64,000 nucleotides of DNA from Ostrea edulis (Eukaryota). The stretch covers positions 82,584,001-82,648,000 of the forward strand of contig NC_079168.1 in assembly GCF_947568905.1 (NCBI RefSeq), given 5' to 3'. Positions 1 through 64,000 of this stretch are shown one piece after another. How positions within the stretch are numbered: the stretch's first letter is position 1; every line of letters starts with the position of its first letter. The notes below the pieces were generated by a model. It searched no databases and was not told where the DNA came from. It worked only from the letters and a program-made list of their open reading frames with translations. Position numbers and translations under genes: made by a program.

Positions 1-12
1 AACAAATCATAC

Positions 13-2130
13 CTGGGAGTGTCCTATTACTTGAAGCTTGTGAAGTATGTGGTGGCTGAACATTGTGATGGTCAGTTACCGGTATGACATTGTCCATTGC
101 AGACGTACACATTGACCATGTCGTGGACAACGCTGTCATTCCCAAAGGAGATGATGGCCTGCTTGTGGTAAAATGTGCTGATGGATTTGGTTCAAATCCA
201 GGTAGTCGGGTGGGGGGCGTGTCGTACTTTGAACCATATTTATGACATGGCAGAGGTTTGGTGGTGTTTTTTTGCAAAGGTGTGTAATGTAGGTGTTGTG
301 TATCATAAGGCGAGATAAAAGTGTGGCCTATTTGTGTCGACCTCTGTGTGTCTGGATGTACGGGTGTTTAAGGTGAGATGTGTCTGGATGTACAGGTGTT
401 AGGTGAGATGTGTCTGGATGTACGGGTGTTAGGTGAGATGTGTCTGGATGTACGGGTGTTAGGTGAGATGTGTCTGGATGTACGGGTGTTAGGTGAGGTG
501 TGTTTGTACTGCCTTGGTACTGTGTGTTTGGGTGCGCGGGTGTTGATGTTAAGTTAGGTGTGTCTGTCCTGCCATGGTACTGTGTGTTTGGGTGCGTGGG
601 TGTTGATGTTAAGGTAGGTGTGTCTGTCCTGCCATGGTACTGTGTGTTTGGGTGCGTGGGTGTTGATGTTAAGGTAGGTGTGTCTGTCCTGCCATGGTAC
701 TGTGTGTTTGGGTGCGTGGGTGTTGATGTTAAGGTAGGTGTGTCTGTCCTGCCATGGTACTGTGTGTTTGGGTGCGTGGGTGTTGATGTTAAGGTAGGTG
801 TGTCTGTCCTGCCATGGTACTGTGTGTTTGGGTGCGCGGGTGTTGATGTTAAGTTAGGTGTGTCTGTCCTGCCATGGTACTGTGTGTTTGGATGCGCGGG
901 TGTTGATGTTAAGGTAGGTGTGTCTGTCCTAGCATGAGAGTGTTCATCATCACTACCACTTTCCTCAAACTGAGCTGCTAAGATAATTTTATTTATCTCA
1001 GTTTCAGTGGTGGTCTTTTTTGATGTCACCTTCTCCTTACTGATCTTTCTCTTTTTGGGACTGGTGCACTCATCTTGTCTTTTGCTTTCTTTTACTTTCT
1101 CCGTTTCTTTCCTCTTTCTCTTCCCTCCCATCGTTTTCTCCTCGTTGACCTCAAAGCGAAATAAACACTCTGGGGTTTCTTTGTCCCCGAGGTCTTTTTT
1201 TGCTTTTTTAATAAGTTTTACATACGCCTGGTTAGCGAATTCCCCCAGGGAATCTTCCTTATCTGAAATATAGTACGAACCCTTGTCTGTGATGTATCAC
1301 AAAAAAAATGTATGAATTGTTAATATTTACAAAAAATATACTTGAGGGGGGGGGGGGGGGGGGGGGGGGGGGTGCAGATCCCATTTGGATTCGCCTATTT
1401 TGTTAATTTTTCAAAATTGTTTGGTGCCGATATTGTTGTAATGTTGTACAGGTTGACAATGTGCATTTCCTGTTGGATATTTTATCACAAAACATAATTG
1501 ACTACTGTTGATGATAACAGTTATATTATTGAAGCTCTCCTAAATTATTTGTCTGAAGAACAAATTATATATATGGTAGTTAATTTGTTTACTTCACTGT
1601 TGTAAATGTTTTCATATGTGTATTTTTAAAAATGTTTATTCTAATCGCAATTTACAATCAAGAGATTATAATAAATGTCTCGAAGAATATCTGTACCAGA
1701 AACGTTTGCTTTACGAAATGTGAGTCAATATACAGAGAATTGGATGTAGTCACGTGACCAAGTTTTGAATGTTCCTAGAAAAGGCTAAATAAACCTTACT
1801 AAAAAGGTATTCTACAACATAAATTGTAAGTAAACATGAACAGAAAGAAATCTAATATATATGTATATCTATTGATATATATATATGTGTGTGTGTGTTT
1901 GTTATGTTTACCCATACAGTGGTCACAAAGTTTTAAACAAAGAATATCACATTACCTCCGACTTTCACTATTGTCCCATGGTACAAGACTTTGGGCGCGT
2001 TTCCTTTCATTTTCCACAGCATTTCCACCTTTTCTCTTGGCAAAAAGTTTCCAAGAAGCTTTAAATCGCGATCATTCCTTCCTACGACACTTAGGCTACT
2101 ATCTTCTTTGAAATATATGCAAGCAAACAT
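13..2130 (-). CDS. Accessory gene of element 1 (spliced, runs off the window), homologous to the BEN-like-domain gene of element 2
   Basis: Exon 2130-1956 (MFACIYFKEDSSLSVVG...) matches exon 10583-10739 (MFGCVFFHEDKSLSVVG...), with the same phase-1 intron. Exon 1286-13 is Lys/Thr/Pro-rich. A 2-nt excess in the last 30-bp repeat (~370) shifts the frame; corrected, it is open to a GT donor at 12. Confidence 0.7.
347..498. repeat. 30-bp coding tandem repeat, ~5 copies (HLTPVHPDTS)
   Basis: Unit TACGGGTGTTAGGTGAGATGTGTCTGGATG repeated; one copy is 32 bp. Confidence 0.95.
499..930. repeat. 60-bp coding tandem repeat, ~7 copies (GRTDTPTLTSTPTHPNTQYH)
   Basis: Near-identical 60-nt units on successive sequence lines 541-900. 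Confidence 0.95.
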
Positions 2131-2405
2131 TTTTTAAAACTTGGTTTACAATTTGCAACGTTTCTCGTATATCGCGCGCTCTGGTGATGGCAACTTGACC
2201 GATCAACTGATAAGAGTAGCTGCGAAGGCTGGACGCTGTGAGGGACAACACGGGGATTTTGAAGTAATTCCATACTGGAAGTTATTTCTCACTTAATTGT
2301 ATATTAAAGAACCAATGAATGCAACGCATATATACCATACTATCTGCAACAAACCCCTGTTTTACCCTAAATTAAGCATCATTACATACGTATATTCAAA
2401 GCAAG

Positions 2406-5355
2406 ATGGGCAAGCGAAGAGGACCTTACAAAAAACGAAAAACAGAATTAAATTGCGAGGATTATGAATTTAAAGGGGAAACTATTGATGCATGTTTGCA
2501 TTTGCAACTTCAAGGAGATGTTGCAGACCAAGGAGATATTCAAGGAGATGTGCAGAATCAACAAAGAATTGAAAATGATGGCATTGAAGCCTGTGAATTA
2601 GAACAGGAATGTGCTAATATATCAAGGAATGAGGCTCACCCACAGGTGGATAATCATAATTTTAGTTAGGCAACTGGAGATAATAATGATTTAATAACCA
2701 TAATCGTAATTATGTGTGTTATGACAATATGGTATATGTATGTAATTATAGTAGACATGCTCAAAAATGTAATTGTCATCTTTATAATATTCAATTTTTG
2801 TATGGGTGGTTTAATGAAGTGCAGCATACAATATTTCTTTAACATTTTAGGCAACTGGAGATAATAATGATTTTCCAAGCAAGGAGAATGTGGATGAAGA
2901 ATACGATTTCAAGTATGAGGAGGTACTAAATGTTCTCGCGAAAACAACTGATGATAATGAAGACCAAGTGATTGAAGAAACATTAGATGAAATGAGATGT
3001 GATGATGACCTGCAGTTACATGACAGTATGGAGTATCAATGTTTTCAAGATGATGATTTGGACGTTGAATTGAATGAGGATAATTTTCAAAATGCCTTTG
3101 AAGCTGTTGGAAGTGAAGATGAGGATATGCAGCCCCTCTATCCAGGATCGAGAGTAACTACGGGAGCGTTTATGTTACTCTTATCCCTGTTTACAATGAA
3201 ACACAGTATAGTCGGGGACGGTATTATGCAACTCCTTAATTTAATTTCCTTGGCATTGCCGCAGGGACATAACTTGTGTACCAGCCTGCATTCATATCGG
3301 GCTTTTTTTCGCAAATTGCGTAACCCTATAGTATATCACCATTACTGTCCATTTTGCTTAGGATTTATTGAAAACAAAAACATAAATAAATGTCCGTACA
3401 GTGGATGTGAAAAGTGCCTAATTTTAACTTCCAATACACCGTATTTTTTAGAAATGCCGATTGAAGAACAAATTAAGAACTTTTTTTCTCAGAGAGGTTT
3501 CTACCGTAATTTACAAGGCCGATTTAATCGTAATAGCGATACGTACAAAGACATTTATGATGGAACATTATACAAATCTTATATGGAAAATAATGGAATA
3601 TTGAATTCGCCAAATAATATATCATTTACTTTCAACACTGACGGAGCTCCCGTTTTCAAGAGCTCTAAAGTTGCGATATGGCCTCTGTTTTTAGTTATCA
3701 ATGAGCTACCTTATCACCTTCGAATGATGAAAGAAAACATGATTTTAGCCGGTTTGTGGTTCGGAAATCACAAACCATCGATGGGAACCTTTTTGCATCC
3801 ATTTTTAAATGCTTTTAGGAGACTTAGAAAGGGTATTGAGTGTAACGTACCCTGCATTGGATCTGTGACAAGTAAATCTGTACTATTATGTGGAACAGCT
3901 GATCTGCCAGCTAGATCTTTACTATGCAATTCTGTTCAGTTTAATGGTTCCTTTTCGTGTTGGAAATGCCTGCAGCCAGGAGAAACTGCAGCTAGAGGAA
4001 AGGGCCATTGTCATGTCTTCCCCTACATTCATGAAAATCCTAAAGGACCCGAAAGAACAAAAGAAAGCGTCATTCGCGACGCAAGAGAAGCTATGGAAAA
4101 TTTGGAAAACGGACGGTCTAGATATGCAGTTAATGGAATTAAAGGACCTTCATGGCTTGCATTTTTCCCCGAATTCAATATATCGAAGGGAATAGCCATA
4201 GATTATATGCATGGTGTTCTTTTGGGAGTACAAAAACTACTTTTGCGATTGTGGTTTGCACCTGAATTTAAACAACATAATTTTAGTGTATACAACCATA
4301 TAGAAGAAGCTGACGTACGTTTGAAAAATCTCCATCCTACCTTGGAAATAACAAGAATGCCTAGGACAATTCAAAATGACTTGAAATATTGGAAAGCATC
4401 CGAATTCAGATCTTTCCTCCTCTATTTTGGTCTTCCAGTACTTCACGGAATTTTGGATAAACAAAGATTTCGACATTTTTCCCTACTGTCCAATGCTATT
4501 CACTTGTTTTTATATTGCGGATCGACCGATGCCATGATAAATCAAGGTGAAGAAATGATGTTTGAATTTTGCTCAAAGTTTGAGATATTATATGATGTAT
4601 CTTTTATGACATTGAATTTGCACCAACTTGTTCATCTGGCAGACAGTGTGAGGTGTTTAGGGCCTTTGTATACACACTCGTGTTTTTCATTCGAGGACAA
4701 AAATGGATTCATATTAAAATTGATCAGGGGGACTCAAAGTATTGACAATCAAATTACTACAGGTGTCTCTTTTGTGCAAAAAATTCCAGAATTAAAACAG
4801 AAATGCTTGTCATCAGAACAAAAAGACGTAGACCGATTATGCAAGTCAATTGAATCACCGCATACTTTGAAGAGAGGAATATTAATTTCAGATGATACAT
4901 TTGTATTAGGAGCACTCAAAGACAAAGTGTTATCCAATGAGGAATTCGACTGTCTGTGGGAGTATTTAGGCTATTGCCCTGTTCAAAACCATGTGAAATA
5001 CTTCATTCGCCTTGATGTGAAAGGGAATACTGTGTATGGACTAGATTATGGACGCATGATTAAACGGGACAATTCGACAATAATATCTAGCCAAGACGGG
5101 GAATTATACTTCGGAAAAGTGCGTTTTTTTGTAATATTAGACTTAGACCGGATAGGAGATACTACGCTCGCTTTGACCGAGCGTCTACAGTCTCCACGAT
5201 TTTCGCCAGAAATTAATATCTTGTCTGTTAAAGTAACAAACGAGATAAAGTTTGTCAACATCAAAAACATTCAAGAAGGTTGCATGTATTTATCTGTCGC
5301 TGGCACAAATAGACAATACGTGTGCAGATTTCCAAATAAACTAGAATCAGATTGA
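2406..5355 (+). CDS. EnSpm/CACTA (Tnp2/Transposase_21-like) transposase, two exons (2406-2645, 2851-5355)
   Basis: Motifs FNTDGAPVFKSS, WPLFLVINELP, DLPAR, CWKC, IDYMHGVLLG, WKASEFR, LNLHQLVH, FSFEDKNG; GT-AG phase-0 intron in frame; no stops. Confidence 0.9.
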
Positions 5356-5559
5356 TTATGCATACTAATTGAAAGTACATATTATGTACATGTTATTAAC
5401 ATGTGGACATCCATGGAACTATGGTAAATAAATGGGAATTTTGAAAGACAATTCAAATTGTATGATATGTTTTAATGTATAAAATGTCTAAGTCCCACAT
5501 TTCTGATTCACGATAATTTCGAAGTTCCAAATTCCGGCTCACGAAAATTCTAAGTTATA

Positions 5560-5813
5560 AATTCCGTGTCGCATGAAGATTTCCGTCTGTAAAAATAATC
5601 TAAGTGTTGATTTTACGTGTGAAGATAGATAACGATGCAGTTTACTGTCGGTTTCCGGGCGGAATTTCTTATTTTTCTGGCCGTAAAATTGGGGTAGTTA
5701 CGGGCAGAATTTTATTCCTCCCCAATTACAACCAGAAAATAGGCATTCCTTCTACTTTACTGTCTATTCCCGGGCGAATTACGGGCGGATTACGTCTCAA
5801 AGTTTCGTACGGG
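5560..5813. repeat. Subterminal repeat array and terminal inverted repeat of element 1
   Basis: Clustered ACGGG/CCGT/GGGCG motifs ending in AAAGTTTCGTACGGG. Confidence 0.75.
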
Positions 5814-6004
5814 TAAATTTACCTTTTCATATAACCTACAGTAACAATGTAAAATACTAATACTAATAGGTGTGGAATAAATCAGTAGAGATCATACTTA
5901 ATACAAAATATAGCCTTCTGATGAGGTCAATCCCTAGAAATATATAGACCTTATAGAGAAAGCATATCGACAAAGCACAAAGTGCAAGTTCGATCTATAT
6001 ATAT

Positions 6005-6270
6005 CCCGTACGAAATTATTAGACGGATCCCGTCTGAATTTCAGGCGGAAAGTACATGGAATCCATCTAAGTCCTCCTAACCTTAGGTGGATATTAGACG
6101 GACATAAAATTCCGTCTAAGAAAAGGCGGAATACGCTTCAGCCTTGAGGCGGATTCCGCCTCTTCCTTTAAGCGTATTTCATGATTAAGCAGGAAAAAAA
6201 AAATTAGAAAATTTCAGTCTGGTCACTTAGATGGAATTTGGACTTAGATCTTTCGGTAAGGCGAAATTTT
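6005..6270. repeat. Left TIR and subterminal GGCGGA/GACGGA array of element 2
   Basis: Many AGGCGGA, AGACGGA, CCGTCT and CCGCCT motifs in both orientations. Confidence 0.85.
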
Positions 6271-6741
6271 GAACTTAGTCAATTTTTGTTGATTCTCAAA
6301 TCTTCACAAATTTAAAAAACTGACCTTTGCTGATATTAACAAAGCATACCCTGGTATTCAATGAACATGCTTATTAAACCTCAAGTTATATGACCAAAGT
6401 TGTTAAGTACCACGTAAATTGTAAAAAATAAAAACAAGATTTATCTGATTATTTCTTGGAATTTTTTTTATTATTTTTGGAATGTTGTTTTCCACTAACA
6501 TTATCAGAATGCTATAAGGCCAAGGGGCATCAGTCTATGTACATTTATTCAACAGAAGAAGAAAGAATCACTGCTTGCAATCATTTTAGGAATATGCAAG
6601 AATAAGTTTATAATGTCTAATGCATCATTAACACACAGAATAAAACCATCAGTGAGAAAAATAATGCTATAACAAGCATATAATTTAAACATCATCTTAT
6701 GTAATGCATGCACTCTGATCTACACATAGTTCTGGACCATT

Positions 6742-9700
6742 TTAGTCAGACTCTAACCTGTTTGGAAACTTACACATGAATGAGGTCTGCCCTCCAGGAA
6801 AAGAAACAAGCAAACAGCTTGACAATATATCATTTATATTTACAACTTCAACATCATTTGTTTTAATAACTGATAACATATTTGAATTTTCATTGTAATT
6901 TCTGCATAGCAACTTCTTTATGAATACAAGAGGTTTTGTTATACCTGCAGTGTTGTCTTCCAACAAAATAAAAAAGATAACTTCTCCAAAGCTAATCCCA
7001 CTCATTCCATTGTAACAAATTGCTGAATTGTTCCTTTTGATCATTCTGGAATATTCAGTGCCATAAATTATATATGATTCATATTCTACTCTGTTAAAAC
7101 TTCTAAATGTATCACACACATGATCATATTTCAAGAAATTTTGGAGTGCAGCAGTCTCAACATTGGTCAATACTCTACTGTACGGGGCACCTAGAATGTA
7201 TATCCCACTCCCTAGTTTCTGACCCCTCTTAAGCAAAGATGGCTCTTCAATAGTTTTGCATAATTCATCAACTTCCGAATTTTCTAAGACACATTTCTGT
7301 TTTAATTCAGGTAGCTTTTGGATAAATGATATAGCAGTTATTATCTGAGTATCAATACTCTGACTTCCTCGGATCATTTTCAAAACAATCCCATTTTTAC
7401 TTTCAAAAGAAAAGCAGCTGTGGGTATAGAGAGGGCCAAGATCCCTTACACAATCTGGTAAATGAAGCAGTTGATGGACATTTAGTCTTAAAAAACATCT
7501 GTCATATAACTCTTCTAAACACCTACAAAACTCAAACAAAAGCATTTCAGCTCTATCTAAATCTTTTTCATTTGACCCAAATTTCAGAAGTATGTGCATA
7601 GAGTCCACCAACAAAAGAAAGTGAAAAAATCGCTGCATGTCTAAAATTCCATGCAGAACTGGAGCACCAAAAAATAATAAAAAAGATCTATATTCTGATG
7701 CTTTCCAATATTTCAAGTCTTTTTCTATAGATCGTGGTAATCTAGAAATATCAAGAGTAGGTCTAATACTCTGAAGCCTGGTATCTACTTCACAAACACT
7801 GTCATAAATATTATATGCTTTCCCTTTGTGCTTCTCACTAAACCATAATTCTAACAACATCTTTTGCACCCCTAATAGGACACCATGCATGTAGTCAATG
7901 GCAATGCCAGATACAATGTTAAAATGGGGCACGAAGAAAAGCCATGATGGTCCCTTTATACCTTTTACTGGCTTTCCCATTACAACCTGTTGGTCTTGTA
8001 CTGCTGTCCTTGCATTTTCCAACACATTTTCCTTTGTTCGTACTGGTCCTTTGGGTTCTTCACTTTGAAACGGAAAAATCCTTGCATGGCCTCGCCCAAC
8101 AGATGCTGTCTCTCCTTCTTGCTCACATTTCCAACAGGAGAATGCTCCATTGTATTGTACGTGGTTACAAAGTAAACTTCTGGCTGGGAGATCAGCTGTT
8201 CCACATAATAAGAGACCTCTACACAGAAATTGGCCTCTTTCAGGTGATATACATTTGATTCCTTCATTCATCTTCTGTAGCGATTTTAAAAATGGTTTTA
8301 AAAATGTCCCCATTGATGGTTTTTTGTTTCCATACCACAGGCTTGCCAATATCATGTTCTCTTTCTGCATCCGCTGCTTATATGGTAATTCGTTAATAAC
8401 AAGATAAATCGGCCAAATAGATGTCTTGCTGCTTTTAAAAACAGGAGCTCCATCAGTATTGAAAGTAAATGATATGTTTTCTTGAAAACTTAAAATTCCG
8501 TGATTTTCACTTAATTGTTTGTACAGCTTCCCATCATAAATATCTTCATAGGTGTTATCACTGGATTTCCTTTTGAATCTATGTCCTAAACTCTCATAAA
8601 ATCCTTTCTGAGCGAATAAATTTTTTATTTGATGTTCTAATGGCATTTCAATGAAATAAGAGGCATTTCTAACACTAAATTGAGCTTTACAAAATTCATA
8701 AGGACAGCTTTGCACTGTGGTGTTATCTATATATCCAACACAGTGATTACAGTAGTAGTGGCGAACAAGTGGATTCCTCAGATTCTTGAAAAATAACTTA
8801 AATTCATATAATGACGTACAAAGTTTATGACCATGTGGAAGGGCTAAGGCCAGAATCTTTAGAAGTTGTTCTGTTGCCTCTCCAATCAGATTATACTTCG
8901 TAGTAAATATGGCAAGCAACAGCATAAATGCACCTAATGTCACTGCAGCACCAGGATAGAGTGGATCTGAATCGACATCATTATCTTCTGCATCCCGATC
9001 TGTCGAGTGCTCTACCTCAGTTGGAATGTAAAGATCTGCTAATGAATCAAACTGTAAATCAAAATCTTCCTCAGCCAAAGTTTGTTCATCTTCCGTCAAA
9101 TCTTTAAAGGATTCCGGCTCCGAATTGCAGTTGGTAATTAGTTCTTGTTCGTACGTTTGCACAAAGTTAAATTGGACTTTGTTTGTTTCCACAGAAGCTT
9201 CCTCCAGTGTTTGTGATGAAACCGAATCTTGATCTTGGTCAACCAAAGTCTGAAATTAAAAATAACTCGGTGAAAAAAAAAAAACTCACGAAATTTGGTT
9301 CTGAAACCTGTGAAGCGACGTTCCGTTCCTTAATTCCGAGAAAATTCGAATTGGGGCTATATGCTAGGTTTCTGAATTAACTATACGCGTAAAAAATAAT
9401 TTAATCATTATAACACGATCATTTCACAAATTACCTAAAGTATATCCAGGAAAAAAAACAAAACATTTGCAGTTGTAATGGCATACGCATGGCATTGTTG
9501 ATATTTATTCCATTGCATGTACAGATTTAAAAAAACCGGATGTTTCGATCAATTTCATTCATTAACCAATTCGCTCGGGGACGCATTCGGAATATTACAC
9601 AGACCCACAATTTTCAACAAACTAGATGAATTAATACATCAAGTATTTAAGCTTTAATTTACGTTTTGAGATATTTTCATTAAGATTTTATTGATTAAAA

Positions 9701-10069
9701 AATATTTTTAAATTGCATACAGAATTCTTTAAAAAAAAAGGGGGGGGGGGAATGAAAACGGGGGGGGGGGGGGGGGGGGGGTATTATTCATACCTCCTCG
9801 ATTTGGCTTTCATCCCGAGACTTGGGAACAGGCTGCTCACCACAGACAGAGGATTTTTCAGGCAAAGGAAAATCAATTTGGTTCATGTCCGAAAATTCGG
9901 TAGTATCGGTATCCAATTTCATTACCGTCTCGCTCATCAGCTCAGAATCCGATAAATCTTCATTCCCTTGAAAAGGCTCAAAACTGCAGCTTTGCTCTTG
10001 TAAAACGAACTTCTTGTATGGGCCTCGTTTCCCTTTTGCTTTGCGCTTTCCAGTTTTTTCAACGTCCAT
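6742..10069 (-). CDS. EnSpm/CACTA transposase, two exons (10069-9794, 9249-6742)
   Basis: Same motif series as element 1 (FNTDGAPVFKSS, DLPAR, IDYMH, WKASEYR, FSFESKNG); N-terminal KRGPYKK and C-terminal FPNRLESD also shared; in-frame GT-AG intron. Confidence 0.9.
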
Positions 10070-10582
10070 TTTTCAGTTGTCTTCAACTGTTCTCTATCAG
10101 TACTATTTTCAATATACATGTAACTGAGTAACTCAATACCAGGCAAAGATTCTGAGTTGGCCGATTAAGGCAACCAAGGGGTGTTATTGTGCTTACGATT
10201 TTTTTACGGGATACCCTTTTTAAAAATACTATCATGCTTTATATATTTTTTAAAAAGTGTGTGTGAGTATGTCATATGTATTGAAATTACAAATTGTTGA
10301 TATAATTCCGTATTTACGTTTATTATCATGATTAATTGTGATACTTGTGACATAATCAGAACGTTCAAGTTTGCTTGCGCTGCATTTATAACCCCTGGGG
10401 TGCCCTTAGCCTGGTTCTCTGAAATCTGATCATGATGCCATGTGATGCTGACCACTGCTGACCACCAACTGTTTACGCGCTTGATAAATCTTTGTTCACA
10501 AAAAGCCACGGTAGACATTTTGATAACACGAAAGTTCGCTACACTCTTGATCACTTTGCCTTTATTAAACTTAATTCTAAAG

Positions 10583-13500
10583 ATGTTCGGATGTGTTTTC
10601 TTCCACGAGGATAAAAGTTTGAGCGTTGTTGGAGAGAAGTCTAAACGGCTGGAGCTCTTGGGATCTTTTCAGGAGAGAGAAAAAGTTAACATGAAGTGGG
10701 GAAAAGACATTTTCTCGGGAGTTATTGTCCATGTGCATGGTAAGACTATCTACTTCTAATTAAAATGTTTTATCTTCTTTATTGCTAACATTCCAATATG
10801 ATTACTTGTATTAACATGATTAAACTCTTTAAAAAATTCTGGGAGATGGTCGGAATATGCCAGTAATTAAAAAATGAATATTTTTCTGACAATTTTAAGC
10901 ATAATGTTACACGTAATCGTTTGTATGTACAGAATCAGTATGATATTGATATTCAACTTCAGTAAACCTATTTTTACGCTCATGAACAAATTTAGTTAAT
11001 TTTGATTTTAAAAAATGTTGTTCGGAACATTCTCCATTGTTGGCTATGAAAACGCCAGTCATTCCGATAGCAGAAAGCGCGCATTGCCGATTACAGTCCT
11101 TGGTGGAACTCTTTTGTGTAGGAAACTTGATAAGCCTTGTGTACATTACCGTTGTTGTCATCATGCATACACTTGGATATATATATTAATTAGTATGGAT
11201 ATTTACGTTCATCAAGCCGTTGTGATTTTCTTCGGCACACAAATGTAGGCAAATTATTTTATAATTTTTACTATTTTAAGTTTTAAGTGACTTTAAAGGA
11301 AAAGGAAATCTTAAGCACTTTGCTTAGTTAGTTTAATAAACCTTTACGTTTTTAATACCGGGTAACACGAGTTATATCTTTTATAGAGAATCAAGATCTA
11401 CTTGATGCAGAGACTGTAAAGGCAGAGAAGAAAGTTCTGAGAGGGAAGAACTTGAGCTCTGAAGACAGTGTCGAACTACTTATCGCGCATTTCAAAAAAG
11501 CTGAGAATGAAAACCAGTCTGAGAAAAGAGACAGGAAACGGGAAAGGAATCAAACGGAAAGGGCCAAAGAAAGCCAAGAACAAGACAAAGAAATGAGCCC
11601 TAAAAAGAAGAGAAAAAATGTGGAAAATGAAGACAAAGATAATCAAATCGAAGGGAAAGATGAGGGAAGGAAAAACAACAATGAAGAAAAGAAAAACAAT
11701 GCAAATGATGAAGCAAAGAAAAACAAAAACAAGCCTGATAAAAAGAACAAAGTAGAAGAAAAGAGTAAGAAGAAAACCATGGAAGTTGCAACACCAAAAA
11801 TTAAAGAGAAACAGGAAAAGAAGGCTGAGAGTAGTGTACAGCTGCTAACTTCAAAAGAGATGCTTTCATCATCATCTTTGTGTGAACAGTTTGGGTTAGC
11901 AGCTGCAACACAAAATATTGACAATAGCAAGGATGACTTAACTCTGACATCAACCTGGGCCCTCTGCAACCCAGAGCTGGAAAGGTCATCTGTGATGTCA
12001 GCAACAGGTAATTATACAGAGAAATGTTGTACACACCCACATTGACATAGAACGAAATAGTTTTTGATATATTTCCTTGTTGAATAGTTCCATCTTTTTG
12101 TGCCATTCTATGTTTTTAATATATTTCCTTGTCGAATAGTTCCATCTTATGATGCCATCCAACCACCAAATGATGTAATTGAGGTATTTAGATTACTACT
12201 GAAACCACAAATACAACGCTACATGAGAAGTGTGATCACCCAGTTCCATGAGACCACATCCCAGGTAAAGCACTGTATTTTTAATCAATTTACAAAGCCA
12301 TTTTAATTAAAACTCTATCTTCTTGTGGTTTTGGAATTAATTCATAATTTTTCCCTTAGATTGACAATACAATGACTGATACATGCATACCCACATATAC
12401 AACAATGTCACCTGCCACATGGACACAAGACTCCAATTATACGCAACCAGCTCCCTGGACTCCACAAATTACAGAGCCATCGCTTCATCAGCAGATGCCA
12501 ACACTGCAGATTTCCCCTCCACATTCAACACATTACATGCCACCTCGACAGATGCCACCTCAGATGCCACCACAGATCTCACCTCAGATTACACTGAAAC
12601 AGATTCAACCGCAAATCACACTGGAACAGATGCCACCACAAATTTCACTGGAACAAAGTCCAATGCAACACATGCTTCCAAATCATGCAATTCCATCCCA
12701 ACATGTGACACCACAAAAGATGAATACCGCACCACAACAGATGCCATCAAACCATGTAGACAGCCCAATTACACCAAGGAGGTCACCTAGGAAGCATGTA
12801 TCTACTCCAGAGCTTTCTGATGGACAGGTAAGCGATGGTTACTATACCAGCAACTTTTAATTCTTAATAATATTTATCTTTATTTTAATAACTATATATA
12901 TATAACATATATAAGAAATATTGAAATGAAACTTGCATATGCAGAAGAAATACATAGTCATCTAATGTACTGTTTTGAAGAACTCTTTTTTCCTTGTTCA
13001 TCGATATTTATTGCAGAGATAAATCTCCTAAATTAATTTTCTGTATTACTTCTAGATGACGAGGCTCCTGTCAAACCATCCCTTGACAGTTAGGAGGGAT
13101 GCACTGAGGAAAGCAAAAAGTGCAGCAAAAAAGGTTCATTCCTCAAAGATGGCCTTCACTTTGACTGCAAAACTCCTTCCTGCAGTTTTTTCATGTGAGG
13201 AGTTGGCCCTCAGTAGAGGACAAGGTCTAAAATCAAAAGATGGAGACAAAAGACCTGTTCTTGATGTCACAAAGATGACAGTTTTAAAAGGTATTAAAAT
13301 AAGTGCTGGTGTCACTGTGTCATGGTAACAGCAATTCTACTAAAGTGAAAGCAGAAAGATTTCGGAAGAAATATCTTAATACCAGATAAATTAATAGTTG
13401 ATTGAGTTACACAAATATTTCAGAGCAAAGTGATACTAAATAATGATATATGATATAAATTCTTCTTTTTCAGAATACGTAGCAGTGTGGTGCGAGAAGA

Positions 13501-13601
13501 ATGGTGGAAAACATGGGGAGAAGGAGGTCAATGATGCAGTAACGGAGCAGATTTCGTATGCCAGAAAAAAATTAAAGGGGAAGAAAAAACAAGACAGTTA
13601 A
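10583..13601 (+). CDS. Six-exon 577-aa accessory protein with C-terminal BEN-like domain
   Basis: Exons 10583-10739, 11387-12007, 12140-12264, 12360-12827, 13056-13290, 13474-13601; all GT-AG, phase-compatible, 1734 nt with no internal stop. The C-terminus (LTAKLLPAVFSCEELA...RPVLDVTKMTVLKEYV...VNDAVTEQISYARKK) fits the BEN pattern. Confidence 0.8.
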
Positions 13602-13849
13602 GACAGACAAGTCGATAGCTGAGTGGCTTCAAATTTGTAAATTTGAGTGATTATGAAGTTATTATTTGATTGTTAGTTGTACAACCTCCTTATCTGAAAA
13701 CCTCTATATTTAAATTGTATTAAATTCAAGACTTAATTTTATTAAATTAATTTTTTTTAATTAAATGTAATTGTTTCATAGCAACAATGAGTTTACTTGT
13801 CTATATCCTTGTTATATTGAAAGACGGATTCATTTGCATATTCCGCTTA

Positions 13850-14107
13850 ATGTACGCCTAAGCTTTATGCCATATTCCGTCTAAAATTTAGCAGGATTTT
13901 TAAGCGGAATCTTTAAGCGGAATCTTTAGGCGGGCTAATTTACATATTTCGCCTAAATTTCCGCTTAAATTCCAGCTGGACTCCATCTAATGTCCACTTG
14001 TATTTCGCCTAAGTTAACTATTCATAGTAATGCTGACTTCAGGCAAAATACGCCTTAGTTGTCCGCCTGAAATCCGCCTTTTCTCCGCCTGGAATATTTC
14101 GTACGGG
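13850..14107. repeat. Right subterminal array and TIR of element 2
   Basis: Repeated TTCCGCT, AAGCGGA, AGGCGGG and TCCGCCT motifs ending TTTCGTACGGG. Confidence 0.85.
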
Positions 14108-14550
14108 ATGCTTTCTCTAAGGTCCATATACATGTATCTAAGGATTGTGCCGAATCAAAAGGCTATAGTATATCTAGTCAATTTTTTATATCAGTTATTG
14201 AACAATAGCTTTAAAATACGTTTTGAACACTAAATAGTTTCTCGTACGAGACTTTGTTACGTCATACTATATTAATGACGTTTATAGCAGCTGAAGTATT
14301 GGTTTTATAGAAACATCCATTTTATGTTGATCATTGTAACGCCATTACTGTTGTTGTTGCATAGAGAATTGTTTTCAATTTTAGAAACACCAGGTTTATA
14401 AGCTTTTTTAGAAGCTTAAAAGTGAAATACCAAGATTTTATGAAGTTTTATTCTTGAACATGTGATCAAGTTTGAGCCAACCAGGTAACTCACCAGGGAA
14501 TAATAGTGGGAAAAAAAATAAACCCCTTTATGAACAGCACAAAAACTTAC

Positions 14551-15123
14551 TGTTGGCTGGATTTAATGTCCTGTAGAATAACTTTAGATATGCTCATCAT
14601 TGAAGCATGCTCAGAGGCTCCAAGGTAGTTGGAGTAGACTTCACTATTACGGAATTTGAAAGGAACTCCTACAATAATTAATCATACCACAATAAGGATT
14701 TTTTTTTCTTTTTAGAAAAATAAATCTGGTCAAATTGATTGTACATGTACAATGTCATATTTAGCTATACATGTATATATGTATGTTGGTGTTGGAACTT
14801 TATACAGTTTAAGCAAAAAAAAAATGAACAGCTATTAAATTTAGATACATGTACCTGCTAGTTGCATTTGTGCACAATGCATTGGCAGCCATCTCCTACT
14901 GATATTTGTAGATGTGTCATCAATGAACAAATTCACAGGAATTGACAGTTTCGGAATGCGTTGATTCTGATACGAATTCAGAACCTCAGACTTCTCCTAA
15001 AATAAAAACTATTAGGGTTACTTAGTTGCTTTCATTAAACACAGTCTTTTTCTATACATTGTGTATATAAAACACAGTAAGAATAACAAAAAAAAAAATT
15101 TGTTTAATAGTGAAAATTTCCTC

Positions 15124-15158
<35 letters not shown>

Positions 15159-17242
15159 TCACCTTGGCTCATATTTAAAGATTTTTCCTATTCGTATGTA
15201 AAACTTTGATCCCCTATTGTCGCCTCATCTTACTCCAAGGGGTCATGATTTTAACAAACTTGAATCTGCACTATGTCAGAAAGCTTTCATGTAAGTTTGG
15301 TTATAATTGGCCCAGTGGTTATGGAGAAGAAGTCGAAAATGTAAAAAGTTTACAAACGGACGGACAGACAGACGACGGATAACAGGTGATCAGGAAAGCT
15401 CACCTGAGCTTTCAGCTCAGGTGAGCTAAAAACTGCAAATGGACCTTGTCTAAAAATTATAATCATGAATTGTAAATGGAATCATGATTTACATTTCACT
15501 TGAATGGTTTACAAAACCTTATGCCCAAGATCAAATTCCTTCTGACTACACTATTACACTGTACCTCATCTGATATTTCGACCAGTTTTCCTGATGTTGC
15601 CATTTCCATAATTTTTATGTGATCTGCTGAGTATGCAGACAAACTAGATAATGGAGCAGCACTGCATTTTGTTGTCTTCACCAAGCAGCTGTTGAAAGAA
15701 ATCGACAAAAAATTATGGTTATGGTTATATGAACATAGATGTACTACAAATAGATGGGATACCAAAATACATTTTACCTATGAAGCTTGCATTTATATCA
15801 AACAAAATGACCATTAGCCTAGACTGTCATCTAAGTATTAATCATGTCAATTTTTCAGGCAATGACAACTTTGTTCACACCTTAACTGGAACACTGGTTT
15901 CACATGAATATTTTACGGTTGATGAGGACTCTAAAATCATGATCATATTCATGCATTTTGGCCTCAACAGAAGTTTATAGACTTAATGTCCAAATTTAGT
16001 TAAGAATCATATGTAAGGAAACTCATATGTAAATCATATGAGACATGTATGTGTACTTTAATTATGTAATATGCAGATGCTGGAAATCAAGTATTTCTAT
16101 TCATTCTACGACAGTCGCGATGGCCTAGAGGTTAGAGCGTTCGCCTGCATGCGGAAGATCAGGGCTTGAATCCGAGATACAATCAACCAATCAATAGTTA
16201 AGCCAATATACACATTTCAAATTACAAGGGCATGAATTGGACACTACATTGTACCTTTGATTGTCTTCATTCCTTTCCTGTTTCAATATTTCTAAATCAG
16301 CCAGAATAAAATTTTCCTACAAGAGTAAAAATATGCAAAATAATAAAGTATATGCTGTATTCAGTAAAACTCTGATATAGCGAATTTCTGCAGACACTCT
16401 CTAAAAATTCGCTTTAAGCGTAATTTGCTATACGTTTATACCGAATTCATAATTAAAATATAACGAATTCGTTATAAAACTGATTTGTTCTACATGTATA
16501 TCAGTTGCATAAGAAAACCTAATCTAAAAAATAAGCGAATTTTAACAATGTACCTCTTCACTCTCGTAAAATGATCTTATGATTCCAATAATATGGTCAG
16601 CTGTTGATTCCACAACATTACCCACATGAAAATGAGTATCACCAAATGTTGCCCAAGGGGATACGATTTCATGGAGGCGACTGCCGTCCCTTTGCTCACG
16701 TACAAGACCAGTTTTCCGTGGATACCTTAATGAGAATAATTTAGGGTTAAATTACAATTAAGTCAAACCTCCTTATCTTGAACTCAATCGGACCAAAATT
16801 AAACTTAGGAATATGCGAGGATTCAAGAAAACAAGGTAAAAAAAACATAACAGAAAAAGCGGTTGGTTTGCCAGTTCACGTTGACACATGCATCCCTGAT
16901 ATCAGTTAGTGTTTGAGATAACAAAGATCTGCATCAATTGTATATTACTGAAGTTCATAAAGTGGTGTGGCCTGTGACAGTTAAATAGACCTCAGTTATT
17001 CATGAACCACTTTCACTACATTTGGTTATACTATGGTTTTACCTTTTCATTCTCATTATAAATAAGTGTTCATATTTATACATACCTGGCAATGTTCTTT
17101 GATATTGAAGGATTGCTCAAGTGGAGTTTGGCAATTTCAGTTGGTTTCAGAATGTATAAAGGTAAACCATTGTCATCTTCTCCCTGATATTACAATAAAT
17201 CTGATACAACTTTTTGGCAATGTAAATAAAATATCAGTATTA

Positions 17243-17280
<38 letters not shown>

Positions 17281-17710
17281 TCACCTTGGCCCATATCTGA
17301 AGACTTTCCATATATACCTTGGTCCCTATTATGGCCCAAACTACCCTTTGCAAACTTGAATCTACACTATGTCAGAAAACTTTCATGTAAATGTCAACTT
17401 CTTTGGCCCAATGGTTCTTTTAAAGCTTTTTTCTATATTTGTATGCAAAACTTTCACCCCCCCCCCCACTTGTGGCCCCATCCTACCCCCTGGGGACCAT
17501 GATTTGAACAAACTTGAATCTGCATTATGTCAGGAAGCTTTCAGGTAAATTTCAGCTCTTCTGGCCCAGTGGTTCTTGAGAAGAAGATTTTTAAATGACC
17601 CCACCCTATTTTTGCATTTTTGTGATTATCTCCCCTTTGAAAGGGACATGGTCCTTCATTTGAACAAACTTGAAAGCCCTTCACCCAAGGATGCTTTTGG
17701 CCAAGTTAGT

Positions 17711-17742
<32 letters not shown>

Positions 17743-19854
17743 TCGAAAATGTGAAAAGTTTACAGACAGACGGACAAGACAGACAGACGGACAGACAGAC
17801 AGACGGACGCCGGACAAAATGTGATCAGAATAGCTCACTTGAACCTTCGGTTCAGGTGAGCTAAAAAATTGAAATGTTAAGTTAAGGGTTGGAAATATGG
17901 TTATATTTCCTGACACCTTTCCTATGTAGGAAATATTGGGTAGATAAAAGGTTTTTTTTTCAACATTGAAATACTGTGTAATATATCAGTTGAATAAAAT
18001 CAATAGATATATATTTCATAATGAGAAAAAAAACAACCAAATGTTTTATACTCATAAACATTTTTTATAACTGCAATCTGTAAAAAAAAAAATCTGAATC
18101 TGTCCTCAGCTACTCTTAAAATAAATTCCATATCCAACAACAAAACACTGATTGGATCACCATGACTCCAAGTGTGATGAGTATGCATTTCAAGGGTAGA
18201 TCCATGGGGGTGGGTGGAGGGGGAGGGGTCCAGACATCCGCTAAAGGGGGTCTTTAGCGGACCAAAAAATTAATTTATTCAATTTCAACGAGACTTTTAG
18301 TAAAAATGATATGAAAGGTGGATACTTATATGCAATTACATTATTCAAATTTATCAACACCATGTAGTATATCAGGATAAATGGGACGAAACACTGATAC
18401 ATGTGTATATATTTACGATATTTTATTTTCGTCAGATACAAGTATCATTTAAAAATTCTTAAAAAGTATATGTAATATAATTTTTTTTACCGCAGAGCTT
18501 CTGGGGGCCTATGCAGCCCCCCCCCCCCCCCTCCACCTAATTGCAAGTAACCTTTAAACCAGCTCTTTTTTATCATTGAAAATCGGATGTGAATATGTCC
18601 ATAACAATGACTAGAATTTGGGAAACAGTAAATTTAATGTTAATATGTGCACAATCAAAAGGCGTAAATAGGGTGGGGGTGGAGATTGTGAAACACCTAA
18701 AAGATCAAGTGCTAGACCCCCCTCCCCCTTCACAAATTTCTGGGTCCGCCTTTGCATTTTTACTCATACCAAATGAATGATGAATCTTACCTTAGCTATC
18801 AAGCTGTTTACATCCAAGTCCCCAAATTTCATGTTTCTGATATGATTTAACGATGGTACATTGGGAACACCAACTTCTTTTAAAATGAACCACACATACT
18901 TTGCCACTTCCAAACTCTTTTAAAGAAAACAAAATGGAATTGACAGGAATGACATTTTTCAGATACTGTGGTTATACATTATTTTTACTGTTCAAAAACA
19001 AGTAGAGTTGGGGAATATCACTGATGCAAATTTCAGTATCAATATAAGAATTACTGACTTGGTCATGTATCAAAGCACATTACTAAAACAAATATTTAAT
19101 TAATTCAAATGTCATATATTCATACCTCCCACACACACAAAAAAAATGCATTTTCAGAATTGATGATTAGGGAAATATTTGTGATCAGTTGTTCTAAACA
19201 AAGTATAATTCGATTCGATCTGTTTGTAATGAATGTGAAAATTCTAGTTTGTTTGTTTTTTTTAAATTTGGATTTTAATATAATTTACACATTTTACTTA
19301 CAATGTGATGTGTTGTACTATGAAGCAATCCATATAAAAGAAGACTCAGCTTGTCTGGAAATGGATACCACTTGCTATCATTTGTTTGGTCCTCGTATGT
19401 TTGGCTCTCAGAGTCACTACTGAAGCCTTCATTCTAAAAACAAAGTGTCAATATTTTCCTATCCTTTGTAAACATGAAACTAAACGGTCTAAAATTTACA
19501 CTCAACAACTTCTTGTAAATTAATAAAATTTCTAAATAATGATACAGAATATTCAAAGTACAATACCAATAGATCATAATCCTCTGTCTCCGAGACGGGT
19601 TCAGTCTCCCCATCGGTATCCGAATCGTCATCGTTAATCAACGTTGCGAAACTGTTTTCTAAAATTTCTGCGTCTCGTTGAAAAGAACACGAACTAAACT
19701 TCGTCGTATTGTCGAGATTTTCCTCCTTGTCACAACAGGTGTTCATCAGGCTTTTGAAGCTGTCATTTAATAGGTGTTTTCTTGTAAGATTGTGTCGATT
19801 TAAATGATTTATTTTGTCAAATGACACATCACAGACGTTGCAGCGAAAAGCCAT
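14551..19854 (-). CDS. Nine-exon C2H2-finger + DDE-like (CACTA-related) transposase, C-terminal part not in view
   Basis: Exons 19854-19567, 19433-19302, 18916-18791, 17183-17086, 16725-16554, 16316-16255, 15688-15565, 14996-14855, 14668-14551; all GT-AG and in frame (1262 nt, no stop). Motifs: CNVC..HNLTRKH, WYPFPDK, VPSL, SNP..RYP, LFIDDTSTNISRRW..LAGVP. Confidence 0.75.
15124..15432. mobile_element. Non-autonomous Helentron-associated element (HINE/DINE-1-like)
   Basis: AACAAGAGGCCCATGGGCC hairpin plus GCTCACCTGAG at one end; GACAGACG microsatellite; AGCTCACCTGAGC-TTTCA-GCTCAGGTGAGCT hairpin at the other end. Confidence 0.8.
16113..16185 (+). mobile_element. tRNA-derived SINE head fragment
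   Basis: A-box-like TGGCCTAGAGGTTAGAGCG and degenerate B-box-like GGCTTGAATCC; no complete cloverleaf. Confidence 0.55.
17245..17867. mobile_element. HINE-like element with internal satellite-like monomers
   Basis: Same two terminal hairpins as 15124-15432; repeated AACAAACTTGAA monomers; its first ~270 bp closely match 58622-58921. Confidence 0.8.
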
Positions 19855-19997
19855 CGCGCCAACTGTCAGTGTCAAAATCAATGTTCAGAAAACGCTTTCA
19901 CACTGTTTGCATTACTTGCCATCGGTTCAAGCGCGAAGTTAACCAAGCATATTTTAGCACGCGCTAGCAGACGATCAAAACATAAAGGTTCGCAAAG

Positions 19998-22900
19998 ATG
20001 GAGAGAGACTACTTGGCAGTAAGTATCGCTAAATTTGTTTATATTCAATACACTGACCCATATCTATGAATAAAATGTTTAGATTTTAATGCAATACAAG
20101 TATCTATGCGTGTTTACTCAATGTCTAAGGGCAGTAACTCGAACAAAGATGAGGAGTGGATCTAAGAACTGTCTGATATTTTGGTTTTATCATAAACAAA
20201 CAGGAATCATAAATAAACAATTCATTAACTTTTAATTGACATTCAGTCATTAAGGTGCATATGGTATTTATTCACAGGACTCTCAAGATGACCTATTCGA
20301 AAACTCAGAAGTGGGGCCTCTCCCAAATCTCTCAGATTCTCCACAATTAGCTCGAGTAGTTCCTGAATCACCCCCTGCTCCTCCCACTGTTGACATCCCT
20401 CCACAGGATAAAATTATGGCAGTGTTGTCAGAAATTTGTAAGGAACTTAATTTCTTTCTTTTTTTAATTATTGTAATGATTAACTTATTCATAAGTATCA
20501 ATTTATTCAAAAGTAATATATTATTTTTCAGTAAAAATTGTTTATGTATAAATATTAATGTTTTCTGGGGGGAATAAATAAATAAATAAGTGATTATAAT
20601 ATAATTGATGCTTGTTTGTTTGATACATATTTCTCCTAGAATTAGAATTGAAAGCACAGTTTGACCAAAATCAAAACCTTCATAAATAAGGAATATATTT
20701 AATGTTCTTTTAAGTGAAAGAACAGAAAAAGCTGACAGAGGAGGTTAACAAATTGAGAGGAGAGGTCCAAAGGATTAAGAACAAAGAAGCACTCTCAATG
20801 ACCAAAGTGTCAGTAGAAGGGTCAACTATTGAGGTATGGTGTATTATCATTTGTAATGAAAGTCATATAAGATTAACAGTTAATATGATCCATTTTATAT
20901 TCTAACAGAAAGTGAATTAAATTAATTAAAACCTATGATGAAAACTATTAATTTTAGTAAAAGCATTTATGAATCATTTATTTACAAAAGCCAATAACAT
21001 TTTACTTACCTTATGCTAGTATAAATGCAGGCCAGTAATATATTTATAGCTCACCTGAACTGAAACCTCAAGTGAGCTTTTCTGATCAACCGTCCGTCCA
21101 TCTGTCTAGCTTTCATGGCCCCTGGGGGTCGTATATGGGGTCACAATAGGAGATCAAAGTTTTATATTGAAATATATTGCAATTTTTTTTTAAAAGCTTC
21201 TTTTCAAGATCCACTGGACCAGAAAAGATGAAACTCAGATATGCAAGCTCTCTGAAGTAATTACGTAGTTTGAAAATTGTTCAAATCATGGTCCCTGGGG
21301 GTTGTATGGGGCCACATTAGGGACTTGTGATTTTTTACATCAAAATATATAGGAAAAAAACTTTATAAATCTTCAAATCAAGAACACTGATCCAGAACAG
21401 ATGAAAGTCTTATGTGAAAAATTCTTGACATAGTGTAGCTAATTGTAAATTGATCAAATCATGGCCCCCGGAGGTAGGGTGCGGCCACAATAGGCAATTT
21501 AATTTTTAATTAGCAAAATACAGGGAGAATGTTTAAAACTTCTCTCCTCAAGAGCTGCAAAGCCATGAAAACTTATATTTATGTGAAAGCCTCCACAGCT
21601 GGCATAAATTCAATGAAGTTTGTTGAAATCTTGAACCCCAACGACAGGGTGGGGCCACAATAGATGATAAGAGTTTGACAATGGAATTTATTGGAAAGGG
21701 TTTTGAAAGCTAATTCTCAAGAATAGCAAAGCCATCATTTATCATATTTACATGGAAGCATTAATTGTCAGGAAGTGTAGATTCAATTGTGTTCAAATTA
21801 TGGCCCAGTGGGTTTTAAGGTGGTGCCACAAAATGCAACAGTAAGCATTGTGGTTCATGGGCCTCTTATTTAAAGCCATCATATACCCGTTTTATTTTAT
21901 ATATGCTGTGAATTAATGAATTAATTGTATTTTCACAGAAGGAGTATATAAATTTCCTAAAAGCCAAATTCAGCGTATTTCTGTGGATCAATTTCCAAGA
22001 TCAAGAAATACAGGTTTGTTAGTTGATATATTCTGATGAACAGTGAAAATTGTTAACTGGTTAAATACTTCAAAAGAGGTGCAAAAGTGTTCACCTTGCT
22101 AACAAAATTAAGAATGAGTACCTTAAATTGGGACATATTGTTTTTATTTCAAAAGTGAAAAGTACATTTTTTGCTGTAAGAGGCAACATTTCCAATTTCA
22201 ATTATCAGTTCACCTGAGCCAAAGAGCTTTTCTGTTCGAAGGGTGTCTGGCATCCATCTGTCTGTTTGTCTGTTCGTCTGTAAACTTTTCACATTTTTCA
22301 CTTCTTTTCAAGAACCACTGACCCATTTTTAACCAAACTTGCCAACAAGCATCCTTGTGTGAAGTGGATTTCAGTTTCTTCAAATGAAGGACCATGCACC
22401 CTCTTCCAAGGGTTGATTTTTGTTGAATTAAAGAAAATTGAATTGCATTTTTCATAACATCTACTCAAGAACCACCGGACCAGAAAAGATCAAACTTCTG
22501 TAAAAGCTTCAATACATTAGTGTAGATTCAAGTTGTTTAAATCATGATTCCCGGGGCTAAGGCAGGGTCACAATAGGCAAATAAAGTTTTATATAGGAAT
22601 ATAACGGAAAAATCTTTACAACTCTTCTTCTCAAGAAGTGCAAAGCCAAGATCATAGTGGTCATGTAACGTGTTCAAACATTTAATTTATACCTTTGATG
22701 TTTAAATAAATAAATCATTTAAGTATTATTTCACACTGAAACATTATTCGGATGTAAATGTGTGTTGATAAATGATGTAATCTATCATAATGCCCTTTAT
22801 GGGATTTTGATGATGTGACCAACTCATATTTTTACATCCCAATAAAAGTTTTGAAATGATACCTTATTTCGCAATAAAATACTTCTAAGAACTGCATGCA

Positions 22901-24279
22901 TGGTGCAACCAAACTGCATCAGCCAAATTTTACAAAGGTTAATGAAGCTATATTATATTGTTATGCCTGCACTGAGAGGCAAAGACATTGACAAATTAAC
23001 CCCTGTATGTTGTTTTTATTTCAAAAACAGGTATGAATTTTCTAACTGTATGATAACATTTTTTAGGGAATGCTGAAGGACTTTACCAGTAAAGCAGGTT
23101 GGGCAGAAAGAAGTCATGTCCTGGGGGTTTTGTCGAGCTTTGGCTCGACAAAATTTACTTATTACAGGAACCAGACAACAGCAAAGGTAATTAAGAAACC
23201 ATGTGTAGTAAAAGGTGATGTCTTGATTTATTGTAAATGTATTTCATTACAAATTAAGACATAAAACAGTGTTAAACGTTTTAATGTAAAGGAAACTTTT
23301 TTCAGTGGGGTGTACTATTAAATACACATAATTCATGGAAATAATTTGATATTTGATTAATTGTATATTATGTTATTTGAAATATCTAGTTAAAAGTATA
23401 CATATGCTTGAAGTCATTATTCCTTTTTGTAGTTAATGGGCAACAAGGAGATTGATGTGGAGGGACTTTCTTTAAAGTCCCTCCACAACTACCTGTGGAA
23501 GTGTTTTTTGCCACCAGCAATTCCACTTGTGGACATAGAGAGGGAACGCTTGACCTTATTGCTGGTAATTAATTTCATGCAATATTGTTTGTTTTACCAT
23601 TTTCAACCACATTAGTTATACAGTATTTTTCTAAATGCTCTATATATTAAGATAAAGATTTTGTTTATACCACATTTGCCTAGCAATAATTTATAGATTC
23701 ATAAATTTGATATGTGAAAGAAATATTTAATTCTCTTTCTCTTGCCTGCATGGGAATCAAATTTTTGTCTCATGTAAATTCAGAAATTAAAGTAGACTTT
23801 AAAAATTCTAAACACTTTCATTTTAATTGCAATGAGACGTACTACATTGTACTACAATCTGAAGTTTATTTATTTAAAAAAAAAAAATAAGAAATGGAAA
23901 TGGCATGCATTTACTCGTTGTCACATGTCGCGGTCAATATGTACCATCCTCTCCCATTCTGGAAAGAGCTATGAGCGAACTCCAGATTTTGGCTTGATAC
24001 AATAGCATTTCCTTAGAAGGAAATCATTTCACTTTAGCATTGATTCACTTAAAGGCATGCATAATACCTGAAACAATACTTGTACATGTTTATTTCTAAT
24101 TTCCATAGAGATCTTTCTGCGCATCACAGAAATTGTTCCGTAAAGGAGGAACAAGTGGCTTTGCTTTCTGGGCTGAATTCCATAAGTTTGTGGACACCGT
24201 CAACAAGGATGGTAGACTGGACAAGTGGGAGAAATTGGAGGAAAAGAAGGAGAGAAGAATTGAGAAATATTTATCATAA
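19998..24279 (+). CDS. Seven-exon 265-aa protein of unknown function (acidic/Pro-rich region, coiled coil, helical C-terminal domain)
   Basis: Exons 19998-20018, 20278-20437, 20715-20833, 21939-22013, 23067-23186, 23433-23564, 24109-24279; GT-AG, phase-compatible, 798 nt ending in TAA. Confidence 0.7.
21045..21871. mobile_element. HINE-like element (opposite orientation)
   Basis: TAGCTCACCTGAAC-TGAAA-CCTCAAGTGAGC start, CCGTCCGTCC microsatellite, CATGGGCCTCTT end. Confidence 0.7.
22205..22640. mobile_element. HINE-like fragment
   Basis: GTTCACCTGAGCCAAAGAGC start, CTGT microsatellite, satellite-like monomers. Confidence 0.6.
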
Positions 24280-24734
24280 CTTTTTAAATTAAGATTTTAT
24301 AAATTCAAGTTATTGTTTATTGTATATTTGTGTATTTCTTCTTTAAAATCATGTGCAGTTATTGATTTACTTGTTACTTTTAAATATGATATGTTTTTAT
24401 ATGTGTATCAAAGGAACTGAAATTTAGCACAAAATATAAGTATCGACAAGTGCTAATCTTGCTTTGTCTTCTTTTCGGTGAAAATTTCACTTTTTATAAA
24501 TGTGAATCTTTCATTCTGATTTCAAAAGTTATGTAAATATGCACTGTCAAATCTTTTATTTCTGTTCATCGTTGAAGCCGTTCCATATTTATAAGATTGA
24601 GATATTTTAGAGAATATTGAGTAATAATTTTTTTGTACTTTGCATTGGTATTTAATCAAGAAATAGTTGTAGAATGAATAGAAATACTTGATTTCCAGCA
24701 TCTGCATATTACATATTAAAGTACACATACATGT

Positions 24735-24979
24735 CTCATATGATTTACATATGAGTTTCCTTACATATGATTCTCATATAACATATTAGCACAGCATGCA
24801 CACAAAACCTTCATATGTGAATCATATGAAGTCCCTTTCATATGATATACATATGTGAATCATATGTAAATCATATGAAACACATCATATGATTCACATA
24901 TGATGCCCTTTTTTTATGATTCTCATGTGAAGCTAATCATATGATCCACATATGAAAATCATATGTGGATCATATGTGG
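24735..24979. repeat. Dense CATATG palindrome array (presumed subterminal repeats of element 3)
   Basis: More than a dozen CATATG hexamers in ~245 bp, ending CATATGTGG. Confidence 0.85.
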
Positions 24980-25914
24980 CAAGCATGCCTGTATACAGTT
25001 GAGGATTTTATTGACCATCAACCAACTCTAACACCAATTGAAGTGGACCATATTCAGAAAGAGACTGTAGGACAGAGTGAAAATAAATCATGGCATGTTC
25101 TAAGAAAAGACAGGATTACTGCATCCAATATGTATGCAGTTCAAACACGTATGGATTCATTCAAGAAAAATCCTGAGGTGGACCTCAGTGCCATTGTATC
25201 TATGGTAATGGGTGGAAAGCCTATTAATTCTAATATTAAAGCTCTGAAGTCTGGTAGAGAGTCAGAGCCACTTGCAAAATCCATCTATTGCAAAATGTAC
25301 CTAGAAAGTCATTTCGAAGCAAAATTTAAAGATTGTGGAATTTTTCTAGATCAAGACGTCTCTTTCTTAGCTGCCAGTCCCGACATGCTGGTGTCTTGTG
25401 AATGTTGTGGAGATGGCTTGTTAGAGGTAAAATCATCAATGCAACCAAAATGTAGTTTATGCTCCGCACTTTGTACATGTAACTTGCCCGATTATTTATT
25501 TACGTCCGATAATGACGCTTTGGAGATTTAAAAAAAAAACAACATAGATATTTCTGTCAAATACAAGGACAGATGGCCATTAGTAAGCGAATGTGGTGTG
25601 ATTTTTTTGTTTATTCCTGTAATGGTACTTTCTCAAAAAGAATCAATTTCCAGGAAGATTATTATTCAAATGTTCAATCAAATTTGATTTATTTCTTCAA
25701 AACATTTATTGCACCTAAATGTATTGAGGAAAAAATCTGTGCTTCAGCATGTATTGTGTGCCCGGACAAAGAGTCTGAAGAATCTGAATGTGAACCAATG
25801 GAAGTAGAAGATGGTGAAGGTGATGTTTATTTTTTAAAGGGATCAACTCCAACTACAGAAATTGGACCGAAATATATACATGTACAGACTGCTTCAGTAA
25901 AAACACCAAACTGA
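24980..25914 (+). pseudogene. YqaJ/lambda-exonuclease-like nuclease, 5'-truncated and frameshifted
   Basis: TVGQSENKSW..RKDRITAS, GRESEPLA, LAASPDMLVSCECCGDGLLEVK; after a +1 shift at the poly-A near 25530: YFCQIQGQMAISKRMWCDFFVY. Confidence 0.85.
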
Positions 25915-26354
25915 TTATTATGTTTATCAATAGGGTATTGTAAACTTTTTAGCTACTCTTATTCTTTCTACATTTGTTCAAAACTTTCGCAATGCACTTC
26001 TCGTTTTAATTAACTGCGAATGACGAGCTGAGAAATGCATAAAGGGACCCAGAAAATTGCCATAAAAAGAAAGAGTGGTTTTAAGTTGTACTGTATATCA
26101 TTAATGTACCATAGCGCGCTCAATGTAAGCAGGCGAACTCAAGTTATCCTGACATTTCTAAATAATGTGTCATCAGCCCTCAAAGCTTAACAGTTCTCTA
26201 TATATCACATTTTAGGATTCTGGCTCCCTCAGGAATAAAGTAACCCCCACCCACCCACATACACACACTTTTGAATGACAGCTCTATACTAGACCAAAAC
26301 GTTGAGGGGGGTAGGCTTGTCGAGATATATTTTTTCATAGCCCATCCCTGATTT

Positions 26355-26356
<2 letters not shown>

Positions 26357-26406
<50 letters not shown>
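26357..26406. repeat. (AT)n microsatellite
   Basis: About 25 AT units. Confidence 0.98.
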
Positions 26407-26408
<2 letters not shown>

Positions 26409-26644
26409 CGTCCTTGTTTCCCTCTCTTTCGTGTTGAATCTCTAGGTCTAAATGCGAAGACAACCAATACGTGATGTGTAATTGTATACATGTACAGAGT
26501 AGAATCGACAATGTTTGTGATAAATCAATGACTCATGAAAATTGGCCCCCATGAAAATCGATTATTCCCTAGAATACATGTATTTATATATTCTATGCAT
26601 TATCAATATAAGCATTTGACATACATGTGCTTGTCCTTTAGAAA

Positions 26645-27295
26645 TGCCGTACCCCGTGGATAACCGGATTTGAATAGGTCCTCAATACCCCTTGCTTGTC
26701 GTAAGAGGCGATTAATTGGGCGATCCTTCCGATAAGACTGGAAAAACCGAGGCCCCGTGTGACAAAAAGTGTGGCACGATAAAGATCCATTCCTGCTCAA
26801 AGGCCGTAAGCGCCGAGCATGGGCCTACATATTGTAGCCCTTCACCGACAATAATGACATCTCCATTTGATTGATTGGTTGCTTTTACGTTCCTTCCTGA
26901 ATTTTTCACTCGTATTGAGAGGTCACCATCTGTAGGATGTAGACCCGACCTATATTTAGCGCTCAGTGCCTTAGTAGTGAAGGTTCTTTATCGTGCCAAC
27001 GCATGCCGCGGCACGGGAACTCCGTTTTTAAGGTCATACCTGAACGACCCGTGATTCTCACTTCTAAATGCCGAACGTTTGGCGAAATAGCAGTCACTAC
27101 CTATTTTGACGTCTTAGGTTTGTCATATGATTGAAAAATTCTCGAGAGGGACGTTAAACAATAGTAAATCAATCAATATTAGGTTTGACGCGGACATGGC
27201 ACGAGCGGGAACACTCTACTACTGGGCTACCACGATCCCATATGAGTGAAAAATTATCGAGTGGGACGTTAAACAATATATACAACAAATGAATG
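26645..27295. mobile_element. Cluster of interleaved SINE fragments in both orientations
   Basis: Forward body (GCTCAAAGGCCGTAAGCGCCGAGC) is interrupted by a reverse-oriented relative; the tail GAAAAATT.TCGAG.GGGACGTTAAACAA occurs twice (near 27130 and 27245). Family recognised from memory of bivalve repeats. Confidence 0.65.
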
Positions 27296-27439
27296 CGGTA
27301 AAGTCTTTGAATTTTGCAGATACCACTCCCAATTGTTTCATATTTGGAGTTGGCCCCTTTAAATTGTAAAAGTCAGCCGTCGGTTGTAAAAGTAAGCCTC
27401 TTCGTAAAACTCCAGTTGGGATCATCAAATCGTAGAACA

Positions 27440-27640
27440 GGGGATCATATTCACAGATCCTATTCTGACTGTGGGTCCCCAGTGAGGTCTTTTCTGTCAG
27501 CCTCTTGTTCAATCTTTGTTTTACTTGGTCTTGTCCGGTCAGGTTTATCTCTTGTTTATAATCAAATTTTCTTGACTGGTGTTCTCAGTATCTATCTAGT
27601 TTTCCTTCGAATGACAAGGGGACAAGGTATTAAAATTAGA
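27440..27640 (-). mobile_element. Possible degraded 3' end of a CR1/L2-type LINE ORF2
   Basis: Minus strand reads SFEGKLDRY*EHQSRKFDYKQEINLTG, resembling the FK.RLD.YW...DY C-terminus of such ORF2s. Confidence 0.4.
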
Positions 27641-27739
27641 TCTTCCATCCGCTTCCCAGTTTTCGATACGTCGCAACTGGGGAGCGGATGGAAAGTCTAA
27701 TTTTAATTAGATTGGTAGGAATTTTTAAAAGATAGTTGG

Positions 27740-29560
27740 AAGTAAAAACCGGGCCGGGTCACCTTCGTAATCCGAATAGTTTAGTTTTCTTCGTTACTTT
27801 ACTTTCGTTTGATGTGAAACTTCTTAATCCCAATCTGGATGATACATTGGTCTTCGCTACAAAAAGTACGGCATAATTTTGCCTCACTGTGAAAATGTCA
27901 ACGATTGTTTATTTTAGGTTGGTAAAATGGGTAGCGAGAAAAAATACACATATTTTTCTGTGATTGCGAGTGATATTTGTGACAACAATGAAACTACACA
28001 TGAGTTAGATAAATATTATGATAATTTATCATCATGAAACAGGGTTGGTTAGTACTGTCACAATCAAAACACCAAACTCTTGGCTTAGGTTCATCTATTT
28101 ATTTAAAATGTATCTTTTTGGCCCTATAACAAATAAAACATACATAAATATCATTTCATAATAATATATATCACGCATGAATTATCAGTCACAATGAAAT
28201 GATTTGACATTAATAGTTTTATCCCTTAATCTAGATAATCTAAATATGTACATTATGCTTACATCTCACAATATTTCATTATGAGTACTATGAAACTAAT
28301 AAATGTCATAATATATAATAGGCAATACATTCCATTACCTCTCTATGGGACAGAGCCCAGTGCATATACTAGCCTATCAACTGGATGTTCCAGAAATAAA
28401 TCTGTCAATAAAAATACATAATCTTAGGACCATTATTTATATTTAATCAGTATAAAACCACTTATTCCAAATCCTTTGACTTTAGTATGAATTACAGGGT
28501 TTTACTTTTATTTGATAATTTAAACTTGCACCCTTCTTTCAAAGTGAAATTAATTATACAGACATGTTAATAAAGAAGTTAATACTTACTGTCCAGTCCG
28601 TATAAAGTCTAAAATATCATAAATGTCTTAAATATATCTTGTCAGCAAACTAGAACTTTCTGTCAACTTGCTATGAATGCTATCTCAAAGTCTCTAGTAG
28701 AAGTACCTGAATAAAACTCAGTCACAAGAACCAATGAAAGTTCAATAAAAGCCCTTTCAACTTGACCACATGACCACCCACTTTTATGGGGTGGATCTAT
28801 AAGTTAAAACGTGAACATTCTCAGTTTGATTTTTATTTTTTTTATAATTAAGATAAAAAACACACTACTACAATCATAATGCTGCAGTACCTGTTATGTG
28901 AGTCTTATATACTTGATATTGACGATTTATTAAAACCCGGGTCAAAAAGAAACCGGATACGGGTAACCCATGTCCGAATATTGAAATTCCGAATAAAATG
29001 AGGGTGTTAGCTTTCACTTTCATCTTCGACGCATCCTGAATGTAATTCAGCTTCCCATCAATTACTAATCATGAATGGATATCACTTTGATCTCACAATT
29101 ACGGTTAATTAATCAAAAACATTAGCAACTAAATCGGAATAAATAACACCGGCCCGGGTCAACCGCATCCGGTTTCCTCTTGGCCCGGGTTTGGAAAAAT
29201 CGCCGATAAGTAAAATGAAAGGCATTGGAATGGTCAATTAATGCATTTGGTATCAAATTCAACTCTCTGTGAATTGAAAAAATGCAAGGTTTTAAGCAGC
29301 AGGTGCATAGTTCACAGAAAATATGCAAGAATATGTGTTCTGGTCTCGCTACCCATTTTACCAACCAGATTTTTTTTTTACAATCATTGCATTCTTTATC
29401 TGTAGGTAATATTATGTGCTAAATTTTGTACCGAAGACTAAATGTATCATTAAGAATATATTCTGTAAGTTTCAAAACAAACAAGATATATCAACGAAGA
29501 AAACTAAAAAAAATCGGGTTACGAAAGTGAACCGGCCCGGTTTTTACTACCCATTTTACC
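27740..29560. mobile_element. Old non-autonomous DNA transposon with long (~220 bp) imperfect TIRs
   Basis: 27740-27960 aligns with the reverse complement of 29325-29550, including a perfect 23-bp core GGTTGGTAAAATGGGTAGCGAGA (27917-27939 / 29344-29366); internal ACCGG/CCCGG motifs. Confidence 0.7.
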
Positions 29561-30047
29561 AAAACCTTTATGGTTTGCATGAAATCATACAATATGTATT
29601 TATTAAAGGTTCTAATAACGTGTTCGTGTTTATTCATACCTGTAATTTATTGGGTAGTCTAATTGTCACCTTGTCAGGTGACATCTAAATATTCATTACA
29701 CGGATTTCAACTGACCAACGTCAGTGGGTAGAAATGTGAAACCATTCGAAGGCTCTTTTTAGTACAGATAACACGCTTTTTTCAACCTTCCATTTCCACG
29801 AAGTATGGGCGATTCGGGCGACGAGCTGACTTTAGACACAGATAAATTAATGGAAGATAACACAGGAGGGAGCTCTACACTGGAAATTTCGGACATATTA
29901 AAACTCTTTACAGAGGTGATACAGTCTCAATTCAAAACTTTCTCGGGACAGTTAAAAGCGGAGCAGTAGGAATCTATTTCCGTTGCCATTACGCGCACAT
30001 GTTTCGAGTGAGGCGCTAAACTTTATGAAAGAGTTTTGTTGACGAAA

Positions 30048-30946
30048 ATAATGGCCAGGGAATTACATAGCATTGAAATACAAGATCTAACGACTGATCT
30101 GGACACAAATTATTTGAAGACAGAATACCCAAAGGCATGTTTTGTCTCAAAATTCAAACCACGATCTGGTAAGGCTAAACAATCATTGTACGAAGCAATC
30201 GATACAAATCTGTATGAAAGTAATGCTCGAATGGTATGTTTTCACACGTCTGAGAACAGGCTATTTACCTGGATTAAAGCACTTTCAGTGTTATACTATG
30301 GAAACATTGGGAAAATGCCCGGATTCGAGGTGAAATGGTCTGACACCCCGGAAACCTGGACACCCGAATCTATGAACTCGGGAACGAGCATTGCCATAGA
30401 AGTTTTTAAAGACGAAGACTTGGCATTCAACGTTACAACCTTCATAACTACAGGAACCATTAGAGTTCAAGGTACAGATTTTGAAACTTTTACTAAACAC
30501 CATGTTCCACTTCTACTTGAACTTGTGGGTATGCTAGCCGAACCTATATCTGAACAAACGTTGACGAAAGAAGTACGTGATGACGATAGTTCTACAGGTG
30601 CCCCTTGCAACACACAAGATAAGAAAGCAACGCTACAAAACGTTGAACTACTACAGGAGGCCCTACTTGATGGCTTGAGTAAAATTGAAGCCAAAATGGA
30701 AAAGGAATCGGCTACCATTCTGAATGCAGTTAATGGATTAAAAGTTCACTCCCCTGTACAAAGTGATGTACATGTAACCTTGTTAAAACAGCAAATTCAT
30801 AGTGAAAAGGAAGCGTCCTTATTGCAGAAAAGCAGGTATGAGGAACAGCTGAAGCAATTAAAAACAATGCTGACTGAAACTCGTAAAGAACTAGAGAATA
30901 CCATATCTACCCACAGAAATGAAAACCAAAAAAAACTGGATAAAAA
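30048..30946 (+). CDS. LINE ORF1, N-terminal half (interrupted by the Helentron)
   Basis: Domain with FNVTTFITTGTIRVQG followed by a coiled coil; joins in frame to 62568 onward when the insertion is removed. Confidence 0.75.
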
Positions 30947-31439
30947 TCAAAGTACTGAAAGTACTCATGGGAGTTGAACATTGTGGAAATTCAGTTAGAA
31001 CAGATATCACTGGAAGGGGAGGGGATAAATGACTGAATATTATCATGATTTTAGATACAAATCAATTGTTGTTGTTTTTCAAAGCGTTACAACAGCAAAC
31101 ATGGATAATGGAAGGCCCATGGGCCACAACGCTCCTCGAGTAACTGAAGTCGTGTTGTTGTTTTCTAGAATTTCACCCCTTTATATTCTCATGAAAAATG
31201 TGACCACATATTATGGCCCAAACATTCAAATCAATATGGTTATCAATGCCTTGCAGTTATGAAGAAGTTTTTTTCCCTGTATATATACATTCAAGTTTAA
31301 TCCTAGTTGTAGCTAATTCTAAGGATTCATTACTTGAAAAGGTAGTCCAATATGCTAAACTGTCACCTGAGTATACTACAGTCCTGTAGAGGATCAGTGG
31401 AATGGTAAATAATTGTATAATAACTCAAAATAAATGAAA

Positions 31440-32210
31440 TGCAAAAAAATTTAAAAATCGTCCGGCATCGGAGATACACAAGCCGAGTTGCGCAAGGAAT
31501 GGGCATAGAGGGAACCGGCAGAAAAGTTTGCAAGAATTATCAAGCAGGGAGCAAAATTTTGCGTACATAAATTTCAGCCGACTTATATCCTTTGTGACCT
31601 TGACCCTTGACCAAAATCAATAGGCTTCTTTGTCTCATCAAGGGCGATAATCCATCTAAGTTTAATTGAGATCCTATAATTTGTTAAAAGATTATAGTGC
31701 AGAAAACAAAATTTTCTCCAAATTTCAGTCTATTTATAGCCCCTTTGACCTTGTGACCCCGGAATCGATCTAAGTTTGATTGAGATCCTATAATTCGTTC
31801 AAGAGCTATGGTGTGGAAAACAAAATTTTCTCCAAATTTCAGTCTATTTATAGCCAGTGACCTTTGACCTAGTGACCCCAGAATCGATAGGCTTCCTGGT
31901 CTTACTGAGGGTGACAATCCATCTAAGTTTGATTGAGATCGTATGATTCGTTCAAGAGCTATGGTGCGGAAAACAAAATTTTCTCCAAATTTCAGTCTAT
32001 TTATAGCCACTGTGACCTTGACCTTTGACCTAGTGACCCCAGAATCGATAGGCTTCCTCGTCTTACTGAGGGTGACAATCCATCTAAGTTTGAATGAGAT
32101 CCTATAATTTGCTCAAGAGCTATGGTGCGGAAATGAAATGTTGATGCGTGCAAAGGCACTTCATCAGGATCATAAGCCGAGTTCGACTTCATCGAAACTC
32201 CGCTAAAAAT
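31440..32210. mobile_element. Non-autonomous repeat with ~120-150 bp internal tandem units (HINE-like family)
   Basis: AAAACAAAATTTTCTCCAAATTTCAGTCTATTTATAGCC occurs three times; terminal hairpin GAGTTCGA-CTTCA-TCGAAACTC. Confidence 0.6.
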
Positions 32211-33091
32211 GAAACACTAGTCAAATAATGTTATTTATTGCCAAAGTATTTGGGACATTATACTGTGGCTTAAACAGGGGGTGAATGAACCTGACAGTAT
32301 GGGAAGCATATAGTGGAATCAGACTTGTGATGCTGGAAATCTATAGTGATTAATAAACTATACATGTACAAGATCCATAACTATTTTTTTTCAGTTTGTG
32401 AGGGAGAATCCTCATGTCTCTTTCATCTGTAGACAAATAAACAATGTGTTTTGACCAGAGCAATTTCCAATCCTTTTTGCAACATAAATTCAACATTGTG
32501 GCAACTGGGTTAAACTTTGATAGTGAAGTAATACATGGCAGCACCTTATCCCATGCTCTTAAAATTTCAATGTTTTATCAGGTATACTCTCAATGTTCAT
32601 GAATTTAACATTTTTACACAATATCCTTTCAAGCATCCTATTAAGCATTTATTTGTAAAAATACACAGTGAATTTCAATGAAGTTAGAATACACAAGCAT
32701 TATGGTTGAATGAAACTTCACTGTTTTGCAATGTGAAAGAAAACAAGCAATATGAGGTAAACTTGTTTAATAAAAAAAATCCCAGTGGTATAAAGCTTAA
32801 AAGGAAGACAGAACATTCAATCCTGTAGTACATGCACAATAACTGAAATACATCAAAATACGTGGACATGATATCTTAAAATGAAAGTTAAAAATCCATC
32901 AATATTGTATAGTGAATGGAATATGGAAAACAGATGAGCACATGATGAACCACTGCATCTAGAATAGGTCTGTAAAAAGGAGCTCATTTTTTTTAAAAAG
33001 AAAAATAGACTAAGATAACAATGGAAATCTGCAAGATTTTGTAATTTTCAAAAGAAAAAAGTGTATCCTATTTTCAACATTCTTCGCAGCA

Positions 33092-33268
33092 TTACCTGAT
33101 CAGGATATGGGGCTCACGGCGGGTGTGACCGGTCAACAGGGGATGCTTACTCCTCCTAGGCACCTGATCCCACCTCTGGTGTGTCCAGGGGTCCGTGTTT
33201 GCCCAACTATCTATTTTGTATTGCTTGTAGGAGTTATGAGATTGATCACTGTTATCTTCACCTTGCAT
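33092..33268. repeat. Interspersed ~180-bp repeat, copy 1 (probable retroelement end)
   Basis: Nearly identical to 42305-42485. Confidence 0.8.
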
Positions 33269-34736
33269 TAATAAGAAATCAGGATGAGTAGATGAGTAAT
33301 ACTTTGCATTATTTCTTAAAAATTGTCAGATATACAGAACAAAGTCACGTTTACCAAAAGTACCAATCTAAAACTTGTCACAAACAATAAACACTACTTA
33401 TTTTACATGTATACTATTGAATGAAAAAGTTATACAAAATATGGAAGCTGAAGAAAAAGAAATGACAATATTCAGTATCATTTGTGCAGAATGTACATGT
33501 ACCAATATCCGACGGACTTGACTAAACTAGGGTGAACACTGTTTTATTTATTCCTTTTAAACTTACAATTGTTCTACCTCTCCTTGAAACTGTACATGCA
33601 TGAACATTTAAAATCTGAGAGAAAATTTTAAAAACATGCCAAAAACTTATAATTGTGTATGTAAATATTTACATGTAACAAAATACTAATCAAGTACAGC
33701 AATACCTAAATAACACTACTTCAAATAGACCTTCAGCTTAACATGTTACAATAATTAAAACTGTTAATAAATGAGCAATCTGCACCATCAAAATCACAAA
33801 TGTCTCTAGAAATGGTATGTTACATTTATAATGAAGACATTTGATATTCAATTTACATTGGGACACATCAAGAAATGGGAATGAAAATGAAGAAACACTA
33901 ATGCTATATTGACTAAACTAAAATAATCTAATGTAACACCAATGTTCAGATCACAACTAAAAGAATATGAAACGTCTGTGGCTTACAAGTAAAAGATGTC
34001 ACAGAAGCAGCTGTACAAATTATTTGCACATGTCATGTCCAAAGAAAAATACAAACCAAAATCACAAAAATGTTTCAGAATACTGAACACAAACGTTGTC
34101 AATGCAAATGAGTAAAACAGAATATTTACAATGTAACAATATACTATAGAAGACTAACAGCATCATTAAAGAATACCTATTTATAAATAAATGTTGAGAG
34201 ACACACTTTCAAATTAACTTTGGAGACAATCATTGTGAAAAATCCTTTGCTGATACAGTCAAGTTTGTCTTTACAAAAGAACGTCTCTGTGGTTAAGCTT
34301 ACACAATTTGTATTTTAAAGGGAATGTATTAGTTGAAGACAAAAAAGTGTTAAGTATGGGAAATTATATTGACAAAGTACAAATTTCTCTAAGAACACAA
34401 ATGTCCAGTCAACAAGAGATTTACATAAAGCGTATTCATGATACAATACTTTAATCAAAGGGAGAAAAAGCACACTCCCAAAAAAGAAAGAAACCCAAAC
34501 AATCAAAAACATAATTTTGATGACCTCATGAGCATTTTCCTTTATTTCAATTACAAGTAATTGTAGTATCATTGACAAAATTGTTTTATGAATAATTATG
34601 TCTGGAATAAGACAGAAAAATCATGTGTTATCTTTAACAAAGTAGAAAAACCCATAACTAAAATAACAAGTACTAGCTGCATACAATGTAATTGGTTTTC
34701 ATTATACATATGTACATTTCACATCTTCTGTGATGT

Positions 34737-36763
34737 TCAAGCAGTGGAGAAGGCCTCTACATTTCCATTAACTGTTTGGACAATGCACTGGAATGGAATT
34801 TTTTCTGACAGGGTTGTTTCAGTTGCATTTTCTTGACACTGAAGAGCCTTCATGACCAAGTTCATTGATACGTCAACATTTTGAAAGTTTTCTCCTTCTT
34901 CGATCATAAGGGAAAATCCCAACTCAGTCTTTTCATAAGCAATAACACTGCCTTTCAAAATGGACGGTGGAGCTTCGCATTTCTAAAAAATTAAGTTTAA
35001 TAAAATAAATGTGTGCATACATTTATTTGAATCAGCATTATGGTGATGATGGGTAATTGTACATCAGAGTTCAGAGTGCACATAAAAATTTTCAGCACTA
35101 GCCCAGTCAGGCTAACAATGAGAAAAATTTTCTATCAAAAATCATTTTATACTAGTCCAGTTGTAAGTGTGAGAAATAAAATGAGAGTTTAATCTTATTC
35201 AACAAAGTACATAAGAAATAAATACAGTGGATCTGTTGTGACCCCATTCTACCCCCCCCCCCCCCAAGGTGTCCTGATTTGAACAAATTTGAATCTACAC
35301 TATCTGAGGATGCATCCATGTGACTAATCAAGGATTTCCTGTTCTTGGGAAGATTTTTGTGATGACTGCATATTAGACCGACTCTTAGGGATCACTTTAC
35401 CTGGCCTCTGTCTGTTTGTCTGTCCCTCTGTCACACCTCATGACTCGAGAACCGTAAGAGATATGAATTTGATATTTTGCAAAAATATTGCTTGTCACCA
35501 TGGCTTTTGCAAATTACCATGGTTACCAACCTTGTGACCCCTGAGCATGACCTTGAGCTTCTTTTCAAAATAAATCATTGTGCAAATAACCAGTACTTTT
35601 GACATTTAAGTGCTAATTCTGTGTTATTTAACAGGTGCATTGTTCGTCATAAAATATTATGAAAAATACAGGACCTTAGTACTTTGCAAAAAATACTCCA
35701 GGAGGGTTAATTTAACTTATGTCTTTTGAATTTTGAGAGGTAGAGATTTGCTAATTAGTATTTATACATGTTTATAAACTCCTGATAATGTACTTTGAAA
35801 GTATTATATACAGTACAACACAAACTTATACTATGAAAATAAATTGGGATCAGTTTTCCAACAATGGATCGTGTCGACTAACATTTGCAGTAAAAACACA
35901 CTGAAATCTCTATTGGAGGAGTGTTGGACAAATGTATAAATACATTGATAAATAATTATTTCTAAGAATTGAAGTTTACTTATTCGAGGGTCGGGGAACC
36001 ATATTTCTTTTTGATTATCAGTTTCTACAATAGCTGACTACTCTTGGATTTATCTACATCTTTAATGAAGCTTCAAAGCAGGTAACACATGCGTTCCTTG
36101 GAACACTCTAGTTGATGATGTGACCCCATCTTACGTCTGGGGGTCATGACTTGAACAAAATGAATCTACACTACCTGAACATCCTTCAATATCAACACAT
36201 CTAATCACGGATCTGGGTTTTTTTTAAAGAAGAATTTTTTTCTGTAAATTACTGATTTTAGATGATGTTAATAAGATCCAGCATTGTGTCTCCCTCCACC
36301 TCAGGGCCATGATTTGAACAAACTTGATACATTAACTCAGGATGCTTTTATATCAATATGACATTTCATGGCTCAACTATTCATGAGAAGATGATTTTTG
36401 AAGATTTTTTCCTATATATTCCTACGTAAAACTTTGATCCCCCATTGTGGTTCCACCATACCCCTGGGGGTCATGGTTTGAACAAACTTGAATCTATACT
36501 ACATAGGGATGCTTTCATATCAATACAAATTTAATCATTGCTCTACTATTCTTGAGAAGAGGAATTTTAAAAAATTTCATAATATTCCTATGTAAAACAT
36601 TGATCCCCAATTGTGGCCCAAACTACCTCAGGGGGTCATAATTTGAACAAACTTAAATCTCCTTCACCCAAGGATGCTTTGTGGCAAGTTTGGTTAAAAT
36701 TTGGCCCAGTGGTTCTGGATAAGTGGAAGATGGAAGGGCAGACAGATAGACGACAAACAAAAT

Positions 36764-36811
<48 letters not shown>

Positions 36812-37801
36812 GTTAGATTGGGAATTTAATTTCAACAAACTGGTAGTCTTCTTTATTTGCATTTCAATTTCAAAAATTAAATTATCATGTTTATGAGAAA
36901 TAAATTTATTTACAGGAGTACATGTACGAGGTGTGCTGTGCATCCGGGCACCTTTGATTCAATGAAATTCCCCCAACGCATTAAAAATTCTCCGAGGAAA
37001 CACTTTTAATGTCTGTGAAATTTACATATGTGTTTAGTTTAATGGTTTTACCTGTATTTGTGTTCTTGAAGTGGTTGACAAGGAAATGTCTTCCTGGAAA
37101 TGGTTCACAACTACATTTGTGATTTCTAGGAAGCTTCCTACAGTACAAATTGCAGTCATTTCTCGCCAAAGACTGACTTTCATTTCATCGGTGTCATCTT
37201 TTATCTTGATGTTTTGCACAGCGACATCCTGCCCCTTCACTTGAACGGTCCTCACCATTTCTTCCTGGAAATTCAATACAACATTAACAAAGTAATGCAT
37301 AAATGAAAATAGTTGGCAAGTTTGATGAAAACTATATGTAAATTTTGGCAACTTACCGAAGTGACTCTCCCTTTGACACTGATCAATGTTTTAACTGGAG
37401 AGGTCTTTGCTGTTTTTAGGCTGATGGTCTCAGCAGGTGGTGGATGACTAATGCTTTTTGCTTCATCAATGACCTTTTGAGGGACATCAATACTGGATGT
37501 TTTCATGATTTTGCTGACCTTTGTTAAGATCACAACTGGCTCTGGGTCCAATTTGAAAACATAGTTTGTGAGCATAACAGTGTCTGATACCTTCACACTT
37601 GAAAGCTTTTCAAGGTCATAAAGGATCACTTTCATTGAAGAATCTCTGTCCGTTACACCTATGACAACACTCTCCTTCTTTTGTCCTGCAGATGTTGTGT
37701 AGCTTCCAGGTGTACCTACACCACAGACTTTGACCTTAAGAGGGTTTGAATAAGGTTTGGGTTTTGCCCCCTTTAACTTACTGATTAAATATTGTGAACA
37801 T
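34737..37801 (-). CDS. Spliced OB-fold (RPA-like ssDNA-binding) gene of the Helentron; first exon not located
   Basis: Exons 37801-37357, 37264-37052, 34982-34737 are in frame; OB-like patterns (VIGVTDRDSSMKVILYD; IKIKDDTDEMKVSLWRE). Confidence 0.7.
36120..36811. mobile_element. HINE-like element with satellite-like monomers
   Basis: Repeated GGGGTCAT..TTGAACAAACTTGA monomers; terminal AGCTCACTTGAGC-TTTCA-GCTCAGGTGAGCT. Confidence 0.75.
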
Positions 37802-38238
37802 CTAAAAATAAAAGAAATGAATTCAATATATTTTTTTATACGAAAGAGCAAAATGCTTGACAATCATGTTTTGAGTGATTTCAAGTAATTATAGATAAAC
37901 TGTACATTTTAGCTCTCACAGGTCAAGAGGATGATCAAAGGGAAAGGGGTGGGGGGACAGATGGGGAAAAAACTTACCTTAGAGGTAAAATTTGTTTTAA
38001 GCTGTATATCAAGCCAAGTTACATATGCAAAAGAGATTTTACAATCAAATAATGTGTAATAAATTGATATTTTCCATAAGGAGTTTATGATAAGTATCAA
38101 AAGGTACGGAATAATTATTTCTGAATATTGGAATACATTACATTTTTTTCTCTCTTGATTTTACCAAATGTTGAGAACATTTTATAATTTTTTATTTCAA
38201 GGAAACAAAAAGGGGTTTATGATCGGAATAGTATGTCT

Positions 38239-40740
38239 CTAATGTGCCCCAAGAAATAAGCTGATCAAATAAATATGGTCAATCACAGAACTATAGTCAG
38301 TAGTAACACATGTGGGCAAGTATCTAAGACCAAACTGTTCAAACATAAAAGACCGAAACAGTGAAGTTGCTTGCGCATCAATGTTGAGATCACTTATTAT
38401 CACATGAGGTTTTTCTAGCAAATCAGATCCAAGTAAAATTCTTAGAATTTCTTGTGCACATGAAGTAGAAGTTTTGGGTGGCAAATGTAAGCACTTTAGA
38501 GTAATCCATCTTTGGCCCAAAGCAACTTCAGCAGAAAGTACCTGTGTAGATTCATACATGTTTTTCTGTAAATTCTGGATCAAGACACCATTCTTCACAT
38601 AAATAGCCAATCCATATACTGGTCTTTGCAGACTTTGACAAGGGTAATCAAAGCGATGCAGCTGAAAACCTGGCAATGAAAAATGTTCATTTTTGTCCGA
38701 TTCAATGAAACGCGTTTCAGCCACTGCAATGAATTCTGAAAATAGCAAATTAAAGTCTTTTTCCAAATCAAGAAAATGACGGTGGAGAGATCTTATGTTT
38801 AAGAAAAGAATTCTTGCAGCTGCATTAGCATGATTTTCAAGAGATTCATAACATAAGCTTATCTTTGCTTCATTTCGAAGTCGATTCATTTCTTCAAGAA
38901 CAGCTGTTGAAACCGATATCTTTTTTTCGTTCAAGTCCAAAATATGCAATTTGTCCATCTTTGTGATTCTGCTTAAACCAACATAATGTATATGTTCCAT
39001 TTTCCTTGTTCCACAATGAACAACAGCACTCTGTAATGTAGAACCTTGAGCTTTGTGAATAGTTTTTGCTGCTGCAAGTTGCAAAGGAAATTGTCTCCTT
39101 TTCACCTGAAAGGTTCCATTGAACTGTACTTTCAACATTCTTGTTATTTCTAAAATAGGTGTCCAACTCTTTTTAATGCTTGAATGATAAAATCTTGCAT
39201 ATTCAATTCGCAATTTCTGCCCAATTTTCTCCTCTTCAAATTTCAACCCATATAATACTGACTCTGTTAGATCCTTCCACAAGATATTCAAAACGTTTTA
39301 TTATGCAAGCGGATCCATTTGTTACGCCATCCTGAACACTCACGTTGTTTGTAATTTCAGCAGGGACATTCAAAACTAGTTTTAACTTGCTAGCTAACCC
39401 CATTGTTTTTGTGCTGTCATCTGGAACTCGCAACAAAATCTACAACTTCAACAACAATTTTTAAATGTTCTGCTGCTGCATTAAATACAGAGCAATTGAA
39501 TGTTTCAACTTATTTCCTAGTTGTAAACAAATGTGGTATACCTTTGTACTCAGACTTTTCGACCGTCATGTTTTTTTTTTTTAATTCTTCAAAATCCTCA
39601 TCTGCATGGTAACCTTCTCTCAACCTGTTCAGCAATTCTGCAAAACTTTTATCGTCCTTCTGTCTCATGATTTGTGTTAATTCAAACATCTTGAAATTGT
39701 CTTTCCATAAGTTTTATGCAATGGGCCCATAATCAACATTTGGCTGAGAGAAAATCAGCCTATCCATCACCGGTTTCAATTGAAAAAGGTCACCCACAGC
39801 AATAATACTTATACCTCCAAATGGTGCCCTGACTCCTGTTATTTCTTGTAACCTTAGGTTTATGAAATTAAACATACCACATCCAACCATTGATATTTCA
39901 TCAATGAAAATAACTTAAATGCATATACTTTGTGCGAAAGGGACTTAGCTGCTGCATATCCAATGGTTTGTATTTGAATCCTTGTCCTACAGGTAAACAG
40001 AAAGCTGAATGTATGGTTGACCCATTAATGTTATGAGCTGCTTTTCCTGTAGGACATGCAAATTGTTTGGTGAATTGTGCAATTTGTGTGAAAAGTATTT
40101 GTACAAGGCTTGATATAGAGCTCTGGTGACAATACTTTTCCCAACACCAGCTCCTCCACTGAGAAATGCGAATAATGGTTCAGAACAAGTTTCAATCTAT
40201 GCAAGACATGGTACATAAATTGTTTTTGTTGTTCATTTAATCCTCTCAACATTTCCCTGAAAGCACTATCTTTCAGTTCTCCCCACTGAGTAAGATCTTC
40301 TTCCACCTGCTTTCTATTGATACCAAGGTCTAATCCAACGTCATACACTGGGGCATTTTGTCCAGGATCAAAACAACCATATTGCTGAGATATCGTTTCT
40401 CCCAAGTTTCTGTCAATTTCTTCCTGATGCTCATTTTCAGGTGCAACATTACTCATACACATTTCATCTGCGATATTGTTCAGACATGCTTGTTCAATGT
40501 CATGAAGAAGTTCTTGATTGTGTTCATATTCTGCTCTTTTCTTTTGGATGAAGCTACATCTTGCCAGGTAACTTTCTTCAAAAGAACCAAATTTTTTTTA
40601 TCAAATCCTTCTCCTCATTTCGCCAATGAGTAAAAAGCATTAGAAGCTCTCTGTAAAATTTCTCCGACTCTGTTTCGACATCAAAGTGAACCCAACGTAA
40701 TATACATGGTTTCCTCCTTAGCACAATTTCTGTGTCATTC
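38239..40740 (-). pseudogene. Helentron RepHel C-terminal part: Pif1 helicase + APE endonuclease, frameshifted
   Basis: RELLMLFTHWRNEE, GGAGVGKS (Walker A), QFPLQLAAAKTIHKAQG, YVGLSR; then LNIRSL..AVAETR..GLAIY..ISDLN..IDHIY. Confidence 0.9.
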
Positions 40741-40823
40741 TTATGCCTCGTTCACACGGATGCGCATTAAATTTTACTTCGCATCAAATTTGATGCGAAG
40801 TAAAATAATGCGCATTAAATTAA

Positions 40824-43800
40824 GAGGCCGTCCACGGAGATATCAGGCAGTAGCTATAATACGGCTGGCACATGCAATTCCCCAAAATTTTATTCATACC
40901 CAATAAAAGTTAAGGTCATACGCCAATTTTATCGTATGTAAAGTGAATTTCACAAAAAACATTGTTAGATGCCAAAACTTAGATGCCTATTTCATAAATT
41001 CGAGGACACTATATAATCTATAGAAAATAATCATTTTGTAAAGTTAAATAATACCCAATACAATAAAATTTGTCCAGAAAGTATAAACAATATTTGAAGG
41101 AAATTCCTTAATAATTAAGATGAAACAATAAAATTGCTGGGAAACAATGCTGTTGTTGAGCATTTACTGACAGAAGTAGCCAAAAGGCCAGTAAATTGAG
41201 TTACCTCCCTTGGCGTAAAAAATGTAAAATGATCCGAAACTTGCATAAATTGTAATTTTCGAAGAAAACAGTATTTATTTAGAACATTTTTCACTTATCT
41301 CGATTTTTTTTATCAAGTGTAAACGTGGAATTAATTTTTTTTTTAATTTGATGGTGAAAAATAAATATTCAGCCCGGACCTTATCAAAGTTTCGTGGGTA
41401 AACAGATATGGCTGATAAGTAATAGAAACGTGAAGTTTTTCTAGGAGTGGTCCTTATTTTAGGGACTTGTCAATCCTTAATAATTGTTCAAAAGACATAA
41501 GTGGATATTCAAGATATTTTAAAGTTGGAACTGCGTGTAATATTCAACCGAGATTGACCCCCTGCTGTACAGATCGGGGTACTTCGAATTCGACGTAAAA
41601 GTTTAACTGTTTAAACTATCGTGCACGGTGCAGATGCTTACTAGTATGCCGAGGTCATTGCGATTCTTTTGGGATTTACTGGAGGCAACCACCACCAAAT
41701 GTTGTTATCTACTACACAAAGGAAATTGTAAAGCAGACAGAGCAGTAAACTTCAATGTTTCAAGGGAAATATTTGTTCCCGTTGGAAGTGGTAAGTATAA
41801 ATGTTGAATCTTCTCTGTTATTTTTTTTTGAAAACTGTCTTTGATTGCTAGACAATTTTGATGCAAGTTCTCATGATGTGTCAATGCAAACAATTCATTT
41901 GATGAAATGATTCTTTTTAAAATAATAATGATTAAAATGATAAATCCCCACAGTAAAAAAAACCATTAAATCAATCTGGGGGGGGGGGTGTGTGTTAATA
42001 TAGGGATTTTTAAAATCTGTACTACAACACAATGTTTATCCACAAATCATTGAATTAAGAAACAATAGAATCACACAAAAACAAGATGAAAGTGGTGAAA
42101 AGTGTTTATTGTCCTGCAAGCTATGTACATATCAGCATGCATGCATAAAAAATAATATATATTAAAATTATATCTGATTATTTTTGACTGATTTTTTTTT
42201 TACTGGCAATATCTGTCTGGAACTTGCTCATGTTAGTAATAAGGCTCTCATATTTTTATTCCTTATTATTTTGGCACACTGATTTTGACTACGGATAACT
42301 CCATTTACCTGATCAGGATATGGGGCTCACGGCGGGTGTGACCGGTCAACAGGGGATGCTTACTCCTCCTAGGCACCTGATCCCACCTCTGGTGTGTCCA
42401 GGGGTCCCTGTTTGCCCAACTATCTATTTTGTATTGCTTGTAGGAGTTATGAGATTGATCACTGTTCGTTATCTTCACCTTGCATAATAAGACATTTCTT
42501 TTGATATCAATTTTTTTTTTTTTTACTTTTGTGCTTGGCCTACTTTTAACAAAATATAACCTACAGTAGGCAATTCTCCTGAACTATATATAAGGTAGTC
42601 TAGCCTTTTATGTTTAGTATTTAGATATCTTGTGGCAAGAACTTTCATTTGATACCATGCTGTTTGATATTGTGACCTTGGTTTTGAAGTTTAACCCAGA
42701 TTTTATTATATTGATATTTTACATAAAGATATACAAAATATGTATATTCTTTATTACCAGACTTTTAATTTAGTACCTGACCTTAGTCTTTAAAATAACA
42801 TGATTTTCAAAAACTTTAAATTGGTATATAGTTTCTCAGCCACTTTGGATTAGGCTTTGATATATATTTCACATATTATAGATTACTAATGAAAAGAGCT
42901 TTACTTTTGAACTTCTGACTTTGACCATGTTGACCTACTTTTGAAAAACATTCATTATTACCAGATCTGTTATATCTTGAGGGATAAGGTATTGGGTTAT
43001 TTTGTTTCACATGAAATGCCTAATGACCAGAATTTATTTTATATCATGACCTTTGACCTTGTGACTATATCAAACATATGATCTTGACTTTCTTAGTGCA
43101 TTGCTTACAGTGCTATTTAAACATGTTCATCATTTTATTTCCATTAATTTACACAACTGTTGTTATTTAGATCTCAGCTGAGTCCAAGATAGGAAGAGGC
43201 TTTGGAGAGAACACAGAATTACTACAGACAAAAGACTTGTGAAGTTATAAGGGGAATTGCAGAACTCATAGCTCCACTTCAATCTAGATATGTTGACAGT
43301 TATTTCACAGAAACACTTTGCAGCTGACAAAGATAATCAAATGATGACCACTACTTTAACTCTATGGTTGCAGCATATTTCAATTTTTGAAGTGACAAAT
43401 TTTATTCCTGTTTGTGAACCAATATTCAAAAGAAACACTGCTATGGCATTAGACATAAATTAGAAGAGAGTGGTGGGGTGGCAAAATAAGATTCCATACT
43501 GTGAAATGTATCAATTGTTAATATACATGTATCAATATAAATTCAGTGCCAATTTTCATAATTTCTAGGGGAAAAGTTTGTTTGTAACAGAAATATGCAC
43601 TAGCTCTTACTTTGCAAACCATGCTACTAAGTACCAGGCATTAAGACATGATTTGTTTATTGTCATTTGTTAAACAGAGACAGAGACAGTGATTTGAAAG
43701 GGGGGGGGGGGTCCAGAAAAATGATCTAAAATCTGCATTAGGTCATATCCGATGAATTGATAAAGTAAATATGTTTATTATTGATTGCTAGTTACATATA

Positions 43801-45035
43801 ACCTTTTATGCATCAGCTGAAGATACTTTATGAACATTTTCTGTCACTGGGTAAATTTCAACAAACATTTTGTGTATCTGGAAGTGGTCAATATATATTT
43901 CAGCATCAGAGTAAACATGCATTAAAGCAAGTCTGCCAATCTGATGTAGGCAGAAAATGGAATATGGCATGTTATTTCATGAATGCAAAGGGAAATGCTT
44001 TACAAGAGAGTCAAAAAATTTCTGGTTAATGATAAATAACTATCTAGATGTCCCAGAGAAAAGGAGAGGGTGTTTTCTACCCCTCCCCCCCCCCACCCCC
44101 TCGGGATCTGCCAATGTCAAGTTTGTAATGTGAGTGAATGAATTTAGATTCTTAATTTATTAAAATTTGATTTACTGATAATTTTAACTTCATATATGTG
44201 TGTTAATTAATTGACTATTATCTCAAATCCTGTGTCAGAAATGACCTCTAAAAATCAACATTGTAAAATTTTATACAATGAATTACATAAGCATTTTTTT
44301 TTTGCCTTTATTATATAGAATGTATACAAAGACATGAAATTTATTTCTGAATGTTCATATGTTCTAGTAATTTTTCATGAATTTTAATCATTTAATCATT
44401 GATTTGTTATATCTACTTCATATTTATTTCTATTTATGTAGTTCAACAATCATCATTTAAGTAGTTGACCTTTTTGCACTTATTGAAAATTTTTAGATTT
44501 CAGTTCAACTTTTCACCATCAAACCTCGCTTTTCCCACTGAATTTATTTTTGTAACTTGAAATACACCTCTTCAAGTTTCTGGTTATACATAATCTATTT
44601 CTTTTGAGACATTGTATTGGGTTTTGTGAGATCTTATATTTTGATCATTATTTTGTAAAATATATTGGTGTGAAATATGTGCAATTTTAACAATTAATAA
44701 ATTCATTCATTGGATGAATATACACACAAAAACCCTCTTAGTTATTGCATATAGTGTATATCTAACATATAAAATATTGCTTTTCTCTATTTTTTAGTTA
44801 TATGACATTTTAGAGCTGTTCAAACATAGCACTTTTTTCCAATATTTCGTGACCTTTTTGAACCGAAAATTATCTCAAAGTTGTTTTTCCATGTTGAACC
44901 CAAACTAAACATGATAGAAACTTTTTATTTGGCAAATTTCATATTGGGGTCAGTAGGAACCTGTGCACAAAGTTTCATGAAAATCTGAGAGATAGCATGT
45001 GCCGACCTCTGCCTGATATCATAATGGACACCCTC
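40824..45035. mobile_element. Kolobok-type non-autonomous element nested in the Harbinger MITE
   Basis: TTAA at 40820-23 and 45036-39; imperfect TIR GAGG..GTCCA...GATATCAGGCAG with purine-purine termini; no intact ORF. Confidence 0.7.
42305..42485. repeat. Interspersed ~180-bp repeat, copy 2
   Basis: Nearly identical to 33092-33268. Confidence 0.8.
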
Positions 45036-45929
45036 TTAATTCGAATAAAATAGCGTTCACACGGCGGTAATATTTAATGCGAAGTAAACTAATGCGCATC
45101 AAATTCATATGCATATCTATTAAAGGGTGCGCGAAATAAATTAAAGAATAGAGTATGTTATTGAAAATTATTTTTATAGATATTTTAATGAATATTGTGT
45201 AGGTACAGAATTCTTTGTTCAAAACGCTATATACATGTAGTATATACTATATGTTTACAATTTACATGCTGATCTACACATAAGGAGTTTTGTCGTGTTT
45301 ATTTATATGTCCCCAAGAAATTACTTGTTATATTTCCTCTGACGACCAGCATTCACTCTAGACAATATATTGTTTCTTCATGGACCCAATTTAAAAACTT
45401 CGGAAAGTCTTTTTCACCATTCCGCTGACTACTGTTATGACGTAATTTTTAATTACTAATACGTATTATAAGTCTACTATGACGTCATATGGTATAAAAA
45501 TTAACAATGAGCGGCATATTTGTTTTTAAAAATGTAAAAAAAAAGAAATCATATCACTATTTTAAAACATTGTTGTCGTATTTAAAAACAATTCCTTCCA
45601 CATGTATTACTCAGTATGCCTATGCAGAGCACAAATTTACTTCTGACATTATCTAATGACATGCTGTTTGTACATGTTTTTAGTGATTATTATCATTTTG
45701 CTTAGTTTTTCGTACAAAACTAACATTAATATATATAGCTGACCATGGGTATGATGCATGTGACCCAAATTGGCCATTACGCATACGTCTACATTTAATT
45801 CGAATTAGCTTCGCTTAGCGTTCACACGGAGCTAATGCGAAGTAAATTTAATTCGCATTAAATCGCGACGTCAATTTTAATTCGAAGTAAACTAATGCGC
45901 ATTAAAATCTCCGTGTGAACGAGGCATTA

Positions 45930-47356
45930 AATACATAGCTATGTTGCAAAACATCCTCTTCCAAGGAGCACTCAATGTCATCAGAAGTGTCCTCAACATA
46001 CTCGGTTTCCAGCAAATTATGATTAATCTGGGCTTCATTTCCAGTTTTTTTCACTTTATATTTAACAGAAAATTTTGAGACAAAATCTGCAAAGCACACA
46101 TTTTCAATATCTTTTGGTCTTTGTCGATAAAGTCCAACAATGTTGTTCGACTCAATATCAGTTCTATTTTCTTTCATTTCTTCTAAAACATGTCTTGGTT
46201 TCAACATAACAACTCTGTCTTCAGGGGGGTGGGTATCAATGAACATAAATGATCTTGAAGTCCTTCGCAAAGGCATCTGTAATACAAGGTAGGCAGCCTC
46301 TTTAGGACCTACTTCCACATGAGTCAAAAACTGGTTTCCAATTCGTCTTACTTGCTGACGTATTTCAGAATCGGAGGGCCTAGCTTCTTCACATGCTTGA
46401 TGTAGTAAATTAGACATCCTTCTCTGTCCTTTGGAAACATAAGAGACTATATAAGCAGCACAGGCATAAGGATCTAAAATGAACTGCATGTCCATGTTGG
46501 CTAACCAACTTTTAAGCAGTGTGCAATTATAGGCATTGACTCTACTCTCATTGGGATTTCTCTTGAGGAAAATCTTCTTCTGCTTTATAGAAGACCTAAC
46601 TGCTAGTATGTAAGTCTCTAAATTCATGTCAAGTTTGTTAAAAAAAACTGTCAAATGTAAAGTTCGAATCTCTGTTTTCTTTGGAATCGAGAAATGTGCA
46701 CACCCTTTGATAATCTTTCTGGGCTGCTGGTACTTGATCTTCATTTTCAAGTGGACATAAAACTGTTGTGTACGGCATTGGAGGAATTGGAAAATTAAAT
46801 CGACAAATAGGTTTATTTCTTTTCATGCAAGTTCTAGCGTGCCTGTGAATTTGATAATTAATGAGAAATGACTCAACTTGCTCTTTCCTGCATGTCAAAT
46901 ATTTGTCAACAAATTCAGAAATTTCTCCATATGTATTTGACTTTGCTGATGGTGCATTTTTAATCCAAAGAAGCATATGAACATGTGGTGAACCCCTCTG
47001 TTGAAACTCTATTCTATAAAAGAAATCTACAATTTCTCCTACAGGGTGTGTTTTATGACACAAGATTTCATGGTAAAACCTTTGAAACCTGTAGTCAAAA
47101 TAGTGTGCACATGTAACAGGATCAGCTTTGATAAGTTTGCATTTTTCTTCCCATGACATCTTCAAAACATCTTCCTCTGTATATTCAACCTTATTGATCA
47201 ACTTCCCAAACGTTATAAGTAAAGGGGTCCACTTTGTCTCAGCTGCTGAAAAAGAGCAAAACCAAGTAGGAAGACCCAGTTGTCTAATCATACCAAATAT
47301 GTCTTTCTTTGCCTTCTCCCAGTAAGGTGGAGAACCTCGGAGATTACGCAAGACGT
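45930..47356 (-). pseudogene. Helentron Rep (HUH) domain segment, one frameshift near 46700
   Basis: RGSPPYW, PTWFCSFS (motif 1), EFQQRGSPHVHMLLW (HUH), QIHRHARTC..CRFNFP, YIVSYVSK (catalytic Tyr motif). Confidence 0.92.
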
Positions 47357-47537
47357 GGTATCCCTCCATCGTCGCAAACCACGGTTTTGAGTCCACTCAC
47401 GCTCCCTCATACCCGTGGTTGTCTGATGCTATTTTTGCTCGTTTCTCATTAGTTATGCATGACGGGGGTAACCAATCAAATCACGTCCGAGTAAACTTTA
47501 CTCGGAGAGCCCGACCAATCACGTAACACCTTTCAAA

Positions 47538-50500
47538 ATGATATTCGGAAAACAATCAAGTATGGAAGCGCCATTATTGACGAAAGTCGGAGAAGTTTTT
47601 GAAGTGGAAAAGCTAAGTGCTCAACAAGAAAAGGCAATTAGTAGTCTTTTAGATAATCGGGATGTGTTCCTCTCCCTGAGAACTGGTGGTGGAAAATCAC
47701 TCTGTTACATGGCATTTCCTTTGTTTTACGAGCGTATGTACCAACCACAACTTGCACACGTACTTATTGTTAGTCCCCTCCTTGCTATTATGAAGGAACA
47801 GACTGAATTTTTGAAATCAAAAGGATTTACAGCAACCTACATTGGTAAAGATGCGAACGAGGACGATGGGATCCTTGCTGGTGAATACCAATTTCTCTTC
47901 ACTTCACCAGAAGCTGTTTTACAGAATGACAAATGGCGGAATATGTTGTCATCATCCAAGTCCTTCCGATTATTTGTTGTTGATGAAGCCCATACTGTTG
48001 TTCATTGGTAGGTAAACCGTATATTTACTTATTTACAGAAAATAAATTTCAATATTGTGACGTAAATTATACGTGTAGATGTGTTGTTATATCCCGTTTT
48101 TTGTTCAATGCACTCCATATGAGAAAGAGTATAGGGAATATACCAAAATAGATTATACTATTTTGTTACTTACAGTTGAAAGAAATTTCCCATATTCACT
48201 ACAACGAACTTGAGATTAATGTTATTCACATCTGCATTTTGTTAAATTAGGGTCGTATGCAAAATGCCATTTTCACAGTATTGGTGATAATTCATACTTG
48301 CTAATGTTATAATGCATTCTACATCAATATATATGATTAAACCCATAACAAATATGACCAAATATTGACCAAATGGTACCTTTAACAAATCCAATGATAT
48401 ATAAAAGTCCCATGTTCTATTAAAAAAAAAATATTCAAGATATATAATTGAAAAAAGGGATATTTTGTGTGTTATGCTGTTGCAGCTCAAAAATGGCTTT
48501 ATTTTCAAGTTTTTGTTCAAAGAGATTTATAGAAGAGGCTTTTGGTAATAGAAACCAGATCAGTGAGAAATTATTCCACTTTTACGTGCAATTTACTGTA
48601 TGTAAATCAAAAAAATATTAGCGAAATAATGTTTAAATAAGTGAAAATGCCTGTACGTCTTGCAATTTTATAAAATTCCAATGTTTAAACTTACAAGAAA
48701 AAAAAACTACATGTTAATTCATTATTTCAACTTTTGTTTTGCATTGAAAATTGAGTTGAATACTAAATGAAACATTATAAAAAAGTTTGAGTGGATTATT
48801 CAAAGCCCAAAAAAATTACGCATTTTTCTCTAACTGGCATAAAAATGTCCCAAACATTCTGTAGTGTCCGCAACCTGTGCATATTTTGGAATGCCTGATG
48901 ACTTAAACTTCTATACTCTTACTGGTAAGAGGCAATACAGTTACTAATGTGTCTACCAAAGAAACAGACTTTAGCTCAGTATTGCTAAGTTTTCTGACAG
49001 ATATATTGTGTTTTGTAGTGTCAACAACCCTGTAGAGCCCGAAACAGCTTTTTGATTTCATAGATTTTTTCAAGAAAATGTATTATGATTTATCTTTATG
49101 ATAACTATAACTATTCAAGTATTTACTTTAAACATGTAATGGATTAAAATATTGTGAAAATATATGTTCAAACTCGGAATTTACACCCATAACATCTAGT
49201 GTATACATATTCAAATACTTTAGTATATTTGTAGTGTCCGCAACAATATAAAATTTGAGAGAAAACAAATAAGAGTTATCAGTATTCTTTAATTTATGAA
49301 ATTTAATCTATAAAATCATTCCTTAGAACATGTTTAATAGAATGAACATCTGTGACACCATCAATATTTTTTGAAACTGCATAACAATATATAATGAGGG
49401 AAAATTAATGGTCAATGTTATATGGTAATTCCCATTTAAAATAAAACCCATTCTACAACTTTTGATGTCTAATTTTCCAGAGTTGATCCTATGACACATG
49501 AATTAGTCGAGAAAGAAACATTTATCAACATTGATTTTAAAATAAATGACAATATATTAGATATGTAATGTATGATGACCTGTAGTGTCCGCAACAAAAA
49601 TATCTATGTATTTTCAAAATTTATGAAGAATGAAATGAAGACATACTGAATATTATGATAGATTAATTTGAATTTAGGAATATTCAATGTCATTTTCACA
49701 TGATAATCATATAGGTCTTATGAGTATTTGTAAACGTAAATAAACCTAAAAGATTGGAGACAAATTGGGCAAAAATATTAGTATGACATTGTTATGAAAA
49801 CATCACCAACCCACCCCCTCAAATGTTTATTCAACAGTTAAAATGAAGACTGATGAAACAATACTTAATATACTTACAGAAATTTTTACATCTTCCCCAA
49901 TTCAACAGTCATTTGTACATTATTTATTTAAAATAAATAACACAGACAATAATGACCAAATATTTTCAATCGACCAGTATTAACCAGTAATGACCGGTTT
50001 TAACCAGTATTGACCACCAGTACGGTCAATACTCATATTGACCACTTTTTTGCCAACCCTGTCAGAAATTACTTTAATTTCGATCAGATCAGTCATCATG
50101 ACTCATCACTGACAGGTGAACTAATAAGGCCCGTGGGCATCTTGGTTATTGAACAAATTAAAGGGAATGGGAAACAAATTCTAACAACTTACTAGTCCCA
50201 GGTCTCATTGCCCTTTATTGAAATAGTTAATTTCAACATACCATGGGTAGGGGTGGGTCCATAATAATCGGCTTGTGTGGCTCTTTTCTTATTTAATTAT
50301 ATTTCACCCCAGTTACCCCCCCCTCCCCATGTGAAACACAATTGTTCTCATTATTTGTAATTCTGTCAACAATTTACATGCAAATTTCTCTTTCATTTTC
50401 AATTCATTTCTAATTTCACTTTTGTTCACAGGGGAGAAAGTACAATGCATATCCAGGCTTTCAGGGAATGGTTTTCACGGACCGGGGAGATAAGATCATT

Positions 50501-51356
50501 GATCAGTTGTCCTGCCCTAGTGATCACAGCCACTGCTAGTAAGGAAGCAAGAAAATTAATTAGGAAACGACTTGCTCTAAACAACTGTGTAGACATTATT
50601 GACAGTCCAGATAGGGAAAACATAAAATTATTTCTGGAAAAGATTAAAAACACTGTGCCTATTGAAGTGACATTTGGTTGGTTACTAAAGGACTTGTCTC
50701 TTGAGAAAAAGGACTGTACCAGAACACTTGTATTTTGTTCAAGTATAAAAACTTGTGCAGACATATATACTGCATTTCTGATGGTGTTGGACAAGTCTGT
50801 TATGGAATATGTCAATATGTTTCATTCTTGTACATCTGAAACAGTGAAGGAAAAAATTAGACAGGACATGAATGATGAGAATGGGACAATACGAGTCTTA
50901 ATTGCTACAAGTGCAGCAGGTATGGGGGTGAATTATAAAGGCATCAACAATGTTGTACATTATGGTCCACCTAAAGATATGGACAGTTTCGTTCAACAGC
51001 TTGGGCGTGCTGGTCGTGATGGTTGTCAAGCTTTGCATCTGCTTATTTACAACAGCAGACACACACACAAACTTGATTCTGACATGAAAAATTACATTGA
51101 GAATAAAGATAAATGCCGTAGACTTCAAATGTTACAGTCATACGATTCTCTTCCAAATGGAAAAGGTATCAAGCATCTGTGTTGTGATATTTGCTCACAG
51201 AAATGTGATTGTGAAGACAAGTGTTGTTTACAGTTTCAGCACCCATTTCATTTATACAAAACTGATGATGATTCAAGTGATGAAAGTTTTTGTATGTCAG
51301 ATGACACAGATTTTGAGTTTGATGATGAGGATGATGATACATTTGATATAATGTAG
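47538..51356 (+). CDS. RecQ-like SF2 helicase of AcademH, two exons (47538-48007, 50432-51356), 464 aa
   Basis: LRTGGGKS, VSPLLAIM, VVDEAH, ITATA, ATSAAGMGVN, QQLGRAGRDG, CRR..CCDIC; phase-2 intron in frame. Confidence 0.88.
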
Positions 51357-53500
51357 AAATGAATTTCATTTTTGAAAAAGCAATGCTTCCTACTGACATG
51401 CTTCTTTAAACATTATACCACTTCATGAATGCCAGTTTGACATGTTTGAAGCATTGCAGTTCATACCCTCATGTAATTTCAAAAATGAAATTTATTTTTT
51501 ATGTATTGTAATTAAATTTCTGTCAAAATTCTCAGTCATTGAAATAGACATACCAGGTAATTATTATTTATCAAGATTTGTATGTGCAATGTTCACAACT
51601 TCAATACAATCTAGAGGAAATGGCTGTCATTGTAATTTGTATATATCCAAGATAAAAGCATTTCATTTCATGTAGCTACTTGTGTCAAGTTTTTTTTTTT
51701 TGGTTAAGGTTTTGGTATCAAGGGACTGAGACATTTGCTTGAAGTTGGGAATTTAACAGAATCATACCAACAAAAAAAAAGAGAATAGCTTCAATTTCAA
51801 AAAAAGTTACAAAGTTGTAAAATCCATCTGGATTTATAATAATATGTCTCATGAAATTGACTAAGTTCTTTTAACAAAAAAATATGCCTCTTGAAAAGTC
51901 TAAGTCTCTGAATTCCCTATTTAGAATGAACAAAGTTACAAAATCCACCTGGAGTTTGAAAAATACGCCTTGGGTTAAGGAGACGTATTTTTGTCAAAAT
52001 ACGTGTACGTCTCAAATTTAACCGTATTTTCAAAACTACGTAAAACTCTTGTACGCCTGGATTTCTTTGATTTCCAGGTGTAGTACGTCTAAAAATTTCA
52101 TACGGGTATTTATTAAAAAGTGCATCTTGCATTGTTGTTATTGGAAATGTTTATTTTTATATATAAGAATGAGGAAAATCAAATTTAGATAAATATTTAT
52201 GGCATTGAATTCTATGGGGGTGGGTATTATTATGTAATGTAAAAAAAATTTCTCAGATTTTGAAGTTGCTCCCATGCAATTAGATACTGTGTTATTTTTA
52301 ACCAAACATTCAACATTGTTGTTTCACACACATACACACCCGTTATAAAAGTCAACACATGTACATAAATTAAGGTAGATCGATCTTCATGAGATGTCAT
52401 CGATCATAGGTTTTTGAAAAAATATTTTATCAAATGAAACTTTGCGCATGATGGAGATATTTCTTTCAGAGAAATTTAATTGAACGGATAAAAAAAAATT
52501 GGTAAATTCTTGTTATGGATTTTTTTTTTCATTTTCAACCATCACACAAAGTTGGAACTACCTTAACAGAAATAAATAAAATGTGAAATTGCTTTCAAGA
52601 TTTCAGTTTCATTCAGCATGTTCAGTATGTTTGAATGATTGCACAAATTGAATCATACACTTTCTCTATGAAAACATGAAATAAAATTAATCATTTACCA
52701 CACATATCTGTAGAAAATTCTATTTTTCTAATTTTTACAAAGGGCAGATAACTTTGAAGTCTGAAGTGCATAAAGACTAGCTTCTAATCATTTACCAGAC
52801 ATGAAAATATATTCTACTTCAATTTCATCATTATTTAACAATAGATATTATTTTCAATTGATTTAAATCCTTCAAAATTGCTGATTATCCCTTCGTTTTA
52901 CATTGAATACATTAAAACACTAATTCTAATATCTTTTACATACTGGTATATTTCTGAAAGAGCAAACCTAATTATATACATAGGTAATAAAACTGGCATT
53001 CTTAAACAGTTGAGTTTAAGGCAGAGTCAAACTTTATTACTCCAAAGATTTTTTGTGAAAATGGCCATTGATACCGATAATTGTAACAAGCTTAAATACT
53101 TTCTCATATTTAACAGAAAACTGCCAAGTGAGAAAGAGACCTACAATGAATATTAACCATCTGGTGCTGTACCACTGAACTACATGTATCTGGTCTGGTA
53201 GTTGAATTGGTACATCCACCCTAAAAAAAATTCTAGTCTCAAAGATACTGTATATCAAACAAGATGCTATCATTATCTTACTGATTTCACAAAAAAATTC
53301 CGACTCCCATAATTATGTATTCAATGACAAATCTGATAAATCAGGCCTTCCTCTGTGAAATAAAGTGTAAAGTTCATGAAATTCTTTTCAAAGAAACAAC
53401 TTCATTGACATAAAATGATACCTATAGGGCACCTGTCATTAGGCGAGGCCTAACAAAGACCTACTACGATTACATAGACTACATTTTCACTGTCCATGTT

Positions 53501-56500
53501 CTAGTGTAGTAATTTGGAAGCAATTCTCTTCTGAAACTGCATCCACTGTTGCATAGCCTTTGGATCAAGTTTGGAAAGCGGTTCTTTGACTTGACTGAGC
53601 GATGGCCAATCTGTGACAACACGATGTCCATCTTTTAGCACACACTCTGCAATTCGGCTGATGTCCCTGGATTTGTCAATCTCTGGTCTCTTCCTTCCAG
53701 CCTTCACTGTATTATTTACTTGCATAAGTTTTTGCTTCATCGTATCAATTACTTGCGTAGACATTGTCACCACTTTGGCTGAATTAAATGACTTATTAGC
53801 TCCCTGTGTATTGAGCTGAGTTTTTATCTTTTTGATCTGGAGTTCCACACAATTATCATTAGGTACATTTTGGTCAACTCCTCCCATCAAATTCTGACAA
53901 ATGTTCCACTTGTACTCGAAACTATCTCTTGGGCTAAGAATGGCAGCTATGTATGCAATATACCTCCATAACCATAATTTATATTTGGTATGCCCAAGCG
54001 CACCTGCGTAGAGCCATTCAAATTTTGCATTACGAAAGCAACGTTCACCATCCCCCATTCGATATGCATCACAAGTGTCATGAAGCAATAGGACCATCCT
54101 CATGAAACTAGAAACAACACTGTCAGAGCTTTTTGGTGGTACGCACTCATGAAACTGCCACCGATGCTTCTTCTTGAGATGATTCCTAAAGTGACCCTCA
54201 GTTAGATAGTGTTTATCACATAGTGCACACTTAAACCCATTCACGTCTTTCATTTCACCAACTTTTTGACAGTCTATATCTAAATGCTTAACATTGTCAC
54301 GCAGCACTTCTATGTAGCTTGTATCCTTGATTCCTAAACTATCCATCACAATTTCAGCTTGATCATATAGCCAGTCCTTCTTTTGATTTTCATTCATGAG
54401 GGAAAATAGTGGGAGGTTTGGTGGTTTGTCGTCTAAATCATTCATGTTGTGTAAACTCATAAATGCTGCAACCACATATCCACTCATTACATCCATGATG
54501 TATGTCATGTGTGACCTAAACAATGCAGTGATTCATATTTTTAAAAGAGCATTTGGGATAATCCATGATATGTACATACAACAAGAAATTTTTCATTACT
54601 GATACATGTCTGCATATTATTAAAGTTTTAAATGCGAATATAATATAGAGGGGAAATCTTTTAAAATGGTTAAGGTGACTCAGGTGAGCAATGCAGCCCA
54701 TGGACCTTTTGGATTATTCATTGTAGAAAGGGGGCCACTTTAATACAATAAATGTGGAATGTCATTCTTTTTCAAACACTAAAACTTCAATGAAGACAAT
54801 TTACTATTACCTTAAGTCTTTGGTCACTTGTTCAGCTCCTGATACATTTCTTCTGTTGATTAGGTTACGAAGCTGATAAAGACTGCCACCATCACCACTG
54901 CTTTCCTCTTTGTAAAACTCTTGATATATGCCCTGAAGTAAATAATTCAGAAATAACTAAAACACATTTAATTTCCTATAGTATTGTACTATCTATTGAT
55001 AAATAATATGTTATAATTCAGGGGATTGCAACCAATATTTTGATTCATTACGTCCACAACATTACTTTGGTAAAGAAAAAACAGTTGAATTATTTCCTGT
55101 CAGTTATTGGTACTCTGTAATGTTTGTCAAATTGGATTGACCTACCGTAGAATGAAGTAAACCAAAAACAGTAAATTCCAATGGTGAAACGTCACCTAAC
55201 ATAATAAAAAAGGAAACAGTTAACAACATACATCATAAGACATGCACAGTATGACAAACTGGAAATGAATTCACATGACACGAATTTGCAATATGTCAGA
55301 AAGCTTACATATAAATTTCAATTTCTCTAGTCCAGTGGCTCTTGAAAATATTTTTTAATGACCCCACCCTAATTTTGCATTATCTCCCCCTTTTACAGGG
55401 GCATGGCCATTCATTTAAACAAATCTGAATCCCCTTCAACCAAGAATGATTTGTACCAATTTTGATTGCAATTGGTCCAGTGGTTCTGCATAGAAGAAGT
55501 CGATAATGTGATAAGTTTACAGACAGAGAGACAGACAGCGGGTGATCAGAAAAGCTCACTTGTTAGATTTCTCCACTTTTAACATTAAGGTATTCAATGT
55601 ATAATGACCATATTTCATATCTAATAAATGGATGGTGGAATTTTTGTAATCATTGTATCATTTTGAAGGGTTCATCAAATAAAAATAATCCACCATAGGA
55701 ATTTTCAAAATTTTGTTTACTGCTTGATTTATTTCACCTAGAATTTAACATTGAAGTATATGGGGAAAGCATGTTTTATTACAATATTTTAAAAAGAAAT
55801 TATATTTTCACACAAATCTCTTGGTAGAAAGTTACAAACACTTTCTCTTAGTGAAAATATGAAATGAAATTAATCATTGACCACACACATTTTAAGAAAA
55901 TTAGAGTTTTCTTATTTTTACAAAGGACAGACAACTCTTCCAAAAAGTCTTAAGTGCAAAAAGGTCAGCTTCTAATCATTTACCAGACATGTGAATTTCA
56001 TCTGCTTCACTTTCATCATTATTGAACAATAAATATTTATATTGATCTAAATCCTTCAAAATTGTTCATTATCCTTTCATTATACATGGAATACCTTAAG
56101 AACAAGTCCAGCATTTCTATCAACTTGATGAATACAAAGTTTGGAAAATTATTTTAGAAAAATAGTGATGCATGTGATTTTTTATGAAATTTTTTTTAGG
56201 ATGATAAAAACTGCTCAAGAAAGTAATTTGTAATTGTATTACCAAATCTACTTAAAATCAGATCTTCTCCAGTGTAACGGTAAGAGAAGATCTGATTTTA
56301 ATTAGATTGTGTATTATCACATGCATAACTTTATAAACTGGAAAAGGAAGTAAAACTCACAAATTAAAGTAATTACAATACTACCATCAGAAAATTCATC
56401 TGCCTGTGTAATCCTTCAGGTCTATGTATTACACCAAGTAACTTTTCATCGCAGGTCTCATTGTTTCTCATGGCTTGTTGTGCACTCAAAGCTCGTTCAT

Positions 56501-58504
56501 TGGTCAAAACATCACCACCCAGCACTACCTTTTCAATGTTTTCATTGATGTGTGGCACTGCTAAAGAATGCACTCTTTGCAGTATACGAATCATTCCATC
56601 AGAGGAATTTTCACTTTCATCAATTAAATCACAGTTAATGAACACAGACTTCTGGGAAGTTTTTTCAATATATGGGTGCTGGATGTTATTTGGAAGGAGT
56701 CTCTCGAATTGCCTCAGCTCCTCGATATACTTTGTTAATATTTTTGCCACATGGAATTGTGTATTTTTCTGATATTCTTCGATTTCATCTTCAGATGGAA
56801 CAAACTCACAACTGTCAATCGTTTCTACATCAGCTAAGGATTCATCTGTTGGAAGATCCTTGTCAGTTATTCTTTTCTGAGTAGCAAGCAGAAGAAACCA
56901 ATGCCATGATTTTCTTTGTCTATCTAAAGTCATATTAGCTGGACTAACAAGTATATCAATATTGTCACCTAAGATTTCAATGGGTGGAGATGGATTTTCC
57001 TTAGTTTTCCGAATTTTCTCTTTCAAAAAAGACACCACTTTTCCTTGATTTCCTGAGGAGTAAATGATCCCTGGGTTGGAGTTTTGATTTGCACTAGCAT
57101 TAAACTGCACAGTGACTGGTTCCTGAGTCACACCTCTCATCTGTGAATGGTAATTCATTGAAAAAGTCACTTCACTGTCTGCACTGGTATTGGATGTTGA
57201 TCTTTTAGAACAATCCCAAAGCTCACGAGTTGTTAAAGTATCTAACTGCACCCCACATCCATTTGACAACACTCTAGGGGTCCTGGGCATGTCAAATTTT
57301 TCAAACAAAACTGGCTGAGTTTTAGGTTTGAACAATACATTCATTTCACTCATTTGATCTTCATACTCCCTAATGAGTTTGGTTGCAGTCATGGCATCTC
57401 GCCTCTCAGAAACATACTTGCCAACTGTTTCTTGAACAATCTCTTCTTGTTGTCTTACAATGTCTCTCTTCTTTCTGTGTAAAGCACTTGGAGACACAGA
57501 TATCCCCAGGTCATGTAACACTGATATTGCCTGAAATAATTAAAATTAAGGATGAGTCGTTTTCAATTTTGTTTCAGCAAGAGGCCCACAGGCCTTAGTG
57601 GTCACCTGAGTATTTGTTCCAAGGACTGTGAAATGTACCAAAAAAAATTCCTGATCTGAATATCCAAGCTAAATTCTAAATAATTAAGATTCAGCAGTTT
57701 GTTGTCATGTAGAAACAATCATAATAGCCTTTAATTATTTAATGAGTATTACACATTCTAATTAGCATACAGGTCAGCTTATATTGATGTGTTTATATGA
57801 CTTAATTCAATTCCTATCTTGCATAGGTTTTTACATTTTTGAATTGACATCACAATGATTAATATACTAGTATAAAACTTTTCACAACACATGTTAAGAT
57901 TGAATAAAATTTATAACTTAATTTGTAAAATACATTTTTCATAAAAATATTAAAGAAAAAATCATACCTCTTTGGTGGCACCACATTGATCCAATATCAG
58001 TCCAATAGTGTACTGCAGTCTTGATAGGGTGTTGTTTCTGCTGTACAACAAAACTGAAAACCCAGTGCAGAGGCTTATCAGTTTATGCCCTTCAATTTCA
58101 CTCTCTTTAACATCCTTTGATATAACACTTTTTAACAATGATGCAGTAATAGGAGCTCGCTGGTTGAAATATTGCAGGAGACTTTTCCAGTCTTTAATTT
58201 CGGTGTTGTAATGCAGCTGATTATCTTCTTTTCTGCAAATTTCGCTGATTTCCTTGCGTATCTCCTTACAAATGACTTGAACTACAATTTTCTTGTACTG
58301 GTCTGTCTTCATCAAGTGATGTACAAAAGTTTTACTTTTGTTGAACATAGCTCTGCATATTGCTTGTTTGATGGGATCATGAACAACTGAAGACCTATAT
58401 TTGCTTCCATACTTTACTGTGATCTAAAATTATGCAAAATGTCTTTGTTATTTACAGACCTTGGTCAATATATTTGCATGGTAATGGCAGACACAAACAT
58501 CAGC
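53501..58504 (-). CDS. Academ-type transposase, spliced, lacking its 5' exon(s)
   Basis: Exons 58504-58460, 58423-57968, 57530-56385, 54932-54811, 54515-53501 in frame; motifs GDNIDI, GGDVLTNER, EGLHRQMN, C..C..HLKKKH, GDGERC, NDNCVELQI; no start codon upstream. Confidence 0.8.
55589..56095. mobile_element. Kolobok-type MITE (507 bp) in a transposase intron
   Basis: TTAA on both flanks; TIR GGTATTC(A/C)ATGTATAATGA matches at 18 of 19 positions. Confidence 0.75.
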
Positions 58505-58621
58505 CTGAAAATTTAATTTTTTGTTTTGTTGTTAGCACTTAATTCTCTTAGTTTAATGAAAATAATCATGTGCATATATCTAGGGATGGGCAAAATGGAT
58601 CTGAGTGATGCTTTCTTAAAG

Positions 58622-58921
58622 AAACAAGAGGCCCATGGGCCACATTGCTCACCTGAGTCACCTTGGCCCATATCTGAAGACTTTCAATATATATTTGCAT
58701 GTAAAACCTTAGTCCCTATTATGGTCCAAACTACCCTTTGCAAACTTGAATCTACACTATGTCAGAAAGCTTTCATGTAAATTTCTTTGGCCCAATGGTT
58801 CTTGAGAAGAAGATTTTTAAAGCTTTTTCCTATATTTGTATGTAAAACTTTGACACCCCCCCCCCCCCACTTGTGGCCCCATCCTACCCCCGGGGGCCAT
58901 GATTTGAACAAACTTGAATCT
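58622..58921. mobile_element. Truncated HINE-like element
   Basis: AAACAAGAGGCCCATGGGCC start, closely matching 17245 onward; breaks off 50 bp before the AcademH TIR. Confidence 0.8.
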
Positions 58922-58980
58922 GTGATGATGGAGATAATCGAATAGAAGCACCCGTGGGTAACCGACGATGGGTATCCCTC

Positions 58981-60872
58981 ATTCAGTCGAATAATTAAAT
59001 CAGCCGTGCATGAATCCAATATCTGGGCAACCGTAAATTTCTTTCCCTTTAATTTGCACTTTCTGACAGCTAATGAGACTTTGTTTTGGATTTGCTTAAT
59101 TTGCAGTTTTTTTCATTTTGAAAAAGATATTTGAAACACAGGTAGCACATCTCCGATCCACATTTCTCAGTTCCCATTTACATAGTGTACTATAATGCAA
59201 ATGAATTTTTCTGTCTTTGTTATCAGGTCTAGCTTGGCCACAATATATTGTTGGAAAAGCCAGGAACTCAGAATTAATGTCTTTAAACACACTTATTGGA
59301 CTGTTGTGTTCTCCAGGTGCCACATTCAAAACTTCGTTAAATTCACGAAAATCTACAGGTTGTATTACTGTGTCTGTGTTTCCTGTTGCTCTTTCATCAA
59401 TATTTTCTTCTGTCCATTTCTCTATGACATCCGATTCAGAGTTCTCTGTATTATTTTCCTCGATGATGATTTCTTCATTACACGAAATTTCATTATCCTC
59501 TGTTGAATAATCAGTAAACCAACTTTCATTTATTTCAATGCCCTCATTTTTTAACAATTCACTATTTTCAACTAACCATTTTGCTGCATTCAAAACTTTA
59601 TTAGGTCGAATTTTTTCAAAAGCAACAGAATGTTTAAAATTCAAACTGCGTTTGAATTTCAGTGCAATTGTTTCATCTTCTGTCAACATTCTTGGTAACT
59701 TATTCACTGTTGACATCACATCTGCAGGGACATTTACAACATTTCCACTTATGCTTAACTGTCCACCCCTGGGTTTTTCTCGTAACTGCATGGAAGGTAT
59801 CCTTGGTGCAACTAAGTGTTCTTCTAAAGAAGATAATTCAAGTTCTGGTGGTTTTGATGGAAAACCCAATGAATTCATTATGGAACATGATGGAATTCTA
59901 TTTTCTTTCATATGTTGATAACAAGTTCTGCATATTAAATCATCACTTTCTATTTGACACTTTTGAAGCATTATCGCTGAAATGATGGATGCTTTTCGGA
60001 CACTTTCTTTGAACCAAGTTTGGGTGCAACACCTACAAACATAATCTGGCCCAGATACAACACTTTTATGAAACTTTGCAATTAACGCATCCCCGGTCTC
60101 ATTATGCTCATTAGCAGGTTGTATTTGTTCAAATTCTGTGTGACCACAAATGTCGCATACATTCAGATCAACTACACTTGTCTTGACTTTTGACAGACAA
60201 ACAGCATTTTCTTGTAAAGTGTGCACGATCTTTCACAATAAAACCACCTATCTGATACAAGTCAAACTGGACATTTTCTTGACAATTAAATAATTGTCTT
60301 ATCAATTTATTGACACCAGAGAAAGTATTTACAGTAAATATAACTGCTTTTCCATCACAATTTGGTTTCCCAGAAGAATCTCTTGCATGTGGATCAAACA
60401 CATGAAAGTATGGATCGGAATACAAAATAGACACACCACGCCTTTGCATAAAAAAAATACCTGCTTGTGTTGATCCATAAAAACATGAAGCCATGGCTGA
60501 TTCCAGGGACAGAAAAGGGCTATTTTCCACAAAAGAATCACAAAGATTACCTGAGAATGTTAAACCCACTGAACATCGCAGTAAAGATTTCTCAAAACAA
60601 AAGTAACTTGGTAAATCATTTGGATGTAAATATGAATGGGTACAATATTGACGAACATGATGATACAGCGCATCCCCACGTCTTAAAATAAAATCTATAT
60701 CCTGTGGGCTCCATTCCCTAACTTCCCTCACATTGATATACTTGTACAGAGTACTAACCAGAGCATTTGAAACACACTGCCTTCCACTACTACCTTCTAA
60801 AAATACACCAGATCCTTGGTGTAAACTACCAAACGTGCACTTCTCAATTTCAGTGCTACCAGCACCAGACAT
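58981..60872 (-). pseudogene. Helentron RepHel N-terminal part: herpes-tegument-like cysteine protease, Cys-rich/DUF6570-like region, start of Rep; frameshifted
   Basis: GSLHQG..GRQCVSN..W..DIDFILRRGDALY..FDPHARD; CRCC..CRTC..LEEHLVAPRIP..GNVVNVP; EFLAFPTIYCG; ..LNEGY continuing beyond AcademH. Confidence 0.85.
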
Positions 60873-62562
60873 TCCATTGTCATTTGTTGGTCTTTTCTTC
60901 CTTTGATTGGAAGTGATTCATCTCTTGATATCTCTTGATGATATGCTTTATTTAAAAAATCATTATGTTTTACTATATCATTATTCCTCCTAGATAGGTT
61001 AGTGATAGGTGCAAGGATTACTGAACACAATTATAAATGATTACTCTTTGTGATTCTGATTTGATACAATATCAATGCGATTAATGCTAGGAATGAAAAT
61101 GCTTAATAAGTGTTTCGATTAATTTTCAAATTTCAGACATTTAAGGACTACAGTTTGAAATAAAACTATTGATTTCAAGGAAAATTACCAGGAGTGCAAC
61201 AGATCATTGGTGCCATAACAATGTGTTCAAAAATTAGTCACTCTCTTTCATGAAAAAATCAAATATCTAGTTTTTCAATCATATTGTATTACTACAACAC
61301 TCCTCTACAAGCAGACATGTTGAGCTGCATAATGTAATGCCAGAAACATGTACCGGGTAGATCTAGTCCATTATTTCTCATGTTCAGTGTTATACACACG
61401 ACCCACTGTATCCTTAAAAGTTATCTTGGAAAGGGTGGGTTATCAACTAATAATGTTATCTGAAATCATCAAACTTTTGCTTTTCTCTAATCAATTCAAC
61501 TTCGCACTGCATCATCTGAAATTCTCTGCACAGTGAATATGTCTGCCCTCGTGTGCCACTTGTGTACCACGCAGTGTAGATGATAAAATATTATTTGCGG
61601 GTTTTAATAGAGTTTTCTTCCTTCATCTAACTTTTTAGTGTTTGAAAGTCATATAATAGCAACAAACAACACAGAAACAAATGTAAAGCAGCTTCAGCTT
61701 GTTATATGAGCCTAGTGTTGACAGTCATCGTAGTTTTCACACTTAAAGAATTGTTCGATGTCCAACCTATAACTGTTCTGGCTTATACTTACGAGTATTT
61801 AATACAACTAAATGCCTAAAAAATTATGAAATAGCATGAAAACAACATGAAAACACAAAAAATCTTGATAATTTACCTTTCACCTTTCAGCACACGTTTA
61901 CGGTTGACAAATTCTCTCGTCTTCTCCTCGTCTTCGATGTAAATAGATCACTGTCGCGTATGAAAATATTAGCGTATGGGAATTCAATATTTAACAAACA
62001 ATTCATTCATATCCAAATCAATATATTATTATTTTGCAAAGTATTGCCAGGTAAAATATTTTCAAAACTTGAATATTGCTGTCTTTAAAAGTATGAATAA
62101 CAATGTGTTTGAACTATTTTTTTATTACGCGTCAGACAGTGCAATGAGGTTTCGCGCCATATTCGATATTTCGCGCCACGGTGTCAATAGGTCTTGTGTG
62201 CAGTTGTCGTTCGTTTCCCTATCAATGTTTATAGGTGACGCTGCGCTACAAACGACAATTTTCAACCTTATCTTTTATTTTTCTATGTATATCAGTATCA
62301 ATTTGATCGAATTCTTGTATTCAAATTGATTTGAATACAATATCATTGCATTTACTTACATGTCAATTATCAAAATTAGATTAATTCAGAAAAGTTACAT
62401 GGATTATTTAATGGCGGATGTTTATAAAAGTTTATGCTGATTTACCTAGGAGTAAATCAGCTGACACAGAACCCCCGCTGACGACCACTATATAAATCAA
62501 TACAAATTACTGCGCAGAAAAGTGCGTGATGACCCAGGGAGATTGAACATAGTTCAACTCCC

Positions 62563-63311
62563 AAAAATGGAGAAATTTCAATGTTGGAAGAGAAGGCAGC
62601 ACTGAATAAGAAACTTGAGAAAACTCATGATGAAGTCCTTCAACTTAAAAACACTTTAGGCTCATCACTGGCAGAAAATCCAGACACTTTTGAATCTCAT
62701 AACCCATTGCCTACAGTACTTCTATTAGGTACATCCAATACGAAGGATATTAAAGAAGAGATACTTACTCCTGCAGCATCAATCAAGAAGGCTATGACAT
62801 ACACTATTACAGAGGCCCGTAGATACCTAGCTGAAAACTGTGAACAACAATATGATGCTATTATACTCCATATTTTGACGAATGATGTCAAAAAAGACAA
62901 TCCAGATGACTGTGTCACCAACATGTATGAAATTGTTCAGTTCATAAGACAAAGATGGCCCAATACCAAAGTTATCATCTCATTAACTACCCCAAGAAGT
63001 GATTTGCAGAAAAACAATGCAGAAATGGTAAATCTATTATGAAACAGAAGTTTCTACAAGATAATGATGGAGCTATATCTTTTGTTGATCACCACAACAT
63101 GTTTGTTGACTCTGGTCTTAACCTAACCCTGTTGAATAAAGATGGATATCATCTCAATCCTAAAGGAGTATCCAAACTTGCTGTCAATTTCCGTTCGGCT
63201 ATACATGCATCCCTACACCTAAACGTAGATCGTCGTTCCAGAAGCAGTTCACAGCGTCGGAATCGCGGACGAGGATTTCCTGGAAAACCTAGATACGCCA
63301 GACGAGATTAG
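62563..63311 (+). pseudogene. LINE ORF1 C-terminal half with SGNH/GDSL esterase domain, frameshift near 63039
   Basis: LLLGTSN, ILHILTNDV, VIISLTTPR, DGYHLNPKGVSKLA; Arg/Gly-rich tail. Confidence 0.85.
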
Positions 63312-63330
63312 ATAATCTTCCAGAGGTGTA

Positions 63331-63508
63331 NNNNNNNNNNNNNNNNNNNNNNNNNNNNNNNNNNNNNNNNNNNNNNNNNNNNNNNNNNNNNNNNNNNNNN
63401 NNNNNNNNNNNNNNNNNNNNNNNNNNNNNNNNNNNNNNNNNNNNNNNNNNNNNNNNNNNNNNNNNNNNNNNNNNNNNNNNNNNNNNNNNNNNNNNNNNNN
63501 NNNNNNNN
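63331..63508. other. Assembly gap (N run)
   Basis: 178 N bases. Confidence 1.
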
Positions 63509-63606
63509 GTATTATATTAGCAGTATAATAATTTTGAACCATATTGTATGTACATGCAGATAGTCAACATGGTATGCTCTTTTATATATTGTTAAACTTC
63601 ATATAA

Positions 63607-64000
63607 ATGAAGGTAAAAAAAAAAGAAGATTTGGCCTACTTAATGTTGGAGGTCTAACATGTAAAGAGGGTAACAAGTTAGAGGAACCCTCATTTGTTGA
63701 GCAATTTAAGAAATATGATATTTTCTTTTTAATCGAAACCCACATAGGGTATGATTTCTGTGTTCCAAATATTGAGCCGTTTTATTGTCATACTATATGC
63801 AGGGCAAAGTCTACTAATAATAGATACTTTGGAGGATTAGCAATATTTTGTAATAAGTATATCAAACAACATGTAAAGATACTGACAAACAACAACAAAG
63901 ATTTTCAGTGGCTGAAATTTGACAAAGATTTCTTTGGCTTTGAAAATGATTTATATCTATGCGTGATATATATTCCATTAATATCCTCATATTATAAGGC
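63607..64000 (+). CDS. LINE ORF2 start, APE endonuclease domain (CR1/L2/RTEX-like; runs off the window)
   Basis: After a poly-A slip near 63620: GLLNVGGL..YDIFFLIETH..GGLAIF..DFQWLKF..LYLCVIYIP, open to the window end. Confidence 0.85.

What the first reader, a model, noticed from the sequence alone, without database searches (positions are those of the whole stretch)
10583..13601. Intact CACTA element whose second gene is a BEN-like-domain protein: a candidate animal counterpart of TnpA
Seen: a complete element (TIR, AT TSD, intact transposase) carries a divergent 6-exon 577-aa gene with a conserved ~55-aa N-terminal domain, low-complexity linkers and a BEN-like C-terminus. Both ends carry arrays of CpG-containing (A/G)GGCGGA/GACGGA motifs. 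Known: plant Spm TnpA binds subterminal repeats and affects element methylation, and some BEN domains (e.g. BANP) bind CpG motifs in a methylation-sensitive way. Inference: this protein reads the subterminal array and may regulate transposition or silencing.
Basis: partly seen in the sequence, partly recalled or inferred. Interest (0 to 1): 0.75.

Follow-up and report, generated by a model that had tools for sequence, protein, structure and literature searches.

The report
Oyster jumping gene with BEN helper
This is an intact, very recently mobile cut-and-paste transposon of the flat oyster that carries, next to its transposase, a second expressed gene for a BEN-type DNA-binding protein; the pairing is conserved in several bivalves, but what the helper protein binds has not been tested.

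Summary
Window 6005-14107 is an 8.1-kb CACTA-superfamily (animal "TRC"/CMC type) DNA transposon of Ostrea edulis. It has 12-bp perfect inverted ends starting CCC and a 2-bp AT duplication, proven by an empty-site contig. Its transposase reading frame is intact (Transposase_21).

The divergent six-exon gene at 10583-13601 is real. All five introns appear as GT..AG joints in public contigs. The 577 aa equal the last 577 aa of RefSeq XP_056022461.1.

Its C-terminus is a true but divergent BEN domain:
- Pfam BEN is the only hit, just under threshold.
- The family profile hits the NACC1 BEN domain at E 3e-9.
- A confident model of a 73%-identical relative matches only BEN structures.

AGRCGGA motifs are confined to both subterminal regions.

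Four O. edulis copies are 99.8% identical. The transposase/BEN gene pair lies inside CCYGTAYGAA ends in Saccostrea, Pinctada, Mytilus, one unnamed assembly and a second Ostrea family, and the two gene trees agree.

The idea that the BEN protein reads the subterminal repeats as a TnpA analogue is plausible but untested. Repeat motifs differ between lineages, and methylation sensing has no support.

The scan already noted this family on other DNA of this genome (s1-271401, s1-287653).

The parts
6003..6004 (.). Left copy of the 2-bp target-site duplication (AT)
   Evidence: Same AT at 14108-14109. The empty-site contig in run X5 carries a single AT.
6005..6016 (+). Left terminal inverted repeat, CCCGTACGAAAT
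   Evidence: Perfect 12-bp match to the reverse complement of 14096-14107. The same CCYGTAYGAA ends flank the gene pair in L001, L002, L003 and L007, and a single such right end is seen in L005.
6017..6161 (+). Left subterminal array of AGRCGGA motifs (7 copies, 5 pointing inward)
   Evidence: AGGCGG/GGCGGA hexamers occur 7-8 times in the terminal 350 bp of both ends and 0 times inside.
6742..9249 (-). Transposase exon 2 (835 codons plus stop), with the Transposase_21 domain and a Cys-rich N-terminal motif
   Evidence: Open frame. Pfam PF02992 E 3e-13. 49-57% identical to the transposases of L001-L003, L005 and L007.
9250..9793 (-). Predicted transposase intron (GT..AG) containing long poly-G tracts
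   Evidence: Sequence reading. Not confirmed by any joint. This is the most variable part among the four copies.
9794..10069 (-). Transposase exon 1 (92 codons from ATG 10069)
   Evidence: 100% identical in L006.
10070..10582 (.). Region between the two divergent start codons, presumably a bidirectional promoter; it holds the alternative in-frame ATG at 10445
   Evidence: A contig of X9 runs 10217-10739 into exon 1. RefSeq starts the protein at 10445.
10583..10739 (+). Gene 2 exon 1: conserved N-terminal beta domain (aa 1-52)
   Evidence: Joint 10739|11387 in X9. AlphaFold2 gives four strands at pLDDT 66.6, with weak Tudor/SH3-like matches at Z 5.
11387..12007 (+). Gene 2 exon 2: Lys/Glu/Asn-rich linker with a KKKRK stretch
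   Evidence: Joints on both sides in X9. Two RNA-run contigs (X1) lie here.
12140..12264 (+). Gene 2 exon 3: short conserved helical motif (aa 262-300)
   Evidence: The motif recurs in P0006, P0019, P0022 and P0035. Joints in X9.
12360..12827 (+). Gene 2 exon 4: Pro/Gln/Thr-rich low-complexity region ending in the conserved RRSPRK
   Evidence: Joints in X9.
13056..13290 (+). Gene 2 exon 5: basic linker and the first two thirds of the BEN domain (BEN from about 13149)
   Evidence: 50 relatives found. Pfam BEN on P0055 covers residues 539-597. Joints in X9.
13474..13601 (+). Gene 2 exon 6: last BEN helix (the DNA-recognition helix in solved BEN structures), basic tail and stop
   Evidence: Alignment to NACC1 helix alpha5 read with PMC11472053.
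13822..14095 (-). Right subterminal array of AGRCGGA and related GCGGA motifs (5 exact AGRCGGA copies, three in tandem next to the end)
14096..14107 (-). Right terminal inverted repeat
   Evidence: Contigs of three runs diverge exactly after 14106/14107.
14108..14109 (.). Right copy of the AT duplication
   Evidence: empty site. A second copy (L008) has GA on both sides.

Best explanation
Window 6005-14107 is one copy of a young, probably still active two-gene DNA transposon of the CACTA/Mirage/Chapaev superfamily in Ostrea edulis.

Shown:
- The element has intact ends, a 2-bp duplication, an occupied and an empty allele, and at least four copies that are 99.8% identical.
- The second gene is transcribed and spliced as predicted.
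- It encodes a protein with a small N-terminal beta domain, a basic linker, a short helical motif, a Pro/Gln-rich spacer and a C-terminal BEN domain.
- This gene has travelled with the transposase gene through the diversification of the element family in bivalves.

Inferred:
- The BEN protein is an element-encoded, sequence-specific DNA-binding accessory factor.
- The most likely mechanism is that its BEN recognition helix binds repeated sites in the element's own DNA, the subterminal CpG-containing arrays being the obvious candidates.
- The rest of the protein would then help bring the two ends and the transposase together or bring the transposase into the nucleus. Plant Spm TnpA and the Myb-like protein of PIF/Harbinger elements do this with unrelated folds.
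- A secondary regulatory role (repression or protection from silencing) is possible.
For: Element anatomy and mobility. Transposase family.

Splicing and identity with RefSeq.

BEN identity:
- Pfam BEN is the sole hit on the window's own protein (E 7.5e-4). It is a hit in 14 of 16 relatives scanned, and the best or only one in 13.
- The family profile hits NACC1 BEN structures at E 3e-9, and all 8 hits are BEN domains.
- The AlphaFold2 model has pLDDT 91.5. The top 18 Foldseek hits are all BEN structures; the best eight have TM 0.56-0.77.

DNA-binding surface: seven NACC1 DNA-contact residues were mapped (R429, D462, T465, N466, R468, R469, R472). The window protein has R, E, S, Y, R, K, K at these positions.

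Linkage: a head-to-head Transposase_21 homologue lies upstream in all six full-length loci from five genera or assemblies. Both genes lie inside shared CCYGTAYGAA ends in five of the six. The transposase and BEN-protein trees of six elements have identical topology, a chance of about 1 in 105.

Subterminal arrays are strongly confined to the ends here and in the relatives.
Against: - There are no binding data.
- The enriched subterminal motif changes between lineages: AGRCGGA here, CAGGCGGA in L001, ATACGG in L002 and GGGCGTCA in L003. The recognition helices of L001 and L003 are nearly identical. The arrays might therefore be read by the transposase's own Cys-rich N-terminal region.
- The motifs are absent from the internal promoter region, so Spm-style autoregulation through them is unlikely.
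- The closest solved BEN domain binds CATG, not a CpG site.
- The Pfam score is below the gathering cut-off.
- The library type of the run that shows the joints is not on record.
Confidence: 0.55

Rival explanations
1. The BEN protein is mainly a transcriptional or chromatin regulator of the element, or of host genes. It would act as a repressor that limits transposase expression, or as an anti-silencing factor. It would take no part in the cutting and joining complex.
For: Characterised BEN proteins (Insv, BEND3, BEND6, BANP, NACC1) act as transcriptional regulators on chromatin (PMC11472053 and PMC8887127, seen). The N-terminal domain gives weak Tudor-like matches. The two genes share a short divergent promoter region.
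Against: The AGRCGGA motifs lie at the ends and not in the promoter region. Strict co-inheritance with the transposase and identical tree topology fit a factor needed for mobility at least as well. The Tudor-like match is weak (Z 5, model pLDDT 66.6).
Confidence: 0.22
2. The subterminal arrays are read by the transposase itself. The BEN protein binds host DNA or chromatin and steers integration as a tethering or target-choice factor.
For: The transposase has a Cys-rich motif before the catalytic domain (weak zinc-finger hit at residues 155-187). The motif changes between lineages without matching changes in the BEN helix. Three of the four copies lie inside annotated host genes.
Against: No target preference is visible beyond a 2-bp duplication (AT, GA and CA). 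Only four insertion sites were examined.
Confidence: 0.12
3. The BEN gene is a captured host gene carried as a passenger, with no function for the element.
For: DNA transposons do pick up host fragments. One locus (L004) holds a partial BEN gene without a transposase.
Against: The same domain order, the same intron position inside the BEN domain and the same head-to-head arrangement persist across elements whose proteins are only 30-50% identical, in oysters, pearl oysters and mussels. The gene trees are congruent. The linkers diverge freely while the two end domains stay conserved. L004 also ends in the family's terminal repeat, so it is a broken element.
Confidence: 0.04

Closest known systems
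Maize En/Spm (CACTA) with TnpD transposase and TnpA accessory protein
   Same: Transposase of the same Pfam family (Transposase_21). Arrays of short subterminal repeats at both ends. A second element-encoded protein that lacks the transposase domain.
   Different: The ends begin CCC, not CACTA, and the duplication is 2 bp, not 3 bp. The second protein comes from a separate, divergently transcribed gene rather than from alternative splicing. It has a BEN domain and no similarity to TnpA (no PF03004 hit). The repeats are not in the promoter.
Animal TRC/CACTA elements such as SmTRC1 of Schistosoma mansoni (PMC1636069)
   Same: CCC-starting inverted ends, a 2-bp duplication and a Transposase_21 transposase. 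That paper also proposed a TnpA-like role for a non-transposase product.
   Different: The SmTRC1 accessory products are splice variants with no recognisable domain and no relatives in other animals. Here the partner is a separate gene with a defined DNA-binding fold, conserved across bivalve orders.
PIF/Harbinger elements with a Myb-like DNA-binding second gene
   Same: A two-gene cut-and-paste transposon in which a separate gene encodes a DNA-binding protein thought or shown to bind the element ends and assist the transposase (established knowledge of the family).
   Different: A different transposase superfamily and a different DNA-binding fold.
NACC1/NACC2 BEN domain (PDB 8yzs, 7bv9)
   Same: Best sequence match (profile E 3e-9) and among the best structural matches. 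Most DNA-contact positions are retained.
   Different: NACC proteins are host BTB-BEN transcription cofactors that bind CATG. This protein has no BTB domain, has a different N-terminal domain and is encoded in a transposon. Three base-reading residues differ conservatively (D to E, T to S, R to K).

Membership tests
CACTA/Mirage/Chapaev (CMC) superfamily of DNA transposons | DDE transposase of the tnp2 type (Pfam Transposase_21, PF02992) | tested here: met
   E 3e-13, 49.9 bits against a cut-off of 28.6. Relatives in the database carry PF02992.
CACTA/Mirage/Chapaev (CMC) superfamily of DNA transposons | Terminal inverted repeats beginning CACTA (plants) or CCC (animal members) | tested here: met
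   The ends are CCCGTACGAAAT, the animal form described in PMC1636069. The literal CACTA form is not present.
CACTA/Mirage/Chapaev (CMC) superfamily of DNA transposons | Short target-site duplication (2-4 bp; 2 bp in animal TRC elements) | tested here: met
   AT here, with the empty site seen. GA in L008 and CA in L003. L001 fits 3 bp better, and L002 shows no match.
CACTA/Mirage/Chapaev (CMC) superfamily of DNA transposons | Subterminal repeat arrays | tested here: met
Plant TnpA protein family | Sequence homology to TnpA (Pfam PF03004 or similar) | tested here: not met
   Pfam scans of P0055 and 15 relatives give only BEN.
Plant TnpA protein family | Binds subterminal repeats and is required for transposition | not testable with these tools
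   Needs binding and transposition assays.
BEN domain (PF10523) | Match to the Pfam model above its gathering score | tested here: inconclusive
   P0055 scores 20.1 bits against 23.2, E 7.5e-4, and BEN is the only hit. 14 of 16 family members give BEN hits of 14.6-23.1 bits in the same region.
BEN domain (PF10523) | Profile-level sequence similarity to proteins with solved BEN structures | tested here: met
   Profile of 17 family members against PDB sequences: NACC1 at E 3.3e-9 over profile positions 3-114, followed by BEND3. All 8 hits are BEN domains.
BEN domain (PF10523) | BEN fold (helical bundle with a C-terminal recognition helix) | tested here: met
   Model of P0006:235-354 (73% identical to the window protein): pLDDT 91.5 and pTM 0.83. 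Foldseek ranks 1-18 are all BEN structures (NACC1, Bsg25A, Insv, BEND6, BANP, BEND3), TM up to 0.77.
BEN domain (PF10523) | Basic and polar DNA-contact residues on the last helix and the alpha3-alpha4 loop | tested here: met
   The alignment read against the contacts listed in PMC11472053. Of seven mapped contacts, 2 are identical, 4 conservative and 1 changed. The minor-groove Arg421 position, not among these seven, is not conserved.

The most novel reading that the evidence does not exclude
BEN-domain accessory genes may be an old, regular component of animal CACTA-superfamily transposons. Such elements, rather than host genes, may have been the vehicle that spread BEN domains among animals and seeded host BEN factors. 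NACC-type BEN domains are the closest solved relatives.

Two hints point this way. Atlas clusters from arthropods and rotifers show the same N-terminal domain together with BEN or DUF4806. The transposase is 51% identical to a coral protein and 44% identical to a hemichordate protein.
Probability: 0.15. Interest if true: 0.8.

Novelty: new variant of a known kind. Interest (0 to 1): 0.6.

Why it matters
Two-gene DNA transposons are known, but in animals the partner proteins of CACTA-type elements have had no recognisable fold. Here the partner is a defined DNA-binding domain with solved relatives. It sits in an element that looks alive: the insertion is polymorphic, the copies are 99.8% identical, and the gene is expressed and correctly spliced. 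That makes the accessory-protein question directly testable.

The finding also offers a possible mobile source for the BEN domain, whose origin in animals and DNA viruses is unexplained. It points as well to a native, probably active cut-and-paste transposon in a farmed bivalve.

None of my eight full-text searches of the held open-access library found a paper that links BEN domains to these transposons. Closed-access work and Repbase notes could not be checked.

Tried and rejected
- Pfam on single exon translations gave nothing, because the BEN domain is split by intron 5.
- Exon 5 alone against PDB sequences gave only spurious weak TAL-effector repeats.
- The window's own C-terminus (P0055:500-623) as a single sequence is not significant against PDB (E about 1, NACC1 among the top 3). 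Only the family profile is significant.
- The word search with exon 5 found just two fragments because of its length window, so the exhaustive search was used.
- The N-terminal domain model is of low confidence (pLDDT 66.6), and its Tudor/SH3-like matches (Z about 5) are below what can be trusted. I treat them as a lead only.
- Selection could not be measured by substitutions. The O. edulis copies differ at only 5 sites in gene 2 exons and 6 in transposase exons, and the cross-genus relatives were judged too divergent for a usable synonymous rate (not computed).
- A 3-bp duplication was considered and rejected for this copy, because the empty site fits 2 bp only.
- An in-frame product from the alternative 5' exon (joint 11244 to 11387) was considered and rejected on reading phase.
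Full report
**What is there**

The finding's coordinates (10583-13601) cover one gene of a larger unit. Reading the surroundings and scanning for inverted repeats places the unit at 6005-14107.
- Both ends carry the same 12 bases in inverted orientation (CCCGTACGAAAT).
- Each end is followed inward by a run of short CpG-containing motifs.
- The two bases outside each end are AT.

Laying public contigs on 9200-14150 gave two independent confirmations of the right-hand boundary. Contigs from three runs leave the element exactly after 14106/14107 into three different flanks, so there are other insertions. One contig of run X5 joins the window's left flank directly to 14108 with only one AT. That is the unoccupied allele. 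The duplication is therefore 2 bp, and the insertion is polymorphic in the sampled animals.

**The transposase**

On the minus strand an open frame runs 9249-6742. It is preceded by a 92-codon exon starting at ATG 10069, with GT..AG signals around a 544-bp intron full of poly-G. The joined product is 927 aa. Pfam gives Transposase_21 at E 3e-13, above the curated cut-off, with weaker DUF1258 and DUF4218 hits and a Cys-rich stretch before the catalytic domain. No joint for this intron was seen, so the intron remains a prediction.

**The second gene**

Six exons with canonical splice signals give 1734 coding bases and 577 aa.
- Every one of the five introns appears as a GT..AG joint in contigs of run X9. 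Allowing for the stated 1-2 base ambiguity, the joints are 10739|11387, 12007|12140, 12264|12360, 12827|13056 and 13290|13474.
- The library type of X9 is not on record. Its spliced contigs, and the unspliced contig of the DNA-like run X5 from the same sample, fit RNA.
- Independently, locus L006 (Ostrea edulis chromosome record OX387708.1) turned out to be the same place as the window. Its annotated protein P0055 (XP_056022461.1, 623 aa) is identical to my model over its last 577 residues.
- RefSeq starts 46 codons upstream, at ATG 10445. The relatives in other species begin at the downstream Met (MF/MY-x-C-[IV]-[FY]-F), so 10583 is the conserved start. Both ATGs lie in the transcript.

**Is the C-terminus a BEN domain?**

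Single exons gave nothing in Pfam, because intron 5 splits the domain.
- An exhaustive search with exon 5 found 50 relatives.
- Of 16 scanned by Pfam, 14 have BEN (PF10523), as the best or only hit in 13, at the same place. Scores are 14.6-23.1 bits against a cut-off of 23.2. The window's own protein scores 20.1 bits, E 7.5e-4.
- A profile of 17 family C-termini (alignment A1) hits the BEN domain of NACC1 in the PDB at E 3.3e-9 over nearly its whole length, followed by BEND3. All eight hits are BEN domains.
- AlphaFold2 on that alignment used as first row the Saccostrea echinata relative P0006, which is 73% identical to the window protein here. It gave pLDDT 91.5 and pTM 0.83.
- Foldseek ranks 1-18 are all BEN structures: NACC1, Bsg25A, Insv, BEND6, BANP and BEND3, with TM up to 0.77.
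- The Atlas look-up agrees.

So the domain is a genuine but divergent BEN domain.

I read the alignment against the contacts described for the NACC1-DNA crystal structure (PMC11472053):

| NACC1 contact residue | Window protein |
|---|---|
| Arg429 | R |
| Asp462 | E |
| Thr465 | S |
| Asn466 | Y |
| Arg468 | R |
| Arg469 | K |
| Arg472 | K |

The minor-groove Arg421 position is not conserved. The recognition surface therefore looks intact, but its specificity cannot be read off.

**Rest of the protein**

Residues 1-52 form a conserved domain. It is 48% identical to the neighbouring element's copy and 40-55% identical to other bivalves. The model shows four strands at low confidence, with weak Tudor/SH3-like matches. 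This is a lead, not a finding.

Three further regions follow before the BEN domain:
- a Lys/Glu-rich linker with a KKKRK stretch;
- a short conserved helical motif encoded by exon 3;
- a Pro/Gln-rich spacer ending in RRSPRK.

**Motif arrays**

AGRCGGA occurs 17 times in the window against 3.6 expected, and none of 100 shuffles reached 17. Twelve copies lie at 6021-6161 and 13822-14090, mostly pointing inward from each end. None lies in the 7.6 kb between. An unbiased hexamer count gives the same picture.

**Does the gene belong to the element?**

Six loci with a full-length relative were examined: the window itself, Saccostrea echinata L001, Pinctada imbricata L002, assembly GCA_041381155.1 L003, Mytilus californianus L005, and a second O. 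edulis family L007.
- All six have a Transposase_21 homologue (49-57% identical) upstream on the opposite strand.
- In five of them both genes lie between CCYGTAYGAA ends.
- The intron inside the BEN domain is at the same position.
- Maximum-likelihood trees of the six transposases and of the six BEN proteins have the same three internal splits. For six taxa that is one topology in 105.
- The trees do not follow host relationships: Pinctada groups with an Ostrea element, and Saccostrea with a Mytilus element. Several old lineages therefore coexist or move between hosts.
- One locus (L004) holds only the 3' half of the gene and one element end, so it is a broken copy.

**Activity**

RefSeq lists five near-identical paralogues of the protein in O. 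edulis. I compared three of those loci with the window.
- The four full elements are 99.75-99.8% identical over 8.1 kb, and the differences are mostly singletons.
- Two of the four have clean 2-bp duplications (AT and GA).
- The other two have a nibbled right end (L009 lacks one base; L010 lacks three bases and has a 14-bp deletion), so they are probably immobile although their genes are intact.

**How it probably works**

Shown: a young two-gene element with a DNA-binding-type partner that co-diverges with the transposase.

Inferred: the partner binds repeated sites in the element and assists assembly or nuclear delivery of the transposase, as TnpA and the Harbinger Myb-like protein do.

There are weak points. 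The enriched subterminal motif differs among lineages: AGRCGGA here, CAGGCGGA in L001, ATACGG in L002 and GGGCGTCA in L003. The recognition helices of L001 and L003 are almost the same. The transposase has its own Cys-rich region. Nothing supports methylation sensing, and the nearest solved BEN domain reads CATG.

**Comparison and novelty**

The element meets the tested criteria of the CACTA superfamily in its animal form: CCC ends and a 2-bp duplication, as in PMC1636069. The partner is not a TnpA homologue.

That 2006 paper already proposed a TnpA-like role for non-transposase products of a schistosome element, but those products have no known fold and no relatives.

Eight full-text searches found no paper that links BEN domains with these transposons. 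One paper notes that DUF4806 is a BEN subtype. I recall the paper it cites for this (Pan et al. 2023) from memory, but I could not read it.

UniRef already names one relative 'BEN domain-containing protein', so the domain call itself is not new. The scan had already flagged the same family elsewhere in this genome.

I rate the finding a new variant of a known kind, of moderate to good interest.

Noticed in passing
window 1-5813: A second, related element lies tail to tail with this one, 191 bp away. Its transposase is on the plus strand at 2890-5355 (71% nucleotide identity, Transposase_21), and its right end at 5813 starts CCCGTACGAAAC. A homologue of gene 2 exon 1 lies at 2130-1951(-) (48% aa identity), and a Pro-rich frame lies at 1131-328(-). 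Its subterminal motif is different (GGGCGRA type). The window start cuts off the rest of its second gene.
   Followed up: partly
window 52106 (minus strand): A solitary element end (CCCGTATGAAATTTTTAGACG...) almost identical to the left end of the 13.7-kb second O. edulis family seen in L007. No partner end was found in the window.
   Followed up: no
window 17768-17807: Three AGACGGA motifs in the same orientation at 16-17 bp spacing, inside the neighbouring finding's region (14551-24979). This may be the subterminal array of another element.
   Followed up: no
window 10710-11244 joined to 11387: A contig of run X9 shows an alternative 5' exon inside intron 1, spliced to the normal exon 2 acceptor. 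The ATG at 11015 would be out of frame with exon 2. It is either non-coding or gives an N-terminally shortened protein from an internal Met.
   Followed up: partly
window 10445: RefSeq starts the protein at this upstream in-frame ATG, adding 46 residues that are absent from the annotated relatives in other species. Several out-of-frame ATGs lie just before it.
   Followed up: partly
window 9722-9792 and 1345-1376: Long poly-G tracts. The first lies inside the predicted transposase intron, and that intron is the most variable part among the four copies. It also breaks short-read contigs.
   Followed up: no
L009 9664 and L010 9648 (O. edulis copies): Two of four near-identical copies have lost 1 and 3 bases of the right end (L010 also has a 14-bp deletion nearby). 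Both genes remain intact, but these copies are probably unable to move.
   Followed up: yes
P0134, P0171: The transposase core is 51% identical to a protein of the coral Montipora capricornis (143 cluster members) and 44% identical to one of the hemichordate Glandiceps talaboti. That is about as close as lineages within bivalves, which suggests a very wide or horizontally spread family.
   Followed up: partly
(Atlas clusters): Predicted structures from arthropod and rotifer protein clusters match both the N-terminal domain and a C-terminal BEN or DUF4806 domain. The same two-domain architecture may therefore exist well outside molluscs.
   Followed up: no

Follow-up and report, generated by a model that had tools for sequence, protein, structure and literature searches.

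The right-hand part of a two-gene oyster transposon whose transposase has a predicted RAG1-like fold

What is the intron-rich, head-to-head gene pair that lies beside two Tnp2 elements in the genome of the flat oyster Ostrea edulis, and does it belong to a mobile element? We addressed this question in a window of 64,000 nucleotides (assembly GCF_947568905.1, contig NC_079168.1, positions 82,584,001–82,648,000 of the forward strand; all coordinates below are those of the window unless stated otherwise). The initial annotation had described, at 14551–24979, nine and seven small exons that splice in frame without a stop, start codons 143 bp apart, and a CATATG array that closes the unit. It had interpreted the pair as a little-described transposon lineage with its own accessory protein and terminal motif. 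The observation is confirmed, with one correction: the unit is not closed at 14551. Instead, it continues to 14108, resumes in a short piece stranded between two nested insertions, and then runs out of the window to the left, with its left end about 10 kb before the window. The whole copy spans positions 82573873–82608993 of the chromosome (designated C5), and two Tnp2 elements, about 17 kb in all, have inserted into one intron of its transposase gene (Table 1).

Table 1. Features of the transposon copy within the window. P0057 is the RefSeq protein of O. edulis LOC125675581 (the copy designated C6), and L033 is the locus of Crassostrea virginica; the sister copy also lies on C5 (its sequence is designated L005).
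Feature	Position	Strand	Observation
Right-hand part of the copy, from the nested-insertion breakpoint to the right terminus	14108–24993		At least 11 other chromosomal sites hold copies at 89–99% identity; all of them end at 24993 and have different flanks beyond it
189-bp piece of the same transposase intron, between the two nested Tnp2 insertions	5814–6002		100% identical to L005:869–1057 of the sister copy
Transposase exon 1: start codon, C2H2 zinc finger, acidic linker	19567–19854	-	Matches P0057 residues 1–96 at 99%; weak Pfam zf-C2H2 and zf-met hits; conserved in L033 at 8064–8204
Transposase exon 2: WYPFPDK motif	19302–19433	-	Matches P0057
Transposase exon 3: VPSL motif	18791–18916	-	Matches P0057 residues 141–182 at 100%; 72% identical to C. 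virginica
Transposase exon 4	17086–17183	-	Matches P0057 residues 182–216 at 97%; 80% identical to C. virginica
Transposase exon 5: start of a BAH-like beta domain in the model (edges approximate)	16554–16727	-	Matches P0057 residues 215–272 at 97%; model residues 237–345 match BAH domains at Z 9–10
Transposase exon 6 (edges approximate)	about 16230–16316	-	Matches P0057 residues 273–301
Transposase exon 7 (5' edge approximate)	15565–15690	-	Matches P0057 residues 293–334 at 100%
Transposase exon 8: first catalytic aspartate, in the DDTS motif	14855–14996	-	Matches P0057 residues 335–382 at 100%; a phmmer search with this exon found the bivalve family
Transposase exon 9, the last inside the window	14551–14668	-	Matches P0057; about ten more exons lie left of the window
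143-bp spacer between the two divergent start codons, presumably a shared promoter region	19855–19997		Read directly from the sequence; promoter function is inferred
Partner exon 1	19998–20018	+	ATG followed by a GTAAGT donor
Partner exon 2: acidic, proline-rich N-terminal part	20278–20437	+	Conserved in L033 at 2601–2389, ending at the same SEI residues
Partner exon 3: coiled-coil-like segment	20715–20833	+	
Partner exon 4	21939–22013	+	56% identical to L033 at 868–788; also seen in Saccostrea and Argopecten
Partner exon 5	23067–23186	+	65% identical to L033 at 647–534
Partner exon 6	23433–23564	+	62% identical to L033 at 373–206; trace seen in Ptychodera
Partner exon 7, with the stop codon	24109–24279	+	Conserved in Crassostrea, both Mytilus lineages, Saccostrea and Ptychodera
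Right subterminal array of 15 CATATG motifs, mostly 11 bp apart	24737–24976		Mirror array of 14 motifs at the left end of the sister copy
Right terminal inverted repeat, ending ..TGGCAAGCATGCCTGTA	24956–24993		Aligns in reverse complement with the left end of the sister copy and of the copy designated C8
TA target-site duplication, right-hand copy	24994–24995		Nine empty sites carry a single TA at this position
Internal inverted copy of the right subterminal segment 24666–24774, in an intron	16003–16112		98% identical
612-bp nested repeat in an intron	17251–17862		Present in the sister C5 copy, absent from every other copy that covers this stretch

Are the predicted exons real? The nine minus-strand exons match P0057 at 76–100% local identity (at least 90% for eight of the nine) with no stop, and P0057 maps onto ten more exons to the left. 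The exact edges of exons 5–7 are approximate, because 7560 in-frame splice combinations exist. On the plus strand, the best GT/AG model has seven exons and gives exactly 265 aa. The WYPFPDK, VPSL, and LFIDDTSTNISRRW..LAG motifs named in the initial annotation are all present. These gene models rest on sequence alone: none of the listed sequencing runs is on record as RNA, and no splice joint of either gene was displayed. Contigs from two runs (X1 and X2; about 95% identical, from another organism) cover mostly exon blocks, and some end exactly at 20278, 20437, 20833, and 24108, but they also span introns and the spacer and therefore prove no splicing.

Is the unit mobile? In nine paralogous sites the two flanks are contiguous with exactly one TA between them, which proves transposition with a TA target duplication. 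The termini are imperfect inverted repeats that read CAYAGG..CCTRTG, the right ends of the copies are identical, and an array of about 15 CATATG motifs, mostly 11 bp apart, lies just inside each end. The array of this copy contrasts with only five CATATG in the other 10.5 kb of the element. Across the window, ATCATATG occurs 17 times against 5.1 expected, and none of 100 shuffles reached 17. Copies are present on at least eight chromosomes, several of them are 98–99% identical, and there are deletion derivatives that keep both ends. We also considered whether the YqaJ open frame at 24965 is a third gene of the element, but the comparison with the empty sites shows that it belongs to the host repeat into which the element inserted. 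All exons that were scored in this copy are open, although the intron now laden with Tnp2 elements leaves any capacity to make transposase conjectural.

To place the transposase, we relied largely on P0057, a 972-aa RefSeq model from a 99% identical copy at C6:4.138–4.155 Mb; the finding in the window covers only the N-terminal 427 of the 972 residues of the transposase. A phmmer search with the exon carrying DDTS found bivalve and hemichordate proteins. A word-index protein search with the protein P0031 and with an alignment (A1) returned only three close relatives, whereas a search restricted to a region of the relative P0014 was successful. The motifs DDTS, ADFNM, CPKC, HLMTH, and SEDVFEKRH are present, and D447, C466, and C469 are invariant in 23 sequences. 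A first structure model built from eight sequences was too poor to use (pLDDT 49), but an AlphaFold model of P0057 (pLDDT 78.5) matches the RAG1 core (Foldseek E 3e-9; VIA Z 17.7 over 454 residues), as well as BbRAGL and HzTransib (Z 14.5 for the latter). The absence of an RNase H-like fold had been named in advance as grounds for rejecting the transposon reading, and the predicted RNase H/RAG1 fold is clear, albeit in the protein of the C6 copy and not in the spliced product of this copy. The model also contains two possible BAH-like beta domains, at residues 237–345 and 765–948, but these matches are only modestly above the background stated by the tool.

The catalytic motifs, the 5'-CA..TG-3' termini with a 2-bp target duplication within the clade's range of 2–5 bp, and the predicted fold place the transposase in the CMCT clade (EnSpm/CACTA-Mirage-Chapaev-Transib-Plavaka-ESTA; Kojima 2025, PMC12730594). 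Within that clade, it shares with Plavaka elements (Pfam PF18759; fungi, red algae, and Amoebidium) the DDTS-type first aspartate motif, the C(2)C and H(3-4)H motifs before the last E, a 2-bp target duplication, and a tendency to be large and to carry extra genes. However, P0057 gives no Plavaka hit at E up to 1, nor do single exons, whereas three bivalve relatives (P0014, P0004, and P0053) pass the gathering score of 26.3 bits with 27–33 bits, and others fail or weakly hit Tnp2. A six-frame search of the genome with PF18759 found nothing, because the exons are too short, and Pfam searches of single exons gave nothing useful beyond the weak C2H2 hit. Moreover, the ends read CATAGG/CACAGG and not TGT..ACA (PlavakaA) or CATCA..TGATG (PlavakaB; PMC12730594), the partner is unrelated to TET/JBP or to PAG2 (as no exon of it hits any Pfam domain), the host is an animal, and the genes have many introns. 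The resemblance to poorly classified fungal CACTA-related proteins of the DDTSGN type, suggested in the initial annotation, is real but borderline.

Compared with En/Spm (CACTA) and its TnpD and TnpA, including the two Tnp2 elements nested in this copy, the catalytic core is homologous (hhalign probability 92% against the neighboring Tnp2), and both have subterminal repeat arrays and use a second protein. Nevertheless, identity is only about 20 per cent, no Tnp2 (PF02992) hit reaches the cut-off of 28.6 bits, the target duplication is 2 bp and not 3 bp, the ends read CAYAGG..CCTRTG where EnSpm/CACTA is defined by CACTA-type ends, and the second protein comes from a separate divergent gene and not from alternative splicing. 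Compared with RAG1-RAG2/ProtoRAG and Transib, the predicted core superposes on RAG1 residues 461–1007, the zinc-binding C2/H2 module is present, and, like ProtoRAG, the element is a two-gene transposon. Sequence identity is about 10–12 per cent, however, the duplication is TA and not 5 bp, and there are no heptamer/nonamer or RSS-like CACAATG ends. The partner looks helical or coiled and, at 265 aa, is too small for a RAG2 Kelch propeller, and the two genes diverge from a shared spacer. A TA duplication and a RAG1-like transposase by remote homology also characterize ESTA (EnSpm-like elements with TA duplications; PMC12730594), which are known only from rust fungi and carry TET/JBP cargo. ESTA membership would further require a transposase that groups with fungal ESTA in a tree, and Mirage membership a 2-bp duplication with a transposase that groups with Mirage; any relationship to either is conjectural.

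Is the partner gene a stable component of the element? Head-to-head genes of 254, 269, 252, and 275 aa are annotated beside the transposase in Mytilus (two lineages), Argopecten, and Saccostrea, and in C. virginica a 259-aa opposite-strand gene lies upstream of the two fragments into which the transposase is annotated. Collinear exon-level similarity is seen in those loci and, as exon traces, in the hemichordate Ptychodera. No exon of the partner has a Pfam hit, and an Atlas feature search with its last exon gave no usable hit; any role assigned to it rests only on conserved linkage. Among copies within the genome, pN/pS of the partner is 0.7–1.5, which is near neutral, as expected for decaying copies, and gives no support for selection; for the same reason, a comparison of exons and introns among copies was uninformative.

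Taken together, the interpretation in the initial annotation, a distinct transposon lineage with its own accessory gene and terminal motif, is supported, and we hold with high confidence that the locus is the right part of one copy of a recently mobile, two-gene cut-and-paste DNA transposon. Our analysis establishes the architecture of this element: its inverted repeats, arrays, and TA duplication, a leftward gene of about 19 exons for a transposase with a C2H2 finger and a RAG1/Transib-type RNase H core (D, D, CxxC, HxxxH, E, with the fold itself predicted), and a rightward 7-exon gene for a protein with an acidic, proline-rich head, a coiled-coil-like segment, and a conserved C-terminal part. 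The mechanism, by contrast, is inferred. In this view, the transposase would recognize the ends through its finger and the array, and would cut and join as RAG1 and Transib do, whereas the partner would be a required accessory subunit that binds either the CATATG array or the transposase, in the way TnpA serves En/Spm or RAG2 serves RAG1.

Alternatively, the partner may be passenger cargo, such as a silencing-evasion or regulatory gene that takes no part in the transposition chemistry, like the TET/JBP or PAG genes documented in fungal and red-algal Plavaka elements (PMC12730594; bioRxiv 10.1101/2025.02.11.637652). Its lack of a recognizable DNA-binding domain is compatible with this possibility, but we consider it unlikely, because the partner keeps the same position and orientation in every lineage examined although the transposases are only 31–38 per cent identical, whereas cargo genes in Plavaka are lineage-specific and move between transposon types (bioRxiv 10.1101/2025.02.11.637652). 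Domesticated host genes that happen to lie in repeated DNA could also be intron-rich and annotated by RefSeq as ordinary genes, as these are, but the evidence for mobility makes this explanation very improbable. It is equally improbable, if not more so, that the partner is a chance chain of open segments or an annotation artifact: despite the shortness of its exons, the many in-frame splice combinations possible in such AT-rich DNA, and the lack of RNA evidence, six of its seven exons have collinear counterparts in C. virginica at 32–75 per cent identity while the introns do not align, the last exon is conserved as far as a hemichordate, and independent gene models of 252–275 aa exist in other species.

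A more far-reaching hypothesis, which is not excluded but which we regard as doubtful, is that this is an animal lineage of RAG1-fold transposons that works as an obligate two-subunit machine, in which the partner would be a cofactor that loads the transposase onto the phased CATATG arrays, and the BAH-like domains would read chromatin marks to choose targets. Such a machine would be an independent parallel to the RAG1-RAG2 partnership, present in bivalves and in a deuterostome.

Transposons with a RAG1-like core are the source of the vertebrate V(D)J recombinase, and how such enzymes come to depend on a second protein is an open question. Here, a transposase with a predicted RAG1 fold keeps the same small partner across bivalves and in a hemichordate, and the clear ends, the proven TA duplication, and the 98–99 per cent identical copies offer a tractable natural system for testing what a second subunit does. 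RefSeq already annotates these genes, as uncharacterized proteins, but the lineage seems barely described in animals. The family adds a well-delimited animal branch to a clade known mainly from plants, fungi, and algae, and it gives annotators a reason to stop calling these loci ordinary oyster genes.

The window is AT-rich animal DNA in which the initial annotation had described an intron-rich, head-to-head gene pair closed by a CATATG array. This observation is correct. On the minus strand, open segments carry a C2H2 finger with its ATG and the motifs WYPFPDK, VPSL, and LFIDDTSTNISRRW..LAG, whereas on the plus strand an ATG is followed by a consensus donor, and the array is present on the right. 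The proposal that the unit is a transposon is also supported, but the element is larger than had been annotated. The positions of its features and of neighboring features are listed in the table below.

Coordinates of the transposon, its genes, and associated features (window positions unless a contig, locus, or protein is named; C numbers are contigs of the assembly [genome G000], and L numbers are stretches of genomic DNA examined separately)
Feature	Coordinates	Strand
Entire window copy of the element	C5:82573873-82608993	
Point where homology with other copies breaks on the left	14108	
Segment where homology resumes	5814-6002	
Right terminus	24993	
Two Tnp2-type elements, ends CCCGTACGAAA..TTTCGTACGGG	1-5813 and 6003-14107	
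Transposase ATG	19854	minus
Partner ATG	19998	plus
CATATG array	24737-24976	
Subterminal segment and its inverted copy in a transposase intron	24666-24774 and 16003-16112	
High-copy short repeats in partner introns	20960-21560 and 22150-22760	
Interrupted YqaJ/viral alkaline exonuclease frame	24996-26000 and L020:1501-3097	
Insertion in partner exon 2 of the sister copy	L005:7292 / L008:1501 (equivalent to window 20346)	
Repeated 140-bp segment in the transposase gene region	L005:1-140 (C5:82445349-82445488)	
Amplified block of copies	C10:40.80-42.74 Mb	
BAH-like beta domains of the modeled transposase	P0057 residues 237-345 and 765-948 (the first encoded by window exons 5-8)	

In a DNA search of the whole genome, we found many copies of the element, all of which stop at the same base on the right and are followed by unrelated flanks on C8, C10, C6, and C1. 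On the left, homology with a sister copy located 137 kb upstream and with a copy on C7 breaks, resumes over a short segment, and then resumes again left of the window. So, two elements with ends CCCGTACG..CGTACGGG, each carrying a Tnp2 open frame, sit inside this copy, both in the single intron between transposase exons 9 and 10. The second of them is flanked by a 2-bp duplication (AT), rather than by the 3 bp of classic CACTA elements. The true left end of the transposon was obtained by following the sister copy and the C8 copy leftward. Its reverse complement matches the right end: (TA)CAYAGG, six or seven unlike bases, and then TGCCACATATGATCCNCATATGA. A matching array of 14 CATATG motifs follows at this left end. 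A 110-bp piece of the right subterminal region is repeated, inverted and 98 per cent identical, in a transposase intron, and it may once have served as an alternative end.

The 600 bp outside each end of the element are adjacent to one another in at least seven other places in the genome, with two bases between them, and a search with a short pattern across that junction identified nine sites carrying a single TA. This proves insertion with a TA duplication. The element sits inside the coding frame of a YqaJ/viral alkaline exonuclease gene that belongs to another repeat family with at least nine copies, and joining the two flanks restores an open frame of 241 aa. Not every copy represents a separate insertion. 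The window copy shares both flanks with the sister copy at 100 per cent identity, so the two arose by segmental duplication. Similarly, at least eight copies on C10, about 92 per cent identical, share one right flank and form a segmentally amplified block; both genes carry stop codons in the five of these copies that were aligned. The sister copy differs from the window copy in carrying a 4.4-kb insertion with ends AGCCGTGTTTCGAGTTACTCC in partner exon 2, as well as a one-base frameshift in the last transposase exon, neither of which is found in the window copy. In addition, a 140-bp segment inside the transposase gene region (stretch L005, from the sister copy) matches more than 30 places in the genome at 97–99 per cent identity and is probably a short interspersed or miniature element.

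A phmmer search with the exon that carries the DDTS motif returned only bivalve and hemichordate proteins. A later search returned P0057, the Ostrea edulis RefSeq model of the C6 copy, which is 972 aa in length. P0057 maps onto nine exons in the window at 76–100 per cent local identity (at least 90 per cent for eight of them) and onto ten further exons that lie left of the window and are open in this copy. Exons of the window copy were searched one by one rather than as joined proteins, and the splicing of the predicted genes is supported only by homology and by gene models made by others. An alignment of 23 relatives shows an invariant D, CxxC, and further conserved positions, and the HLMTH and SEDVFEKRH motifs lie about 20 residues apart, as in RAG1.

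The AlphaFold model of P0057 (pLDDT 78.5, pTM 0.74) matches the RAG1 core (Foldseek E-value 3e-9; VIA Z 17.7 over 454 residues, with an rmsd of 4.8), and it also matches BbRAGL (Z 15.9) and HzTransib (Z 14.5). Two beta domains of the model resemble BAH chromatin-reader domains (Z 9–10), but this similarity is suggestive only. A profile comparison with the neighboring Tnp2 gives a probability of 92 per cent at 20 per cent identity. P0057 passes neither the Plavaka nor the Tnp2 Pfam model, whereas some relatives just pass Plavaka. By the criteria of Kojima 2025 (PMC12730594), the element belongs to the CMCT clade, although its ends fit none of the named Plavaka subgroups.

For the partner gene, the best GT/AG model has seven exons and encodes 265 aa. 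Very high-copy short repeats lie in its introns, and their depth in the DNA sequencing runs is hundreds of times that of the surrounding sequence. In Mytilus galloprovincialis (two lineages), Argopecten irradians, and Saccostrea cucullata, the gene next to the transposase on the opposite strand encodes 254, 252, 269, and 275 aa, and none of these proteins has a Pfam domain. In Crassostrea virginica, a 259-aa gene on the opposite strand lies upstream of the two fragments into which the transposase is annotated. Exon-by-exon comparison shows collinear similarity, with 32–75 per cent identity in Crassostrea, weaker similarity in the other species, and three exons in the hemichordate Ptychodera flava. 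A tree shows several deep bivalve lineages, all of them far from Tnp2. Whereas the insertion of the element with a TA duplication is demonstrated by our analysis, the function of the partner is a matter of inference: we infer that it has an accessory role, either at the CATATG arrays or on the transposase.
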